DNA of 64,000 nt from a virus: positions 45,119-109,118 of IMG/VR virus record IMGVR_UViG_3300020048_000054; one strand, given 5' to 3'. Numbering within the stretch: the stretch's first letter is position 1; each line of letters opens with the position of its first letter. Positions 1 to 64,000 of the stretch are shown piece by piece. A program made the translations under genes and the position numbers. The notes under the pieces were generated by a model. It searched no databases. It had not been told where the DNA came from and saw only the letters and a program-made list of their open reading frames with translations.

Positions 1-2
1 GT

Positions 3-2612
3 GGTATCAAAAGATCCAGTTGATGACCAGTGCCAATCATATAATGGTATTCCGCTATTACTAAGTAATGCAGCATTCATATCAAATCCATAATAGGGAT
101 TTGTAGAGTCTGTTATAGAATTTGCTGCTAAGAAAGCCAACTCGTCGTGGCTAGGAATAAACCAATCAGATAATGCAGTTGGATTTGCAGTCAATCCGTG
201 TGTGTTTGTGAAATCATTATTATTAAATGCAGACAGAGCGCGAACAGCAGACATAGTTATACCTGAATTAAATTCACTGTATGTAAAATATGGAGAAACC
301 GACAATTTAATATAGTGAGCATTGTCTGCGGAAATCATACGAATGGTGTTGTATATTCCCCAATTTCTATTCCACAAACCATTTGATGCTTTTACACTTC
401 TAGTAAATAATCTAGCAACAGGATCTTTTCCATTTAGTCTGGAGGAATAACATGTTTGGAATGTAACAGATTTAATGTTATCTAACGACTCTCCAGTTAC
501 ACCGTAGTATCCTTCACCATATTGTAAATATGATGAATCATATCGTTTATCCAAATATGTAAAATCTGAGTATTTGTATTTGGTTAAATCCAAAAGTGGA
601 CCCCATGCTATTCCAGGTCCATACCAAGGAAAGGTATCTTTCTTTGCAAGTTCTTCTGTTGGATTTACAAACTTTCCAGCGTCATTTATTGATGATGGAT
701 ATAGAGAAACTATAATGTAATATGAATCTACATCGTTATTGAGTAGCACTTCGCAGCTTTCTCCAGTGATTCCATAACCAACATAATCAGTTTCACTCTG
801 ATAATAGTTTGCTAATGTTTCTCCACCATATATGAAGTCTGCAGTGCTTCCGTGTCTAGAAAATGCATGAGAGCCGCCAAGAAGTTTAGATGACTTGGGA
901 TTATATACACCAACAACCATTCCACCGCCAATTATATCTCCTGGTCGTAATGAGACTCCAAGGAACCCACCACACTTGAGATATGAAGAACAAGTGATAC
1001 CAGCGCATGTTGTTGTATTACCATGATAATATGATCCAGAACTCAAACAAACTTCAGCAGTGGTTTGTGTGCATATTCCAGTTGGTGTGCAGCATGCACC
1101 AGTTCCTGTCGAACATATTGGATTACTATTATCAGAAAAGCATAATATGCCTCTTCCATTAAAACTACCACCACCAAGAATACAATCTTCTTTTGTTACT
1201 TGTTCACAATTTCCAGCACCATCACAACATGCACCAAGAGCATTGAATGAATTATTGCAATCAACCTCGTTACATGTGGTATTAAATCCAGAAAATATAG
1301 ATTCTATTGAATCATTATTTAGAGATAGACAATCTATCGGAGAAATATTTTCTAAACATGAAGTTGTTATTTTACCATCAATTGTATTTTTGATACAGCA
1401 TGTTCCGAATGACTCTGTACATACACTAGTAGAATCAATTGTGCCGCAAGTAGTACCAACACCAGAGAAAAATCCAGATTTTTGTGTGCATATTTCTTGT
1501 GTAGAAAGAGTGCAAGAATTATTACCTAAACAACAAGCTCCAGTCAATCCTGAGAAAAAATCTAATGCAATCTGTCCTTCTGATGTTGCGCTGAACTGTT
1601 GGATATTATTATCACAGAAATATTTTCCAGTAGATCCAATACCTTGACCAAAAATATATCCATACCAAAAATCATTTCCTGATATAAAATGTATAAGATG
1701 AGATTCACCAGTTGTTAAACATGGTAATTTGTTTAATGGCCATTTTATACTAGGACCCCAACTAGCATTTAAAAATGTGCCATCTCCTGTGGCTCCAGTC
1801 ACAAACAAACTAAATGCAGTTTGATATTTTGGTGGAGGACTAAGACTTATATTATATTTTACGGGGTCTACTAAATCAGGTTTAAAACTAGAAACATCTA
1901 GAACAAGTGTCTTAGTTTTTGATCTGTTATTAGAATCTGTAAATTCACTAGATGCCTGTATAAAAATTAGAAGCTGTCCACTAGAACCTCCAGCACCAGA
2001 AATTGATCCACCATCACTCACAACATCGTTAATCTGATTGGCTCCTCGAACATGCTCAAAGACATTTGCTTTGTTGATTCTAACAGTATCAGTTACATTT
2101 CCATACTTAGCAGATCCTAATGTAGCACCAACAAGATTTCCAGATGAATCTGTCGCAATGATTTCACTCAGCTCTCCGACGCTAAGTGTAAAACCACCAT
2201 CATACCTATCGACAGTTATTGTTATAGTGTCAGCATCGCTAGTAATTCCTACCAATGATTTAAACCCAGTGCTACCACGAAGTTTTCTGAGAGTGATGTT
2301 TCTCTCATCAGTAGATCCAACAAAGACAAAACCAGTTCCAGTAGAACCAGTTATACCACCAACCAGTACAGTTGTATTTCCTGTTATGCCTAACAGTTTT
2401 CCGGAAGCAGCGCGAGTTATTCCATTACTGAATGATGATATAAGAGTATATCCAGAAAGCGTAATTCCGGTTATTCTAAAAGATGCGGTAGCACCAGTAT
2501 TGCCGTAGAAATCATCACCACGGGGTCCTTGTGGTCCAGTATTACCAATAACTCCGTATATGGTAATTCCTTTTATTGCCTTAAATTGGCTAGTACCACG
2601 AATTGAAGGCAT
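3..2612 (-). CDS. Tail fibre/adhesin-like protein, partial (runs off the left edge); Cys-rich GACC repeats and C-terminal DUF1566/Lcl-like domain
   Basis: Absent from the ORF track because no stop lies in the window. Hand translation from ATG 2612 gives MPSIRGTSQFKAIKG...GNTGPQGPRG; segments read in the same frame include TGACCLGNNSC, GTCCIK, LGACCDGAGNC, TGACCTPTGIC and the terminal LSDWFIPSHDEL...WHWSST. Confidence 0.75.
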   Translation of the reverse strand, partial: MPSIRGTSQFKAIKGITIYGVIGNTGPQGPRGDDFYGNTGATASFRITGITLSGYTLISSFSNGITRAASGKLLGITGNTTVLVGGITGSTGTGFVFVGSTDERNITLRKLRGSTGFKSLVGITSDADTITITVDRYDGGFTLSVGELSEIIATDSSGNLVGATLGSAKYGNVTDTVRINKANVFEHVRGANQINDVVSDGGSISGAGGSSGQLLIFIQASSEFTDSNNRSKTKTLVLDVSSFKPDLVDPVKYNISLSPPPKYQTAFSLFVTGATGDGTFLNASWGPSIKWPLNKLPCLTTGESHLIHFISGNDFWYGYIFGQGIGSTGKYFCDNNIQQFSATSEGQIALDFFSGLTGACCLGNNSCTLSTQEICTQKSGFFSGVGTTCGTIDSTSVCTESFGTCCIKNTIDGKITTSCLENISPIDCLSLNNDSIESIFSGFNTTCNEVDCNNSFNALGACCDGAGNCEQVTKEDCILGGGSFNGRGILCFSDNSNPICSTGTGACCTPTGICTQTTAEVCLSSGSYYHGNTTTCAGITCSSYLKCGGFLGVSLRPGDIIGGGMVVGVYNPKSSKLLGGSHAFSRHGSTADFIYGGETLANYYQSETDYVGYGITGESCEVLLNNDVDSYYIIVSLYPSSINDAGKFVNPTEELAKKDTFPWYGPGIAWGPLLDLTKYKYSDFTYLDKRYDSSYLQYGEGYYGVTGESLDNIKSVTFQTCYSSRLNGKDPVARLFTRSVKASNGLWNRNWGIYNTIRMISADNAHYIKLSVSPYFTYSEFNSGITMSAVRALSAFNNNDFTNTHGLTANPTALSDWFIPSHDELAFLAANSITDSTNPYYGFDMNAALLSNSGIPLYDWHWSSTGSFDT

Positions 2613-2613
2613 G

Positions 2614-3825
2614 TTAACTAATTCCTAATATTTGCTCTAGTGCTTGTATTCTAGACTCCAGAGAAACTAATGTGCTATCAACATTTACAAAGTTTGGAGT
2701 GGCTAATACTCCCTTTACTGTTGCATTAACGAATGAGATATATTGCGGCAGGTATGATACTACATTATCTTTCTTCACTCTGATTATTGTTTTGGTTGCA
2801 AATGTTGATATTTGATCTTTGACGTTAGCAGTAGCTTGAATGTTTGTCTGAATCTGTGGAGTTTTAAACTCGGTTACTGCTCCCGATGTAACTGTTACTT
2901 TACTAAGACCCAATACAGCTTCAGATATCTGATAAGTTGTATAATTAGATTTCCATAATGTAGGATTGACATCCGTATGTTCTACAATAATAGAATTATC
3001 TGTTGTATCGACAGACACAATAGAAGAATATAAACCAATTCCTTTATTTGTTTGTGGGTTTATTGGTCTTATTGATTTTTGGGCAAGAGCATCAACAAAA
3101 GAAAAAGAACCATTTACATATAATTTCTCAAGAGTTCCATATGAATTTCCATAAGTTGCATATGCTTCTGGGTACTCGGTTATTGATAAAAATTTTGGAG
3201 AACTAGTATCAACCCAACCATCGGGAACAACAGAAGCTGCATCAACAACTCTTATCTCGCCTATATTAACCTCAGAAGATCTAAATGATGCATTAGCGGA
3301 TGATGAGGATTCATATCCAATGTAGTTTACAACGATTGAATTAAAGTCACCACCCGAAACTGGGCATACCTGAAGAATAGGTTTTACGATATAACCGTTA
3401 TCTTCAATCAAACCGTATGTGATGCCGCCAAGAATATCTGGGCTTAGGAAGAATATATCAGTACCACCGTCACCTCCACTAGTAGCAGAAATTCCAGCTA
3501 TAGTTGACATCAAATTTGGATAATTAATTAATCCATGTGTCACCACAGTTGCGTATGTAATACCGTCAGTAACAGCGATAGATTCTACAATTCCAACAAC
3601 TTCAGCCAATGACATATCTGTTGCAGCACCTTCGAAGTTTGGGTCTGCAATAGATTGAGTAAATACACCAGCATCAACATCATAACGAATAACATTTCCT
3701 GCAACAATAGTTGGATCCCAATTAGTGTCCGTCTTTTGTTGAAATGATAATCGTCTTCCATTGATCGAATCAACAGAACCAACAATTATTCCTGAGATTA
3801 TGGAGTTATTCGTGCAAGATGGCAT
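2614..3825 (-). CDS. Virion structural / tail fibre-associated protein
   Basis: 403 aa, beta-rich. N-terminal AEVVGIV...FFLSP motif is shared with 4935..6905; C-terminal coiled coil LESRIQALE; lies in the tail operon. Confidence 0.6.
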   Translation of the reverse strand: MPSCTNNSIISGIIVGSVDSINGRRLSFQQKTDTNWDPTIVAGNVIRYDVDAGVFTQSIADPNFEGAATDMSLAEVVGIVESIAVTDGITYATVVTHGLINYPNLMSTIAGISATSGGDGGTDIFFLSPDILGGITYGLIEDNGYIVKPILQVCPVSGGDFNSIVVNYIGYESSSSANASFRSSEVNIGEIRVVDAASVVPDGWVDTSSPKFLSITEYPEAYATYGNSYGTLEKLYVNGSFSFVDALAQKSIRPINPQTNKGIGLYSSIVSVDTTDNSIIVEHTDVNPTLWKSNYTTYQISEAVLGLSKVTVTSGAVTEFKTPQIQTNIQATANVKDQISTFATKTIIRVKKDNVVSYLPQYISFVNATVKGVLATPNFVNVDSTLVSLESRIQALEQILGIS

Positions 3826-3834
3826 CTATGTTCC

Positions 3835-4938
3835 TTATGTCGTTGTTTCTAGACCTCTGTCGTATGGACTAGGGTCTATGTCTGCGTCTGCTACCATGTG
3901 AACTAAAATATCATCAAAAATTACTGCACCGCTGGCAACATTAAATATCACACCATATGTATTGCCACTAGTTGTTAGAGTAGCAGCTCCAGTTGGAGAA
4001 AATCTAGCAGTAGTATTCCACCCACGAGTGCCAGATGTTAGCCTCATATCTCTATCTGCAGATTTATTATATCCATCATTGGCAGTTCCACTCTTTGGTG
4101 AATATAGAGTGATTGTTGGAGTTTTATATTGCGGAATGCTAAACTTATGGGTGTAGCTATAACTTGGAGTTACTGTAAAGTTAATTGCTGTAACATCATT
4201 TCCAGAAGATAGAGTAATATTACCGGGAGAGGTCTGGTGTGTGTATGAGGTATAGTAATACTTTTCCTGCAATTTCTTTTCTTCTTCTGGAGTTGTAACT
4301 GTTTCACTAGACACACCAGAGAAATTCAAACCAACTTTGGCAATACTAATTTGAGTATTTGGTAATACTTTAAAACCAACAGAGAAGTAATGATCACCAG
4401 AAACTCCTAGGTTACCAACAAACTGTGGATTTAAAGTTACTGAATAATTTTGCCAAGTTTCATATACTGTTACTATTTCATTAGTATTGGAGAATTCATA
4501 AATTCCTGGATTCACAGCTTGTCTAAAATAACAAGCCATAGTTGTTCCAGTTATTCCGGTGGTCTTTGCAGAGAAAGAAAGACGTAAAGTACTACCACCA
4601 ACTATATTACAATTTGCTTGTTTATTTTCAATATAGCAATAACCACTTGTTACAGCTGTGATGTTATTAGCTACTGTTAAATAATATGAAGAAAGTGCAA
4701 ATTCTGGCTCTGATGAATTAAATGCTTCTTGGTATATTGATATTACACCACTGCTTTCCTCTGATCGTTTTTGAGTATCAATAACATACCATCTATCTGC
4801 TATTTTTTTACTCTCAGCAGTATATGTTGTTCCATCTTTTCCTATATTTGAGAAAAATGCATTATATGGAATAGAAAATGTAGTGCCTCTTTGCCAGAGA
4901 TCAAAATTACCGTTTATGATTAAGTTATTAGTTGTCAT
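3835..4938 (-). CDS. Tail fibre protein with carbohydrate-binding-like domain
   Basis: N-terminal NLIINGNFDLWQRGT...ADRW motif typical of phage fibre CBM-like domains. Confidence 0.65.
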   Translation of the reverse strand: MTTNNLIINGNFDLWQRGTTFSIPYNAFFSNIGKDGTTYTAESKKIADRWYVIDTQKRSEESSGVISIYQEAFNSSEPEFALSSYYLTVANNITAVTSGYCYIENKQANCNIVGGSTLRLSFSAKTTGITGTTMACYFRQAVNPGIYEFSNTNEIVTVYETWQNYSVTLNPQFVGNLGVSGDHYFSVGFKVLPNTQISIAKVGLNFSGVSSETVTTPEEEKKLQEKYYYTSYTHQTSPGNITLSSGNDVTAINFTVTPSYSYTHKFSIPQYKTPTITLYSPKSGTANDGYNKSADRDMRLTSGTRGWNTTARFSPTGAATLTTSGNTYGVIFNVASGAVIFDDILVHMVADADIDPSPYDRGLETTT

Positions 4939-6905
4939 GATTGTCCTATCTCAGTGCTATCATATCCCGTTATAGAACTAGTAGTAGTAAAGTATCTAAA
5001 ATCTTTTTGGATCATTATTATGGGTCCTGTTACTCCAGTTGTTGGATTGTACTTATATACTTCTAATATTGTAGATATTCCAAATTGTCCGGGAGTATTA
5101 TTACTCGCATAATAATTATCAATAGAAGGAAAAGCTATAGATACAGTCTCTGGAATTGGTCCAGTAGTTGCATTCCAACCTAATATAGAAGTGTCTAGTG
5201 TATAACCATTCGTATCAGCAACATCAAACAATGCTGCATGTGCAATTGTGTTTATATAACCAGAAATTATTGATCCGGTTAGAATAACCGAATTAAATTT
5301 CCAACCATAAACTCTATGACGTTCGTTCCGTATGCTAATATCACGACTCCAACTAAGATTATAATCATTTTTGATATATGTTGTTGGATATACACCACTA
5401 CTGCTTAAACCACCAATAGCAGTGCTTGCAGTTATACCCAAAGATCCACTCAATGTTGTTCCGTAAGGTAGACGAATTACTGGAGTCATTATATCAGTTG
5501 TTGGTGTAATGGTACTTACAATAGACGACCAACGAGAAGAACCCAATCCAAATGCATTTATATAATTAGATTGAGTGAACTGATCTGGAGCTAGAGTACC
5601 TACACCAAGCTGCTCAAATTGTAAAAAGTTTCTATTATTAACATCACCACCACCATCCATATTTGCTGATATTAGTGCAACATTTTTCATTCTATATTCT
5701 GTGTATGTTTGAGTCCATTCTCCTTCCACTGGAGTCTCGCCTCGTTCAAATTCAGATGTCCAGTTTGATGCTGCAATATTATTATAGAATTTATTTATTA
5801 CAAAATTAGTTCTAACCGGTTTTTCCCCATTTATATGAGTTATTCTAATTTGATGTAATCTATATACATCATCTAAAGTTCCTAGTGTTGATAAATAAAT
5901 TTTATTATCAGGGGTATGCTTAGTTATATGTTCAAATCCGCTTTGTCCACTTCCTACAGTTTTTATACTTTTGCCGTATATAGCAGGGACTTGAAAAACT
6001 CCAGAAGTAGTATATGGATATGAGGGAGTTTCTGGATTGATATTTAAACTTTTTGTTAAATTACCAAATACATTATTATCACCATACTTAATATTATTAA
6101 CAGCATGTATATGACCAGTAGTTTTTCTATTAGCTTCATTATCTGTACCTAAGTATAAAGAAGCAGTCAAGCCGTTAACACTCAAGACTCCATTAAAGAC
6201 TCCATCAAAAGAACCACCAGACACACCTTGTACTATTGTAGTGTTTCCGAGAGTACCCTCTGTTGCAATAAATCCACGGTACGGAAGAATTAAACCACTA
6301 TCTCCTGTTAATCCGAGAAGCATTGGTTTAGAAACATATAAAGTTACATCAGGTTCGAGCGTTGTACCCGCACCAGAGACACCACCGCTCAGAAAGTAAA
6401 CTACACCCTTCTGTAGAGTAGCACCGGGAGTACCAGTAAATGACGAAATGATAGATGAACCACTGATTCTACCAGTAGTGGCAACTTGAACATTGTCACC
6501 AGTAAATCCTGTAACAATACCAACAACTTCAGCTGTGCATTCATCGTCTGCTAATGCCTTTTGTGCTTTACCAGTAGAATCGACATATACGATATTTCCA
6601 ACAGTAACCCCAGTGTTTGCAGGCAGAACTATAGTTGTTCCAGAAATATCACCTGCGAAGTTAGAAGTCAGAGTACCATTAACCGTAACATTGTTAAATA
6701 CCATATCTCTGGTAACATTGCCTGATAGACTTAATGTATAACCACCATTTGCAGCAGTATGTGGTGATGCGGTTATTCCGTCTCCACCAACAATGTTTGC
6801 AACATTCAGCGCATTGAGCCGTTGAATCATGATATTATTTTTAGCATACCAACCACCAAATGTGGTTCCTAAACTTAATTCGGTTATATCAACAAAATCT
6901 GCCAT
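4935..6905 (-). CDS. Tail fibre-like virion protein
   Basis: 656 aa, Gly/Thr-rich. N-terminal TTFGGWYAKNN resembles T4-like fibre/collar N-termini; contains a GNIVYVD...AEVVGIV domain. Confidence 0.6.
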   Translation of the reverse strand: MADFVDITELSLGTTFGGWYAKNNIMIQRLNALNVANIVGGDGITASPHTAANGGYTLSLSGNVTRDMVFNNVTVNGTLTSNFAGDISGTTIVLPANTGVTVGNIVYVDSTGKAQKALADDECTAEVVGIVTGFTGDNVQVATTGRISGSSIISSFTGTPGATLQKGVVYFLSGGVSGAGTTLEPDVTLYVSKPMLLGLTGDSGLILPYRGFIATEGTLGNTTIVQGVSGGSFDGVFNGVLSVNGLTASLYLGTDNEANRKTTGHIHAVNNIKYGDNNVFGNLTKSLNINPETPSYPYTTSGVFQVPAIYGKSIKTVGSGQSGFEHITKHTPDNKIYLSTLGTLDDVYRLHQIRITHINGEKPVRTNFVINKFYNNIAASNWTSEFERGETPVEGEWTQTYTEYRMKNVALISANMDGGGDVNNRNFLQFEQLGVGTLAPDQFTQSNYINAFGLGSSRWSSIVSTITPTTDIMTPVIRLPYGTTLSGSLGITASTAIGGLSSSGVYPTTYIKNDYNLSWSRDISIRNERHRVYGWKFNSVILTGSIISGYINTIAHAALFDVADTNGYTLDTSILGWNATTGPIPETVSIAFPSIDNYYASNNTPGQFGISTILEVYKYNPTTGVTGPIIMIQKDFRYFTTTSSITGYDSTEIGQS

Positions 6906-6906
6906 T

Positions 6907-7641
6907 TTAGACTACGCTTTCTATTTTTATGTTATTTAAGAAGTACATACCATCAGCTCTTTTTTGTGCAATTGGAACAAAACTATTAACATTAGCCGCT
7001 GTGGTAAGATCATCGGTGATTACAATGTCTACTATTCTTAGGTAATATCTAGAGGAACCACATACTGATGTTCCTTTAACTTGCAACTCATGCTTTTGTT
7101 GTGCATCATCTGTAATAGTATTACAGTCAACAATTTGCCCGGTAAATTCTCCATTTGCGCTGGTGTTTAGTGCAAAACCAATATAAGAATTTTCTGGAAT
7201 AGAACTCAGCTCAATAGGAATTGGACCAGGAAGACCATTTACTTTGAAATATACCCAAAAGAACAATCCAGAAGATTGTGCTTTACATAAAAACCAATTG
7301 TTTCTTTCTATATTAATAGTATCAGAAGTTACAGTTATCATGTTAGGATCTAGTGGCGTTGCGCCATCCCAACCAGGACCAGAAGAATTTTCTGTACCAG
7401 CAAATACAATAGTACTCAACCAATTGGATATCATTCTCATAGTCAATGTTTGATGTACGTTCATTCGAAACTGAATTTCATTCAGTTCTTGAGCTTGTAA
7501 AATCTTTCCGGGTTCAAATGCAACCATTTTATAGCCATCAGAATATACTCCGTCAGAAGCAGAACCAAAATCTATTTTACCAAAACCAGGCACAGAAAAA
7601 TCTGGATGGGTTTGTGAATATGATATAGTGTATGTTGCCAT
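6907..7641 (-). CDS. Baseplate/structural protein with DUF4815 (VrlC-like) N-terminal motif
   Basis: YKMVAFEPGKILQAQELNEIQ matches the F-x-PG-x-x-(V/L)QAxEL motif; located next to gp8. Confidence 0.55.
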   Translation of the reverse strand: MATYTISYSQTHPDFSVPGFGKIDFGSASDGVYSDGYKMVAFEPGKILQAQELNEIQFRMNVHQTLTMRMISNWLSTIVFAGTENSSGPGWDGATPLDPNMITVTSDTINIERNNWFLCKAQSSGLFFWVYFKVNGLPGPIPIELSSIPENSYIGFALNTSANGEFTGQIVDCNTITDDAQQKHELQVKGTSVCGSSRYYLRIVDIVITDDLTTAANVNSFVPIAQKRADGMYFLNNIKIESVV

Positions 7642-7642
7642 T

Positions 7643-9379
7643 TTATAATAAGAATGAAATCTTGGTTGAAGGTTCTGAGCCGGTAGTAGTATCGAATACT
7701 ATATTACTATTTAGTGTTTTTGTGGTAACATATTCAATTTTATTTACCTTATAATCGGGACTGGATATGCCATCTAGTGCAACTACTGTATAATTTACTG
7801 CATTTATAGAAATAAATGCAGCATTGGTTAATTCATCAAATAGTAGTTCATCTACTCCAGCAATTTCTATATCTGTTCCGAGTAAATCTAAACTTTCCTC
7901 ATCATATACCTCTGTTATTGACACAACATTAGATTCATAGTCACTGGAAGTTGCAGTAGCTTGATTCTCGGATATTACAACTGTAGTTGTTTTAGTATCA
8001 ACAAATACCTTACCGGGAGATATAACAGGAGCGGGTACTGCACCGGGTGCAGGCTCTACTCGTATCTTTGTAGTCATTCTTCCATTTATAGTTTGATTTG
8101 GTTGAGTATTAAGAAGTGGATTTACATTGTCGGTAGTAGTAATATTTTTTACTATTCCAACCTTGGCAAATGAAGTTTGATTTGTTCCAATGGTATCCAA
8201 TGTAGATTTAGTTAATTGTTTAATTACTAACACTTTTGGTGCTGGTAGGAAAGATGAAGGATCTGCTATATCTGGTATTAAAACCGTCTTCAAAGCATTT
8301 CTTAAATTGGTATTGACTGCAGCTGGTATATTAAAGATGGGATTCACATAGTTAGAACCAGATGCTCTAAGGGTAACACCATTTGCAATAAATGCATTTC
8401 TTCGTATATCAAAATAGGTTGTGATGTTCGCAAGAGCACCAATGCCCAATGGATCTAGAATGGTTATTTCAGCAGTCGGAGTTGGAAGTACTCTATCTTC
8501 TATAGAAAGAGAAGAGACATCCAGATGAAGATAAACAATACCTTTATTTAAATTCTGAGCATAGATGTAATTGTTATATTGAATAAAGTACTTGTTATTT
8601 GTATCTAAATCTCCAGCGTAAAATTTAGTGGTTAATTCATCTATTGGATTTTTTACTACAACTGAAGAAGACGATAAGTAATCTACATGCACAGATTTAT
8701 ACCCAAGCGAATCTCCAACAGAATGGCAATACGAACATATCCAATCTGATGAACCAATTCCAGAAACTAAATCGCCTTTAGAGCGTACAGTTGCTGTTAA
8801 TGGATCAATGGTGTCTTCGTTATAGTAGAAAAAACAAGAACCAGATATACCTGCTCCACCAGAACATACTGAATTATACCTTGAAGCATAAGAGCCAGAT
8901 GTTGTCTGTGTGGTGAATTCGTATAAGTTATTAACTGGTAGAGTGCTCTCGGTTAAAAACTTACTCAAAGAAAAATCAATCTTATATAAAGCCATCCAAA
9001 CATAACCGTCAGAGTATGCCTGTATTCCAGTATAATGTGATGGTTGTTGGGTGGATAGAAATTGAGCTTCTCCAAGTAACCCTATTGGTTGATTTTTTCC
9101 AACACACAAATATACTAAATCAGTTGTGCTGTTGTAACAATATGTGTTTTCTCCCGATGAATTAAAATAATACGGTTCAAATTGTCGATTATAAGACCAA
9201 TTTACTCGTGGAATTACTATAGAAACCTCATCTTGGGTAATTCTACTTATGAGGGAAATGTCAGTATCATCTACCGAATCACTTGCGTTAGAAACACCAC
9301 CCATAAATACAAAAAAATTAGTCATTTCTTTTTTCGTGGCTGCAGCTGTATATGATTTTATTTGATTTTTTGTAGTCAT
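7643..9379 (-). CDS. gp8: Baseplate wedge subunit gp8-like
   Basis: IVIPRVNW, VYLCV, P-x-H and SDGYVWMALYKI motifs of T4 gp8; synteny gp6-gp7-gp8. Confidence 0.75.
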   Translation of the reverse strand: MTTKNQIKSYTAAATKKEMTNFFVFMGGVSNASDSVDDTDISLISRITQDEVSIVIPRVNWSYNRQFEPYYFNSSGENTYCYNSTTDLVYLCVGKNQPIGLLGEAQFLSTQQPSHYTGIQAYSDGYVWMALYKIDFSLSKFLTESTLPVNNLYEFTTQTTSGSYASRYNSVCSGGAGISGSCFFYYNEDTIDPLTATVRSKGDLVSGIGSSDWICSYCHSVGDSLGYKSVHVDYLSSSSVVVKNPIDELTTKFYAGDLDTNNKYFIQYNNYIYAQNLNKGIVYLHLDVSSLSIEDRVLPTPTAEITILDPLGIGALANITTYFDIRRNAFIANGVTLRASGSNYVNPIFNIPAAVNTNLRNALKTVLIPDIADPSSFLPAPKVLVIKQLTKSTLDTIGTNQTSFAKVGIVKNITTTDNVNPLLNTQPNQTINGRMTTKIRVEPAPGAVPAPVISPGKVFVDTKTTTVVISENQATATSSDYESNVVSITEVYDEESLDLLGTDIEIAGVDELLFDELTNAAFISINAVNYTVVALDGISSPDYKVNKIEYVTTKTLNSNIVFDTTTGSEPSTKISFLL

Positions 9380-9458
9380 TGTAGTGTTTACCGATAATAA
9401 TTAATACACGGTTAAATATGTAGATACTTTATTGTGTGGTTTATATACCATTTAAATT

Positions 9459-12400
9459 TTATGCTGATCCAAAAATAAACGGAAGATTATAATTGTATGT
9501 CTCGTATGTCCCATTTACATAAGATCCTACTTTTTTCATTGTATCGATGTTAGCAGTGTAGCCAGCTGGTAATTGATAAGTGATGCCATTAGGACCTTGT
9601 CTGTTGGTAGGAAAACAAGGACCAACAAATGGATCAAAAACAAAACCATCATAATCAACAGATCTGGCAGAAATCACATCAATAGTCCCATTAGATCTAA
9701 TTCCAATAACAGTGTCAGCAAAAGCATGAATCCATGCAAAGTGATTTTCTAGTTTTTGTTCGTCTGCAATACCCATTACAGTTATTGTTGCATTCATATC
9801 ATAATCGTTAACAGGAACACCAGCAGGATTAACAGGTAATTTACCAAAAGCATCCTTATAACCAATAGTTTTTACAATATGGTTATTATTTATATAATTA
9901 CTTTCGTATAACAAATGTGCAGGTGCCTGAAGGTCACTAGCAGTATTTCCAAAATACTCGAATGGGGAAAAGCTGTATATATCTCCCGTGTTGCCAGGAT
10001 TTTCTTTTGGTATGTTATATTCTGGATGATAAAATCCATTAAGTTTTATAGGATTTCCCCAACCCATCTGAGTTCCTACTATATGCGCTGAAGGTGGTAC
10101 ATAATGTATATTATCATCAAACATACCAATATTGTCAATAAATCCAGGAACCAGTTTTGGAATGAAAAATCCTGCATATGTATTTCCAGATGTAGTTGAA
10201 ACTAATCCACCAGTTGCACCAAACTTAAACCTTGCGCTTGAAGCAAATCCATAATTGCCATTAAATAATGGGCTATTTCCATATAGACTATAATTCCATT
10301 TTGCAGCAGTTAATCCGAAGTCTCCAAGTAAATTTATTTTATTTTTTACAAGCTGAGCACCAATAGATAAGTTTTCACTACTAGCAGTAACTGCATGAGC
10401 AGCACTAAATCCACAAGGAAGTAAAGTTTCATTTGCAGATATTGGAGTCCAATTACCATTGTTTCCTAGTATAGAGATTGTTCCACTTCCCAGTGCGCCG
10501 CCTGATATTTCAGTGTTAGGAAGACCTTTAAAGAATCTAAGAATAGAAACACATCTGGGCGGAACATACATCAATTCCCGCACACCATCTACTACTATAG
10601 TTACACCAAAAATTACATCATATAATTCTTTATCAAAATCTATATTAGCACTGTACGACCAAGTACCAGAAACTGAATTATATACTGCAGAATATCTTTG
10701 TATCTTTTTTAACTTATCTCTCAAATATGGCACAGAAGAATTATAATCCATAAATTTTACCACTTCACACATCTGAGTTGGGTGTGCAAAATTATCAACA
10801 TTGGTTGGTAGATATCCAGTGTAATTAGGATCTACACATACAGCAACTCCTCCACTTTGATAACCACCACGCACATTAATAACCGGAAATCTTCTTCCGG
10901 CTGAAGGTCCGGTTAAAACTTTTGGTATTAAATTCAATGCATATGCCACTTCTTTACACATACCGTTTGTAACAGGTACTCCAGTATTAAAAAGACCATT
11001 CCATATGTATTTTTGTTTAAATTCATCACCCCCCAAACTAAGTTTTCTGTTTACACCATCGGAGTTTGGAACGATTGCAGAATCCCTTGCGCCAATTGTA
11101 CCAAAAAGAGGATGTCGGTTTTTAGTGCCTGTTGTGAACTTTTGTCTTGGTACTGCAGAACTACCATCTACAATATCGACAGCACCATACAAACTAACTC
11201 CATATAGTTTTCCGGATTTATGTAAACACCAAACAATTATGTCTTCACTTGGAGATAATAATCCACCGGAAGCAGCAATGTCAACAAAATCTTTATTCTC
11301 AATAAAGACTGCTTCTCCGGAATCGTCAGTAAGAAATCCATCACCAACATAATTTGCATCAAAATATACTAAACGCTTTAAATAGATATTTCCAGGACTA
11401 TCGGCTCGTGAAGCAATTGACTCTGCACTAAAATCAGAAGAAAACAATATACTAACCGAACCAGTCGTGCTTAGCATTACTAATGTTTGATCATTACTTT
11501 GATCTATTGATTTATATTGAATCGGACTAGCAATATTAAATATTTCTCGCACATTTCCTAGAGTTGGATGTGTAGTATCAATGTCATTTTGTGTTGGTGT
11601 ATTTAGAATAAGTTTATAAATGGAAGCTGTAGGACTGTCTGGATCATTATTATATGCTGTTCTTGGTACACTAATTTTTCTTTCACTACTTGTTATAAAA
11701 GTACCACCAATATATCCAGCTGCTATTGAATATTCATTAGATCCCTTAACTTCGTTTGTTCCAAAATCAAACCATTGATATTTTTTAATGTTTGATTTTT
11801 GAATTCTGAAAGAAGTTCCCCCTCGTCTTTGGGTATCTCCAACATCATAGTATGAATTCAAAGGACCTGCTTCCACAGTTGGTGAAGTTTGAATCCAATT
11901 ACTAACATACTTAGCCAGGCTTATACCTCTTAGGCCAAGGGAATTGTCTGCGAGGATTGTTGTTAAGTATTCATTAGCTCCAGACTTATCTGTCCCTTTG
12001 CCGGCAGCTCCTCCCAAAAAAGGAAACGATTCTAAATTACTATTCCAGCTTGATATATCCGAAGAAAGAGCTTCAATTTCGAATAAATTTCCAAACGCAG
12101 TAAATCCATTAGAACTAGAAACATAAGGAAATTCTGGATATCTTGAATCTATTGCATTAATATTTTCATTTCGTTCAATCATAAATCCGTATGTATCCTG
12201 ATCCGTGAATCTCAACAGATTAAGATCAGATTGATATGCAGTCATTCCTACCGGATTATTCACGCCAGGAGAACAAAACGCACATCCACCACTATTGCAG
12301 GATGCGTATAAAATATTTGGACTTATTCCATTTGTCGAATCTAGCTCATAAAAACTTCCAATCTTCATATGAGCCAGACTAGAACTAATTACATCAGTAC

Positions 12401-13553
12401 TAACATCTGGATCCCACGACGGAACTTTATGTTGGGGAACTGCAACAGCAACTCCGTATGGATCACACTCGTGTGTGCAGCAATAGCATGAATAATTTTT
12501 CGAAGCATCGCACGCATCGCTAAAATCAAATTGATTATAAAACGCAGAATTTAAAACATCAGATGCTGGATTTGCCGAAAAAGTAATTCCCGGATTCATT
12601 AATAAATATCTTCCAATCACAGGCAATTCTGAAGCTTCACTAGTAATAACACCATCTCCGTTGTTATCCACTCCAGTGTCAGTGTCAACTAATGGAATAT
12701 ATTGCTCAAAGAATCCTAACATACCTGCAGGATGTGCTCCTGCTAATAATGTGTCTTTGTATGTTATATCACCAGTATTTGGTGCATCTGATGTTAAAAG
12801 ATATGAGTATTCTTGCCAGAAATAATCATCAGGCAGAACTGCTTCATTTAATGCGGCACCAAATAGATTGGGGCGACTTTCTATATTATAACCAACACCC
12901 CCGGCAATAATACCAGCGGCATCAACCGGAGCATCCGGATCAAATCCAAATGGTAGATCAATTATTCCAGTTTCTCCAGAAATATTCCAAGATATATCAA
13001 TATACTTACCACCATTCATTCTCATTAAGTATTTTTTAGGATAATCAATAGTAACATTTGACACATTAAACAGAATTTTTAACAAATAGCGATATGAATT
13101 TTCTGTACCTTTACTAATTAAGAAGTCTGTCTTAATAGAACGCAAAAACTTTCTAAGATTTTGTCTATCTTCTGGGCTAATTGCAGCGGGGGTAATAAAT
13201 GGAGCGTATACTTTTACATACTCATCTAGAAATATATCCGGAACCGAATCAATATTTAATAATTCTTCTATATCATATGGAGTTAGATTTATGTCTTCTT
13301 TTTTAAATCCACAATACATCCAATTGTAATATGCTTGTAAAAATGATACTAAATACTGCTCACCAATATTTGATCCATAATTTTGATTTATCCAAAATGG
13401 AAGTTGACTCTGTATGTCAAGCGGAGAAGTGCAATATGATTCTCCTACAGTTTCTGTTGGTAACCCCTGAAGAAGCTTTAAAAAAGGAACAACTGACTGA
13501 TTGACTTCTTCAGTTGGTGCAGTTTGAGGTTGTTTTATAAACGGTAATAGCAT
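9459..13553 (-). CDS. Baseplate wedge gp7-like protein with long C-terminal extension
   Basis: SQLPFWI...FLQAYYNW, SKGTENSYRYLLKILF, YFWQEYSY and HPAGM motifs; sits between gp6 and gp8. Confidence 0.65.
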   Translation of the reverse strand: MLLPFIKQPQTAPTEEVNQSVVPFLKLLQGLPTETVGESYCTSPLDIQSQLPFWINQNYGSNIGEQYLVSFLQAYYNWMYCGFKKEDINLTPYDIEELLNIDSVPDIFLDEYVKVYAPFITPAAISPEDRQNLRKFLRSIKTDFLISKGTENSYRYLLKILFNVSNVTIDYPKKYLMRMNGGKYIDISWNISGETGIIDLPFGFDPDAPVDAAGIIAGGVGYNIESRPNLFGAALNEAVLPDDYFWQEYSYLLTSDAPNTGDITYKDTLLAGAHPAGMLGFFEQYIPLVDTDTGVDNNGDGVITSEASELPVIGRYLLMNPGITFSANPASDVLNSAFYNQFDFSDACDASKNYSCYCCTHECDPYGVAVAVPQHKVPSWDPDVSTDVISSSLAHMKIGSFYELDSTNGISPNILYASCNSGGCAFCSPGVNNPVGMTAYQSDLNLLRFTDQDTYGFMIERNENINAIDSRYPEFPYVSSSNGFTAFGNLFEIEALSSDISSWNSNLESFPFLGGAAGKGTDKSGANEYLTTILADNSLGLRGISLAKYVSNWIQTSPTVEAGPLNSYYDVGDTQRRGGTSFRIQKSNIKKYQWFDFGTNEVKGSNEYSIAAGYIGGTFITSSERKISVPRTAYNNDPDSPTASIYKLILNTPTQNDIDTTHPTLGNVREIFNIASPIQYKSIDQSNDQTLVMLSTTGSVSILFSSDFSAESIASRADSPGNIYLKRLVYFDANYVGDGFLTDDSGEAVFIENKDFVDIAASGGLLSPSEDIIVWCLHKSGKLYGVSLYGAVDIVDGSSAVPRQKFTTGTKNRHPLFGTIGARDSAIVPNSDGVNRKLSLGGDEFKQKYIWNGLFNTGVPVTNGMCKEVAYALNLIPKVLTGPSAGRRFPVINVRGGYQSGGVAVCVDPNYTGYLPTNVDNFAHPTQMCEVVKFMDYNSSVPYLRDKLKKIQRYSAVYNSVSGTWSYSANIDFDKELYDVIFGVTIVVDGVRELMYVPPRCVSILRFFKGLPNTEISGGALGSGTISILGNNGNWTPISANETLLPCGFSAAHAVTASSENLSIGAQLVKNKINLLGDFGLTAAKWNYSLYGNSPLFNGNYGFASSARFKFGATGGLVSTTSGNTYAGFFIPKLVPGFIDNIGMFDDNIHYVPPSAHIVGTQMGWGNPIKLNGFYHPEYNIPKENPGNTGDIYSFSPFEYFGNTASDLQAPAHLLYESNYINNNHIVKTIGYKDAFGKLPVNPAGVPVNDYDMNATITVMGIADEQKLENHFAWIHAFADTVIGIRSNGTIDVISARSVDYDGFVFDPFVGPCFPTNRQGPNGITYQLPAGYTANIDTMKKVGSYVNGTYETYNYNLPFIFGSA

Positions 13554-15316
13554 TATATGGATATTGGTTTTGTTGTGGTAATATCGAGACTTAGATAAAT
13601 TTCATCTTTTGCTTCTATTTTCCCAGGATTAAGTGGATTTACGTTTAAAGTAAATACTTCTGATGTTATATTTGGAATTAATGTAACTACACCTGTCTTA
13701 TAATTTATATCTCCAACAATAGCATCTAAATCTAAATATTCTCCATCAGAATTTATTGTGTATAATTTTAGTTTACCAATTAGTGGTGGATTCGCTGCTC
13801 CCGGAAATTTAATTGGTTTATCTCGAATACTAACTAAACCTTGTGTGTAATATGGGCTAGTAAATTCAGAAGAAAATAATCCAGTACCATTAGAATTTGT
13901 AGTGGGTCCTTGTGTAATTCTATTTTTTAAATTTATAGTAGATATAACGGTAGATGGAGCTACCAATACAACTAACTTTAAGTCATTCTCGATATCTGTA
14001 TTCAAACTGTATCCAGGAAATGACTCAACCACTGTCTTTATTGCCGAAGTTGTTAAAGAATTATTATATCCACCGGTTGAATATGCTTCTTTAAGTTTAG
14101 ATTTTATCAATTCAACTGTTGTTACTGGATCGGAAACTACAGTGTCTTTATTGAAGTTTACATTTAATTTTAAAGATACAACCACCGCTCTTGGTGGAAT
14201 ATATTCTGGCAATACGGTTATAATAGATCTCTCTTTAATTAAAGATATAATATTTTGAATTTCGGTATTATCGTCTGTTCCTATTGCTGCAATTGAAAAT
14301 AATACTCTTCCATACATTGGAGGAGAATTATCTTCACCACCCCAAACATTAACATTGTCGGAATAGCCTAGCTGAGCAAGAAATCCATAATAATCAGATT
14401 TAGTAACAAGTCTTTGTTGTGCAGAAAATACTAATGGTGCAACACGTTTAGCTTCATCTAAATCTGGAGCATCTAATCCACCAAATGATGGTTGATTATT
14501 TACTATAATACTAGAATCAGGAGTTTGAATCGGAGTAAATATTGATGTTCCATTAGCATTAGAACCATTAGATGAAAGATATTCAATATTTACTATATCT
14601 CCTCCTATTAAGTTCGCAGTGTTGCTGGAAGTAGTCTGGAATTTGATAACAAAACCAGAAGAAGTTCTTTCTATTGAGTAAAGATTGGAAGAATCGCTTA
14701 CAAAAGATCCACCATAAGTATCTAATAATTTCCAATAGACAAAATCAGCATTTTGTCTACTCACAGAAACTCTAAGAGTCTGTATATCCATATTTAAGTC
14801 TGCAATTAGAATTTTTTGATCTGGAAAATCAAAACCATCACCACCATAACTAAGTGACACATATGATCCTTCATACATCGAAAAATACTCAGTAGTATTA
14901 GGGACACCATCAAGTAATGAAATGCTGTCAATATTCCAAAACTGATAATCAACTCCTTCTGGAGTTTTACCACGAACACTCACAGAGTATGGTATGGTTA
15001 ATATATCAGGATCTGTAACATTCTGTAGCTGTATTCTAGTTCTTGCACTAGTCTTAGTTGGAACAACATACCCAAGTGGCTTTACTAATGAGATGATCGA
15101 CTTTTCTAGCTGTGCAGAGTCTAAGAAGCATTCACCAGAGATCATATTGGCATAATGTGCATAATATAAAGTATTGTACGCCAAAAGATCTAAAAGAAAA
15201 TTGACAGCGGATCCTTCAAAATTAAGATCTCTTACGGTATCTTGTTTCTGCAGATATGTGCGAAGAGATGTTCGTATTTGTTCAAAGTCGAGTTCTGTTA
15301 AATTTATTTGTGCCAT
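13553..15316 (-). CDS. gp6: Baseplate wedge subunit gp6
   Basis: LTELDFEQIRTSL...FEGSAVNFLLDLLAYNT...ECFLDSAQ, AQQRLVTKSDY, VWGGEDNSPPMYGRV. Confidence 0.92.
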   Translation of the reverse strand: MAQINLTELDFEQIRTSLRTYLQKQDTVRDLNFEGSAVNFLLDLLAYNTLYYAHYANMISGECFLDSAQLEKSIISLVKPLGYVVPTKTSARTRIQLQNVTDPDILTIPYSVSVRGKTPEGVDYQFWNIDSISLLDGVPNTTEYFSMYEGSYVSLSYGGDGFDFPDQKILIADLNMDIQTLRVSVSRQNADFVYWKLLDTYGGSFVSDSSNLYSIERTSSGFVIKFQTTSSNTANLIGGDIVNIEYLSSNGSNANGTSIFTPIQTPDSSIIVNNQPSFGGLDAPDLDEAKRVAPLVFSAQQRLVTKSDYYGFLAQLGYSDNVNVWGGEDNSPPMYGRVLFSIAAIGTDDNTEIQNIISLIKERSIITVLPEYIPPRAVVVSLKLNVNFNKDTVVSDPVTTVELIKSKLKEAYSTGGYNNSLTTSAIKTVVESFPGYSLNTDIENDLKLVVLVAPSTVISTINLKNRITQGPTTNSNGTGLFSSEFTSPYYTQGLVSIRDKPIKFPGAANPPLIGKLKLYTINSDGEYLDLDAIVGDINYKTGVVTLIPNITSEVFTLNVNPLNPGKIEAKDEIYLSLDITTTKPISI

Positions 15317-15706
15317 TTATAGATTTACCGCTATTGATACGGTTTGTTCCTGTGCTTTTGTTGGTGAATTGTTCAAAATAAATCTTATATTCACTCTGGC
15401 ATCAGTATTTATCTCATTTAGAACTGGGTATTCTATTTCAACGTCTCTTATAGTTATTCTGGGTTCTAGAGTGCGTAATTTTTCTGCTACGTCACTCTGT
15501 AAAAACGACAAAGAAGCCGAAGATGGTTGATCAAACAATAAGTCCAATATACCAGTTCCAAAATAATAATTAAACGGTCTTTCACCCAATCTAGTCAGTA
15601 TTATATTTTTAATTGACTGAATAATAGCTGCATTTCCGGTGGCGAGGGTTATGTCCCCCGTGTCTGTATTTTTAGTAAAGAATATATTGAGATCTCTGTT
15701 TTTCAT
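15317..15706 (-). CDS. gp25: Baseplate wedge protein gp25
   Basis: AIIQSIKNIILTRLGERPF...FG...LLF...EPRI motif; directly upstream of gp6. Confidence 0.9.
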   Translation of the reverse strand: MKNRDLNIFFTKNTDTGDITLATGNAAIIQSIKNIILTRLGERPFNYYFGTGILDLLFDQPSSASLSFLQSDVAEKLRTLEPRITIRDVEIEYPVLNEINTDARVNIRFILNNSPTKAQEQTVSIAVNL

Positions 15707-16422
15707 TGTTTGAATTTTCCGAATCGTCTATTATCTTCACTACGCGCCCGTTCTTGTGCGACTATTTGAGCAAGCGATGAAACTCCACCATCATCCTTAG
15801 ATGTATTTAGTTGTAATTCTTTGGATCTTATATCGGGGTTTGAAGATTCAGAGTCTCTAATTAATGTTATTGTCATTCGATGTCTAAGCATTCCCATATT
15901 ATGATTAATTGCAGAAACCAACCAATAACCAGAATACCTCTTGCCTGGTACATTTATTCTAATTTTATTACCGGGTCGTAAAGTAAGATCGCCATTGACA
16001 GTTATCATAATTTTATTTGAAAGAATTTGCATCATTTGAGCATTTCGAAGAAGTGGTCTTTCTGGTGGTGTTTCCCAGAAAGAACAATATGTTTGAGAAT
16101 ACTTTAAGTAATTCAAGAAATTTTCACCCAAACAAGGACAGCTACAGTTTAAATTACTCTTTGGTTCTGCCCAAACACATCCTAACCAATCTTCTCCTAG
16201 AACTTTTTCAATAAGATCACATTCCTTAATATCTTTTTCTAGTTGAATTAATTCTTCATTTGTCGGTTCTGGTCCGGTAATCCCAACCAGCAGCTTATCC
16301 GGTCTAAGTTCCGGGCATGGGCAATTACATAGTGGGTTGGATGGAGGACATGATGAGTTATCCGGAGGAAATGGATTTGCACAAGGATAATTAGAACTAA
16401 AACTCGTCCAACTATTCCATAT
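15703..16422 (-). CDS. C-terminal portion of gp27-like baseplate hub (out of frame with the upstream part)
   Basis: Frame is open from 16422 to 15703. ITVNGDLTLRPGNKIRINVP..YSGYWLVSAINH...LIRDS is the typical hub C-terminus. No good start codon upstream of TTG 16131. Confidence 0.6.
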   Translation of the reverse strand: MWNSWTSFSSNYPCANPFPPDNSSCPPSNPLCNCPCPELRPDKLLVGITGPEPTNEELIQLEKDIKECDLIEKVLGEDWLGCVWAEPKSNLNCSCPCLGENFLNYLKYSQTYCSFWETPPERPLLRNAQMMQILSNKIMITVNGDLTLRPGNKIRINVPGKRYSGYWLVSAINHNMGMLRHRMTITLIRDSESSNPDIRSKELQLNTSKDDGGVSSLAQIVAQERARSEDNRRFGKFKQ

Positions 16423-19400
16423 TCAGTTTCTCCCGAAATATCATTTTTCCATACGGCTTTCTGTATTTCTGTTGATAGTAATGCAGTTGGTACTGCTGGA
16501 TGTTTCCAGGCAGATACTCCATAATAATAGCCAAAGAATGTAGTTTCATCTTCTGGTTTAATTCTAGCATTTCTATTCCGTAAATCTACCTCAAAGAATG
16601 CTCCCCATGAACCTGTTCTTTCAGCTCCAGGATCATACGACGCATAAGACTTAAAATATTCGGTGTCGATAGGAAGTGCCTGCACACCTACTGTTTGCAC
16701 ATACATAAAGACATTTCCGGGAATTAATAAATCGTAAATATCATTTCTTACTGTAGCATCAATAGAAGAACTAGATCCATCTCCGTAATAACCTGTGCTA
16801 CTACTTGTAGAACTATATGGATTAGTTATCCAAGTTCCTTCGTACGATCCTCCTACGAAAGATGACTGACCAACTGCTCCATATGGTCTTACATTATTAA
16901 ATTCAAAATATGAATTGGGTAATGCTAGTGGATTTATTCTAGTAGCTCTTTTTATTAAATCGTGATAAAATATTTCATTTAAAGTTCCAGGATTAAAAAT
17001 TCTTTCGGAAAGATTAGGAGTGTATGTTCTTACATTTCCAACATTATCTTTTACTATTAAAGTTTGATCAGAATTCGCAATAGAAGTTTGGCTTAGATAA
17101 AATGTATTGTTGAGCGAAGTTCCCGTATTGATAGCTCCCAATACTCCATAATTAGATACTATATTATTGAAAATTACACCGTTTCGAACAGTGTTGGAAA
17201 TTCTGGCATTTTCACCATACGATATTGGAGAATCTAATACTTGCTTTTGATCGTTTATATCGTTTGTTGAAGTAGAAGTCGCGTTTCTATCATAGGTGTT
17301 GATTCCTTTTAAATATCCAGCAGTAACCGTGTGATAATCTGTACTGTTTACTAGTGCTTTATTTTCTGGTTTTAGACTTTGTTTCTTTTTACGGATTCGT
17401 TTAACAGCAACGTCAAATCCATATGGATCTTGTCCTAGTACTGAGATATTATAATCTGCAGACTTTGCTCCGAATGGACCTGTAGTTAACATTACATGAT
17501 ATGGCAAATAGTATTCAGATCCCGGAGTATCATAGAATCCCTTTGGGAAATCGTATAAAGTATTTGCACCAATTGGTTGAATAAACTCAATTCGAACAAA
17601 ACTTTCAAGCTCTTCTAATACGTTCTCTATTGGACGTTTTGCTTCGTCACCTGCATCTGGTTCTTGAATGTTTGTAAAATTTCTAGAATTCAAATACTCA
17701 ATCGGATTGAAATCAGGAATTCTCTCTAATCCGAATGGCTGAACAACACAAATACCAGTTGGTAATTGAGTACTATTTTTATTGTCGCTGTATATCTCTG
17801 CAATATCACAAGTTATTGTGATGGTTGTTATATCTTCTCGATTATTACAATTTAAAGGATCTAAAGGTGGAGAAATTAAAGTTACAACTACTGTATTATT
17901 ACCAATGTATTCAACATTGGTGCTAGAATATCTGTCTGATGTTAAATTGATACCAGAAACTTCATTAACTAATATATTTTTTATTAATTTATTTTGTTCT
18001 AAATTTTCTACTAAAATATCTTTTTGTGTGAAATTTTTATTCTCTTCTATTGTTGTAATTTGTCTTCGAGGTTCACATGTAAAACTGGGGGGGATGTCAA
18101 CGCCATCGGTGCCGAATTCGTCAACTCCGCCATCATTGCCGGGGCCGTTACCATCGATACCTGGATCATAAACTGCTATGTGTTGCAACGTATTTGTTAC
18201 TCTTTTTACCTTTGCTTGGAATGCTATAAAGTATTCAAACACTCCTGTTGGATTTCCTGCTGCACCTGAGTCTGGCCCACCAGCTGGATCAAATGAAGAG
18301 AAGAAAGCATTGGCTCCAGCTCCTAAATCAAAATTATATCCAGAATCATAATATGGATGTTTAATTTTAGGATTTATAGATTTATCATTATCATAAAATA
18401 TATCATAAGGGTAATACGAAGTCACACCAGCAGAAAACCCCTTAAAATTAGCAGTGACACCTGATAATCCCAAATTAGCAGTGGCACCTGATAATCCATA
18501 TAGTAATTGTTTAAGAACTTCTTTGTGTGCTAATTTTTCATACTTACTACCACGAATAGGAATACGAGTAATGCTTTTAACATTAAACAGATTCAATGGA
18601 GCAGAATTTGCAGTAAACCCTACTTCTTTAGAAACAAAGAATGCTTTTCTTTTTGTGTATTCTTCATATACAGTTGCAAACCTTGTTTTTTCTATCTCTA
18701 TTATGTTTCTCATATTATTAAAATATGGAGAAGCTAATAGTTCCTTACGGTTAGTAATTGGATCTGTGTATGTACTTTTTATAAAAGTTTGTTTGTCTTC
18801 ATTCGTGCAAAAACAATTGGCTACAAATCCTGTACCACCCCCGGAAGATTCACCACAATAGTAATCAGATAGTGGAAGGCCAGTTGTCGGTTCTAGTATT
18901 TCACTACAGAGTGGATAACTTTCGGCAATGGATTTACCAGTTTCTAATCTCGTTATTGAATTCCTTATAACATCTTCTGCTATGTCTATGCGTTTCACTT
19001 CTAAATCATATAAGTATTTTGTTTGTATATCTGGAGTTTCTCTCAGATACATCAATTCACCAATTGTTTTACTGAATGGTCCAGTTATTCCAAAGTCATA
19101 ACTTAGTGTTAATCCGTTTGGGAATGTTGGAACTTCGTCAGTTTCTAATGTAAACCCAGCTGTAAGTCCAGCTGTAAATCCAGATCTTTTATAGTTAACT
19201 AAATCACTAAAGCCACCAGCAGAAACAACTTTATATTCATCGGTGAGTATAGCAGCCTCTTGATCTTCGTCTAAAACAGTATAATCACAGCAAATACTAT
19301 ATCGATATACTTTCCACTTTTCTTTTAAGTTTTTCTTCTGAGCATATTCAACTTTTTTATCTTTAATTTTGTTCTTGATTTCTCTTTGAATTATAGAGCA

Positions 19401-20804
19401 TGTTGCTCCGCTTAATTCAATCTGATCAAACATTGGTTGCCATGTGATGGAGCTATCACGATTTCCATGAGTATATCCATGATGCTCCCAACTAACTGAT
19501 TTCTCTTTGTTGCTATAATTTGGAGAAAAATAACCAGATATATTGTCTTGTACCACATTAACTACAGTAGGAACCGTAGACACATCAGAAGGTATAAGTG
19601 GATATCTTTCAACTTTAGACCATTTATTATAATCCTTAAAATAGTCATATTTAATTTCTGTTATAGTATGTGATTCATTATAATCTAAATATTTTCTATA
19701 TGGTTCATTCCATGCTGGTTCAACTAATTGATATTTTGCAGCTAGAGCATTTGCCTCAAATAATCTCAGAGAATTGGATTCATTTAAGATTCTCAAATCA
19801 ATGATATAACCAAGCTGTAATATTTGATTTACAGTAATTGAGTATTCCCTATACTTCTGTTCTTCCTGCAACAGCGATTCAATACTTCTAAAATTCCACC
19901 TATCTAAATCTTGCCAAAACAGAAAATTACAAACATATGGATTGCTTTCAGCTACTGCATATTCTGCCAAATACTGCATAAGTTGAAGTGGTTTAATTGG
20001 TCTATTTAATTTACTCCAAGGGTACATCAATTGGTTTTGTTTATACCAAATCCAATTTTTTGTTGGTTCGATAAACATACTTTTTTGAGTAGTACCCTGC
20101 ATAGATCTGCCAGTCTTAAAAAACTTGCTTTCTATTAAATTGACTAAACCTATAGGTTTTGGCTTAGAATTAAGTTTTTTATTAAGTGCAGCAATTACTG
20201 CGCGTACAACTGGTCCACCCGCAGCATTTAAACCCGACGCTAAACCTGCTACTATAAGAGCATTTCTACTCATCTTAATTGCTTCTCTTGCAAATTTATC
20301 TAATGCTCTTTTAAAAACATCGTTGCTACTGCTAGCTATTGTAGTAATAATATCAGATCCAGTTGATCCAGCTAATTCAGAAAAATCTCGATGATTTAAT
20401 AAATAATGTTCATATGATAAAAACTGAACAATTAAAGCATTCTTAGTAATATGAGTATCTGGATCATATTTATTAGAATCTGCTTGATCTGATTCAGCTT
20501 GAACATTATAGATTTTAAACCGTAAAGATTTATACGATTTACTAATGTCTGGGTTTTCAACTCTAATAATTAAATCTTCAAAACCACTAAAATTTATCTG
20601 TTCTGCTGTTGAGCTAAGATCTCGTATTGTTAATTGACCAGAAACAGAAGCTTCAAACATTCCTTCTGTTATTGATAACGACACAAAAGAAAATACATTT
20701 AAATTTGGCCAAATTTTGTATATTTCGCCAGATTTTCCTATTATTGTTATTTCGTGTATCAGTAAATTAGATATCTGTGGTGTTATATCAGTAATATTTG
20801 CCAT
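16248..20804 (-). CDS. Large gp27-like baseplate hub protein (N-terminal part)
   Basis: N-terminal SITEGMFEASVSGQLTIRD...FSGFE and FLFWQDLDRWNFRSIESLL motifs; located between gp53 and gp25. Confidence 0.65.
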   Translation of the reverse strand: MANITDITPQISNLLIHEITIIGKSGEIYKIWPNLNVFSFVSLSITEGMFEASVSGQLTIRDLSSTAEQINFSGFEDLIIRVENPDISKSYKSLRFKIYNVQAESDQADSNKYDPDTHITKNALIVQFLSYEHYLLNHRDFSELAGSTGSDIITTIASSSNDVFKRALDKFAREAIKMSRNALIVAGLASGLNAAGGPVVRAVIAALNKKLNSKPKPIGLVNLIESKFFKTGRSMQGTTQKSMFIEPTKNWIWYKQNQLMYPWSKLNRPIKPLQLMQYLAEYAVAESNPYVCNFLFWQDLDRWNFRSIESLLQEEQKYREYSITVNQILQLGYIIDLRILNESNSLRLFEANALAAKYQLVEPAWNEPYRKYLDYNESHTITEIKYDYFKDYNKWSKVERYPLIPSDVSTVPTVVNVVQDNISGYFSPNYSNKEKSVSWEHHGYTHGNRDSSITWQPMFDQIELSGATCSIIQREIKNKIKDKKVEYAQKKNLKEKWKVYRYSICCDYTVLDEDQEAAILTDEYKVVSAGGFSDLVNYKRSGFTAGLTAGFTLETDEVPTFPNGLTLSYDFGITGPFSKTIGELMYLRETPDIQTKYLYDLEVKRIDIAEDVIRNSITRLETGKSIAESYPLCSEILEPTTGLPLSDYYCGESSGGGTGFVANCFCTNEDKQTFIKSTYTDPITNRKELLASPYFNNMRNIIEIEKTRFATVYEEYTKRKAFFVSKEVGFTANSAPLNLFNVKSITRIPIRGSKYEKLAHKEVLKQLLYGLSGATANLGLSGVTANFKGFSAGVTSYYPYDIFYDNDKSINPKIKHPYYDSGYNFDLGAGANAFFSSFDPAGGPDSGAAGNPTGVFEYFIAFQAKVKRVTNTLQHIAVYDPGIDGNGPGNDGGVDEFGTDGVDIPPSFTCEPRRQITTIEENKNFTQKDILVENLEQNKLIKNILVNEVSGINLTSDRYSSTNVEYIGNNTVVVTLISPPLDPLNCNNREDITTITITCDIAEIYSDNKNSTQLPTGICVVQPFGLERIPDFNPIEYLNSRNFTNIQEPDAGDEAKRPIENVLEELESFVRIEFIQPIGANTLYDFPKGFYDTPGSEYYLPYHVMLTTGPFGAKSADYNISVLGQDPYGFDVAVKRIRKKKQSLKPENKALVNSTDYHTVTAGYLKGINTYDRNATSTSTNDINDQKQVLDSPISYGENARISNTVRNGVIFNNIVSNYGVLGAINTGTSLNNTFYLSQTSIANSDQTLIVKDNVGNVRTYTPNLSERIFNPGTLNEIFYHDLIKRATRINPLALPNSYFEFNNVRPYGAVGQSSFVGGSYEGTWITNPYSSTSSSTGYYGDGSSSSIDATVRNDIYDLLIPGNVFMYVQTVGVQALPIDTEYFKSYASYDPGAERTGSWGAFFEVDLRNRNARIKPEDETTFFGYYYGVSAWKHPAVPTALLSTEIQKAVWKNDISGETEYGIVGRVLVLIILVQIHFLRITHHVLHPTHYVIAHARNLDRISCWLGLPDQNRQMKN

Positions 20805-20806
20805 AA

Positions 20807-21748
20807 TTAATCAATTCTCATTAAGGTATTAGCTGTCTCTATTGTATCTCCAAGTAAGATATTAGCTTTATTTATCACGAATGGGACAGTTTCTGAGTTT
20901 ATAATATTCAATTTAATCTTGTTGTAATATTCCGAAATAAACACATCTTCTTTATTCTTAACTCTAATACCTGTTACCGCTAAATTGTTTATAATTCTAC
21001 TTAGTATTGTTAATTGAAATGATGTTTTGTCATCTTCATTACAAGTATCCATTATCAATGTACCAAGAATCGGAGTTCCATCGGCTTCTCCAGTTGTTTT
21101 AGTAAAAGGATTCACTGCTCTATTTGATCCATCTATAAACTGTGCTGGTGCTTGTAAAAATGGAGAATATCCAATAATATTAATTGTGGTTGTTGATGTT
21201 GTTAATGGATCACAATAATTAGTTAATTTGATGAAACTGCCACTAGAAGCAGAAGTTATTCTGCGTATTTCAGCAGTAGGCCACACTTGATTAGCAGTGA
21301 ATGCATTAACAATTGGTAAATCGTAATTTTCTTTAATTACGATTTCTTTATAGAAAGGATCCCACGACTCAATAACACCATATGAGTTTTCTGAGAAGTA
21401 TAAGATATCATTTGGTACTATTTCTACATTTTCATAAATGTAATATACTTTTTTATTCTGTAGTTTTTCTAATGCAGATCCAAATGCTTCTTGTTGAATT
21501 GGCCAGTCTCTGTTAACATCATATATTTTATTTACTAATAACAATAACCAGTAGTATTTAAATTCTTTATAGATTTCGTATGATAACTGATCTGGTCTTA
21601 AAACTGTTTCAAATTGCTGTGTTGTGTAGAAACTAGTATTTGCAAAAAAAGATGGTTTGATTGCAATTCTAGAAAAAATGTCAATCACAGAGCGTTCTCC
21701 AGTAGAAAACGGGTATATTATGGTAGGTAATTTTTCAAAATATGTCAT
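20807..21748 (-). CDS. gp53: Baseplate wedge protein gp53
   Basis: MTYFEKLPTIIY, RPDQLSYEIY...YYWLLLLVNKIYD..DWP. Confidence 0.85.
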   Translation of the reverse strand: MTYFEKLPTIIYPFSTGERSVIDIFSRIAIKPSFFANTSFYTTQQFETVLRPDQLSYEIYKEFKYYWLLLLVNKIYDVNRDWPIQQEAFGSALEKLQNKKVYYIYENVEIVPNDILYFSENSYGVIESWDPFYKEIVIKENYDLPIVNAFTANQVWPTAEIRRITSASSGSFIKLTNYCDPLTTSTTTINIIGYSPFLQAPAQFIDGSNRAVNPFTKTTGEADGTPILGTLIMDTCNEDDKTSFQLTILSRIINNLAVTGIRVKNKEDVFISEYYNKIKLNIINSETVPFVINKANILLGDTIETANTLMRID

Positions 21749-22566
21749 TATAGTTCTTTGTTGGGTTTACCACCGCTAGTATATGATGCTCTACTTCGAC
21801 TTACGATACTTTCGTGATCAGAACCTTCCATCAATGACCATGTTCTCATTGATGGCTCTATTTCGGTAAAAGATACAGTGATATCTAATCCCAAAAAGTA
21901 ATCATTGGTTGTTAAAACTGGACCAAGTTTATCTAATCGATTTATAGACACATTACTTAAAACAGATAATCCTATATTATTACTAAGCACTTTAGAGTTT
22001 CCTTTTCCACCATTAGGAACAATTTTAATATCCCACATCGGTGGTGGTTTTGTCTGAACGTCCGAGAAAAGAAAAGGATATAATCTGGTTTGGAATCCAT
22101 TTGCTATTGTATCTAAATTTATTGCATCTTTAGCATTTTTTGCATATAAACTAAATCCAAAACTGTGTACACGTTTTGCTGTGTTTTTGAAACCAAGATC
22201 ACTCAATGAAGTTTGTACCATGCCCTCACCCATAGCTCCAGCTATTGTATCAGCTATAATATTCCCACCCAAACTAGAACCTATACTTCTTATTTTTTGA
22301 AAATCTCCAGTTAAAGCATCTCGTATTCCACCGAATATCATATCACTTTTGCTTGGTTCAGCATCTTCATAACTTGCTACGTTTGGTGCAGCATATCTTT
22401 GAAGAGGGAGGATATAGTTATCGTTAGGATCTTTAGATTCTTCGAAATTAACTCGGTATTTTGCTAGAGTATTAAATGAAGTACACCTAAATCTTACCCA
22501 AGCAGCAACTTGTTTGTCATAAATAGCAATATCAGACGAATTTGGATCTGGAAACTGTATAGCCAT
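21748..22566 (-). CDS. gp48: Baseplate tail-tube cap gp48-like
   Basis: F...RVHSFGFSLYAKN, YP...PPMWDIK, VLSNVSIN and VSFTEIE motifs; adjacent to gp53. Confidence 0.7.
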   Translation of the reverse strand: MAIQFPDPNSSDIAIYDKQVAAWVRFRCTSFNTLAKYRVNFEESKDPNDNYILPLQRYAAPNVASYEDAEPSKSDMIFGGIRDALTGDFQKIRSIGSSLGGNIIADTIAGAMGEGMVQTSLSDLGFKNTAKRVHSFGFSLYAKNAKDAINLDTIANGFQTRLYPFLFSDVQTKPPPMWDIKIVPNGGKGNSKVLSNNIGLSVLSNVSINRLDKLGPVLTTNDYFLGLDITVSFTEIEPSMRTWSLMEGSDHESIVSRSRASYTSGGKPNKEL

Positions 22567-22575
22567 TTAAAATTT

Positions 22576-23016
22576 ATGCCTTATAAGAGTAAGTTTAATC
22601 CCAAAAACCCACAAAAATATATTGGCAATTCTGCCAACATCATATGTAGATCACTTTGGGAAAGAACTTTCTGTAAATATTTAGACGAAAACCAAAATAT
22701 TCTGAGATGGTCTAGTGAAGAATTGGTTATTCCCTATGTTTCCCCCATTGATGACAAAATACACAGATATTATCCAGATTTCCTGTTTGAGATGAAAAAG
22801 AACAATATGGTAGAAACTCTGGTGGTTGAAATTAAACCAGCAAAGCAAACAGAAGAACCAATAAGAGGAAAAAAGAGTAAAAAAACATTCCTCACAGAGA
22901 CTGTGCAATTTCAGATAAATAAGTCTAAGTGGGAATCAGCAAAAAAATTATGTCATGCGAATGGGTGGAAATTTGTGGTTTTGACGGAAAAAGACTTATT
23001 CAAAGGAAAGAAATAA
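22576..23016 (+). CDS. gp4: Head completion nuclease gp4
   Basis: MPYKSKFNPKNPQKYIGN..IICRSLWER...WSSEE...YYPDF...VEIKP...NKSKW; start re-set to ATG 22576. Confidence 0.92.
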   Translation: MPYKSKFNPKNPQKYIGNSANIICRSLWERTFCKYLDENQNILRWSSEELVIPYVSPIDDKIHRYYPDFLFEMKKNNMVETLVVEIKPAKQTEEPIRGKKSKKTFLTETVQFQINKSKWESAKKLCHANGWKFVVLTEKDLFKGKK

Positions 23017-23613
23017 ATGGCTAGTCCCCTACATGACGGAACTCCAGCGGGATTGATGGAATATATCAGCAAAAATAATGGGCTACAGCATGCCTCTCGT
23101 TTTAGAGTGTCAATACAAAGAAATGGAGAACAGATAGATGAACCGCACATATTTTTATGTGGACTTGCTCAGATTCCCACTGCTAAGATTAAAATATACC
23201 AAGATGTATTATCTGGATCTGCTTCGATAATTCCAATTCCATATGGCATTGAATACTCAGGAAATCTCCTAGAATTTATGATAGAAGAATCTTGGGCAAG
23301 CAGACGTTACTTCGAAGACTGGCAATCTTCTATATTTGCAAAATCTGGTGGTATAATTGATCCAGTACCAGTATTCAACAATAGAGTTAGATTTTATGAA
23401 GATGTTATTGGAAAAGTGGAAATAGAAGCAATATCTATTGCTAACAACATAGATACAACACCACTCAAATATGAATTATATGGCTGCATACCAATGGAAA
23501 TTGTCCCAACTCAATTTGAATCATTAAACGGATTCAACAATGTGTTAAAATTTAGTGTTAATATGATTTATCGTTACTATAAAGTACAAAAAGAACAAAA
23601 AACCTCAGATTGA
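23017..23613 (+). CDS. Tail tube-family protein (gp54/gp19-like tube initiator)
   Basis: IPYG...RRYFEDWQ, FYEDVIGKVEI, YELYGCIP and FSVNMIYRYY pattern. Confidence 0.7.
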   Translation: MASPLHDGTPAGLMEYISKNNGLQHASRFRVSIQRNGEQIDEPHIFLCGLAQIPTAKIKIYQDVLSGSASIIPIPYGIEYSGNLLEFMIEESWASRRYFEDWQSSIFAKSGGIIDPVPVFNNRVRFYEDVIGKVEIEAISIANNIDTTPLKYELYGCIPMEIVPTQFESLNGFNNVLKFSVNMIYRYYKVQKEQKTSD

Positions 23614-23627
23614 AAGTGAATTAGCTT

Positions 23628-24365
23628 ATGTTAAAAGAATTATTGATTGAAAATACCCCAAAGTACACTCAGATTTTACCATTTTCTCAGACAAGAGTGA
23701 CATATCGTCCATTTGTAGTCCGTGAAGAAAAAAGTTTGATGATTTCTAAGGAAACTGCAGGATTTGAAGACTTAATGATGACAATACGAAATGTCATCAA
23801 TAATTGCACGACAAATCTACCAAATGACGATTGCAAAAACTTGCCATTTTGTGATTTGGAGTATCTTTTTATAAAAATTAGAGAAAAATCTGTAGGAGAG
23901 TCTGTTGTTTGCAACATCACCTGTCCAGTAACCAAAGAAGTGGTGCAGACTACGATGGATCTGCAAAAAGTAAAAATCACTAGCAAGAAATCGGAAAGCA
24001 AACTACGAATTGATTCAAATATTTCTGTAGTTCTACAGCAACCAACAATGCAAACATACTTGACTCTCAATAAGTATGAAGTTAAACAGGAAGAAGATGG
24101 TGTTTTAGAGTTATTGGCTCTGTGTATCTCTGAAATTCATTCAAGTGACGAGATTTATTACACAAAAGATCTACCACACACAGAAGTTCTTCAGTTTGTT
24201 GAGTCACTAACTGCAAAACAATTCTCAATACTGTTGAATTTTATAAAAAATATTCCAACAATAGAAGTATCAATAGATTATGTGACATCTGATAAGGTAA
24301 AACGGTCAATTATATTGCGAGGATTTACCGATTTTTTAGAATTATTCTTGGTTATGCATCTCTGA
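23628..24365 (+). CDS. gp26: Baseplate hub assembly protein gp26
   Basis: PKY..LP...YRPFVVREEK, DLEYLFIKIREKSVGE..CP, C-terminal LRGFTDF. Confidence 0.88.
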   Translation: MLKELLIENTPKYTQILPFSQTRVTYRPFVVREEKSLMISKETAGFEDLMMTIRNVINNCTTNLPNDDCKNLPFCDLEYLFIKIREKSVGESVVCNITCPVTKEVVQTTMDLQKVKITSKKSESKLRIDSNISVVLQQPTMQTYLTLNKYEVKQEEDGVLELLALCISEIHSSDEIYYTKDLPHTEVLQFVESLTAKQFSILLNFIKNIPTIEVSIDYVTSDKVKRSIILRGFTDFLELFLVMHL

Positions 24366-24514
24366 GTGTTATTTTGCAGTTAAACTTTCAATTGATATTT
24401 GAACACAAGTTACCGATTGATGGGATTGAAAGAATGCTGCCGTGGGAACGAAATATCTTTATGGATATGATGAAAGATTATATCGAAAAACAAAATGAAG
24501 CTATGAGAAAATAA
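24335..24514 (+). CDS. gp51: gp51-like baseplate hub assembly catalyst (in the -1 frame of gp26; probably a frameshift fusion)
   Basis: Hand translation: FRIILGYASLSVILQLNFQLIFEHKLPIDGIERMLPWERNIFMDMMKDYIEKQNEAMRK*. NF.L..EH...IE.M.PWER is the gp51 signature. No ATG precedes the conserved part. Confidence 0.75.
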   Translation, partial: FRIILGYASLSVILQLNFQLIFEHKLPIDGIERMLPWERNIFMDMMKDYIEKQNEAMRK

Positions 24515-24517
24515 CCC

Positions 24518-26431
24518 ATGAAACCAGAACATACCAAGAACATAAAAAAATTCATCAAGAAGTACAAATCTATACTAAAACTTCCATTCATGAATAAGTT
24601 TTCAGATGAACCTAATGCAGAAGCTATAGGTAAGCCAATGGTAGAGATTTTACCTAGTATTGATCGCATTTCAGAAGAAGATAATACAGGTATTGCTAAG
24701 CTTGCTGCAAAATATGATCCAACTGCTAAAGTTTCTGGTGGTTTTGGAAAATCTCCTATTGTGACCATATTGAATTCTGGCAATAAGAAAGAAGCAGCTC
24801 TAACTGGAGAGGTGAAGAGTGATGGTCCAGAAACTATCGTAAGAACTCTTTCTGGAAAATCAGATTCTGTAATTCCATATTCGTATTTAAAACCAACAGA
24901 TACTCCTAGAGTTATGTCTGGCGGTAATAAGCTTATATCTCCTCCTGAAAAATCAAATTCTGTAATTCCATATTCGTATTTAAAACCAACAGATACTCCT
25001 AGAGTTATGTCTGGCGGTAATAAGCTTATATCTCCTCCTGAAAAATCAAATTCTGTAATTCCATATTCGTATTTAAAACCAACAGATACTCCTAGAGTTA
25101 TGTCTGGCGGTAATAAGCTTATATCTCTACCAAAAACAGATGTAAAGAAGTTAGTAGATCTATCATTAACAAATCAGATTACTAATAAGATTATAAAGAC
25201 GAAGAACAACGAATATACATTAAAAATACCGGAATATGGTATTGGTAAAAATATAATATCTGGATTGATGAGCGTTGTTAAAGCGGCCAAACCAGCAGTA
25301 AAAAACGCAGCAAAAAATTTCGGAACAATTGGTGATAAATTAAATCCATTAACTGATGCGTTGAAATCTGCAAAAAAAATGGGAATGTCTTTAATTTCAC
25401 AAACACAGAGAGATGAATCCAGCTCTACGTCTCCTGTGTCTTCAAATCCCGCAACACCACCTGTTGTCACTAATGAATATCCTGCTCAGGCTGTAAAGGG
25501 AAATCCAGTCTCTGCGGCTGCTGCGGCTGCTCCTGCGGCTGCTCCTGCGGCTGCTGCTCCTGCAGTTTCTGCTGCTTCTACTACTACGTCTGCTGCGGCC
25601 GCTGCTCCTACTCCTACAGCTGCTGCTCCTACGGCTGCTGCTCCTACGGCTGCTGCTCCTACTCCTGCGGCCGCTGCTCCTACTCCTGTGGCTGCTAGTG
25701 GTTCAATATCAACAGCAACTGAACCAGCTAAGGGTCCTGAAACAAAAATTGAATCAAACTTTGACAATGGAGTAGGATCAGATCCGCAACAGGCGCAAGC
25801 AGCAGCAGAAGAAACATTAAAAACAGCGGACATCCCAGAAGAAGCAGGAGCAGGTGCCGCTAGAGGAATTGCAGGAATTGTTGATGCAGTTACTACAGTT
25901 GCTCAGGTAGCAGGAACTATTGCTACAGGTGGTGTTGGAGGAGCTGCTTTTGGTGCATTGAAGGGAGTTGGAGCAATGGCTGGTGGTGCTAGTAAAGTTG
26001 CAGGAGGTTTGGGTAAAGTTTCAAAACTTGCAGGAGCAATGCCTGGTGGTGGTGGCGAAGGCGGCGGTGGTGGCGGTGGGGGAATGGGAGTGCCTGGGGG
26101 TGGTATGGGTTCTATGCTAGGAGGCGGTGGGAATGCTGCTCTTGCTGGAGGAGCATTAGCTGCAGTGGGAGGAATTGCAGCAGGAGTTGGTGGGGTTGCG
26201 GCGGGAATAGGTAGTGCAGTTGGAGGACTTGCAGGGGCATATGCTACTGTGGGTGGTAAACTAATAGATGCAGTATTTGGAGGAAACGATAAGAAAGAAT
26301 CTGTGTCTGTATCAAATGATGCTAGATCTAATGCTACCATTGTAAACTCAGTATCTAATCAATACGACGTATACAGAAAAACTGCAGATGATTCATTCAT
26401 GTTACCAAATTACAGAAGAGAATATGGTTAA
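24518..26431 (+). CDS. Low-complexity Ala/Pro/Gly-rich protein, candidate tape-measure (gp29-position) protein
   Basis: 637 aa directly after gp26/gp51; AAAP(T) repeats, a Gly-zipper hydrophobic stretch and an internal 31-aa repeat. Confidence 0.45.
   Translation: MKPEHTKNIKKFIKKYKSILKLPFMNKFSDEPNAEAIGKPMVEILPSIDRISEEDNTGIAKLAAKYDPTAKVSGGFGKSPIVTILNSGNKKEAALTGEVKSDGPETIVRTLSGKSDSVIPYSYLKPTDTPRVMSGGNKLISPPEKSNSVIPYSYLKPTDTPRVMSGGNKLISPPEKSNSVIPYSYLKPTDTPRVMSGGNKLISLPKTDVKKLVDLSLTNQITNKIIKTKNNEYTLKIPEYGIGKNIISGLMSVVKAAKPAVKNAAKNFGTIGDKLNPLTDALKSAKKMGMSLISQTQRDESSSTSPVSSNPATPPVVTNEYPAQAVKGNPVSAAAAAAPAAAPAAAAPAVSAASTTTSAAAAAPTPTAAAPTAAAPTAAAPTPAAAAPTPVAASGSISTATEPAKGPETKIESNFDNGVGSDPQQAQAAAEETLKTADIPEEAGAGAARGIAGIVDAVTTVAQVAGTIATGGVGGAAFGALKGVGAMAGGASKVAGGLGKVSKLAGAMPGGGGEGGGGGGGGMGVPGGGMGSMLGGGGNAALAGGALAAVGGIAAGVGGVAAGIGSAVGGLAGAYATVGGKLIDAVFGGNDKKESVSVSNDARSNATIVNSVSNQYDVYRKTADDSFMLPNYRREYG
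24865..25127 (+). repeat. 93-bp tandem repeat (about 2.8 copies) encoding SVIPYSYLKPTDTPRVMSGGNKLISPPEKSN
   Basis: Near-identical units start at 24866, 24959 and 25052. Confidence 0.95.
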
Positions 26432-26434
26432 ATA

Positions 26435-26462
26435 AAAGAACCCCATCTCGGTGGGGTTCTTT
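26435..26462. terminator. Bidirectional intrinsic terminator
   Basis: aaagaacccca-tctcgg-tggggttcttt hairpin between convergent genes. Confidence 0.8.
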
Positions 26463-26489
26463 CTTAAGATTAACTAATTACAAATTATC

Positions 26490-27422
26490 TCAGTCGCCAG
26501 CTAGCTTTTGGAAGTACGAGAGAGAATCCATTTCCTCTCCTGGCTCATCTGTTGGAGATGGCTCTTGCTTCTTACCCGAAGTCTTACCACGACTCTTAGC
26601 AGCCTTCTCTTCCTTGCTGTCGAATGGAGTCTCAATAGTCTCATCTTCTGCACGACTTTGATTATCCATAACGCCAGATCGAACATCGTCTCCAAGAATC
26701 TCATACAGACGAGTCTTCAGAGTTGCATAGTCCTTGAAGTTCTTTGGAGAAACAAACTCATTAAGAGGATATTGCTTGTTCCAAATTGCTTCCAACTTTG
26801 CATCATCTCCACCAAGTAGAGGAGATGCAGGAGAAAATTCTGACTTGTCGTAGTTGGTATAACCAGCCACCTTACGAATCTTCAATTTGAAGTCAGCACC
26901 TGCCCAGAAGTTAAACGGATCCATTGCACTCTCATCCTTGAATTCTGGATACATTGCTTCCTTGATCTTATCAAAGATCTTGATGCCATACTTGAAGAGG
27001 AATACCTTTCCTTCGTTCTGTGGATTGGATTCATCCTTGATTACAAGAATGTTGGAAATGTAAGACAACTTACGCTTGCGCTCACGAGCAATGTTCTTGT
27101 CTGATTCAATTCCACTATTCCACAATTCGTTATTCAACTCACACACAGGACACTTTGCACCGCTTGTTGTCAAGCAGTTCTCGATGAACCAACCATTCTT
27201 TCCCTGAAAGGCATGAGAGTATAGTTTAATGAATGGAAGTTCTTCCTGCTTCGGTGCTGGCAGAAACCGAATTACTGCATAACCGTTTCCGGACTTATCG
27301 GGTGTAGCACGCCAGAAGCGATCATCCTTATAATCCTTCTTTCCTTCGATACTCTCAAGAGCCTTCGAAAGATCACTGATGCTTGACTTTGCCTTGTTCT
27401 TAAAATCGCTAAATGATGACAT
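26490..27422 (-). CDS. gp32: Single-stranded DNA-binding protein gp32
   Basis: DDRFW..DKSGNGYAVIRFLPAP, HAFQG..GWFIENCLTT...CPVCE, YISNILVIKD, DPFNFW.GADFKLK and acidic tail SYFQKLA. Confidence 0.96.
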   Translation of the reverse strand: MSSFSDFKNKAKSSISDLSKALESIEGKKDYKDDRFWRATPDKSGNGYAVIRFLPAPKQEELPFIKLYSHAFQGKNGWFIENCLTTSGAKCPVCELNNELWNSGIESDKNIARERKRKLSYISNILVIKDESNPQNEGKVFLFKYGIKIFDKIKEAMYPEFKDESAMDPFNFWAGADFKLKIRKVAGYTNYDKSEFSPASPLLGGDDAKLEAIWNKQYPLNEFVSPKNFKDYATLKTRLYEILGDDVRSGVMDNQSRAEDETIETPFDSKEEKAAKSRGKTSGKKQEPSPTDEPGEEMDSLSYFQKLAGD

Positions 27423-27505
27423 TCGTATCCTTTGTGGGATCTACCCACGGTTAAATTTTGACGGGAACTCCCCGCCTCGACATAAGTAATTATAACACAT
27501 AATAC

Positions 27506-27733
27506 TTAAATTGGTAGTTTATTCTTTATTTTTGGTAGAAGATTAATCTGGCGTGCCTCTTCTTGAAGCTTCTCGATGATTGGTTTTGTTAGAAACTTTG
27601 CAGCGGCTTCTGGTTCAATCTCCATGTCTTCAGTGACAGCCATCACGGCTTCCAAGTATGTGCCATTCCACTTGCTTATGTGTATCTCCACTTTTTTACA
27701 AAACTGTTGTTGCTTTTCTGGATCAAATATCAT
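27506..27733 (-). CDS. gp33: Late promoter transcription coactivator gp33
   Basis: 75 aa, F...VE...TYLEAV...IEPEAAAKFL.KPI.EKL..EA..INLL; upstream of gp32 as in T4-like phages. Confidence 0.85.
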   Translation of the reverse strand: MIFDPEKQQQFCKKVEIHISKWNGTYLEAVMAVTEDMEIEPEAAAKFLTKPIIEKLQEEARQINLLPKIKNKLPI

Positions 27734-27786
27734 TTTAGTTCCTATTTCTATGGTTATACATACTTTTACTAATACGGAGAATTTTA

Positions 27787-29046
27787 ATGGCAGACACCGA
27801 TAAAGACCTGACAATTGATGTTTCAGGAAACACCGCAAGTATAGCAACAGATTACTTATATGTCAATGGTATAAGTTCAGATGCTGCACACGTTCAAATA
27901 ACCAAGGTGATGTGGGGTGCAAGCGGAGAAGCATTCCGGGTATCGCAGACTACTCCTCTTCCTGTTAATATTTATTCCACCAATCCAAGTACTATACTAG
28001 GAATATCTGGCTCTGTGTCTGGAACAGTCACTGTGCAGAATAGTGGAACTACTGGTGGCTTTGTATATGTCAAAGGAAGCACTGGATATCAATTACCAGT
28101 CACTGGAAACATTCAAGGAGTGACTAACGGAGTTCTCATCGGTGTTACAGGAACTCTGAAAATTTCTCAACCAATCATAGTTGGTGGAGCTGGTTCTGCT
28201 GGTAACACTGTTAATGCTGTAGCAATTACTGGTGGTAGATATTTCTCATCTTCTACCGACAGTATTACCGTAACAGGATCTGTTGCTGTTAGTGGTGGTA
28301 GATATCTAAACGCAGTCACTGATACTGTATCATGCCTTGGTTCAGATCTTGGTAGTAAAGTTCTCACCAAGCTATTTGATTCTGCTGGTTCGACTTTATC
28401 ATCCACAGCTAATGCTTTAAACGTCTATATGACTAATGCTGGCTTTACTGCAACTGTGAGTATATCTGCCAATACTGGAGTTTCTAACTATAACAACATT
28501 CCTCTTGTTGTTGCAGGAACCACTGGTGGTGGAGCTATTGTTGTAAAGGGCGAAAATGGGGATGCTATCGAAGTCACTGCTACTACTCCTCTTGATGTAA
28601 ATGTAACGAATGATCTATCGATAGATGATACTGCAATAGTTAATGCTCTTACTTTAGAGACGAATCCATTAGTATCGCGCTTGACAGATATCAAAACAAA
28701 CACAGCAGTTATATCTTCGCTCAAGACAGATATAACCAATGGAAATCTTAGAGCTAAGATCTCCGAGATTACTCGACCAGGCAAGGTAGCTAGTGCGACT
28801 AAGACTATAACTCCATCTGCTGGTCAGTTGGAAGCAAACATAACACTCAAGGTTGGAGTTACACTCAAAGCACACAGTACTAACACAGACATTGTTTATG
28901 TTGGTGGATCTGCATTGCTTACTAACACCACCGATGGGTATCCACTAGAAGCTGGTGAAAGTATATTCATAGAGTGTGCTAATGTTAACGGATTGTATGC
29001 CAGATCAGTTACTGGATCACAGAAGTTAAGTTACATCGGTTCATGA
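27787..29046 (+). CDS. Putative virion structural protein (Gly/Thr/Val-rich beta protein)
   Basis: 419 aa; C-terminal GVTLKA..NTDIVYVG...GYPLEAGESIFIE domain seen in phage structural proteins. Confidence 0.55.
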   Translation: MADTDKDLTIDVSGNTASIATDYLYVNGISSDAAHVQITKVMWGASGEAFRVSQTTPLPVNIYSTNPSTILGISGSVSGTVTVQNSGTTGGFVYVKGSTGYQLPVTGNIQGVTNGVLIGVTGTLKISQPIIVGGAGSAGNTVNAVAITGGRYFSSSTDSITVTGSVAVSGGRYLNAVTDTVSCLGSDLGSKVLTKLFDSAGSTLSSTANALNVYMTNAGFTATVSISANTGVSNYNNIPLVVAGTTGGGAIVVKGENGDAIEVTATTPLDVNVTNDLSIDDTAIVNALTLETNPLVSRLTDIKTNTAVISSLKTDITNGNLRAKISEITRPGKVASATKTITPSAGQLEANITLKVGVTLKAHSTNTDIVYVGGSALLTNTTDGYPLEAGESIFIECANVNGLYARSVTGSQKLSYIGS

Positions 29047-29047
29047 T

Positions 29048-30418
29048 ATGTCAGGAATACGAAGAAACACAAAAAGAACATTCACACAGAAAGACAAGAG
29101 ATCATTTCATCTTGTTGGCAGTGATCTGTTCTTTGGATTGGTGTTTGCTTCGAAGCAGAGTTATTACTATAAGGTAAATAGAAACTTAGTAACAACTCCG
29201 TCTTTCACATTCTATAGCAATCAGACTAAAGTAATAATTGATTATAGTAATTCTAAGAACGCAGATGATCTGTCGTATATCGCTTCATTCTTTAATTCTC
29301 TTACTTCAGGAATTACATTTGAATATACCGATACTATCTATGTGAATGATGCATCTGGTACATCAGCTGACCTTTCTGGCATTTATCAGTTCACATCATT
29401 TGAACAAAATAAGTTAATAAAAGCTAACTTAATTTCAAATGCTAGTATGCCCTCTTCTAGAGATTTCTATAATTCTAAATTCTTTACAGACACACCACAG
29501 CTGAATAAATCCGGTGGAGTTTCCGATACTCAACAAAGAACCAATATAATTAAAAATACTATTCCAAATGGATTGTATTCATTTACTCGGTTGGGTGTTG
29601 TGGTTGGTGACTATGTTGATTTTTCTGGAACTGACAATAATAAATGGATGAAGTTAAAAGTAAAAGATCTATTCATCGATACTGATGGCTTTGAATGTAT
29701 TGAAGTAGAATCGGCAATCGCTGATGAGAATCTGATAGGAAATGGTATCCTAGTTAATTTATACTTCGAAGGAGAATCTTCAACAGAAGTCAACTTGAAT
29801 GATAAGACTTATGGAACCTGCGTGCTTACATTTGCAAATGGTTCTAGTAGATGTTTACCATGCCAAAATGCATTTCAATGCACAGATAGATCAGCACAGC
29901 TAAAAGCAGTATCGGCAACATATACTCCATACGTCACCTGCGATGATATCAATTCACTATCAACAACAGTTGCAACAGTTGCATCAACAAATACAACTGC
30001 TGTAGTGCCGACTCCCACCGTTGCTCTAACAACAACCGATGCCACCACAACATTAGCTATATCAAGCACTGTTAGACCTAAAACTACAGTTAAGAATATA
30101 AGTATAAAGCTAGCAACAATAGGCGGAAAACTAACAATAACTCAAGATGGAATAGCATTAAACGAAGTTGCTGTTGGAATTGATACCACTATAAAGATAT
30201 CAACTAGCGATCCGACTTTATTAAATTATTCGTTTGCGTTCTCTTCTACAAATCCAGAAAAAATAGTAACACCAATCGTGGATAATATTATTAATATTGG
30301 AAAGCCAGGAACATCAAGTTCATATATTTCAATACAGACTGGTAAACAAAATAAAGAAATATATCTAACGTCTTCTTCTAATAGAAGTTTGTTCTTTAAA
30401 ATAAAAATAGTTAAATAA
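29048..30418 (+). CDS. Hypothetical, probably virion-associated protein
   Basis: 456 aa ORF coupled to the previous gene; contains a Cys cluster and a Thr-rich linker. Confidence 0.5.
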   Translation: MSGIRRNTKRTFTQKDKRSFHLVGSDLFFGLVFASKQSYYYKVNRNLVTTPSFTFYSNQTKVIIDYSNSKNADDLSYIASFFNSLTSGITFEYTDTIYVNDASGTSADLSGIYQFTSFEQNKLIKANLISNASMPSSRDFYNSKFFTDTPQLNKSGGVSDTQQRTNIIKNTIPNGLYSFTRLGVVVGDYVDFSGTDNNKWMKLKVKDLFIDTDGFECIEVESAIADENLIGNGILVNLYFEGESSTEVNLNDKTYGTCVLTFANGSSRCLPCQNAFQCTDRSAQLKAVSATYTPYVTCDDINSLSTTVATVASTNTTAVVPTPTVALTTTDATTTLAISSTVRPKTTVKNISIKLATIGGKLTITQDGIALNEVAVGIDTTIKISTSDPTLLNYSFAFSSTNPEKIVTPIVDNIINIGKPGTSSSYISIQTGKQNKEIYLTSSSNRSLFFKIKIVK

Positions 30419-30441
30419 AAACACCCCTGTTGCCAGAGGTG
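30414..30441 (-). terminator. Terminator after tmRNA
   Basis: cacctctg-gcaa-caggggtg hairpin followed by a T-run on the minus strand. Confidence 0.75.
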
Positions 30442-30700
30442 AGTCAATTCAGATGCGGGATGACCAGTCCCCACTGCTTTAAGCAGCCATTGCTAATTGG
30501 TTAGCAATCATGGTTTGCAACTGTTTATTTACGTTTCTTGTTACCCGAAACGGACATCTACTTCTTCACTACTACTTGCCAATCGATACCTTATCGGGCC
30601 CCTTAACAACTAATACTTGGGTTGGTTCCCGTGAACCGAATGGACCCGAGGGGAGTCGAACCCCTGTGTTGTGCAACTCTCGTTCCAATATCAACAATGT
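30442..30700 (-). ncRNA. ssrA: Permuted two-piece tmRNA; tag (A)ANQLAMAA
   Basis: On the minus strand the 3' acceptor/T-arm GGGGTTCGACTCCCCTCGGGTCCA (ends 30641) comes first, then a 39-nt spacer, then the 5' acceptor GGGCCCG (30601). The stem has G3:U70. Tag ORF GCT AAC CAA TTA GCA ATG GCT GCT TAA at 30505-30479. Outer boundaries approximate. Confidence 0.88.
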
Positions 30701-30703
30701 CAA

Positions 30704-30786
30704 TGCAAGAGGAGGGATTCGAACCTTCGTAGAAATGAATCAGCAGATTTACAGTCTGCCCTCGTTGTCCGCTTGAGTACTCTTGC
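30704..30786 (-). tRNA. tRNA-Tyr(GTA)
   Basis: Acceptor GCAAGAG/CTCTTGC, anticodon arm gcaga-ctGTAaa-tctgc, long variable arm, GGTTCGAATCC. Confidence 0.93.
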
Positions 30787-30794
30787 TTATTATA

Positions 30795-31175
30795 TCAAAG
30801 CTTAGCGCGTGTTAAATTTAATAGTTTATGAATTTGCAAATCACACTGAGTGTCTCTTTGTTTACCTGGCCAGAAGATATAATCTTTGGCAATATTCTTC
30901 TTCAAACTTACAAGCAATGGCAGAATAACCTTTTCTATTTCTCCCATTCGTGCCTTTAGCAACTCATCGTATTGATTCTTAACAGCAATAGCCCCATCAC
31001 ATGTGGAGTTAATTTCTAGGATCATATCGAGCTTAGCTTTAATCGCTGCAATCTCATCTGAGTCTGCAGGGGGTGGTGCTATAAGCTCGCCTAGTTCGCT
31101 TTCATTGACTGTACTAAAACCAAAGTCAGTATTTAAAAGAGAAGGGTCGATGTTGTACGAGAAAGGATCTGCCAT
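30795..31175 (-). CDS. Conserved hypothetical T4-like phage protein
   Basis: 126 aa with DFGFS..E and ILPLLVSLKKN..KDYIFWP pattern. Confidence 0.6.
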   Translation of the reverse strand: MADPFSYNIDPSLLNTDFGFSTVNESELGELIAPPPADSDEIAAIKAKLDMILEINSTCDGAIAVKNQYDELLKARMGEIEKVILPLLVSLKKNIAKDYIFWPGKQRDTQCDLQIHKLLNLTRAKL

Positions 31176-31194
31176 AGTATTATATATTCGTAAA

Positions 31195-31267
31195 TAGGAT
31201 GTATAGGATTCGAACCTATTGCCACCTCGTTATAAGCAAGGCTGGGCCTCCCAGACCCCCACATCCC
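31195..31267 (-). tRNA. tRNA-Ile(TAT), atypical D region
   Basis: Acceptor GGGATGT/ACATCCT, anticodon arm ccttg-ctTATaa-cgagg, T-arm atagg-TTCGAAT-cctat. Confidence 0.8.
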
Positions 31268-31303
31268 GTGTGGTGTATCAATTATACACTGATGTTTGGT
31301 AAG

Positions 31304-31531
31304 TTACAACCAATAAATGTTACTTTTTTTATTGGTTACATGTCCCTTTTCATTTTTCACCAAGTAATTACTATTCTGTCGATCTTCATCGTTACCTAAC
31401 CTGTAGTTGATTTGCTCTACTCCTACTGGCAGTAGTTTAGTCTTATCTAACAATTCAATTACTTGCTTAGTAACAGCAACTGCTTCTTCTTCTGAAAGTT
31501 GTAGAGGAATATCAATATGAATTCTGAACAT
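31304..31531 (-). CDS. Hypothetical protein
   Basis: Start re-set to MFRIHIDIPL with an AAGGAGA RBS; the upstream extension in the track overlaps tRNA-Leu. Confidence 0.65.
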   Translation of the reverse strand: MFRIHIDIPLQLSEEEAVAVTKQVIELLDKTKLLPVGVEQINYRLGNDEDRQNSNYLVKNEKGHVTNKKSNIYWL

Positions 31532-31546
31532 AATCTCTCCTTTAAA

Positions 31547-31630
31547 TAGCACGGGTGGGACTTGAACCCACAAGACTTTACAGTCGGCAGATTTTAAGTC
31601 TGCTGCGTATGCCAATTCCGCCACCGCGCC
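31547..31630 (-). tRNA. tRNA-Leu(TAA)
   Basis: GGCGCGG/CCGTGCT acceptor, GGCGGAATTGGCATACGC D-arm, gcaga-ctTAAaa-tctgc, long variable arm. Confidence 0.93.
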
Positions 31631-31654
31631 ATGATTGCCCCCGTGGGCAATGTT

Positions 31655-31948
31655 TTAAGCCTTCTCGTTCATGCGATCAATTGTACGCTCAAGTGTCGAA
31701 ATACGGTCACTGTATTCACGGCGAAGTTCGTCTTCACGAGCAAATTCAGTAGCAGCTCGTAGATCTTCCTTAGTGTTTCGCGCATAGCGGAGTAGTGTTG
31801 AAACACCAAAACCAAGACAGATTACAGCAGCAACGCCAGCACCGGAAACCCAATCGGATGATTCAATCGTTGCAGAGTTAAGAAAGACTGCACCAAAAAC
31901 AACAGCTCCAACAAAATAGTGATGATAATTAACTTCACGGTAAAACAT
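31655..31948 (-). CDS. Small membrane protein (2 TM helices plus coiled coil)
   Basis: Start MFYREVNY after AAAGGA; two hydrophobic segments. Confidence 0.6.
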   Translation of the reverse strand: MFYREVNYHHYFVGAVVFGAVFLNSATIESSDWVSGAGVAAVICLGFGVSTLLRYARNTKEDLRAATEFAREDELRREYSDRISTLERTIDRMNEKA

Positions 31949-31979
31949 AAAATTTCCTTTTTTATAAGGTATGAGTAAT

Positions 31980-32357
31980 TTAGTATTCAATTCGTTGAAC
32001 ACCATAGTCTGTAGTATAGTGTATTGTATGGAAAACTTCAATACACCAAGGTAAACATTTTTCACATGGCTTGGACATTCGCATCTGCCCAAACTTATTA
32101 AACCTAACATTAATTAGATGTAGTTTTTTGCCTTTGTCTTCTTTTGTAAGTTTCCTAAAAGCGTCTAGCTCTGAGTGCATTTCTTCGAAGTTATATCCAA
32201 TCTCTTTTGCCATTGGATGTGTTTTAAAGAAATTCATGCCAGTTGCAATGATTCTCTTTTTGCATATAATCAGAGAAACATGTTTTTTCTGCCTTGGTAT
32301 AGTCAAGCAGATAGGATAAGCCATTTGAAGATATTCTTCTGCTTGAGCAATAACCAT
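31980..32357 (-). CDS. Cytidine/deoxycytidylate deaminase-family protein
   Basis: Zn-deaminase motifs HSELDA and SKPCEKC. Confidence 0.8.
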   Translation of the reverse strand: MVIAQAEEYLQMAYPICLTIPRQKKHVSLIICKKRIIATGMNFFKTHPMAKEIGYNFEEMHSELDAFRKLTKEDKGKKLHLINVRFNKFGQMRMSKPCEKCLPWCIEVFHTIHYTTDYGVQRIEY

Positions 32358-32387
32358 GAGTGAATTATAACAAGATACACAAACTAG

Positions 32388-32579
32388 TCAAGAACTAATT
32401 TGAGTATATTTCACTAAAGCTTCCCAATCATCGGTTATATGAACATCTGCTCCTGTTATACCGGGAACTCTTTTACCATCGACTATAACATAGGTGCCAG
32501 TTATTCCACCAGTTATTCCACCCACTCCGTATTTAAGGTACACAACAGGTATGATGTTTATGTTTTCGTTGAATGCCAT
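32388..32579 (-). CDS. Small hypothetical protein with GITG repeats
   Basis: 63 aa, GGITGGITGT...PGITGA. Confidence 0.5.
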   Translation of the reverse strand: MAFNENINIIPVVYLKYGVGGITGGITGTYVIVDGKRVPGITGADVHITDDWEALVKYTQISS

Positions 32580-32593
32580 ATTAGTATGTAGAT

Positions 32594-32695
32594 AAAAATA
32601 ACCGGGGAGTGCCCAACTCCCCGGTCTGACGGTCGAAAGGTAGCGAAGTTCCTTTTTCGCATGAACTGCGTAGTTCGCGAGTGTAGCCCGTCATG
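32594..32695 (-). ncRNA. Candidate late-expressed structured small RNA with terminator
   Basis: ATAAATA late-promoter core at 32703-32697; nested stems tgacgg/ccgtca, gaact/agttc, gcgaa/ttcgc; then an accggggagt/actccccggt hairpin plus T-run. Confidence 0.45.
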
Positions 32696-32722
32696 TTATT
32701 TATGCATATACATATTTCTACT

Positions 32723-35074
32723 ATGACATGGTTAGAACCCTATAACTCAAATCTCACTACACTTGTTGATATCTACAAATATGGTGGTCACCATCATCAG
32801 TATCCGGAATTTGCCCAATTCCCAATATCTGAAGTAAATACTTCGGCATTTTTTAGAAATGAAACAGTAGTTGTTAGTAATCAATCAATTAACTATAGTG
32901 CAAATTTTAGTGGATGTACTGTTAATCCTGCTGGCAAATCACACGGAGATAATGGTGGTATTTGGTGTGGTGCTTCTTGCAATTCTCAAAGTCGTCCGTG
33001 GCCTTTCTGCAAAGCATGGTGGTTGTATTGTGCTGTGGGATCACAGCAGGAGGCTGCGAACAATGGGTGTGCAGATATAACTCCACAAAACAGCATTGAT
33101 ATTTTTGGTTCTTCTATAGTACCAGATGGTGGTCTTCCATATCCAACAAGACTTATAGATCCATTTGATGTAGATATTATGCCCATCGATGATCCAGATG
33201 GAGATAATCCAATACAGAATTATAGATATTGGAATAATTCTAATCTTTGGTACAATGCATTTAATAATGGTATGGTTTTGATTAAAAATAATGGTCCTGC
33301 TTATGAAGACGGTGGAGAAGAATATTTAATATCAGTAGGGCATCCAATAACAGCACAACCATGTGAAAGAGATCAAACATTTTCATTCTTTGATTCAAGT
33401 AGCCAACAGACTATAAGTAGGGTATTTCAATGCCCATGTGTTGCTTGGGATCTTCCAGTTTCTAGTTTTGCGTGTTCTGCACCAAATGGGATGTTAACTC
33501 AAGACAGTTATAGACTATGGGTAATGAAACGAGGACAACAACCAATACCTAGTAGCATATTACGACACAAAATTTTATTGGGAACTCTTCCCACTAATAT
33601 AATGGATATTAATAAAGGTTGGCCGGTATATGATGTAGATTCTCATATGAGAGTTTCTAAGTATTTGGTGTTCAAAAAAACAAATGGTAATATTGATGCA
33701 GTACCAGATAGATCTTTAGGAAAAACAGAGATGATTTCGTATGGCGGCTTTACTCAAAATTTGTGGCAGAGTACATTCTCTGGCCAGGGTGATGATGGAC
33801 ATCCATCTTTTACAATAACACAATCTTCTACTCCAGAAACTATATTCATGGGTTGGAATTATGTGGCAACTAAATGTTCAAGTAAAATTCAACCATTAGA
33901 CAAAACCAGCGCAGAAAACCTATATCGTAAAGTGTTCGATGGTGGACCAAACGGGTTTATGTCTATTACTGTAAATCAAGAATTGGATCCAGGAGTATTT
34001 AATCCAACAAGTTTTAGTACTTATGATCCAAATGATTTTTCAACAGATCCCGCTAGTTATCGCGGTACTTCTCAGGGTGGTCAACCCGGTAAAGCCGGTC
34101 TGGCTTTAGCATTTTCAACTCAAATTCTATTAAAAAATTTAGAGAAACCAGAAATAGTATTTTATCAATTTCCAGGACAGATACAACAACCAGATAATTC
34201 AACGCTAGATGCTATATCTGATAATTCCACAAAATTTCCATTAAAAGAATCTCCATATTTGTCTAGAGAATCTAAGAATAATATTTTTGAGAACAGTAAT
34301 ACTATAGCTTTTAATCAACAAACAATGTTGCAAGCAGCAGAATTAAATGAGTTACAAGAAAAATTTTATAAAAATCAAAGCTTAACTATTCGAGGGTATA
34401 ATAAGTGGTTAACTAAAGCTAATTTGCAGCAAAACCCAGAAGATATATTTGGCACATATGTTAGAAAAATAAACAGACCGTTTGATAATTTTGGTTATAG
34501 CGCGAACAATATAATTCCATTAGATCCGATGTCTATTAGTATTGGCGCTTCACCAAATGGAACATATACTATAACTGCAAGCCCAGATCAATATCGTGTT
34601 GTTTCTGCACATAAAGAAATAATTAATAATGTAGACAGTTCTTTTCAAGATCAAATAAAATCAAACACCTTTATTAATAATATAGATTATATTCACCTAT
34701 TAGAAAATAAAACCATAAGTGTTGATCTCACCAGCATGACAAATACTCAAGTATGCTGGATAATTTTCACAATTGATACTGGTAATATAATTACTTGTAA
34801 TGAATATCCGGAGCTAAAAGATAATACAGGAGGAGACTCTGCAAATGCACCATGTGGTGCATCTAGAAATTTACTAAGAATTGAAGGTTCTCTTAGTAAC
34901 ACATTGATCTTGATATCTGATATCGGAACAACAACAGTTATATCCAGTATGAATGACAGTCCAGTAAACAATGCAGCAAATGCAACAAAACCACCAAAAT
35001 TTATTTTAGCATATGCCAAAAAAGAAAATGGTGTGATAACATTCTACCACTCAAACGGAATCAAGATTCAGTAG
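32723..35074 (+). CDS. Large virion-associated protein; C-terminal domain paralogous to 6907..7641
   Basis: IAFNQQTMLQAAELNELQE..LT...W, IPLDP, IITCN, CGASR and YHSNGIKI align with the 244-aa baseplate-region protein. Confidence 0.6.
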   Translation: MTWLEPYNSNLTTLVDIYKYGGHHHQYPEFAQFPISEVNTSAFFRNETVVVSNQSINYSANFSGCTVNPAGKSHGDNGGIWCGASCNSQSRPWPFCKAWWLYCAVGSQQEAANNGCADITPQNSIDIFGSSIVPDGGLPYPTRLIDPFDVDIMPIDDPDGDNPIQNYRYWNNSNLWYNAFNNGMVLIKNNGPAYEDGGEEYLISVGHPITAQPCERDQTFSFFDSSSQQTISRVFQCPCVAWDLPVSSFACSAPNGMLTQDSYRLWVMKRGQQPIPSSILRHKILLGTLPTNIMDINKGWPVYDVDSHMRVSKYLVFKKTNGNIDAVPDRSLGKTEMISYGGFTQNLWQSTFSGQGDDGHPSFTITQSSTPETIFMGWNYVATKCSSKIQPLDKTSAENLYRKVFDGGPNGFMSITVNQELDPGVFNPTSFSTYDPNDFSTDPASYRGTSQGGQPGKAGLALAFSTQILLKNLEKPEIVFYQFPGQIQQPDNSTLDAISDNSTKFPLKESPYLSRESKNNIFENSNTIAFNQQTMLQAAELNELQEKFYKNQSLTIRGYNKWLTKANLQQNPEDIFGTYVRKINRPFDNFGYSANNIIPLDPMSISIGASPNGTYTITASPDQYRVVSAHKEIINNVDSSFQDQIKSNTFINNIDYIHLLENKTISVDLTSMTNTQVCWIIFTIDTGNIITCNEYPELKDNTGGDSANAPCGASRNLLRIEGSLSNTLILISDIGTTTVISSMNDSPVNNAANATKPPKFILAYAKKENGVITFYHSNGIKIQ

Positions 35075-35134
35075 TGGTTTGACTTAACTTTTGTTTTAAT
35101 TCTTCAATTTCTTTCATCAATCTATAAATGACAT

Positions 35135-35169
35135 CATCCCCTCTATTTTCGTAGAGGGGATGATTTTTT
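35135..35169. terminator. Intrinsic terminator
   Basis: tcatcccctcta-ttttcg-tagaggggatga hairpin plus T-run between convergent genes. Confidence 0.75.
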
Positions 35170-35181
35170 AATAGAGATTCT

Positions 35182-35394
35182 TCAGTCTTGCAGAAAGAGT
35201 CGCTTGCTCTCATTTAGCTTTCCTTCGTTACGAATGCGGGAATCGCTTATGATCTTTTCATTAGCGTCATTCCAACCAACAGCCCATTCTTGCCAATAGC
35301 TGTTAGCTCCTTCGTGAACATTGGATGCTTTTTCTCCGCCATTAATTCTAGCTGTATATCCTGCGTCGTAGGCAGAACCGGGTGTATATGTCAT
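35182..35394 (-). CDS. Small hypothetical protein
   Basis: AYDAGY.A...EWAVGW motif typical of small RMF-like phage proteins. Confidence 0.55.
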   Translation of the reverse strand: MTYTPGSAYDAGYTARINGGEKASNVHEGANSYWQEWAVGWNDANEKIISDSRIRNEGKLNESKRLFLQD

Positions 35395-35522
35395 TTTGAC
35401 TTATCCTTTTTCTTTTTCTTTTTCTTATTGAAAATCATATCCCAATTTTCAGACCAAACTTTAGAATCTACTGGTCGGTACTTATCTCCCTTACCTGCAC
35501 CATGCTTACCATTTGAACCCAT
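35391..35522 (-). CDS. Small basic hypothetical phage protein (43 aa)
   Basis: Hand translation MGSNGKHGAGKGDKYRPVDSKVWSENWDMIFNKKKK...; AGAGG RBS. Confidence 0.6.
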   Translation of the reverse strand: MGSNGKHGAGKGDKYRPVDSKVWSENWDMIFNKKKKKKKDKSK

Positions 35523-35555
35523 AGGTATCCTCTTTAATATCTATAATCTGCAATT

Positions 35556-35888
35556 TTATATCTTTGCAATAATCAACCCGATAATGGCGATAATGCAACC
35601 AATAATAGTTTTCGTATCAATTCTTACGTTGTAAAGTAATATTGGAAAAACTATACACAGTATTGTGGCACCAACATCCCAAAGAATATTCGTTAGTACT
35701 AATTCTTTTGGTGACTTGATATTGCGTATTAAGAAAAACCAACCATTTGTACTAATGAATGCAGCAAGCATGCATAACCCATAAACTGTCCAAGGTTTAT
35801 CTGCATATAATTTATTATAGCATAAATCTGCATATATCCAATTGGCAATGCTAACACCAATCAAAGATGAAATAATTACAATCCACAT
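35556..35888 (-). CDS. SMR/DMT-like 4-TM membrane protein
   Basis: Start re-set to MWIVIISS; four hydrophobic helices ending IIGCIIAIIGLIIAK. Confidence 0.55.
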   Translation of the reverse strand: MWIVIISSLIGVSIANWIYADLCYNKLYADKPWTVYGLCMLAAFISTNGWFFLIRNIKSPKELVLTNILWDVGATILCIVFPILLYNVRIDTKTIIGCIIAIIGLIIAKI

Positions 35889-35890
35889 AA

Positions 35891-35963
35891 CTCCTCCGAC
35901 TGGATTTGAACCAGTGACATGCGAGTTAACAGCTCGCCGCTCTACCAACTGAGCTACAGAGGA
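35891..35963 (-). tRNA. tRNA-Asn(GTT)
   Basis: TCCTCTG/CGGAGGA, AGCTCAGTTGGTAGAGC, gcgag-ctGTTaa-ctcgc. Confidence 0.93.
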
Positions 35964-35977
35964 CCATCATAATAAAA

Positions 35978-36051
35978 CATTCCCGGTTGGATTCGAACCA
36001 ACGACCACTGGCTTAGAAGGCAAGTGCTCTATCCAACTGAGCTACGAGAAT
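35978..36051 (-). tRNA. tRNA-Arg(TCT)
   Basis: ATTCTCG/CGGGAAT, AGCTCAGTTGGATAGAGC, anticodon loop ctTCTaa. Confidence 0.92.
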
Positions 36052-36084
36052 ATTTGCGATAGTATTTCATACCGCATCACTAAC

Positions 36085-36405
36085 TTAAACCGTAAGCTTC
36101 AATCCACTGTTTGCGCCAACAGGTCCATTACTTGGAACCACTAGCCCAGAGATCATTCCCTGATACTGCCCGGACATCTCTGAATCGATGTCAACGACAA
36201 ACATAACAAACTTATCTGGAATTGAAATGCCAGTCTTATGTGTCTCTTCACTCAAGTAAGGCATCCACTTTGCAAATGCCAACTTTCCTTGACCAACAGA
36301 GAACAGAATTGCAGAATCCTTGAGGATGTGACATTCTTCACCCTTGTTATACTTGCAAATAATTTCTTCACCCGAAGTCAAACGAACCATTTTAATATTA
36401 CTCAT
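36085..36405 (-). CDS. Sm-like fold protein conserved in T4-like phages
   Basis: MSNIKMVRLTSGEEII...WMPY...YQ.M.SGLVVP pattern. Confidence 0.65.
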   Translation of the reverse strand: MSNIKMVRLTSGEEIICKYNKGEECHILKDSAILFSVGQGKLAFAKWMPYLSEETHKTGISIPDKFVMFVVDIDSEMSGQYQGMISGLVVPSNGPVGANSGLKLTV

Positions 36406-36413
36406 AATTTTCC

Positions 36414-36635
36414 TCAATCACAATTACATTTACCTAGAAGCTTTTCCCAAATACTACATTTCTTTGGTACTGTTGGGACACTACAACAAAGTTCAGTGTA
36501 CCCACGATAATCAGCTACATCTTTTGGGTTTTCTTTTGCTCTGCTAAATGCACGAGCCACTTCTGCTGCAGTGAGAAGTAAGTCAATACATCTTCCATCA
36601 ATATGTGCTTTTGTATAAAAATACTTTGGTTCCAT
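36414..36635 (-). CDS. Hypothetical protein
   Basis: 73 aa, GGAGG RBS. Confidence 0.55.
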   Translation of the reverse strand: MEPKYFYTKAHIDGRCIDLLLTAAEVARAFSRAKENPKDVADYRGYTELCCSVPTVPKKCSIWEKLLGKCNCD

Positions 36636-36712
36636 ATAGATCCTCCATAATATCTATACACGAAAAGGGGGTGTTGATTGCTCAACACCCCCTCGCAGAA
36701 ACAAACATCCAA

Positions 36713-36982
36713 TCAAAGCATATAGCGCGAACCATCGGGACGGAACCCGTAGGTGCGATCACCGGGATGTGTGTCAACCATACTGTAACGAGTCTTACCC
36801 GTTGCAGAAATATCAGTCTCAACTTGCCAGTTGTCATGACGCTCAACAAGCTCACGAATGTTGCTCATGGTGGCGCGAAGATTCTTCACACCAAATCGAG
36901 CGCGTGCTTCGGAGGCGGTAATAGTCTTACCGTTTGCGAGATAGTTAATAACCTTACGAGTCTTGCTAATAGTGTTAGCCAT
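36713..36982 (-). CDS. Small winged-helix/HTH DNA-binding protein
   Basis: KVINYL.NG.TITASEARARFGV.NLRA.MS.IR pattern; AAGGA RBS; GC hairpin at 36664-36693 follows. Confidence 0.65.
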   Translation of the reverse strand: MANTISKTRKVINYLANGKTITASEARARFGVKNLRATMSNIRELVERHDNWQVETDISATGKTRYSMVDTHPGDRTYGFRPDGSRYML

Positions 36983-37064
36983 AATTTACAATCCTTTACT
37001 AGACTTTGTTAGAAGAGATTAATGGTGTAAGTCTATACAATCACCATTAGTTTAACTTAGTTCA

Positions 37065-37247
37065 TTATACACAATTTGAATCTGGTGTCAACACTTTTGT
37101 CCAAGAAAGCGAAGATTCTTCTGCTTTCATATGATCGCGAAAAGCGAAACGCTTAACGACTTCATTATCCAAATAATACAAGACAACGTAGATAACATCT
37201 TTCTCGTTTTCATCAATATACATTGGGCATATGCTAGCAGTCTTCAT
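37065..37247 (-). CDS. Hypothetical protein
   Basis: 60 aa, AAGGAG RBS. Confidence 0.55.
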   Translation of the reverse strand: MKTASICPMYIDENEKDVIYVVLYYLDNEVVKRFAFRDHMKAEESSLSWTKVLTPDSNCV

Positions 37248-37269
37248 AGTTTAACTCCTTTAAATACAG

Positions 37270-37343
37270 TGACTCCAAGGAGATTTGAACTCCTGTTATG
37301 GCATTGAAAGTGCCGTGTCCTAACCAGGCTAGACGATGGAGCC
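37270..37343 (-). tRNA. tRNA-Glu(TTC)
   Basis: GGCTCCA/TGGAGTC, GTCTAGCCTGGTTAGGAC, anticodon loop ctTTCaa. Confidence 0.9.
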
Positions 37344-37356
37344 TAACACTTGCAAA

Positions 37357-37429
37357 TGCCTCCACTAGGGATCGAACCTAGGACCATTCCGTTAAAAGCG
37401 GAATGCTCTACCAGCTGAGCTATAGAGGC
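37357..37429 (-). tRNA. tRNA-Lys(TTT)
   Basis: GCCTCTA/TGGAGGC, AGCTCAGCTGGTAGAGC, ttccg-ctTTTaa-cggaa. Confidence 0.93.
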
Positions 37430-37444
37430 GACTTGTTAGATTGA

Positions 37445-37473
37445 AGTATAACACACAACAACACAACCGTCAA
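37445..37473 (-). promoter_or_regulatory. Sigma70-type promoter for tRNA-Lys/Glu
   Basis: Minus strand TTGACG-17 nt-TATACT. Confidence 0.7.
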
Positions 37474-37474
37474 T

Positions 37475-37630
37475 TAAAAATCCCTGACTTTTAAGGTCAG
37501 GGAGAATCGTTTACCTAGTATTCACAGGGGAGGCGCCGATTCTCCTTACGACGAGAGTTTTAATCTCGACTTAGCGTGGATGTCTCTAAACCACCTAAAT
37601 CTACTGTGTTAAAGAGTACAGGCTCTTCTT
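37475..37630 (-). ncRNA. Candidate multibranch structured RNA ending in a terminator
   Basis: Intergenic stretch with stems cacag/ctgtg, ttaggtgg/ccacgctaa, cgaga/tctcg, ggagaatcg/cgattctcc, and terminator tccctgac/gtcaggga plus TTTTT. Confidence 0.45.
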
Positions 37631-37687
37631 AATATAATATCATATCAGTATAGTAACATATGGTAACATTAAAATTCGTATAGATGT

Positions 37688-38212
37688 TCATTGGGTTGTT
37701 CCTTGATCTATAAGTATATCATGTTTTTCACATTCGTCAAGAAACCATTTTGGAGTTTTTCCGTTAGACCACTTTGCAAACCTACGTTTGTCTCCGACAT
37801 AATAGGCACGATATGCTTTTACTGCATCTGTGTTTTTATACACTTCAGGCATGGCTTGAGCAAACTTAGTACAAATAGTGTCTGGAAGATTACTAGGAGC
37901 ATTACATGTAAACCATTGTGCCATACTAGTTGATTTATGGGTTTTACCATAACGGCTAGTATATTCATTAGTCAGTTCATAAGTATGGTTTGCTAGCCAA
38001 TAGTAATTAGATTTAGATGCCCTTGCCCAAATAGTGCATGGGTGATTATGAAAGCATGGCTTATATAATGTTCGTTTATTATCCTGTACGACATCTAAAG
38101 AATGCACAGTAGAAAGCATTTGGCATCCTTCGAGAATCATTTTAACTACATGTTTATCACACATCATTTGTGCAGCCACATATGGGTCTGCATCTAATAC
38201 AAATATATTCAT
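37688..38212 (-). CDS. Pyrimidine-dimer DNA glycosylase (DenV/endonuclease V-like family)
   Basis: MNIFVLD..P...CDKHVVKMILE..QMLST, NHPCTIWAR, EYTSRYGKTH, AMP...AYRAYY. Confidence 0.8.
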   Translation of the reverse strand: MNIFVLDADPYVAAQMMCDKHVVKMILEGCQMLSTVHSLDVVQDNKRTLYKPCFHNHPCTIWARASKSNYYWLANHTYELTNEYTSRYGKTHKSTSMAQWFTCNAPSNLPDTICTKFAQAMPEVYKNTDAVKAYRAYYVGDKRRFAKWSNGKTPKWFLDECEKHDILIDQGTTQ

Positions 38213-38215
38213 AAT

Positions 38216-38434
38216 TTACTCGAAGTAATCTTTGGGTTCTCTATTTTCAATCTTCTTTGCTTTTGGATATTCTGCAGATGGTAACACATTGTGTAGCTTT
38301 TTCATAACCTTTGCTAAAGAATTATGGTCGAGCTTATCCAAAAGATATTGCTCGTATGCAACAACTGCATCTCTCGACAATTCTATTAGAGTATTAGTCC
38401 ATTCATCCGAGTGCCGAGTTTTGTTTGGTAACAT
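38216..38434 (-). CDS. Hypothetical protein
   Basis: Start re-set to MLPNKTRH. Confidence 0.5.
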   Translation of the reverse strand: MLPNKTRHSDEWTNTLIELSRDAVVAYEQYLLDKLDHNSLAKVMKKLHNVLPSAEYPKAKKIENREPKDYFE

Positions 38435-38675
38435 CGTTGGAAGATCCCGTTGGTTCGAATAGAGGCAAACTCTCGTTTGCTTTATTATATTTATCCATAA
38501 GTTCCCACGATTCCATAAGAATATTAATAAGTGATTTAACTTCTTCTGCAGTATATCCATCCGTAACACCTTCAACATTCCAATCTGATAAAACTAAAAC
38601 AGACTCTCCACTTTCAGGAATAACAACAGAGGCGGTTGGTGATTGCATGATATCAGACATTTCTATATTTTCCAT
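38403..38675 (-). CDS. Hypothetical acidic protein
   Basis: Start re-set to MENIEMSD with a GGAG RBS. Confidence 0.5.
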   Translation of the reverse strand: MENIEMSDIMQSPTASVVIPESGESVLVLSDWNVEGVTDGYTAEEVKSLINILMESWELMDKYNKANESLPLFEPTGSSNDVTKQNSALG

Positions 38676-38677
38676 AA

Positions 38678-38998
38678 TTACACTCCAAGTAACACTGTAA
38701 AGTTTATGACACTGGTTCGATGAAAGCTTTTCCAATCTCTACTTTCATTATCCCATACGGGGATGATGTCGGTATACCCTTGCGGATTTTGTATGCCTTG
38801 TGCATACTTTATCTTATACTTCCTAGGAAGTTTTCTTATATTCCTAGTACATCTTAGCGACCGAAACTGACCATTCAATCTTTTTCTAAAAAACACTTGG
38901 CACACATGGTTTTCAAGTTGCTCAATCATCCACTCGGTGGATGGGTTGATGATTTTAGTTAATTCTCTATTAGATATATCTCGAATGATCCCTACCAT
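38678..38998 (-). CDS. WYL_2/DUF2693 SH3-like phage protein
   Basis: V.F.K..G..R...CT.N...IPVWD.E...WKSF pattern. Confidence 0.7.
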   Translation of the reverse strand: MVGIIRDISNRELTKIINPSTEWMIEQLENHVCQVFFRKRLNGQFRSLRCTRNIRKLPRKYKIKYAQGIQNPQGYTDIIPVWDNESRDWKSFHRTSVINFTVLLGV

Positions 38999-39714
38999 CA
39001 GAACACCTCATCCCATACTCCCGACACTAATTTATGAGAGTTTAAATTACCATGTTCTGATTCTGCTAGATCTACATCATATACAGATCCCAATCCTCTT
39101 GCATGATTCACAATAGTTTGTTTGTGTTGAGTGAGACTTCTGATATGCTTCTCGTGTTCTGCTGATACTTCTGAATGGTGGTGTGCCATTCTTTGTTGAT
39201 CTTCTATGTTTGATCCAATTGGAGTAGCTCCACGAAATTGATTCATAGTCGATGCTTTAATAGCAGCAATTGCATCATTTGCATTTGTGTGTGAACTTTC
39301 CCACGCTGCTCTGTGCTTTTGAATTGCAGAATCTACGGAGTCGTGTACTGTTTTTAAATAATTTAAATACTTCGATGGCTTCTTGCCAAACGCACGATCC
39401 ACCAAATGGCGTATTGAATGTTCTTGTGTTGGGTGGTGTTGTGGAATTGGAACTAATGATTTTCCGATTCCTAGCTGATTAGTAAGAACTTCGTTTCCTC
39501 TGTAGTTTCCGCTGATATTATATTCTGCCATTCCTTTTGTATACTCAGGCTTATTGGCGAAGAAACCTAGTTTCCGAATATGTTTTGATATTGGAATATG
39601 AATGTCATCATGTACTATTTGTTGGTGTAATCTGTCTGCAGCATAACGAGGAGAAGAAGTAAAGTCCTTCATTTCAGTTAGTAATCCTTTTACATATTTA
39701 ATGTTATCATTCAT
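38998..39714 (-). CDS. His-rich hypothetical protein with leader ending LLTE (candidate internal virion protein)
   Basis: MNDNIKYVKGLLTE leader; last gene of the 40557-38998 cluster. Confidence 0.5.
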   Translation of the reverse strand: MNDNIKYVKGLLTEMKDFTSSPRYAADRLHQQIVHDDIHIPISKHIRKLGFFANKPEYTKGMAEYNISGNYRGNEVLTNQLGIGKSLVPIPQHHPTQEHSIRHLVDRAFGKKPSKYLNYLKTVHDSVDSAIQKHRAAWESSHTNANDAIAAIKASTMNQFRGATPIGSNIEDQQRMAHHHSEVSAEHEKHIRSLTQHKQTIVNHARGLGSVYDVDLAESEHGNLNSHKLVSGVWDEVF

Positions 39715-40138
39715 AGAAGTCTGGGTGCTCTTTTCCATACATTCTTACGATTCGACCAGCCATAGCATTTGCTTCATCTTCGTGTGGAGATCCAGTAGAA
39801 CCATCTAGATCATCACTCTTTTCGTGTTGTGCTTTATGAACCATCTCGTGTGCAATACTACGGCATATATCAAACACAGCTCGATCTTTGATGTAGACTT
39901 TTATCTCTCCAGTTTTCATATTGTAACTGGCAGTTGTCATCTCTGGTTCTCTTTCGTCGAGTAGTATAACAGAAGGAGTTGCTAAGTCAAGATGGTGTGC
40001 TGCGAATTTAACAAAGTCATCAACCCTGTCCTGCTTGTCGTATTGTTCAAGATGGTGTGCTGCGAATTTAACGAAGTCATCAACCTTGTCCTGCTTGTCA
40101 TATTGTTCTATTAGATATTTTGATATGTAATTTTTCAT
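39707..40138 (-). CDS. HExxH zinc metallopeptidase-like protein with leader MKNYISKYLIE
   Basis: RSIAHEMVHKAQ...EDEANAMAG; internal 20-aa duplication. Confidence 0.7.
   Translation of the reverse strand: MKNYISKYLIEQYDKQDKVDDFVKFAAHHLEQYDKQDRVDDFVKFAAHHLDLATPSVILLDEREPEMTTASYNMKTGEIKVYIKDRAVFDICRSIAHEMVHKAQHEKSDDLDGSTGSPHEDEANAMAGRIVRMYGKEHPDFYE
39987..40108 (-). repeat. 60-bp in-frame tandem duplication (EQYDKQD[K/R]VDDFVKFAAHHL x2)
   Basis: Two near-identical 60-bp units with few substitutions. Confidence 0.9.
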
Positions 40139-40557
40139 TTAGTATCTTTTTCTTTTTTTGGTTGTAGCTCTGTTAGTTTCTTATAGATTCTATTCTTTCG
40201 TGGATCTGTGGTTTGCCACCGCAGACTCGTCTGTGGAAATCTTGTCATGTGGTGATTCACTGCAGACGCTACATGGCGAAGTACATGCAACGTATCCTCT
40301 GTCGATACTCTAGTTGGGCGCACATAAGAATTGTTGATAGTGAATGCAATACTCGAAGAACTATGATTACCCGAACCACTGAATGGTCGATCCCATGAAT
40401 GTTCTTTTTTGATCGTGACAATCCCAACTGTCTTGTTATCTCTACCCACAAACTTATAATCGTGCTGAGTATATCTCGGATGGATCTTAGTATCTCCTAA
40501 AAATCCATGTGGAGTATTCTGAACCTGTTTTGCGGTAATGCCTTCAAATAGTCTCAT
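40135..40557 (-). CDS. Family-B basic protein (short MRLFE leader)
   Basis: Shares the F...V..HH....T.D.RK.RIY C-terminal pattern with 42504, 43075 and 57722; ATAAATA upstream. Confidence 0.6.
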   Translation of the reverse strand: MRLFEGITAKQVQNTPHGFLGDTKIHPRYTQHDYKFVGRDNKTVGIVTIKKEHSWDRPFSGSGNHSSSSIAFTINNSYVRPTRVSTEDTLHVLRHVASAVNHHMTRFPQTSLRWQTTDPRKNRIYKKLTELQPKKEKDTK

Positions 40558-40736
40558 ATAGGTATTTATTAAAAAGAAACCTCCCGTGCGTAGATCGGGA
40601 GGTCAATTCTGAGATACAATCCCAGAGAGTTACTTTTTATTTATATTGTTTTTGGCGCAATTACATTTCTTTTTTGTCACTTTAGGTGGTTCAACTTTTC
40701 GAAATGGAATTGGTGTGGGTTGTGGTTTCTTTGGAA

Positions 40737-41303
40737 TCATTCACAGTTCCATTTTCTTAGAGATTTGTTAATGCGCGAATCTGGATCACGGGCAGTCTTA
40801 GCAGAGGTTAGTTTGGCTTTCATTCCCTTCATACGAGAGCAGAATGATTTACGGCGTTTTGCTTTCTTAGAGCCAGGTTTTAATTTAGATGGTTCGGTTG
40901 TAACAGCAGTCTGTAGTTTAGAACCGGGGTTTGCTCTACGGTATGAAGCAACACCCTTTTCGTTTAAACCACCTTCTGGGTCTTTACCTTCTTTGCGCTG
41001 CCATGCTTCGGATTTTGCTTCTTCAATAGGAACGCAGTTTGGAACTTTCTTTCCACCCTTGTTTTTCATTCCAATGGCTTCATATCCTTTCCAACAAGCT
41101 TTTTTTAAACCTTTACTTTCTTCTTCCAGAGTACCAGCTAATTTTTCAATCTGTTTTGCTGCCTTTTCATCATGGGCAAAATGTGCCTTTACTTGACCAA
41201 CTGTTGGGTTTTTCTGACCAATATGCTTTGCTGCCAATTTAGTAATAGCATCTTTAGCAGCTTCTTGCATAATACCACGGATAATAGTCTCTGGATTGTT
41301 CAT
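40737..41303 (-). CDS. Modular basic protein (CWKGY...VPNCV module plus DUF6321-like module)
   Basis: KACWKGYEAIGMK.KGGKKVPNCVP; AWQRKEGKDPEGGLN...RRKSFCSRM...SLRKWNC; modules are separated by MQE/LEE/IEE. Confidence 0.7.
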   Translation of the reverse strand: MNNPETIIRGIMQEAAKDAITKLAAKHIGQKNPTVGQVKAHFAHDEKAAKQIEKLAGTLEEESKGLKKACWKGYEAIGMKNKGGKKVPNCVPIEEAKSEAWQRKEGKDPEGGLNEKGVASYRRANPGSKLQTAVTTEPSKLKPGSKKAKRRKSFCSRMKGMKAKLTSAKTARDPDSRINKSLRKWNCE

Positions 41304-41342
41304 AGGTTCTCCTTAGTATATAGAAAATCCCTAAATAACCGG

Positions 41343-42062
41343 ATGAAGCATTTTAGCCAATATATCACAGAAGAGCCAAACTTGACTCTGCAATACCACG
41401 ATACCCTCAATAAGAAGCTGTGGAGAGGTACTAATTTGAAGTCAGTGGTTCGCAAGAAGTTACTGCATATTGGTACTGCATGGGCAGCATGGGCACATAT
41501 ACCAACAGATGCAATACTGGATATCATTCTAGTTGGTGGTAATGCCAATTTCAATTACACAGACCACTCTGATGTTGATATTCACATAATAGTCAACAAG
41601 AAGAAACTTCCAAACTGCCCAGAGCTGGTGGATGATTACTTCAAAGACAAAAAAGAACTATGGAGTCTTACTCACAAGATCAAGATATATGGGCATGATG
41701 TGGAACTCTATGCTCAGGATAAGGATGCTAAACTCCCAAAGGATCAGGGAGCATATAGCATACAAAATGATAAGTGGATAAACCAACCAAAGCATCACGA
41801 TGTGGATATGGATAATGCTCACATTCAGAAGAAAGTTGTTGAGTTTAATAAAAAGATTAATACTCTAATAGCAACAAATGCCAGCGATCAATCTTTTAAA
41901 CAACTAAAAGATAAAGTAAAGAATATGAGAGCTTCTGGTCTTCAGAAAGCTGGAGAGTTTGCCTTTGAGAATCTTGTATTCAAAGAGCTGAGAAACACCG
42001 GAGTACTCGACAAGATGAATGAGTACATTCGATTACGCAAAGACGAAGAACTTAGTCTTTAA
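41343..42062 (+). CDS. Pol-beta-superfamily nucleotidyltransferase with capsid-targeting-like leader
   Basis: Start MKHFSQYITEE; LVGGNANFNYTDHSDVDIH (G-G/S...DxD) and VELYAQ motifs; CTAAATA late-promoter variant directly upstream. Confidence 0.8.
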   Translation: MKHFSQYITEEPNLTLQYHDTLNKKLWRGTNLKSVVRKKLLHIGTAWAAWAHIPTDAILDIILVGGNANFNYTDHSDVDIHIIVNKKKLPNCPELVDDYFKDKKELWSLTHKIKIYGHDVELYAQDKDAKLPKDQGAYSIQNDKWINQPKHHDVDMDNAHIQKKVVEFNKKINTLIATNASDQSFKQLKDKVKNMRASGLQKAGEFAFENLVFKELRNTGVLDKMNEYIRLRKDEELSL

Positions 42063-42063
42063 A

Positions 42064-42351
42064 TTACTTTCCAAGTCTCTTGCGAATCTCTGCACGAACA
42101 TTAATGGCTTCGTCCGTGTGATCTAGCATCTTCTTCTTTAGCATTGCAGCTTTGTCTTTGTCTCCAGCTTCCACTGCTGCATCATGCTTGACTCCATGAT
42201 CTGATGCGGATCGTTCGTACGTCGCAGCGAGTTTGCGGAGTTCTGCTGTTGGAGTGCCTGCAATCTCTTTAGCGGTGTGACTTTCAGAAACCATTTTGCT
42301 GTAGGTTTGTGCGAGTTTTTGATTTATTGGATCTTTGAATTCGTATTGCAT
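42064..42351 (-). CDS. Small basic helical protein (leader ending MVSE)
   Basis: Start MQYEFKD; CTAAATA just upstream. Confidence 0.55.
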   Translation of the reverse strand: MQYEFKDPINQKLAQTYSKMVSESHTAKEIAGTPTAELRKLAATYERSASDHGVKHDAAVEAGDKDKAAMLKKKMLDHTDEAINVRAEIRKRLGK

Positions 42352-42503
42352 AATAGTATTTAGTCTTCTTCTGTGTCTAACATATGGCATAAAACATATG
42401 CAAAAAATCCAGCAGCAATCATAGCGTCTAACACGAAGATACTTATTCCGATTTGTGAGTTTGTCATAGGAACAGGTATTTAGTAATATGGCTTTTAATT
42501 TAT

Positions 42504-43070
42504 CTATGATGGCCAGTCTCGCGGACCGAGAGGTCCTAAATATGACATATTTACGGCAGTAATACCAAGCTTTTTTGCACCTGCTTGATATATTCTATGT
42601 TTCTTTTTATCGGGTGTGTAATACATGATGTTCTTGATTCCACGACTTCGAACAAAGTGATGAATATGATCAAATGCAGCTTTTGTAACATGCGAAGGAA
42701 ATTTGTTACTTCCGACGGTACTAAAACTAAATTCATTAGATGGTCGATCTGGTTGACGAACTCCAAAGTCAATCTCTGCAATCGGGCCAGGATGGAATAG
42801 TTTATCGTACCTATGAGCCAACTCGTGAGCTTGATCAGAACTTACTGGAAAATGAGCAGGTAATCTGTGTCGTATTGCATGAAATCTATCTGCATCAACA
42901 CCAGAACCCGTGCCAAGAAGTGTTATGTTGGTTTGAACACCCGCATCTTTATTATGATAAAGCGCAAAGTCAGGAGCTTTTGAATTTGTTTCAAGATCAG
43001 GATGTTCATGAGATACCACACCGGGTTTGTCATGAAAGATCTCTGAAAGATATTGTTTAAAGCTTTTCAT
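42504..43070 (-). CDS. Family-B protein with leader MKSFKQYLSE
   Basis: Start re-set to 43070; clear paralog of 43075 (HPDL, IDF, FPSHVT, FDH.HHF, KK.R.YQ..AK.LG). Confidence 0.75.
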   Translation of the reverse strand: MKSFKQYLSEIFHDKPGVVSHEHPDLETNSKAPDFALYHNKDAGVQTNITLLGTGSGVDADRFHAIRHRLPAHFPVSSDQAHELAHRYDKLFHPGPIAEIDFGVRQPDRPSNEFSFSTVGSNKFPSHVTKAAFDHIHHFVRSRGIKNIMYYTPDKKKHRIYQAGAKKLGITAVNMSYLGPLGPRDWPS

Positions 43071-43074
43071 ATTA

Positions 43075-43614
43075 TTACATATCCCAATGTGATAGGCGAG
43101 TTCCCATGATATTCGTTGCACCAACACCAAGTCGTTTTGCTGCTCTTTGATATAGTCTGTCTTTTTTATCATTACCAGTTTCGTAGAATATATGATTCAC
43201 ATTATGAGAATTTATAAAATGATGAACATGATCAAATACCGTTCGTGTAACATGACTAGGAAACATCTTACCTGGCTCGGCTTTATTAAAGACCTGGACT
43301 TTTTTTCCAGGTCTACTTAAATCTTCTTCTTCTGTGCTAAAGTCTATTTTCGCAGCTCTACCGGAGTGTAAATCACCAATATTCACTCCCTTCATATACT
43401 TTCCTACTTCGTGATACATATGCTCCGGAATATCATTGTAGTTAAATGCTACTCCTCTTGTATGTGTTCCGTGTTCTTTGTTGTAGTAATGATGTGGACG
43501 ATCTGGTTCGTGTGCAATACTTCCACCATATCCCAAATCCGGATGATATCCACCCTTGATGTGTTCCTTTGGAGGAGCAAAGATCTCAGAGATGTATTGA
43601 GTAAAGCTTTTCAT
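43075..43614 (-). CDS. Family-B protein with leader MKSFTQYISE
   Basis: Paralog of 42504; translationally coupled to the upstream gene. Confidence 0.75.
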   Translation of the reverse strand: MKSFTQYISEIFAPPKEHIKGGYHPDLGYGGSIAHEPDRPHHYYNKEHGTHTRGVAFNYNDIPEHMYHEVGKYMKGVNIGDLHSGRAAKIDFSTEEEDLSRPGKKVQVFNKAEPGKMFPSHVTRTVFDHVHHFINSHNVNHIFYETGNDKKDRLYQRAAKRLGVGATNIMGTRLSHWDM

Positions 43615-44360
43615 TTGTTTTTTCTTCGTGGCATTTTTAATTTACCAGATACGATGTTAGAAGATTCCTCTGACTCTGGTCTGCCCCATTTCATAGTCAC
43701 GGGATGTGTTGCTATTCCTGACTTTTTAGCTGCTGCAATTGTTTGTGTATCGTCTGCACGAGTAGCCCAAATTTGATTATCAGGCATTCCATGTGCTGGT
43801 TTTGCTTTGCCAACCCTTAGCGTGGGTGGCACATGCTGTACCTTATTCTCAGGATCTTGTATCAACCCTTTCCACATCTTTACTGCACCAACAGTATTTG
43901 TATGACCAGACCATATTGTGTGATGGTTTGATATGTGTTTGTACATTTCACCAGGCACAGAGAATCCAACTTTCTTGGAGCTATGATCAGGATGTACAAA
44001 TGTTGCTCCTGAAGACCAATTTCCTTCGTTACTGTGTCCAAAAGCGGATGCAACTACACTTTTAGTTTTATTATGAACTGTTAGAAAATGGTGTGTGTAA
44101 TGCCCAACTCTTCTTTGAGGATCTTTACTATCCGCTCCGTCAGGATCATAATGATCTCCTCTTTTATTACTAGAACTATACACGGTATAGTCTTTTCCAA
44201 TAGTACCGATTGGTTTTATTGTTCTCTTTTCTGTTGCTGCATGTTCTCTCCATTGATCTTCATGCATACCAATATACGGTCTTTTTGTTTTGATACTGGG
44301 TTTGCTGAGATCATCAGACAATTCAATGTCTTCGGAGATATATCGAGTAAAGCTTTTCAT
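43611..44360 (-). CDS. Family-A GNAT-like protein with leader MKSFTRYISE
   Basis: VHPDH....G.SVPGEMYKHIS...IWSG..NT.GA..MW pattern resembles GNAT motifs A/B. Confidence 0.6.
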   Translation of the reverse strand: MKSFTRYISEDIELSDDLSKPSIKTKRPYIGMHEDQWREHAATEKRTIKPIGTIGKDYTVYSSSNKRGDHYDPDGADSKDPQRRVGHYTHHFLTVHNKTKSVVASAFGHSNEGNWSSGATFVHPDHSSKKVGFSVPGEMYKHISNHHTIWSGHTNTVGAVKMWKGLIQDPENKVQHVPPTLRVGKAKPAHGMPDNQIWATRADDTQTIAAAKKSGIATHPVTMKWGRPESEESSNIVSGKLKMPRRKNK

Positions 44361-45082
44361 TTTTTTTTCCGAGTTTTCTTCTTTGGCAACACTAACATTG
44401 CGCGTTTCACTGGAGATCCCCAATTCTCTTGGTCTATCCAGATCTTAGACGTAGGAACACCCACTGCAGGAACTCGCTTAGCACCAGAGCTAGTCTTGAA
44501 TTGCACGTTTGCGTCTCTGTCTCGAATGAGTCGTTCCCAGACATGAGCGCCACCGGGGCTTTGTTGTATGCCACTTTCGACTGCGTGTTTCTTTGAGATG
44601 TGTTTGTATATCTCAGCAGGAAGCGAGATTCCATTATCGCTATATCTGTGCCCCAATGCAGCATGAGTCATGGTGGGTTTATAGGTTCCACGCTTAGCAA
44701 CTTCGTTGTTCATGCCTTTACCGACTCTTCCGTAAGTTATTGCTGCGATCTTACCGCTCGTATTATGAACTGCCACATAGTGATGTGTGTCATTTAACTC
44801 GCGGTCTAATCGTTGTTCGTGTCCGGGATACTCACCTTCGTAGTCAGCGAGATTCGCGTCTTCACTCTTTCTATAATTGCCATGTCCTATGGAACTATAG
44901 ACAGTATAACGATCTCCGATTTTACCGAGCTTCTCTACGTTTCGACCATTTGCTATTGCATGCTTCTGCCAAGCTTTATGCGGGATACCAAGCACAGATC
45001 GAGGTTCACTTACACTTTCAGGATGCCCAACATCGTCTATTACTTCAATATCTTCGAGGATGTACTGTATAAAGCTTTTCAC
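44357..45082 (-). CDS. Family-A GNAT-like protein with leader MKSFIQYILE (GTG start)
   Basis: Paralog of 43611 (IG..YTVYSS, HH...VHN, LPAEIYKHIS, SG.QQSPGG..VW..LI.D); ATAAATA upstream. Confidence 0.6.
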   Translation of the reverse strand: MKSFIQYILEDIEVIDDVGHPESVSEPRSVLGIPHKAWQKHAIANGRNVEKLGKIGDRYTVYSSIGHGNYRKSEDANLADYEGEYPGHEQRLDRELNDTHHYVAVHNTSGKIAAITYGRVGKGMNNEVAKRGTYKPTMTHAALGHRYSDNGISLPAEIYKHISKKHAVESGIQQSPGGAHVWERLIRDRDANVQFKTSSGAKRVPAVGVPTSKIWIDQENWGSPVKRAMLVLPKKKTRKKK

Positions 45083-45205
45083 TATAAGAGTATTTATCTC
45101 AAAGAATTCTTATGGGGGAGTCTCATGGGTAGGAGTCCCTTGTTCAATTTAATCCCATCGAATTCGATGGGATTGGAGTCCCTTAAAGCTTTTCACTGTA
45201 ATGGA

Positions 45206-45610
45206 TCACATATCATTGGCATCCATTTGGACACCTTGACCAGATGGGACTCCGACTCCACGAACAGGAGTTTTGAGTGGTTTGTTTGGTGTGTTATATC
45301 CGCCAGTCTGTACTTTTCCATTAGACATTGGTTGATTACTCCACACTTCGCCACCTGCAGTTTTTTGACGAAGATTGTTAGGATTGCTCTGCATGTTCTT
45401 TACTGCTGCCTCTTGTCTCTGTTCTATTCTATCGAACTCTGCATCCTGCGGATCATATGCTGGTTTATTACCACCCATATTCGACATAGCTAGTCCTATG
45501 CCAGCTGTTGCTGCTAGACCAGCTGCTGCGTAACCTACCTTTTTCATGAATCCAGCTTCGTCTAAGCGTTGTTCTAGGATCTGACGATATTCTTCTTGAG
45601 TTCTAGCCAT
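45206..45610 (-). CDS. Small protein with leader ending LDE followed by a hydrophobic helix
   Basis: MARTQEEYRQILEQRLDE-AGFMKKVGYAAAGLAATAGIGLAM; perfect late promoter upstream. Confidence 0.7.
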   Translation of the reverse strand: MARTQEEYRQILEQRLDEAGFMKKVGYAAAGLAATAGIGLAMSNMGGNKPAYDPQDAEFDRIEQRQEAAVKNMQSNPNNLRQKTAGGEVWSNQPMSNGKVQTGGYNTPNKPLKTPVRGVGVPSGQGVQMDANDM

Positions 45611-45617
45611 AGTATAT

Positions 45618-45625
45618 TATTTATA
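45618..45625 (-). promoter_or_regulatory. T4-type late promoter TATAAATA
   Basis: Exact consensus 7 nt upstream of ATG 45610; gp33 is present in the window. Confidence 0.8.
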
Positions 45626-45927
45626 CGGGACTCCAACTAGGAGTCCCTTTCGATTTAATCCCGTCGAATTCCACGGGGTAGGAGTCCCATGCTAGGAGTC
45701 CCTTAAAGGATTTTTGGGGTGGGAGTCCCTGTAGGAGTCCCGGAGGGGGATTCCGGGTAGGGAGTCCCTTAAAGGAGTTTTGCGTCTTAAAGGCTTTTGG
45801 GGTAGGAGTCCCAGAGGAGGATTCCGGCTAGGGGAGGTAACTAAGAATTCTTTGAGGGGAGCAAGCTAGCACGAGGCTCCATCGGGAGTCCCATGACACC
45901 CCTGTACTGTTCGGACAGGTGTATTGC

Positions 45928-46710
45928 TCACTTGCGAAATGATGAATCTCCAAAGTCGATGCAGACAAGTCGCCCGCAATAGATTCCCACATTGCCACCA
46001 TGCATGTCAGCGTAGTACGGGCGACGACGACTCTCACGAAATGTACGAGCATTCGCGGGGTCAGTCTTGCGTCCGTCAACCTGATCGTCATCAGTCGCAG
46101 GAAGATCACGCAATGCATTCACAAGTGGCAGACATGCATTCAACTTGTCAGCGAACTCAGACGCATGCGCTCCAAAGGGATCATCGCCAGCCAATGCTTC
46201 AACAAGATCATCCCATGATTCGATCTTCTGTTCATCGCTGTTCTTGAACCACACGCGACTGAGAATGCTCACTGTCTGCATCTCTACGATGTGTGATGGA
46301 AACCCTTGACGTACTCGTGCTCTCTTCTGTGCGTATGTGTAGTCGCCCACGGGATCGTGACACACATCTGCGACTGCTGTCTCGTATCCGTACTGTGGGT
46401 ATGCACCGAGGTGCTGCGTTGCTGGGCACGTCCATACTACGAAACGTCCCACTGGCGGTGCGTACCCATGCTGCGCTGCTGCACGTTGGCGCACATACGC
46501 TACGACTGCATCCCATAGACTCGCAAAGAGTTTGATGGCAAATGAATCGTCGCGATTGGGTTCTGCACCATTCATATAGAATGCTGCTTCTGCGCCCATG
46601 CTCTTGCACTCAGTCAATGGTGCAATGTAGTGCGCGATCTCTCGCACATCGTACTTGATGCTCCATGCGCTTGTGGGGGTCTCAATATGATCAGGTAGAA
46701 TTCGTGTCAT
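45928..46710 (-). CDS. Minimal protein kinase-like (PKL fold) protein 1
   Basis: FAIKLF, YADMHGGNVG and VCIDFG motifs; start re-set to MTRILPD. Confidence 0.75.
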   Translation of the reverse strand: MTRILPDHIETPTSAWSIKYDVREIAHYIAPLTECKSMGAEAAFYMNGAEPNRDDSFAIKLFASLWDAVVAYVRQRAAAQHGYAPPVGRFVVWTCPATQHLGAYPQYGYETAVADVCHDPVGDYTYAQKRARVRQGFPSHIVEMQTVSILSRVWFKNSDEQKIESWDDLVEALAGDDPFGAHASEFADKLNACLPLVNALRDLPATDDDQVDGRKTDPANARTFRESRRRPYYADMHGGNVGIYCGRLVCIDFGDSSFRK

Positions 46711-46900
46711 GCTCTCATTGTACTCTATGCTTCTATGTAACACTAGTGCGATAAACAAGGTAGAAATCGTATGGTTTTCGAATAACATGTCGTTTCCTAG
46801 CTGGAAAACGCATAGTGCAAAGTTGATAGTGAATTATATTATCGGAACCACAGCACCACGGTATTATTGAACCCTTGTGGTTTCAGCTTGTTTAGCTCAG

Positions 46901-46929
46901 TTGACGCTGTGTGCCGCTTGTGGTATGAT
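46901..46929 (+). promoter_or_regulatory. Sigma70-type early promoter (near-leaderless)
   Basis: TTGACG-17-TATGAT with extended TG; ATG 9 nt downstream. Confidence 0.8.
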
Positions 46930-46938
46930 GGGACGCAT

Positions 46939-47562
46939 ATGACTACCACTTTCACTCCTCAATTCTCACCTCTTCGCACCTTCACGCATCACCTGATGGG
47001 AAAGGTTGATGTGTATGTAATGCGCCGCAACACGCGTGTTTCAGCTTCGGGTATTCAGGCTGAGTTTCTCATGAACAATGCAGAACCAAATCGGCGCAAT
47101 CACTACGCGCTCAAGCTCTACATCACCGCCAGTGAAGCATTCGCGGCGTATCAGCGCCAGAAGATCGCCGCTGCAGCGGGTGCTGCTCCGCCAGTGCGGC
47201 GTATGGTGATGGTGATGCGAAACGGTCCATGTCAATGCGGAAACATCAACGAATGCACTGGCACTTGTTGGTGTCGTGGTCGCATCATGTGGGGATATCA
47301 AACATGCGTGGCTGCGCGTATTGGTGTCACATGGGGTGTGACTCGCGAAGGTGATACTAGCGATACAGGTATTCGCAAGCTGTACACCACCATGCGTAAT
47401 CTCAACACCATTGGTACGCAGCGTGATGACAAACCATTAGGTGTAATGCACGGTCGCAAGTATCTCATGGTGTGCGATCTGCATGGTGGAAACATTGGAT
47501 TCTGGCGCAAGTCGCCAGTCGTGATTGATTTCGGTTCGGACATCATCAACATCGGTTTATAA
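46939..47562 (+). CDS. Minimal protein kinase-like protein 2 with Cys-rich insertion
   Basis: YALKLY, CDLHGGNIG and VVIDFG motifs; CQCG..ECTGTCWC insert; paralog of kinase 1. Confidence 0.75.
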   Translation: MTTTFTPQFSPLRTFTHHLMGKVDVYVMRRNTRVSASGIQAEFLMNNAEPNRRNHYALKLYITASEAFAAYQRQKIAAAAGAAPPVRRMVMVMRNGPCQCGNINECTGTCWCRGRIMWGYQTCVAARIGVTWGVTREGDTSDTGIRKLYTTMRNLNTIGTQRDDKPLGVMHGRKYLMVCDLHGGNIGFWRKSPVVIDFGSDIINIGL

Positions 47563-47571
47563 GGAGACACT

Positions 47572-47751
47572 ATGAAGACTCACACAATTATCATTCTGCC
47601 TGACGGCGAAACTTGGAATACAATCGGCGACTGCACCATCATGGTCATAGACGATAAACAATTCAAAGAACTTTGCGAGGATCAAGTCAGGGCATGCGAG
47701 ATGAAACCTGTTGCAGCACTTTCGTTCAATGATTTGGAAATTGGTTCATAA
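47572..47751 (+). CDS. Small hypothetical protein (59 aa)
   Basis: AAGGAG RBS; hand translation MKTHTIIILPDGETWNT...LEIGS*. Confidence 0.6.
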   Translation: MKTHTIIILPDGETWNTIGDCTIMVIDDKQFKELCEDQVRACEMKPVAALSFNDLEIGS

Positions 47752-47759
47752 GGAGCAAT

Positions 47760-47906
47760 ATGGAAATGCAATACTGTGATGATTGTGGGTGCGAACTTGC
47801 AACACGCGAAGAGCGTGTTGTCGTGCCAAGTCTCTCTCGCGACATTGAAAGCGCAAACAAGGGAGAATCTGCTGTTCTCTGTCTCATCTGCTACATGGGG
47901 GTTTAA
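47760..47906 (+). CDS. Small CxxC...CxxC zinc-finger-like protein (48 aa)
   Basis: AAGGAG RBS; MEMQYCDDCGCEL...LCLICYMGV*. Confidence 0.5.
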   Translation: MEMQYCDDCGCELATREERVVVPSLSRDIESANKGESAVLCLICYMGV

Positions 47907-48022
47907 GCTATGGTTCATACCATTTTACTTGTCGGAGTCATCTCTACGCTAGTGCTCGTGCAACTAGTCATCGTGTTTGTTGTTTATGCAATTTGGTCTT
48001 CAATTTCAAAGGATCGCCACTC

Positions 48023-48334
48023 ATGAGTGTACTTACCCGAATGACTCGCCGCTTGTCGTTTCGTTTGCCATCTGCGCCAGGTTGGTGCTTGGAATACAAC
48101 CTCAACGATTTTCACTTCACGCTGACGTACTTCGGCACAGTGAAAGAACACTGGCAGTACAGTTTGCCAGGACGCATTCAACCAGCTCTCGTGACACTCG
48201 AAGCGATTGCTGAAGACCGTTTGCAACTCGAAGCCGATGCCATCAAGCGTCACCAAGAGATGAGCGTGTATGTCGATACGCATGATGAGCGTCATGATGA
48301 GCCTGATTTCACTGATCTGTTTCCAACCCTCTAA
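48023..48334 (+). CDS. Hypothetical protein
   Basis: AAGGA RBS; start MSVLTRM. Confidence 0.55.
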   Translation: MSVLTRMTRRLSFRLPSAPGWCLEYNLNDFHFTLTYFGTVKEHWQYSLPGRIQPALVTLEAIAEDRLQLEADAIKRHQEMSVYVDTHDERHDEPDFTDLFPTL

Positions 48335-48346
48335 GGAGCCACTATA

Positions 48347-48718
48347 ATGCTGAACAATCTCTTGAACAAACTGCGCGCACTTGTTACAATTAAGTCTCAC
48401 AAGTGGGAATCGATTTCCACTGCAACACCTTCTCTTGAGGAACTGACTGATATGAGTACTAATGACATGATCGTGAACAGCTTTCGTTCTTTGCTTCGTT
48501 ATACTGCAACTGAAATTGCACACATTGATAACGAGAATGAACAACGCCACCTGTTCGCAAATGCACGCAATGTGCGTGTTCTCGCTCGTGAAGCTGGCTG
48601 CCTCAAGGCACTTGATCGTGCAATCGCAGCCGATGATGTAACGGTTGAAGTCTTTGTTGATTCAGACTTCAGCTGGTCGAAGTACAACAGCAACATCGCT
48701 GCGTGGGTGTCTGCCTAA
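48347..48718 (+). CDS. Hypothetical protein
   Basis: 123 aa, AAGGAG RBS. Confidence 0.65.
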   Translation: MLNNLLNKLRALVTIKSHKWESISTATPSLEELTDMSTNDMIVNSFRSLLRYTATEIAHIDNENEQRHLFANARNVRVLAREAGCLKALDRAIAADDVTVEVFVDSDFSWSKYNSNIAAWVSA

Positions 48719-48787
48719 ATTCTCCCCGTGTGGTGGGTGTGGTGGGCGACGAAGTTTGTCCCGCCACACCCTCATGAGGACCAAACC

Positions 48788-49033
48788 ATGAGTATGGATC
48801 ATAAGGACTTTATGCTTTCGCAGGAGAATACACTAATGTCAGACGAAGAGTATTACTATACTGCAGTTAATCTCGACCGCGATGTTCCCGAATGGGAGCC
48901 TGATCTCGATGAAGAAGCGGAAGATGATGATGACGAGCAAGAAGACTTGGAAGAGGATCGCCACATTGACGGTGGTAGCCAGTGTGGTAGAGCTTCGGAG
49001 GATTGGTCAGGTTACTACAGTGATCTAGACTGA
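48788..49033 (+). CDS. Small highly acidic protein
   Basis: GAGG RBS; DLDEEAEDDDDEQEDLEED tract. Confidence 0.6.
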   Translation: MSMDHKDFMLSQENTLMSDEEYYYTAVNLDRDVPEWEPDLDEEAEDDDDEQEDLEEDRHIDGGSQCGRASEDWSGYYSDLD

Positions 49034-49055
49034 CTGCCTGATTCATACACTCTCG

Positions 49056-49093
49056 ACCCTAGCACAGCGAAAGCTGTTCTAGGGTTTTTCTTT
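49056..49093 (+). terminator. Intrinsic terminator
   Basis: accctag..cagc-gaaa-gctg..ctagggt hairpin plus T-run. Confidence 0.75.
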
Positions 49094-49225
49094 ACCCATT
49101 GTTGATAGTGATACGGTTTGTTATCGGACTGTACGCCGCATGTACATGTCCGAATAACATGTCGATTTGTTATCGGACGTAAGTCTTTATATTATCGGAC
49201 TTTAGAAATGTCTCAATTATAGGGC

Positions 49226-49254
49226 TTGCGCCCTGCTACCCTTTGTGGTATGAT
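49226..49254 (+). promoter_or_regulatory. Sigma70-type early promoter (near-leaderless)
   Basis: TTGCGC-17-TATGAT; ATG 8 nt downstream. Confidence 0.75.
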
Positions 49255-49262
49255 TCGACCAT

Positions 49263-50699
49263 ATGGCTACCGCCCTTCAATCGTCTAAACAACTCGCCTT
49301 TATCGCCGCGCTTCGCAGCGTGGCAGGAGACACTAATAGCATCGTCTCGCGTAGCAAGCTTGTCGAAGCTGCCGCGATCTGCAACATCGCATGTCCGCCA
49401 GCGTGGATCGTCAAGGATCCTTCTCGTGCAGCTGGTCGTGGATTCTTTCGCGTTCCTGAATTGCTGAACGCTGCAGCATCTGCTGCTGCAGTTGCTACCA
49501 TGGCGCCTGTTGCAGATACTGCAGCATCCACTGTGATGGCTGTGATTGGTGCGACCAACACCATCAAGACTGTCAGCCACAGTAAGATTCTTGGTATGAC
49601 TGGCGGAGATCGCACTACGCTGATCCCTGACAAGATCGATACCTACGTTCCGTGGGGACACTTCAGTTCAATCGAAGCGATCATTCGCTCCGGTTTGTTC
49701 TCTCCGATGTTCATCACTGGTCTTTCCGGTAATGGTAAGACTACGATGATTGAGCAAGTCTGTGCGAAACTCAAGCGCGAGTGCTATCGCGTCAACATCA
49801 CCGCAGAGACTGATGAGAGCGATCTTCTCGGTTCATTCGGACTCGTTGACGGTAACACCGTCTGGCAGGATGGTCCGGTTACGCTTGCACTCAAGAGCGG
49901 AGCTGTTTTGCTCTTGGATGAAATCGACTTGGGATCTGACAAGATCATGTGCCTTCAGTCTGTTCTCGAAGGTAAGGGCGTGATGCTCAAGAAGATCGGT
50001 CAGTTCGTGCATCCTGCTGCGGGTTTCACCTGCGCCGCGACTGCGAACACCAAGGGTAAGGGCGATGACAATGGTCGATTCGCCGGTACTCGCATTCTCA
50101 ATGAAGCGTTCTTGGATCGCTTCGACTTCACCTACGAGCAGGAGTATGCACCGAAAGCGACTGAGAAGAAGATTCTTCTCAAGAAGATGGCGAAGTTCGG
50201 TAAGGTTGATGATGTGTTCGCAGAGAACCTCGTGCGTTGGGCGGAGATCATTCGCGCATCGTATGATGACAATGCGATTGATGAGATCATCACGACTCGC
50301 CGCTTGGAGGGTATCTGCAAGGCGTATTCGATCTTCAATGATCGCATGGAAGCGGTGAAGATGTGCGTTTCTCGCTTTGATACGCTCACTCGCACGGGTA
50401 TGGTGGATGCGTATAGCAAGATTGATGCGGATGTGAATCCGGTTGCTGAAGCTGCTCCAGTCGCAGACAATGCAAAGTACTGCATGTTGGATCGCTACAC
50501 GAGCGCAGAGATCACGAATGGTAATCCAATCTTCCTGCCGTTTACGCGCTACGAAGACAAGGATACTGTTCGCAATGCAGGTGCGCGTTGGGATGCGACC
50601 AACAAGATGTGGGCAATCACTCATCAGCAGTATATGGCTACTTCAAACGCCATCGCGGCATCTAATCATGGCTACTTCAAACGCCATCGCGGCATCTAA
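49263..50699 (+). CDS. MoxR/CobS-like AAA+ ATPase with C-terminal DUF5710-like domain
   Basis: Walker A GLSGNGKT, Walker B LLLDEID, ATANTKG, LNEAFLDRF, TRRL; YEDKDTVRNAGARWD...W. Confidence 0.88.
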   Translation: MATALQSSKQLAFIAALRSVAGDTNSIVSRSKLVEAAAICNIACPPAWIVKDPSRAAGRGFFRVPELLNAAASAAAVATMAPVADTAASTVMAVIGATNTIKTVSHSKILGMTGGDRTTLIPDKIDTYVPWGHFSSIEAIIRSGLFSPMFITGLSGNGKTTMIEQVCAKLKRECYRVNITAETDESDLLGSFGLVDGNTVWQDGPVTLALKSGAVLLLDEIDLGSDKIMCLQSVLEGKGVMLKKIGQFVHPAAGFTCAATANTKGKGDDNGRFAGTRILNEAFLDRFDFTYEQEYAPKATEKKILLKKMAKFGKVDDVFAENLVRWAEIIRASYDDNAIDEIITTRRLEGICKAYSIFNDRMEAVKMCVSRFDTLTRTGMVDAYSKIDADVNPVAEAAPVADNAKYCMLDRYTSAEITNGNPIFLPFTRYEDKDTVRNAGARWDATNKMWAITHQQYMATSNAIAASNHGYFKRHRGI

Positions 50700-50701
50700 T
50701 C
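50634..50701 (+). repeat. Exact 34-bp tandem duplication causing a frameshift at the ATPase C-terminus
   Basis: atggctacttcaaacgccatcgcggcatctaatc x2. Confidence 0.92.
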
Positions 50702-50904
50702 AGGAGAACATTTGGGATAAGTTTGGCGCTTGTCCTACGGAACTCCAATCAATCAACGGAGTAGCCACTCTGATGATGATTGCGGCTAAGCCACGGGCGA
50801 CACACGCCTAATCTGCCGTTGTTGACGCAACGACAATCCCCAAGACTAGCAATCTTCGGGATTGTTGTTGATAGTGATGTAAGAACCTGCTACAATGGAG
50901 CCAT

Positions 50905-51171
50905 ATGAAACAGAGTACTACACTAATCGGAGACACGATTGCAACCATTCGCGAGTGCGCGAAGCTTGATCCGTACTTTGAAGAGACGGACGCACTGCAG
51001 GATACTGCAGCAGCACTTGGTTACCTCGCAGTCTATCCTGATTCTGCGTTCTCGTATGAGGAGCTGTATGAGCTGCAATCAATCGCAAGTCGCGTGAGAT
51101 CAGCCATGCACAACGCCACTACAGATTTCCGTGACGATCACGGAGATGACGATTACACCAACACCATCTGA
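50905..51171 (+). CDS. Hypothetical acidic protein
   Basis: 88 aa; TTGATA-17-TACAAT promoter 8 nt upstream. Confidence 0.6.
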   Translation: MKQSTTLIGDTIATIRECAKLDPYFEETDALQDTAAALGYLAVYPDSAFSYEELYELQSIASRVRSAMHNATTDFRDDHGDDDYTNTI

Positions 51172-51182
51172 AAGAAACCGAT

Positions 51183-51509
51183 ATGAATACTACATCAACC
51201 GCCACCGCTCAAGTCACTCAGTCAAGTTCGTATAACGCTCTCAAGACGTATCAGCAGGAGTTCATTCGCATGATCTCTCTTTGGTGTACTCACAATGGAT
51301 ACCCCGCCAATGTTGGTGTTCCTTGTCCGACTGCATTCTCTCGTGATGTTCTCCGTACCATTGCGAATGGAAACGGCATGCGATGGGCGCCAGCCTGGAT
51401 CGTCAAGGATGTGACGCGCAAGGCCGCACGAGGATACTACAGCGTTCCGGAAGTGGCAGACTACATGGCGACCATGACGGCGCCCGCAACCGATGCGACC
51501 GAGGTTTGA
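51183..51509 (+). CDS. Stand-alone paralog of the ATPase N-terminal domain
   Basis: SR..L...A......PAWIVKD..R.A.RG...VPE shared with the first ~70 aa of 49263. Confidence 0.7.
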   Translation: MNTTSTATAQVTQSSSYNALKTYQQEFIRMISLWCTHNGYPANVGVPCPTAFSRDVLRTIANGNGMRWAPAWIVKDVTRKAARGYYSVPEVADYMATMTAPATDATEV

Positions 51510-51610
51510 TGCTTTGGGGGAGGGGGCATAACCCCTCCCCCATTGTTGATAGTGATAAGGTTATCGGACTTTGTTATCGGACTGGCTATTATCAGCTACT
51601 TTCACAGGGC

Positions 51611-51639
51611 TTGACACAGACCCCCGTCTAGGGTATGAT
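51611..51639 (+). promoter_or_regulatory. Sigma70-type early promoter (near-leaderless)
   Basis: TTGACA-17-TATGAT; ATG 51648 is 8 nt downstream. Confidence 0.85.
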
Positions 51640-51647
51640 TGACGCAT

Positions 51648-54137
51648 ATGGCTACCGCTCTACCTACCGTTTCGATCACCTCGCACAATCATGCAGCTGC
51701 AAGCGTCATGGCTCGCATTCTGTCATCGGAGAACATTAATGTCATCATCGATGCTGCCGCGTCTACTGCAGCGTTCGACCTCAAGAACCGTACGCTGATT
51801 CTTCCGCAATGGAAGGACATGAGCAAGACTGTTTACGATATGCTCATCGGGCACGAGATCTCTCACGCTCTGCATACGCCATGCGAGGGTTGGAAGCTTG
51901 CAATCAATGCAATGAGCGGCACAACCGATAGCAGCAATGATGTATGGCAGACTGCTTCGCTCTACTTGAATGTTGTTGAAGATGCGCGTATTGAGCGTCT
52001 CATCAAGAACAAGTTTCCCGGATTCAAGCGCGACTTCGTTGCAGGATACGGCGAACTTGCTGCCAAGGATTTCTTTGGTATCAAGAAGATCGATATGAAC
52101 AAACTCGAACTGGCTGACAAACTCAATCTGTACTACAAGCTTGGTACGATTGGTTCTGTTGGTATTCGCTTCACTGCAGAGGAGCAGACTTTCATCACTC
52201 GCATTGATGCATCGCAGACGTTCGAAGATGCGGCACAGATCGCTCAGGATCTGTTCACTCACTGCAAGAACAAGAAGGCAGAAGACAAGAAGCAGAACGA
52301 GCAGGGCAATCCATTGAAGGACTGCAATGGGGGAAAGTCCAAGGATAAGGAAGAAACGCAGCAGGAGCAATCCTCGACCGCCCCACAGGGTGCTGAGAAG
52401 AAGGACGAAGACAAGGGCGACAAGTCCGACAAGTCCGAATCCAAGGAGAGCGATTCCACCGAAGGTGGCGATGAGTCATCCGCAGGTGAGGGTGACGAGC
52501 AGGGCGAGAAGAGCGAAGAGAGTGCCGATCAGGAGAAGCAGGACAAACCATCCAAGGATGGCGCACGTTCGGATTCCAATGGTTCTGCCGATCAAGCACC
52601 TACGCCGATCACTCAGCAGAAGCTTGAGGAGTCGCTCAAGAAGAGCGTGAAGAAGCACCGTGGATACGGCGAGACGATCAATGCGCCAGCGAAGTTGATT
52701 CACTGCGATCTCGCCAAGGTTGTGTTCGATTACAAGAAGTGCATGGAGTACATGAAGAAGGATTGCCCATCGTTCTTTACTGATACTGCTGTTCGCGAAG
52801 GGTATGATGCTGTACAGGATGCGTTCGATATCAAGTGCAAGCACACTGTCGATCAGCTGTCCAAGCAGTTCGAACTTCGCAAAGCAGCGATGGTTTCCAA
52901 GCGCGCTTCGATTCGCAACACGGGTGTTCTCGATACCGTTCGTATGGTGAACTACAAGTGGTCGGAAGACATCTTTCGCCGCAACACGATTCTGCCAGAG
53001 GGTAAGAATCACGGATTGGTGATGTTCGTTGACTGGTCGGGTTCCATGAGTGCTTGCGTTGAATCAGTCTTGGAGCAGACGATGGTGCTTTGCGACTTCT
53101 GCCGCCGTTCGGGTATTCCGTTCGAAGTCTATGCGTTCACCACTCGTGACTTTAGCAGCGGTGACGATTGCCATTCAAATCGTCCATCGAATAGCAGTGT
53201 GTGGAAAGATGGAATGTACGATGGGTACGCTACCGCTGCAGAGAAGGATGCAGCTATTCGTGCGAATGGTTTCACTCTGCCAGCAGCAGCGAATCAGTTC
53301 TCGTTGTTCAACATGTTCTCGTCACGCATGACGAAGCAAGAGTATCGCACCTGCAAGTATTGGTATCGTGCGCTCACGACCAACAAAGCGATTGGTAAGT
53401 GCCGTTTGTACCCTCAACTTCGTTGGGAACTGTCCGGTACTGCTCTTGACGAAACCATCGTTGCTGCGATGCAGATCGTTCCGCAGTTCAAGGAGCAGCA
53501 CAAGTTGGATATCGTGAACACGATCTTCCTCACTGATGGTGATTCAAGCGTTGCGTACATGAACGGTTCGCAGACTCTCATTGATCCGAAGACTCGTGCA
53601 GTCTATAGCAATGCGGAACTTCGCAAGAACATGGGTGCTGCGATCACCGAAGATACGCAGCTGAACACCACGAATGTTCTGCTGAGTGCGTTTCGTGATA
53701 TGACTGGCAGCCGTGCCATTGGTATGTTCTTGTGCAATGGTGTTGCTCAAGCGAATCTGTTCTTCGCCAAGCAGTACGCTGCTGCGGTGAGTCGTTCGGA
53801 GCGTGAGCAACTTGCAGCAGCAGGAAATGCTGCTCAGTCGTATCGTCAGGGTTACATTCACGACAATGCGCTCAGGGTTGCAAACGATGTGGTTCGCCGT
53901 GACATGAACGCGCAACTGAAGCAGGACAATGTTGTCTGCGCCGATGCGGGTTGCACGGGTTACGATGAGTTCTTCTTCATTCAATCCGTAACGGATATCG
54001 ATGGTGACAATGCGATGGAGTCCGTCACGAGCAAGTCATCGCAGACAACGATGAAGAGAGCGTTCAGCAAGTCGTGTGCTTCTCGCAACAAGGGGCGGGT
54101 GTTGGTGAATCGCTTCATCGAGCTGATCGCTCGGTAA
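51648..54137 (+). CDS. CobT-like metallopeptidase + vWA protein (partner of the MoxR ATPase)
   Basis: TAAFDLKNRTLILP, GHEISHALHT, NVVEDARIE, acidic linker, MIDAS DWSGSM...GT.L...LTDG. Confidence 0.85.
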   Translation: MATALPTVSITSHNHAAASVMARILSSENINVIIDAAASTAAFDLKNRTLILPQWKDMSKTVYDMLIGHEISHALHTPCEGWKLAINAMSGTTDSSNDVWQTASLYLNVVEDARIERLIKNKFPGFKRDFVAGYGELAAKDFFGIKKIDMNKLELADKLNLYYKLGTIGSVGIRFTAEEQTFITRIDASQTFEDAAQIAQDLFTHCKNKKAEDKKQNEQGNPLKDCNGGKSKDKEETQQEQSSTAPQGAEKKDEDKGDKSDKSESKESDSTEGGDESSAGEGDEQGEKSEESADQEKQDKPSKDGARSDSNGSADQAPTPITQQKLEESLKKSVKKHRGYGETINAPAKLIHCDLAKVVFDYKKCMEYMKKDCPSFFTDTAVREGYDAVQDAFDIKCKHTVDQLSKQFELRKAAMVSKRASIRNTGVLDTVRMVNYKWSEDIFRRNTILPEGKNHGLVMFVDWSGSMSACVESVLEQTMVLCDFCRRSGIPFEVYAFTTRDFSSGDDCHSNRPSNSSVWKDGMYDGYATAAEKDAAIRANGFTLPAAANQFSLFNMFSSRMTKQEYRTCKYWYRALTTNKAIGKCRLYPQLRWELSGTALDETIVAAMQIVPQFKEQHKLDIVNTIFLTDGDSSVAYMNGSQTLIDPKTRAVYSNAELRKNMGAAITEDTQLNTTNVLLSAFRDMTGSRAIGMFLCNGVAQANLFFAKQYAAAVSRSEREQLAAAGNAAQSYRQGYIHDNALRVANDVVRRDMNAQLKQDNVVCADAGCTGYDEFFFIQSVTDIDGDNAMESVTSKSSQTTMKRAFSKSCASRNKGRVLVNRFIELIAR

Positions 54138-54237
54138 AGCACATGCCATTTAAATTGTACCCTCGGGCCAGTCAAGAATACATATCTTGACTGGCTCGCT
54201 TCGTTTGGGTACGATTGTTGATAGTAAAGGGGACCCT

Positions 54238-54849
54238 ATGCTACAAACAAACTTCATTCGAATGGTACGCGCAGATCTCAAAGATCATGGATTCACATTG
54301 GTACTCGGAAGAGGCCGAAGCATCAACTGCTCAGGGTATCGTGTTGGTGGTTACTTCAGCGAGACGATGAAAGAGATTCGCGTAGCTACTCGCAGTCCAT
54401 CGTGGTTGGGCACACTTGTGCATGAATACTGCCACTTCAAGCAATATACTGAATCAGAGTTTCGGCCAGCAGGTGACGCAGCTGATCTGGTGGATTCGTG
54501 GTTCTCTGGGGTTGAATACTCCCAGACACGAGTACGCAATGCCTTCTGGCATATTCGTGCCTGTGAGAGAGATGCCGAACGAAAAGCAGCTAAGCTCATC
54601 CAGGAGGCCCAGCTTCCCGTAAATCTAGATGTTTACATTCGGCGTGCCAATTGCTACATCTATGCCCATTACATCATGGAACGCCATCGCAAGTTCTGGG
54701 CCTTTCAGCGCGATCCGTTCAAATCACGAACCATACTGGCAATGATGCCGAACAACTTTCGCAGTCAAGCTCACGAGAGCATACCACCAGCTATCGACTT
54801 CGCACTTGAAGCTCTCGTTCAATGCAGCAAAGTGAACTGTCCTTCCTAA
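54238..54849 (+). CDS. HExxH metallopeptidase-like protein
   Basis: GGYF...TLVHEYCHFKQ...CERDAE; TTGACT-17-TACGAT promoter upstream. Confidence 0.65.
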   Translation: MLQTNFIRMVRADLKDHGFTLVLGRGRSINCSGYRVGGYFSETMKEIRVATRSPSWLGTLVHEYCHFKQYTESEFRPAGDAADLVDSWFSGVEYSQTRVRNAFWHIRACERDAERKAAKLIQEAQLPVNLDVYIRRANCYIYAHYIMERHRKFWAFQRDPFKSRTILAMMPNNFRSQAHESIPPAIDFALEALVQCSKVNCPS

Positions 54850-54954
54850 AAGGACAGATGGTTGATAGTAAAGTTGATAGTAAATGCATATTATTACACT
54901 GCGATGCATATTATTACACAATGTATTACCATAAATATAAAGAAGGATTATACA

Positions 54955-55254
54955 ATGCCCACATACAATTACTCGTGCAACGCATGCAACAAGCTATGGG
55001 AAGAATCGCACACCATCGCCGAACGCAATGCTCCTGTTGAACTACCTTGCCCACACTGCCGAAAGAAAAATCAAGTCATCAAGACAATGGAGGGATGCAC
55101 TCCGGGTCTTGGAGCAGACTTCAATCTCACTCCGGATAAAGCTTCCGGTGGGCGTTGGAAGGAAGTGATTGCAAAGGTGAAGCATGGAGCGCCGAAGCGA
55201 TTACACAAGAACATCGAAGGACTTGGTGGTGCTGGGCAGAGTTGGAAGGGATGA
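54955..55254 (+). CDS. FmdB-family zinc-ribbon protein
   Basis: MPTYNYSCNAC...CPHC; AAGGA RBS; ATAAATA upstream. Confidence 0.8.
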   Translation: MPTYNYSCNACNKLWEESHTIAERNAPVELPCPHCRKKNQVIKTMEGCTPGLGADFNLTPDKASGGRWKEVIAKVKHGAPKRLHKNIEGLGGAGQSWKG

Positions 55255-55464
55255 CAGCGGTATGTTGTGCCACTTAAGCCCCACTTCCCCCCATATTCCC
55301 CCACACATTTAAAGCACTTCATCCACACTTCGCCATTTGGTACACATTTCGTATACACTCGCGTGTATTCCCATGTACTCACCATACCGAACCCTCAAAT
55401 ACTCTGAATTATCATTGAACACATACCTATTTGGTAGCGTAGTACTACTCTATAGGAGATAATC

Positions 55465-56877
55465 ATGAAAGCAATTCTACTAGTTCTATCGTGTCTGTTC
55501 CTGATCAGTGGTGTGAGTGTCAATAAGACACAATCCAACATTGATACCTTCTTTGTACAGTGGAAGAATGGTGTAAATAAAGATGCTGTTCTTTCTACCA
55601 TAGCAGATGTTGAAAGCATAGAGCACTACTCACACATTCCGAATCTTACTCTCATAAACATGAACAATGTGGCTTCTATGCGGAATGCTATGTCTTTCTT
55701 GTCTATGAATCCTAATGTGGCATTTGTAGAAGCAGATGTAATGTTTACTGCTACAAGAAACGAAGTCATTCCCAATGACTCTGGCTTTTCTTTATGTTGG
55801 GGACATCGAAACACTGGCGCATCCGGTGGACTCATCAACTTTGACATGAATACTACGAATGCATGGGATATCACAAAAGGCTCATCTGCTATTCGTGTTC
55901 TTGTCTTTGAAACAGGCATTCAGCCGAACCATCCTGATATCAATCAACTAGCTGGTCGTGACTTCAGCACAGGCGTAGTAAACGGTGTAGTAGGTGGTGG
56001 TCCAAGTAACTCATGCGACAATCATGGTACAGCAGTAGCGGGTTGCATTAGTGGCATCATCAACAACAGTCTAGGTACTGTGGGTGTTGCTCCTGAATGT
56101 AAAGTTGTTTCTGCAAAGGTTGGAACCTCTGTGGTTCCCTGCAATGGATCATGGCAAGGACAAACATCGTGGACTGTGAATGCAATCAACTGGAGCATTG
56201 CAAACGGTGTCCGTGTGACAAACAACAGTAATGACTATGGTACAGATTCAGCTGCTATGACTACTGCTTATGTTGCTGCAAGAAATGCAGGTGTAGTAAA
56301 CTTTGCCAGTTCTGGAAACTCTGGAAACACAACAATCGGATTTCCAGCACGATCAGCTGGCGTAGTAGCAGTGGGAGCATCAAGCCGAACCGGGCAGAAA
56401 GCCACTTTCTCTTCCTATGGTTCTAAGCTCGCATTCGTTGCAGCAGGACAGTCAGTTTATACAACAGACAGAACGGGTGTAGATGGTTATGTTTCGGGAG
56501 ACTACACCACGATTGATGGTACATCGTTCTCTTCTCCATATGCAGCTGGCGTTGCTGCATTGATACTCTCTGCAAACCCATCCCTTTCGGCTGCACAGGT
56601 AGAATCGATCATGCAGACTACATGCAGAGACATTGGTGCTGTTGGATACGATACGCTCACCGGATGGGGAATGCTGAATGCAGATGCAGCAGTTCGTGTT
56701 GCTCAACCAACACCATGCCCTGCTGATCTCAACAACGACAGAGCAGTGAACGGAACGGATCTTGGTCTACTGTTAGGAGTTTGGGGAACACCACAAGGTG
56801 ATATCAATGGCGATGGAATTGCCAATGGATCAGATTTGGGTATTCTTCTTGGTACATGGGGTGTGTGCCCACAATGA
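55465..56877 (+). CDS. Secreted S8 subtilisin-like serine peptidase with GC-type dockerin C-terminus
   Basis: Signal peptide, prodomain, HGTAVAG, NNS, SSGN, GTSFSSPYAAGVAAL; tail PCPADLNNDRAVNGTDLGLLLGVWG..DINGDG...DLGILLGTWG.C. Confidence 0.88.
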   Translation: MKAILLVLSCLFLISGVSVNKTQSNIDTFFVQWKNGVNKDAVLSTIADVESIEHYSHIPNLTLINMNNVASMRNAMSFLSMNPNVAFVEADVMFTATRNEVIPNDSGFSLCWGHRNTGASGGLINFDMNTTNAWDITKGSSAIRVLVFETGIQPNHPDINQLAGRDFSTGVVNGVVGGGPSNSCDNHGTAVAGCISGIINNSLGTVGVAPECKVVSAKVGTSVVPCNGSWQGQTSWTVNAINWSIANGVRVTNNSNDYGTDSAAMTTAYVAARNAGVVNFASSGNSGNTTIGFPARSAGVVAVGASSRTGQKATFSSYGSKLAFVAAGQSVYTTDRTGVDGYVSGDYTTIDGTSFSSPYAAGVAALILSANPSLSAAQVESIMQTTCRDIGAVGYDTLTGWGMLNADAAVRVAQPTPCPADLNNDRAVNGTDLGLLLGVWGTPQGDINGDGIANGSDLGILLGTWGVCPQ

Positions 56878-56900
56878 AAAACCCCCTTTCGGGGGCTTCA
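56874..56900. terminator. Terminator hairpin between convergent genes
   Basis: tgaa-aaccccc-tttc-gggggc-ttca. Confidence 0.6.
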
Positions 56901-56925
56901 CGGTATCATCAGATTTCAAAGTGGC

Positions 56926-57705
56926 TCAGAAAGTTCTAGATGCTCTCTCTGCTGCTGCTGCTTTCATTGCAGCTGTTCTGGCGCGGGCTTGTTGCTCTCC
57001 CTTACTTCCATCTCTAACCTTAGCTGCAGCTCTAGCCATAGTGTCTGGCTTTACATCAGGATTTTTAAATTCTACAGGAGTTTTGTCGGTGACGATTGAA
57101 GAATCTTGATTGTAACCACCACTAGGATGTCTTTGTGATGCAACGACTTTACCTTGCATGTTTTCTGCAGCGCCATGCACACCCGATGACCCGAGCATTC
57201 CTGCGAGTCGATAGCCAACATTTGTTGCTGGCTGAATATCACCACCTACTGGTTTTAGCCCCGAACGAAAACCGGTGACATGACTGGGACCACTATTATG
57301 TTGTCTAACCATAGCAGCCAAACGTGCCATGTTACGAGGACTATTTACTTCCATTAACTCTTCTACAGACATATTCATAGACTCAGCAATGGAAGCAATG
57401 ACATTCTCTAAGTCAGAGATGTATTCGGCTTGTTCAGCCATAGGAAAGGTTTTCTCTTGCTGTGCCAGTCTTCTGTTTTGAGCACCTTCTCCTGCAGGAG
57501 TGATACCTTCACCTTCTTTGTGTGGTCCTCGTACACCAAGATCAATCTTTGACTTTCTTTGTAGTCTTGCTAGTTCTACATCATTACGTCTTGCTGCAGC
57601 TGGCTGCATACCCTCACTCAATTGAGCAATAAGAGCTTTAGCTTTGGCTAGCTCTACTTGAAGATTGTTTCGTTCGTTAATAAGATTTCGTTGTACAAAG
57701 TCCAT
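56926..57705 (-). CDS. MDFVQ-leader cassette polyprotein 1
   Basis: Start re-set to MDFVQRNLINERNNLQVELAKAKALIAQLSE; internal conserved spacer AEYISDLENVIASIAESMN; AGGAGA RBS. Confidence 0.75.
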   Translation of the reverse strand: MDFVQRNLINERNNLQVELAKAKALIAQLSEGMQPAAARRNDVELARLQRKSKIDLGVRGPHKEGEGITPAGEGAQNRRLAQQEKTFPMAEQAEYISDLENVIASIAESMNMSVEELMEVNSPRNMARLAAMVRQHNSGPSHVTGFRSGLKPVGGDIQPATNVGYRLAGMLGSSGVHGAAENMQGKVVASQRHPSGGYNQDSSIVTDKTPVEFKNPDVKPDTMARAAAKVRDGSKGEQQARARTAAMKAAAAERASRTF

Positions 57706-57721
57706 GTGTATCTCCTGTTGT

Positions 57722-58357
57722 TTATGTATCAATATCCTTGATAGGAATGTTATGCTTGAGACGCCATGATCTCTCATAGTTAAGCATCTCTGCTGCTCTC
57801 TTGTGATCTTTGGATTTCTTCCCACGCTTAGTGAGAGAATCTGCTACTCTATCGTAATATTGTAGTTTAGTCTTTGGTGATGTAATGCGGGAACCTCTCT
57901 CAGCAATATCAGTGAGTATGCCAAAAGGTCCAGCTATGCTTTTAGCACTATCGTTTGTCATTCGAACACCAAGCCGTTTTCCAATCATCTTGTATGCACG
58001 ATCTCTTCTTGAAGAATCTGTGTCATAGCGAATGTGTGTGGTTGGCTCATCATGTGTGCTTATATGATGCTTTAAAGCGGCATGTACATGAGCAAAAGAT
58101 GCTAATGCCACATTGGTTGGTTTTACCTTTGTCTTTCTCGCTGAAACTTTATCATTAAAATCAAAGTTCACATACGCCGAAGGACTTCCCGGTTTTCTTG
58201 TGATCTGTACAACTCCACGCGGACCACCTGTTTGTTCACGAGATATATTGTATCGATGAAAATTGGTGTTGTGATTTTTATCTTTTTGAATGATAGGCTT
58301 CGACAGCACTACTGGAGTGTCAAATGTTTCTGTGATATACTGACTAAAGGTTTTCAT
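57722..58357 (-). CDS. Family-B protein with leader MKTFSQYITE
   Basis: V.F.F...F.HV....HH...I.Y.T....RDRAY....KRLG pattern shared with 42504 and 43075. Confidence 0.7.
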   Translation of the reverse strand: MKTFSQYITETFDTPVVLSKPIIQKDKNHNTNFHRYNISREQTGGPRGVVQITRKPGSPSAYVNFDFNDKVSARKTKVKPTNVALASFAHVHAALKHHISTHDEPTTHIRYDTDSSRRDRAYKMIGKRLGVRMTNDSAKSIAGPFGILTDIAERGSRITSPKTKLQYYDRVADSLTKRGKKSKDHKRAAEMLNYERSWRLKHNIPIKDIDT

Positions 58358-59094
58358 TTCATCTTTTTCTTCTTAGGACGATTACTGATTTCGCGTACTC
58401 TTTCTGCTTTCAAATCAGATTTTATGGCTTTATCTTTGAGATCTTTTGGATCCCGATCATCTGGAAAATAACGAAGAGTTGGATGCTCTTCAAAGGTTCT
58501 CTTATCGGCTGGTTTACCCATCATTTTAATCATTTGAATTCTACTTATTCTTGACATAGCACGATCAGACTTCTTCAATGAGCTTGCTCGAAAGTCTTCT
58601 CCGTCAGGTCCCATAGCATCCTTAGCATCACGCATTGCTGTACCCTCAATTTTATTCAACAAGTCTCTTCTTACAGGAGTAATTCTATAGGTTTCATACA
58701 AGTCAGCTGCAGACACATTCATCGATTCTGCGATTGTTGTAATGACATTCTCTAAATCAGAGATGTATTCGGCTTCTTCGCTCATAGGTTTGGTTATGCG
58801 ATCTACTGCTCTACCAATTCCTTCTTTTCTGTTTTTGAGTGTTTTAAGGACACGACTTGGATCACTTCCTGAATCTGCTATGTGCCCCGCATCGTTATCG
58901 AGGGTTGCAATATCGTTTCTTTCTGACCAACTCATACCACCGGGTTCAGTATTAACACCAGAAGCTTTCTTGATATACGAACCAAGTGTCTTATTGCTCA
59001 ACTCATTCAGCTGAGCAATAAGAATGTTAGCTTTCGCTAACTCAATTTGAAGGTTGTTTCGTTCGTTAATAAGATTTCGTTGTACAAAGTCCAT
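58354..59094 (-). CDS. MDFVQ-leader cassette polyprotein 2
   Basis: Same leader and spacer as 56926..57705 but unrelated payloads (ELSNKTLGSYIKKA...). Confidence 0.75.
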   Translation of the reverse strand: MDFVQRNLINERNNLQIELAKANILIAQLNELSNKTLGSYIKKASGVNTEPGGMSWSERNDIATLDNDAGHIADSGSDPSRVLKTLKNRKEGIGRAVDRITKPMSEEAEYISDLENVITTIAESMNVSAADLYETYRITPVRRDLLNKIEGTAMRDAKDAMGPDGEDFRASSLKKSDRAMSRISRIQMIKMMGKPADKRTFEEHPTLRYFPDDRDPKDLKDKAIKSDLKAERVREISNRPKKKKMK

Positions 59095-59119
59095 GTGTGT
59101 CTCCTAGTTTTATGTATTG

Positions 59120-59824
59120 TTAATCTTTATTGGGGTCATATACTAGACTCCACAGATCTGATCCTGATTTGTCGTCACCATATACTGTATTACCATGCTG
59201 ATCTGGATCATATCTGCGAATATGCTCGTGAGATTCTTTATTGTATGCCGAAGTACCACCCAATCTTGTTATACCATGCCACATACTATGCGCGCCCTTT
59301 GACTGTGTTTCTCCACTCATGATTGGAAGATTAGTATGAGCAGCTGCCATCATATAGACTCTTGCAGGAAGATCATTCACATGTGCTCGTTTTCCTTTAT
59401 GAGCATGCATGAATTGTGGTATTCCTTCCGGAGACATCATCTTCACAGCAGGATTATCTAATTTGCGTGGTTTATCATGTTCAAAAAACCTAACATGACC
59501 GACTACATCATCCTTGTGTTTCACAATAACACTATGAATATTTTTGGGATCATCCCAGTGACTCAATGAGCCATCACTTGCTTGTGCATGGTATACCTTG
59601 TATGGACCAATGTTTCCTATTTCTTTGTGTTGAGTCGAATATCTGTCTGCGCGAGTATAATCCAAAACTGGTGGATCATTAGGCTTAGTAGGAGGAATGA
59701 ATCCACGCTGAATTAATGTTGAAGTAAGCTCAGAATCATTATGTTTTTTATGCTGGCGTGTGCCTACATCGCCACGATCAAAATGCGGCATATCCTCCGA
59801 GATGTATCGTAGAAAGGATTTCAT
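59120..59824 (-). CDS. Family-A GNAT-like protein with leader MKSFLRYISE
   Basis: IGNIGPYKVY, LPARVY, IMSGETQSKGAHSMW. Confidence 0.6.
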   Translation of the reverse strand: MKSFLRYISEDMPHFDRGDVGTRQHKKHNDSELTSTLIQRGFIPPTKPNDPPVLDYTRADRYSTQHKEIGNIGPYKVYHAQASDGSLSHWDDPKNIHSVIVKHKDDVVGHVRFFEHDKPRKLDNPAVKMMSPEGIPQFMHAHKGKRAHVNDLPARVYMMAAAHTNLPIMSGETQSKGAHSMWHGITRLGGTSAYNKESHEHIRRYDPDQHGNTVYGDDKSGSDLWSLVYDPNKD

Positions 59825-62205
59825 TTTGCTAGTTTAGCGTTGAGTCGAGTAAGAAGACTTTCTCTATTTTTCTTTTGCTGAGTTGCTCTTGCAGCTAAAT
59901 CGTGTGTTGGTATCACACCCATATTAGACAACATAGATTTGTGTGCAGCAATCTGATCAATTGAATGTTTTGTGATATGTCTAGCCGCCATTCTATCATT
60001 TATATTATCCAGTACTTCATTGACTTCTCTTGGCTTACCAATTCTACCCAGACCAGCTTTCTCAAGTTCTTGTTCTATACGAATTTTATGCTCTGCTGCT
60101 TCTGCTTCCTTCTTGGTTGGAAGTTGTTTGCCTTTTAGTCGTGACATTATTGCAGCAGCGGCGGAACCGCGAACGATTTCTTCATCGAGTTCCATAGTTC
60201 CCGGAACTTTCATTTTCATAGTCTTGCCAAACCCGGTTCTCTCTAAGTTACTTGGATCAAATGTTCTTATAGAATCTGCTCCACCCGCTCCTGCTGGAAT
60301 GTAACCAATAGGAGAAACGGATCGCTTTCCTCTTGTCGCATGTGGCATGATCGAAACAAATCCAGAAGCCGATGGATTCATTGATGCTACTTCGATTGTC
60401 TTTTTACCCGACACAAGATATGTCTTGTTATCATGTGTAACTAAATGATGTCTGCTCAAATCACCTTCGTGTTCTGCACCAAACTCAGGAGTAGATTGCA
60501 TATGTACAGCAACGCCACGACCACTCGACAGATGTGTAGAAATTAGTGCGTGTACCTTGTTTGCCGAATGGCTTCTTGCAGCATGTGTGACATCGGCAGT
60601 AACAGAATCCAATTTAGGTTTACTTGCTCGTGCAATATCACCTGCGAACTCTCCAGCTGAGTTTGTTGCTGCTTTGTATGCATCAACTCTGGCTTCATTA
60701 ATGGCAGCTGTACCTTTTGGAACAGTTACAATACCACTTGAGTGTGGTTGAACTGCAAAGTCTCCAGCTTTCGCTAACATTTTCTTTCCACCTTTGATAC
60801 GAAGACCAGCAATCAGACCTTCGCCTGGTTGAGCATCATTGTACACATGATCCAAATGGCGATGATCGTGCAAATCTCCATCAATCACTCTATATCGTTT
60901 ACCTGTTTCTTCATCATGTACATGTGTTGGAAGCGGATCGCCTTCCTTACCACCACGACCTGCTTTCACAGCAAACACCATAGCGGAAACACCACCATTA
61001 TTCAAATGGTGCCGTACATGTTTCCAATTTTGTTCTTTTCCTTGAATACCAGTAGACGAAAGAGTAAGATGATAATTCGAAGGAAGTTGTTTCTTTGATC
61101 CATCCGGATGATATAATCTAGAAGCTATCTTGGTGTAGTCATAAAACTGCACATTTGGATGTTGTGTGAATACTTCTTTGTGAAGACTTTCGTGTGGAAT
61201 GTCCGAAACTATATTGAGCCGAACAGCAGCTTTCTTACCATTCTTAGCAGCAGATTTTTCGTGTGTGTCAATTTCGCTGTGCAACATTCCCATGAATTTA
61301 CTTGGGTGATCCAACATGAAATTAGTTTTGTTGAGTCTTGCTTTTTGAGTGAAGTTCATTGCGCCACGCCCAGCTTTATTCAAACATGCTGCTTTGCATT
61401 CTTGAGTTGCACACGCACAAGTGTTTACTCTGCCAGACTCCGTGGAAGGAGAAAGAGAAAGTCCTTTGGTTGCATAGGTGGGAACATTGATTCCCTCTTT
61501 GGCTAGTTTTGGATTGCTGCCTTCGGCACCAAGAAGTTTTGTCTTTCGCATGGCTCTTCCAGCCTTTGCATGAACCTTTTGTTCTGCAGGATTCACAACA
61601 GCATCGAACCCCTGCTTCACCGATCCCCAATTCTTCTTGTCAGGTGCAGCTGATGGCATTTGAGGAAGAGAAACATCCTCCATCAAGAAATTTAAATAAT
61701 CGTTGAATGTCAAAACCAAATCGTTTTCTATTATGTGTTGATTAAATGTTTTCATGGTGTGTTCTTCGTTTACAGATTTATTTCCCCAATTTGCAGCGCC
61801 AACCTTACGACACTTAACCAATGCTCCGGAAGCATAAGCAGAAGGCCAAACGCTATATCTCGACTTTACTTTACTGTAGCAAGCATCCTTTTTACCGCTA
61901 CCTTTTCCTTTTTTGTCAGATTCTTCATTCATAGTTTTTACATTCGTTGGTTTTGCAGCATTAGACTTTGATTGTTGATTAGGATCTGCCGCTTTCTTTC
62001 TTCGTGCAGCAGACTTTCTTTCTGCCTTTGTCATACTGGCTCTCTTTTGAGATGAAACACACTTAGGAACGCCTTCTCCCGGCTCGTCACTTGCACAGCT
62101 TCCACCAGTTACGACATTTACCCAACCAGGCTTTCCATCTTTTGATTTGGAATTGCCAAACCAATCACGAAGACCTTCTTTTAATTGTTTTTTAAAGTCT
62201 TTCAT
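59821..62205 (-). CDS. Multi-module polyprotein containing a GP88-like (radical-SAM-like Cys-cluster) domain
   Basis: Leader MKDFKKQLKE; modules GLRDWFG...KCV and KKDACYSKVKSRYSVWPSAYASGALVKCR; internal MKTFNQHIIE; then C..AT.EC...CL..AGRG, VRLN..SDI, QFYDYTK, NYHLTLS, IDGD.HD.R.LD. Confidence 0.7.
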   Translation of the reverse strand: MKDFKKQLKEGLRDWFGNSKSKDGKPGWVNVVTGGSCASDEPGEGVPKCVSSQKRASMTKAERKSAARRKKAADPNQQSKSNAAKPTNVKTMNEESDKKGKGSGKKDACYSKVKSRYSVWPSAYASGALVKCRKVGAANWGNKSVNEEHTMKTFNQHIIENDLVLTFNDYLNFLMEDVSLPQMPSAAPDKKNWGSVKQGFDAVVNPAEQKVHAKAGRAMRKTKLLGAEGSNPKLAKEGINVPTYATKGLSLSPSTESGRVNTCACATQECKAACLNKAGRGAMNFTQKARLNKTNFMLDHPSKFMGMLHSEIDTHEKSAAKNGKKAAVRLNIVSDIPHESLHKEVFTQHPNVQFYDYTKIASRLYHPDGSKKQLPSNYHLTLSSTGIQGKEQNWKHVRHHLNNGGVSAMVFAVKAGRGGKEGDPLPTHVHDEETGKRYRVIDGDLHDHRHLDHVYNDAQPGEGLIAGLRIKGGKKMLAKAGDFAVQPHSSGIVTVPKGTAAINEARVDAYKAATNSAGEFAGDIARASKPKLDSVTADVTHAARSHSANKVHALISTHLSSGRGVAVHMQSTPEFGAEHEGDLSRHHLVTHDNKTYLVSGKKTIEVASMNPSASGFVSIMPHATRGKRSVSPIGYIPAGAGGADSIRTFDPSNLERTGFGKTMKMKVPGTMELDEEIVRGSAAAAIMSRLKGKQLPTKKEAEAAEHKIRIEQELEKAGLGRIGKPREVNEVLDNINDRMAARHITKHSIDQIAAHKSMLSNMGVIPTHDLAARATQQKKNRESLLTRLNAKLAK

Positions 62206-62299
62206 ATGAAATATATATTGAGTGTTGACTTTCGCGGTTATTTCGATTACACTTAAAAATCAGAAATAGCCATATTCTTTCCTCTATAGGAACTTTAAA

Positions 62300-62596
62300 A
62301 TGACATATATTGATGCCGACAGTACTTTTTCTGTGTGGAAGACTAAGTATCCACATACATTCAAAACAACTTCGAAATACTTCTGGGGTCCAGAATGTTC
62401 AGGTGAATGGCTACCTGTTATCGAAAAGCTTTTAAACAAAATCAACGATTATCTTTCAACCAGAAAAGAAGATCCAGCCAATCCGTTTATGGTCGACCAG
62501 ATCAAGGAGAAGTTTGGAAGCCTTCGTGTTTACTGTTCTGGTACAGATAAAATAATTGATTCCATGATCTCCGCAGCTGAAAAAGAACGCATATGA
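62300..62596 (+). CDS. Conserved hypothetical phage protein
   Basis: EC..GEW...QIKEKFGSLRVY motif. Confidence 0.7.
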   Translation: MTYIDADSTFSVWKTKYPHTFKTTSKYFWGPECSGEWLPVIEKLLNKINDYLSTRKEDPANPFMVDQIKEKFGSLRVYCSGTDKIIDSMISAAEKERI

Positions 62597-63150
62597 GCGC
62601 ATGCACATACTTCATCGGTTGTACTCACTTCGGACACGAAGCCATGTATCGCTTTGTTCGTGCAAATGGCGAAAAGGTTCGTCCATATGCTTGTGCTGAA
62701 GAAGGCGATGCAGTCATCATGGAAAATTGGAACAAGACTGTTCGCAAAGGTGACAAGGTGTATGTCATGGGTGATGTGGCATTTAAGCCTAAAGATCTCA
62801 AGATTCTTGGATCACTCAATGGCTCAAAGATTCTCATCAAGGGTAACCATGATAATCTGCCTCTTGCTCAGTATGCCAAGTACTTTCGAGATGTTCGTGC
62901 CTATCACAAACTCGACAATGAAGTTCTGTCACATATTCCAATTCATCCTGTGTCTCTATGGAGAGCCAAGAGGAATGCGTTTTGGTTGAATATACATGCT
63001 CACCTACATGCCGAAGAAGTTACGCTTGTAGAAGGCGTGACAGATCTTAGATATTTCTCTTGCTGTGTAGAGAGAATCGGATATAATCCAATAAGTATCG
63101 ATGAGATACGAAATCGCGTTGCCGCACTTCATCACAAGGAAACCCTATGA
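62593..63150 (+). CDS. Calcineurin-like metallophosphoesterase
   Basis: THFGH, NWN..V...D.VYVMGD, IKGNHD, LSHIP, NIHAHLH. Confidence 0.85.
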   Translation: MSACTYFIGCTHFGHEAMYRFVRANGEKVRPYACAEEGDAVIMENWNKTVRKGDKVYVMGDVAFKPKDLKILGSLNGSKILIKGNHDNLPLAQYAKYFRDVRAYHKLDNEVLSHIPIHPVSLWRAKRNAFWLNIHAHLHAEEVTLVEGVTDLRYFSCCVERIGYNPISIDEIRNRVAALHHKETL

Positions 63151-63270
63151 AAATTACACTCGAAACCGCCATTATCAAGTCCGCAATCTTTATCGCAAAG
63201 GTAGTTGTGTTCTGCGTTATCTTTAATAGCCTGTGCTTCTTCCGTAAAATTGGATTCTAAAGGAAACCAC

Positions 63271-63459
63271 ATGACCACAAAAAAGAAAATCACTAAGCCT
63301 GCTTATATGCGTTATACTCTCTCACTAATGCCCCCACCGGGTGTATTCTCTGTACTGCTTGACTTGGCGATTCTAGCCATGCTCACGTTTGCTGCGAGTA
63401 CATTGTTTCTCATGAGTCTACAACTCTGCCAGAAGATTACCATTACTGTAGGAAAGTAA
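63271..63459 (+). CDS. Small membrane protein
   Basis: AAGGA RBS; start MTTKKKIT; hydrophobic C-terminal half. Confidence 0.5.
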   Translation: MTTKKKITKPAYMRYTLSLMPPPGVFSVLLDLAILAMLTFAASTLFLMSLQLCQKITITVGK

Positions 63460-63463
63460 ATCA

Positions 63464-63823
63464 ATGTCTGATATATTTGTCGGAGATAATGATCATGGTG
63501 ATGCAGTTCCGCCTACTGATGTTCTGTTGCAAATGATTAAACTACTCCGTGAGGATGTTGTGCATTTTGCTCAGGAACTCGATCAACTTAAGCACAAAGA
63601 AAGTGTCCGAAGGCAGAAGATATTGCATGATATCGTATGGTGCTTTGAAGGAGGTGGTGCTAAAGACGGAAGTCTTAATCAGCTCCTGTATGATCTTGCA
63701 AGAAAAGAAGTTGAGGATATGGTTATTCCTAACAATTCTGTCACTGAGAGTTACGAAAAGATTGCCACCAAATATCACACTACTTTTCAGAAGTTAGCAC
63801 AAGAGGAAAACACCAATGGCTAA
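63464..63823 (+). CDS. Hypothetical protein
   Basis: 119 aa ORF in the operon. Confidence 0.55.
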   Translation: MSDIFVGDNDHGDAVPPTDVLLQMIKLLREDVVHFAQELDQLKHKESVRRQKILHDIVWCFEGGGAKDGSLNQLLYDLARKEVEDMVIPNNSVTESYEKIATKYHTTFQKLAQEENTNG

Positions 63824-64000
63824 TGGAGAATTTGTAAAACACGGAATGACTCAGGAGCGATTTGATTTTCTAATGCAGCCCTTTGAAGGCGATGAGAGCG
63901 TCATGCTCACCGCAGATGAACTCAAAGATGGGTGGCATTGGTGTGATGATTGGGATAGTCTTTTGATTCATGCAGATGATGTTGAGTTCAAGCAATGCAA
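63816..64000 (+). CDS. Hypothetical protein, partial
   Basis: GAGG RBS; MANGEFVKHG...GWHWCDDWD runs off the right edge. Confidence 0.55.
   Translation, partial: MANGEFVKHGMTQERFDFLMQPFEGDESVMLTADELKDGWHWCDDWDSLLIHADDVEFKQC

Follow-up and report, generated by a model that had tools for sequence, protein, structure and literature searches.

Shared leader and spacer blocks around exchanged payloads in two genes of an uncultured T4-like phage: candidate modular precursors of capsid cargo

Two nearby genes of an uncultured T4-like myovirus, here called genes A and B, are each built from two blocks that they have in common and two segments that they do not. What kind of protein is put together in this way, and what are the joints for? 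The window, by which we mean the whole 64,000-nucleotide stretch analysed, makes up the right-hand 64 kb of an IMG/VR record of 109 kb whose completeness is estimated at 60%, and the virus encodes gp23 as well as a gp21-type prohead protease. We consider it probable, at roughly 60%, that the products of A and B are modular precursors of capsid-internal (ejected) proteins, whose propeptides would be cut at L-x-E and whose joints would allow the exchange of payload cassettes. The two genes are composed as follows.

56926..57705, minus strand: gene A, 259 aa, consisting of leader, payload F11, spacer and payload F2 (open reading frame list and clustering)
57613..57705, minus strand: gene A leader, aa 1-31, ending in L-S-E (DNA repeat; leader HMM, E 8e-23)
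57436..57612, minus strand: gene A payload 1, aa 32-90, family F11, pI 10.4 (clustering, pI)
57349..57435, minus strand: gene A acidic spacer, aa 91-119, charge -8, with Glu before it and ending in L-M-E (DNA repeat; spacer HMM, E 1e-20)
56926..57348, minus strand: gene A payload 2, aa 120-259, family F2, pI 10.7 (clustering, pI)
58354..59094, minus strand: gene B, 246 aa, consisting of leader, payload F4, spacer and payload F0 (open reading frame list and clustering)
59002..59094, minus strand: gene B leader, aa 1-31, ending in L-N-E (DNA repeat, leader HMM; 96% identity to the metagenomic locus L003 stops at 59003)
58780..59001, minus strand: gene B payload 1, aa 32-105, family F4, KTLGSY-type module (phrog_5709)
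58693..58779, minus strand: gene B acidic spacer, aa 106-134, charge -8, ending in L-Y-E (DNA repeat, charge, spacer HMM)
58354..58692, minus strand: gene B payload 2, aa 135-246, family F0, TYRITP start, pI 10.1 (clustering)

A sequence-only reading of this DNA had claimed that the two genes share a leader of 31 residues and a spacer of about 29 residues, that the segments in between are unrelated, and that both blocks are conserved as DNA and end in L-x-E. This observation is correct and far beyond chance. When the two products are compared by BLASTP (E 4e-26), only residues 1-31 and the spacer region align. A repeat search of the DNA recovered the leader as a direct repeat of 104 nt, 88% identical (57613-57716 and 59002-59105), and the spacer as one of 96 nt, 78% identical (57356-57451 and 58700-58795), and in a MAFFT DNA alignment the sequence between and after these blocks is unrelated. 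The same alignment places the ribosome-binding site within the stretch common to both genes upstream of the leader. The leaders end in L-S-E and L-N-E and the spacers in L-M-E and L-Y-E, as had been stated. No third copy of either block was found on the record's contig in a search with the leader and spacer HMMs. The whole product of gene A has a computed pI of 9.6.

With gene B as query, a word-indexed search gave 86 proteins of about its own length together with 20 that are longer. An exhaustive profile search gave just 64 clusters among 1.84 billion representatives, so that the family is narrow and wholly metagenomic. A metagenome scan confirmed two further, short loci, L003 and L004, from different JGI samples. 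Freshwater was the origin of the samples in which relatives occur (JGI Ga0105097 and Ga0214919), and contigs of homologues reach 54 kb. There was no match in isolated phages by tblastn with gene B and two sister-lineage proteins, and no relatives appeared in IMG/VR scans with the leader, the spacer and a sister-lineage leader, or in a scan of GTDB genomes. Neither gene has a Pfam family at E <= 0.01, and 71 relatives compared with Pfam gave sporadic weak matches (best E 3.6e-4). The sole match in PHROGs is phrog_5709, of function not known, to the payload-1 module of gene B. The ESM Atlas yielded no usable match, and in the literature we found neither an account of the KTLGSY module nor one of comparable polyproteins from T4-like phages.

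The joints of the family are sharp. In the leader-bearing set of 89 proteins, which includes A and B, the leader end has L at position -2 and E at position 0 without exception (89/89), the residue between them being S, N or Q, and column entropy rises from 0 to approximately 3 bits at position +1. The spacers (n = 82; 28-29 aa) all end in L-x-E (82/82), in the forms LNE, LME, LYE, LDE, LIE, LLE, LVE and LRE. At the other side of the spacer, a Glu directly precedes it in 79 of the 82, and the position three before this Glu is often M, T or F, not L or I.

Between these joints, payloads are exchanged between relatives. Across the 89 leader proteins, the segments between the blocks cluster into about 25 families and form 52 architectures; 15 families in slot 1 and 10 in slot 2 give 44 combinations, with 65 quartets failing the four-gamete test. 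Payload 1 of gene A (F11) is paired within the family with F2, F0, F1 and F6, and that of gene B (F4) with F0, F1, F10 and F2. Family F0 itself takes either position, adjoining the leader in 11 proteins and following the spacer in 13. Two proteins (P0080 and P0081) have the leader joined in register to the spacer, and three others (P0060, P0089 and P0091) carry three payloads, with two spacers or half a spacer. Repeated architectures are found in separate 90%-identity clusters from different sources, for instance L-F4-S-F0 and L-F3-S-F6, six times each. At the level of a single locus, L003 is 96% identical to window positions 60791-59003 (1.8 kb), which takes in the 3' part of a 794-aa gene, all of a 234-aa gene and gene B's leader. 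The match is then lost at the last leader base and resumes in the spacer alone (84%), and the payloads differ. The swapping of payloads that the sequence-only reading had proposed is strongly supported by the 44 combinations of 15 x 10 families, whose breakpoints fall where the constant blocks end in L-x-E. The homologues do not align over their full length and show payload exchange instead, including the change at the last leader base of L003.

Conservation of the blocks extends to the DNA, which we compared in four copies (gene A, gene B, L003 and L004). Codons 1-13 of the leader show a single synonymous change among the four, codons 14-31 include, per pair, four to eight that differ synonymously only, and the spacer core is similarly uniform. 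Within the blocks, copies share identical runs of 27-39 nt. Such conservation fits the proposal that the blocks act as recombination anchors, four copies being too few to separate this from recent conversion.

The modules also differ in charge. Leaders are nearly neutral, spacers have a net charge of -8 and a pI of 4.05, and payloads are basic, with a pI above 8 in 96% of 159 segments (median pI 10.1; median net charge +7). Payloads measure 59-140 aa in the window and up to about 240 aa in the clustered relatives, so that the earlier description of the products as small mature peptides was overstated. In a model of the homologue P0012, the leader forms a helix over residues 3-32 (pLDDT 85-89 over residues 1-20) that ends at the candidate cut site. 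In a model of the leader with F0, the payload is helical (pLDDT 71), and a Foldseek search of BFVD and PDB gave no match at E <= 0.001. For gene B, AlphaFold gives an entirely helical but unreliable model (pLDDT 45).

Several modules are found beyond the family. Payload 1 of gene B recurs as a tandem repeat unit in long proteins of other T4-like phages, many of them MKxF-led, where it always begins immediately after an acidic stretch ending in L/I-x-E, as it does in gene B. Family F0 has four upstream contexts, following L-Y-E (spacer), L-Q-E (leader), L-R-E and M-N-E. In sister lineages, the spacer comes directly after several other short N-terminal leaders, bounded by L/I-x-E, and precedes payloads such as F5, which are also present in the gene A/B family. 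Since it follows other leaders there, the spacer is an older pro-region module, with payload 1 inserted between it and the leader. The block separates payloads in A and B, but it is more than a spacer, being part of an N-terminal pro-region in other lineages.

Are the proteins cut at all? They might never be, in which case leader and spacer would be structural helices, for instance for oligomerisation or partner binding, in basic DNA-binding proteins that are largely helical or disordered; the variable parts would still be recombined, and L-x-E would reflect helix packing. The all-helical, low-confidence model of gene B, the confident leader helix and payloads without recognisable fold or domain agree with this account, as does the count of L/I-x-E inside payloads, where 22 occurrences against 29.3 expected (shuffle fraction 0.09) are a weak depletion and not a significant one. 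Helix packing, however, does not account for three features: conservation that stops at the Glu of 89 leaders and 82 spacers, with a varying middle residue; the placement of the same modules behind L/I-x-E in four upstream contexts that are unrelated to each other; and the freedom of module order, F0 being found in both slots. We therefore regard uncut proteins as unlikely.

The genomic setting is of the T4 type. The contig encodes gp23 (PF07068, E 1.6e-143) and a prohead protease (Peptidase_S77, PF03420, E 1.5e-31) in a head module with the T4 order (portal, two small core-like proteins, protease, scaffold protein, gp23), and T4-type baseplate wedge genes are present as well. The protease gene occupies contig positions 25374-26018 on the minus strand. 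Its gp23 is approximately 58% identical to the gp23 of cyanomyoviruses and of Pelagibacter phage HTVC008M, and the virus therefore belongs to a distinct aquatic T4-like lineage. This gp23 has L-V-E-A 32 residues ahead of the conserved VRR..PNLIA motif; T4 gp23 has L-T-E-A, which we take to be the gp21 cut site, 33 residues ahead of it. The head module lies at 22-27 kb of the contig and genes A and B at 102-104 kb, about 77 kb away (window offset 45118). Three further genes belong to the immediate surroundings of A and B.

57722..58357, minus strand: upstream partner of gene A, 211 aa, start MKTFSQYITE, pI 10.2 (open reading frame list, decapeptide match)
59120..59824, minus strand: upstream partner of gene B, 234 aa, start MKSFLRYISE (open reading frame list; 96% DNA identity to L003)
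59821..62205, minus strand: first gene of the string, 794 aa, with a GP88 domain (open reading frame list, domain search)

Together with A and B these genes form a packed minus-strand string (59821-62205, 59120-59824, gene B, 57722-58357, gene A), whose junctions overlap or measure 16-25 nt; the ATG of the 57722..58357 gene overlaps the stop codon of gene B. The string from 56926 to 62205 is likely one operon. A T4-type late promoter (TATAAATA) was not found near the locus. At least seven genes of the contig, including those directly upstream of A and B, start with M-K-x-F-x-x-Y/H-I/L-x-E, and in the 794-aa gene targeting-like decapeptides stand at aa 1-10 and again at aa 151-160 (start 61755). 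In Sinorhizobium phage phiM12, a gene lying between those for portal and protease begins with a related leader. The capsid targeting sequence of T4 is MKTYQEFIAE (PMC8442874), positions 4 and 7 being important to targeting, and 8 and 10 to processing (PMC9026906). The decapeptides of the genes adjoining A and B equal this sequence at positions 1-3, 8 and 10 and have aromatics at positions 4 and 7. Cutting of A and B by the protease would fit this context: a gp21-type protease in the same genome, decapeptides on the neighbours, basic payloads and an acidic spacer.

An MKxF gene precedes both A and B, and the sequence-only reading had taken this as a duplicated two-gene unit. The arrangement is repeated, but the sequence is not: the bodies of 57722-58357 and 59120-59824 are unrelated and their first 10 residues alone match, for which reason we also rejected the two upstream genes as paralogs. 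The order could instead mark a functional pair, in which the MDFVQ-type protein of the downstream gene would be a cognate adaptor, chaperone or neutraliser of the upstream MKxF-leader cargo. An MKxF gene is followed by an MDFVQ gene at 4/4 loci (the window twice, L003 and L004), with intergenic gaps of 16-25 nt. This idea, which we hold to be very improbable, is contradicted by L003, where the upstream 234-aa gene lies in the 96%-identical stretch and the downstream payloads differ; because L003 keeps the upstream gene and changes the payloads, the payloads do not track the upstream partner. Also against a pair, the upstream bodies are unrelated whereas the downstream constant blocks are the same. 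An explanation by assembly error, in which metagenome contigs were wrongly joined at the conserved blocks and only seem reassorted, hardly deserves any credence. Most homologues do come from short assembled contigs, and the block copies share identical runs of 27-39 nt, but those runs (39 nt at most) are shorter than sequencing reads, genes A and B carry different payloads on one 109-kb contig, several architectures were recovered repeatedly, in distinct clusters at 90% identity and from different sources, and L003 and L004 stem from different JGI samples.

As modular precursors of capsid cargo, the reading that we prefer, A and B would work in the following way. The 31-aa helical leader and the 28-29-aa acidic spacer would be propeptides that bring the chain into the prohead core, and the acidic spacer would perhaps offset the charge of the basic payloads before packaging, much as cationic antimicrobial peptides have anionic pro-pieces. 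The module boundaries would be hydrophobic-x-Glu sites of the kind cut by the genome's gp21-type prohead protease. Cutting would yield two basic payload proteins (up to three in relatives), which would be retained with the DNA, while the small leader and spacer fragments would exit the head. As leader and spacer are conserved also as DNA, homologous recombination within them could swap payload cassettes between genes and between phages. Capsid targeting, cleavage and injection of the A and B products, like any anti-defence role of the payloads, are inferred. Several observations weigh against this reading: the M, T or F that often stands three residues before the Glu preceding the spacer, the weak depletion of L/I-x-E inside payloads, the lack of a T4-type late promoter near the locus, and the distance of about 77 kb to the head module. 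The targeting role of the leader, which is unrelated to the targeting decapeptide of T4, is suggested by analogy.

The closest known system is that of the T-even internal proteins. These comprise IPI, IPII and IPIII and more than 30 variants, which have a capsid targeting sequence, are processed by gp21 and lie in hypervariable loci whose conserved flanks have been linked to gene exchange (PMC3012670; PMC2839356; PMC12373910). They are highly basic and are cut once only (PMC8442874). In common with A and B, they have this kind of location and a conserved N-terminal (pro)peptide ending in hydrophobic-x-Glu, for A and B as a sequence motif only; their mature parts are basic and unrelated between members (about 25 families around A and B); and a gp21-type protease is encoded in the same genome, the contig of A and B also holding a T4-type head module. 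There are three differences. The leader of A and B is 31 aa long and has no sequence relation to the signal MKTYQEFIAE of about 10 aa, which the neighbours at 57722-58357 and 59120-59824 do match. An acidic propeptide inside the chain, in addition to the leader, makes room for two or three payloads, and exchange takes place inside the gene, at the joints.

Other systems share single traits. The ejection and inner-body paralogs of phiKZ, 201phi2-1 and SPN3US, in SPN3US gp53/gp54, have propeptides that are cut off by a gp21-related prohead protease (PMC5694885; PMC9026906); that of phiKZ, gp175, has been assayed as purified enzyme. Similar to A and B, these giant-phage proteins have long N-terminal propeptides with several cut sites after Glu, and paralogs have identical N-terminal residues and divergent bodies; in contrast to A and B, their sites are of the form A/S/G-x-E, the phages are not T4-like, and neither an internal spacer nor payload reassortment has been described. 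The polyvalent proteins that phages and conjugative elements encode (Iyer et al. 2017; PMC5512222) likewise combine several functional units per chain, in combinatorial architectures, and the proposal for them is that the chain travels with the DNA and proteolysis then frees the units. They are, however, large and made up of enzymatic or effector domains that can be recognised, and many contain a peptidase of their own, whereas A and B consist of small basic modules with no domain match and no peptidase, so that their cutting would be in trans, by the head protease. Finally, the T4 prohead core proteins gp22, gp67 and gp68 are cut into several pieces by gp21, as we propose for A and B, and gp68 resembles them in its charge, acidic in the N-terminal half and very basic in the C-terminal half. 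These core proteins differ in being conserved and encoded between the portal and capsid genes, whereas A and B are located a long way from the head module, in a variable region, and have no sequence similarity to them.

Among proteins that enter the cell with phage DNA, those of T4 serve as the model; for Ip1-3, specific inhibition of GmrSD restriction enzymes was demonstrated recently (PMC12373910). On the reading that we prefer, A and B are a variant of this system, with a long unrelated leader, an internal propeptide and in-gene exchange at the joints. As a wider proposal, which we put forward tentatively, aquatic T4-like phages may possess a plug-in capsid-cargo system, in which a bipartite propeptide loads several cargos, the joints serve both the protease and recombination, and injected, possibly anti-defence, proteins are reshuffled within genes; for phage ejection proteins, this would be rather like a polymorphic-toxin or integron system. 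The sharp joints provide a sequence rule for finding capsid cargo in metagenomes and might be turned into new tags with which foreign proteins are loaded into phage heads. If this reading is right, there is a second type of targeting propeptide, one signal can carry several cargos, and uncultured T4-like phages hold a much larger and faster-shuffling cargo repertoire than the T-even phages.

Besides the MDFVQ-type genes, the window holds a candidate multi-cargo protein of another build, which carries two decapeptides resembling the T4 capsid targeting sequence:

59821-62205, minus strand: 794-aa ORF with a GP88 (PF17338) domain and two targeting-like decapeptides

The first decapeptide occupies residues 1-10 and ends in L-K-E; the second, MKTFNQHIIE, covers residues 151-160 (start at 61755), with the GP88 domain downstream of it. 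Some 280 cyanomyovirus records keep the first 145 residues, with conservation at the DNA level. This ORF may represent a two-cargo chain whose leader has been copied internally.

A possible trace of an MDFVQ-type gene was seen in a related metagenomic locus, L004. Its positions 150-200, between a homolog of the 3' end of the 234-aa gene and a further MKSF-leader gene, keep the shared intergenic sequence, followed by a 5-codon ORF and ATGGATTTTTAA (M-D-F-stop), which looks like the remnant left by deletion of an MDFVQ-type gene.

Convergent with gene A, the MDFVQ-type gene nearest to it, lies a peptidase gene:

55465-56877, plus strand: Peptidase_S8 subtilase

Its product has a weakly dockerin-like C-terminus and is, to our knowledge, unusual cargo in a T4-like phage. 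GC content is raised to 0.45-0.51 over 44000-54000, a stretch that includes a cobS-like ATPase (49263-50699) and a cobT-like vWA peptidase (51639-54137); it is 0.31-0.43 in the first 44 kb and 0.40-0.46 downstream. ARAGORN called seven tRNA genes and a permuted tmRNA (tag end ...LAMAA) within 30388-37429.

The KTLGSY...AVDRLTK unit (about 70-85 aa; phrog_5709, function unknown) recurs in tandem in P0086 and P0093-P0106, long metagenomic proteins from diverse T4-like phages. Because an acidic E-E-x-E-x-L/I-D-E stretch precedes every copy in these proteins, they likewise look like protease-punctuated chains.

Two further genes concern the head-core region:

Genome contig 24502-25374 (L001:485-1357), outside the window, minus strand: 290-aa ORF rich in proline and glycine
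Sinorhizobium phage phiM12, L005:2501-2908: SmphiM12_070, 135-aa hypothetical protein

The former is flanked by the prohead protease and scaffold genes, a position at which we know of no gene in T4. SmphiM12_070 begins with MKSFKQLVE, lies between portal and gp21 protease, and has its first 77 residues in common with the N-terminal end of the long repeat protein P0106. The MKxF leader is thereby tied to the head-core gene position.
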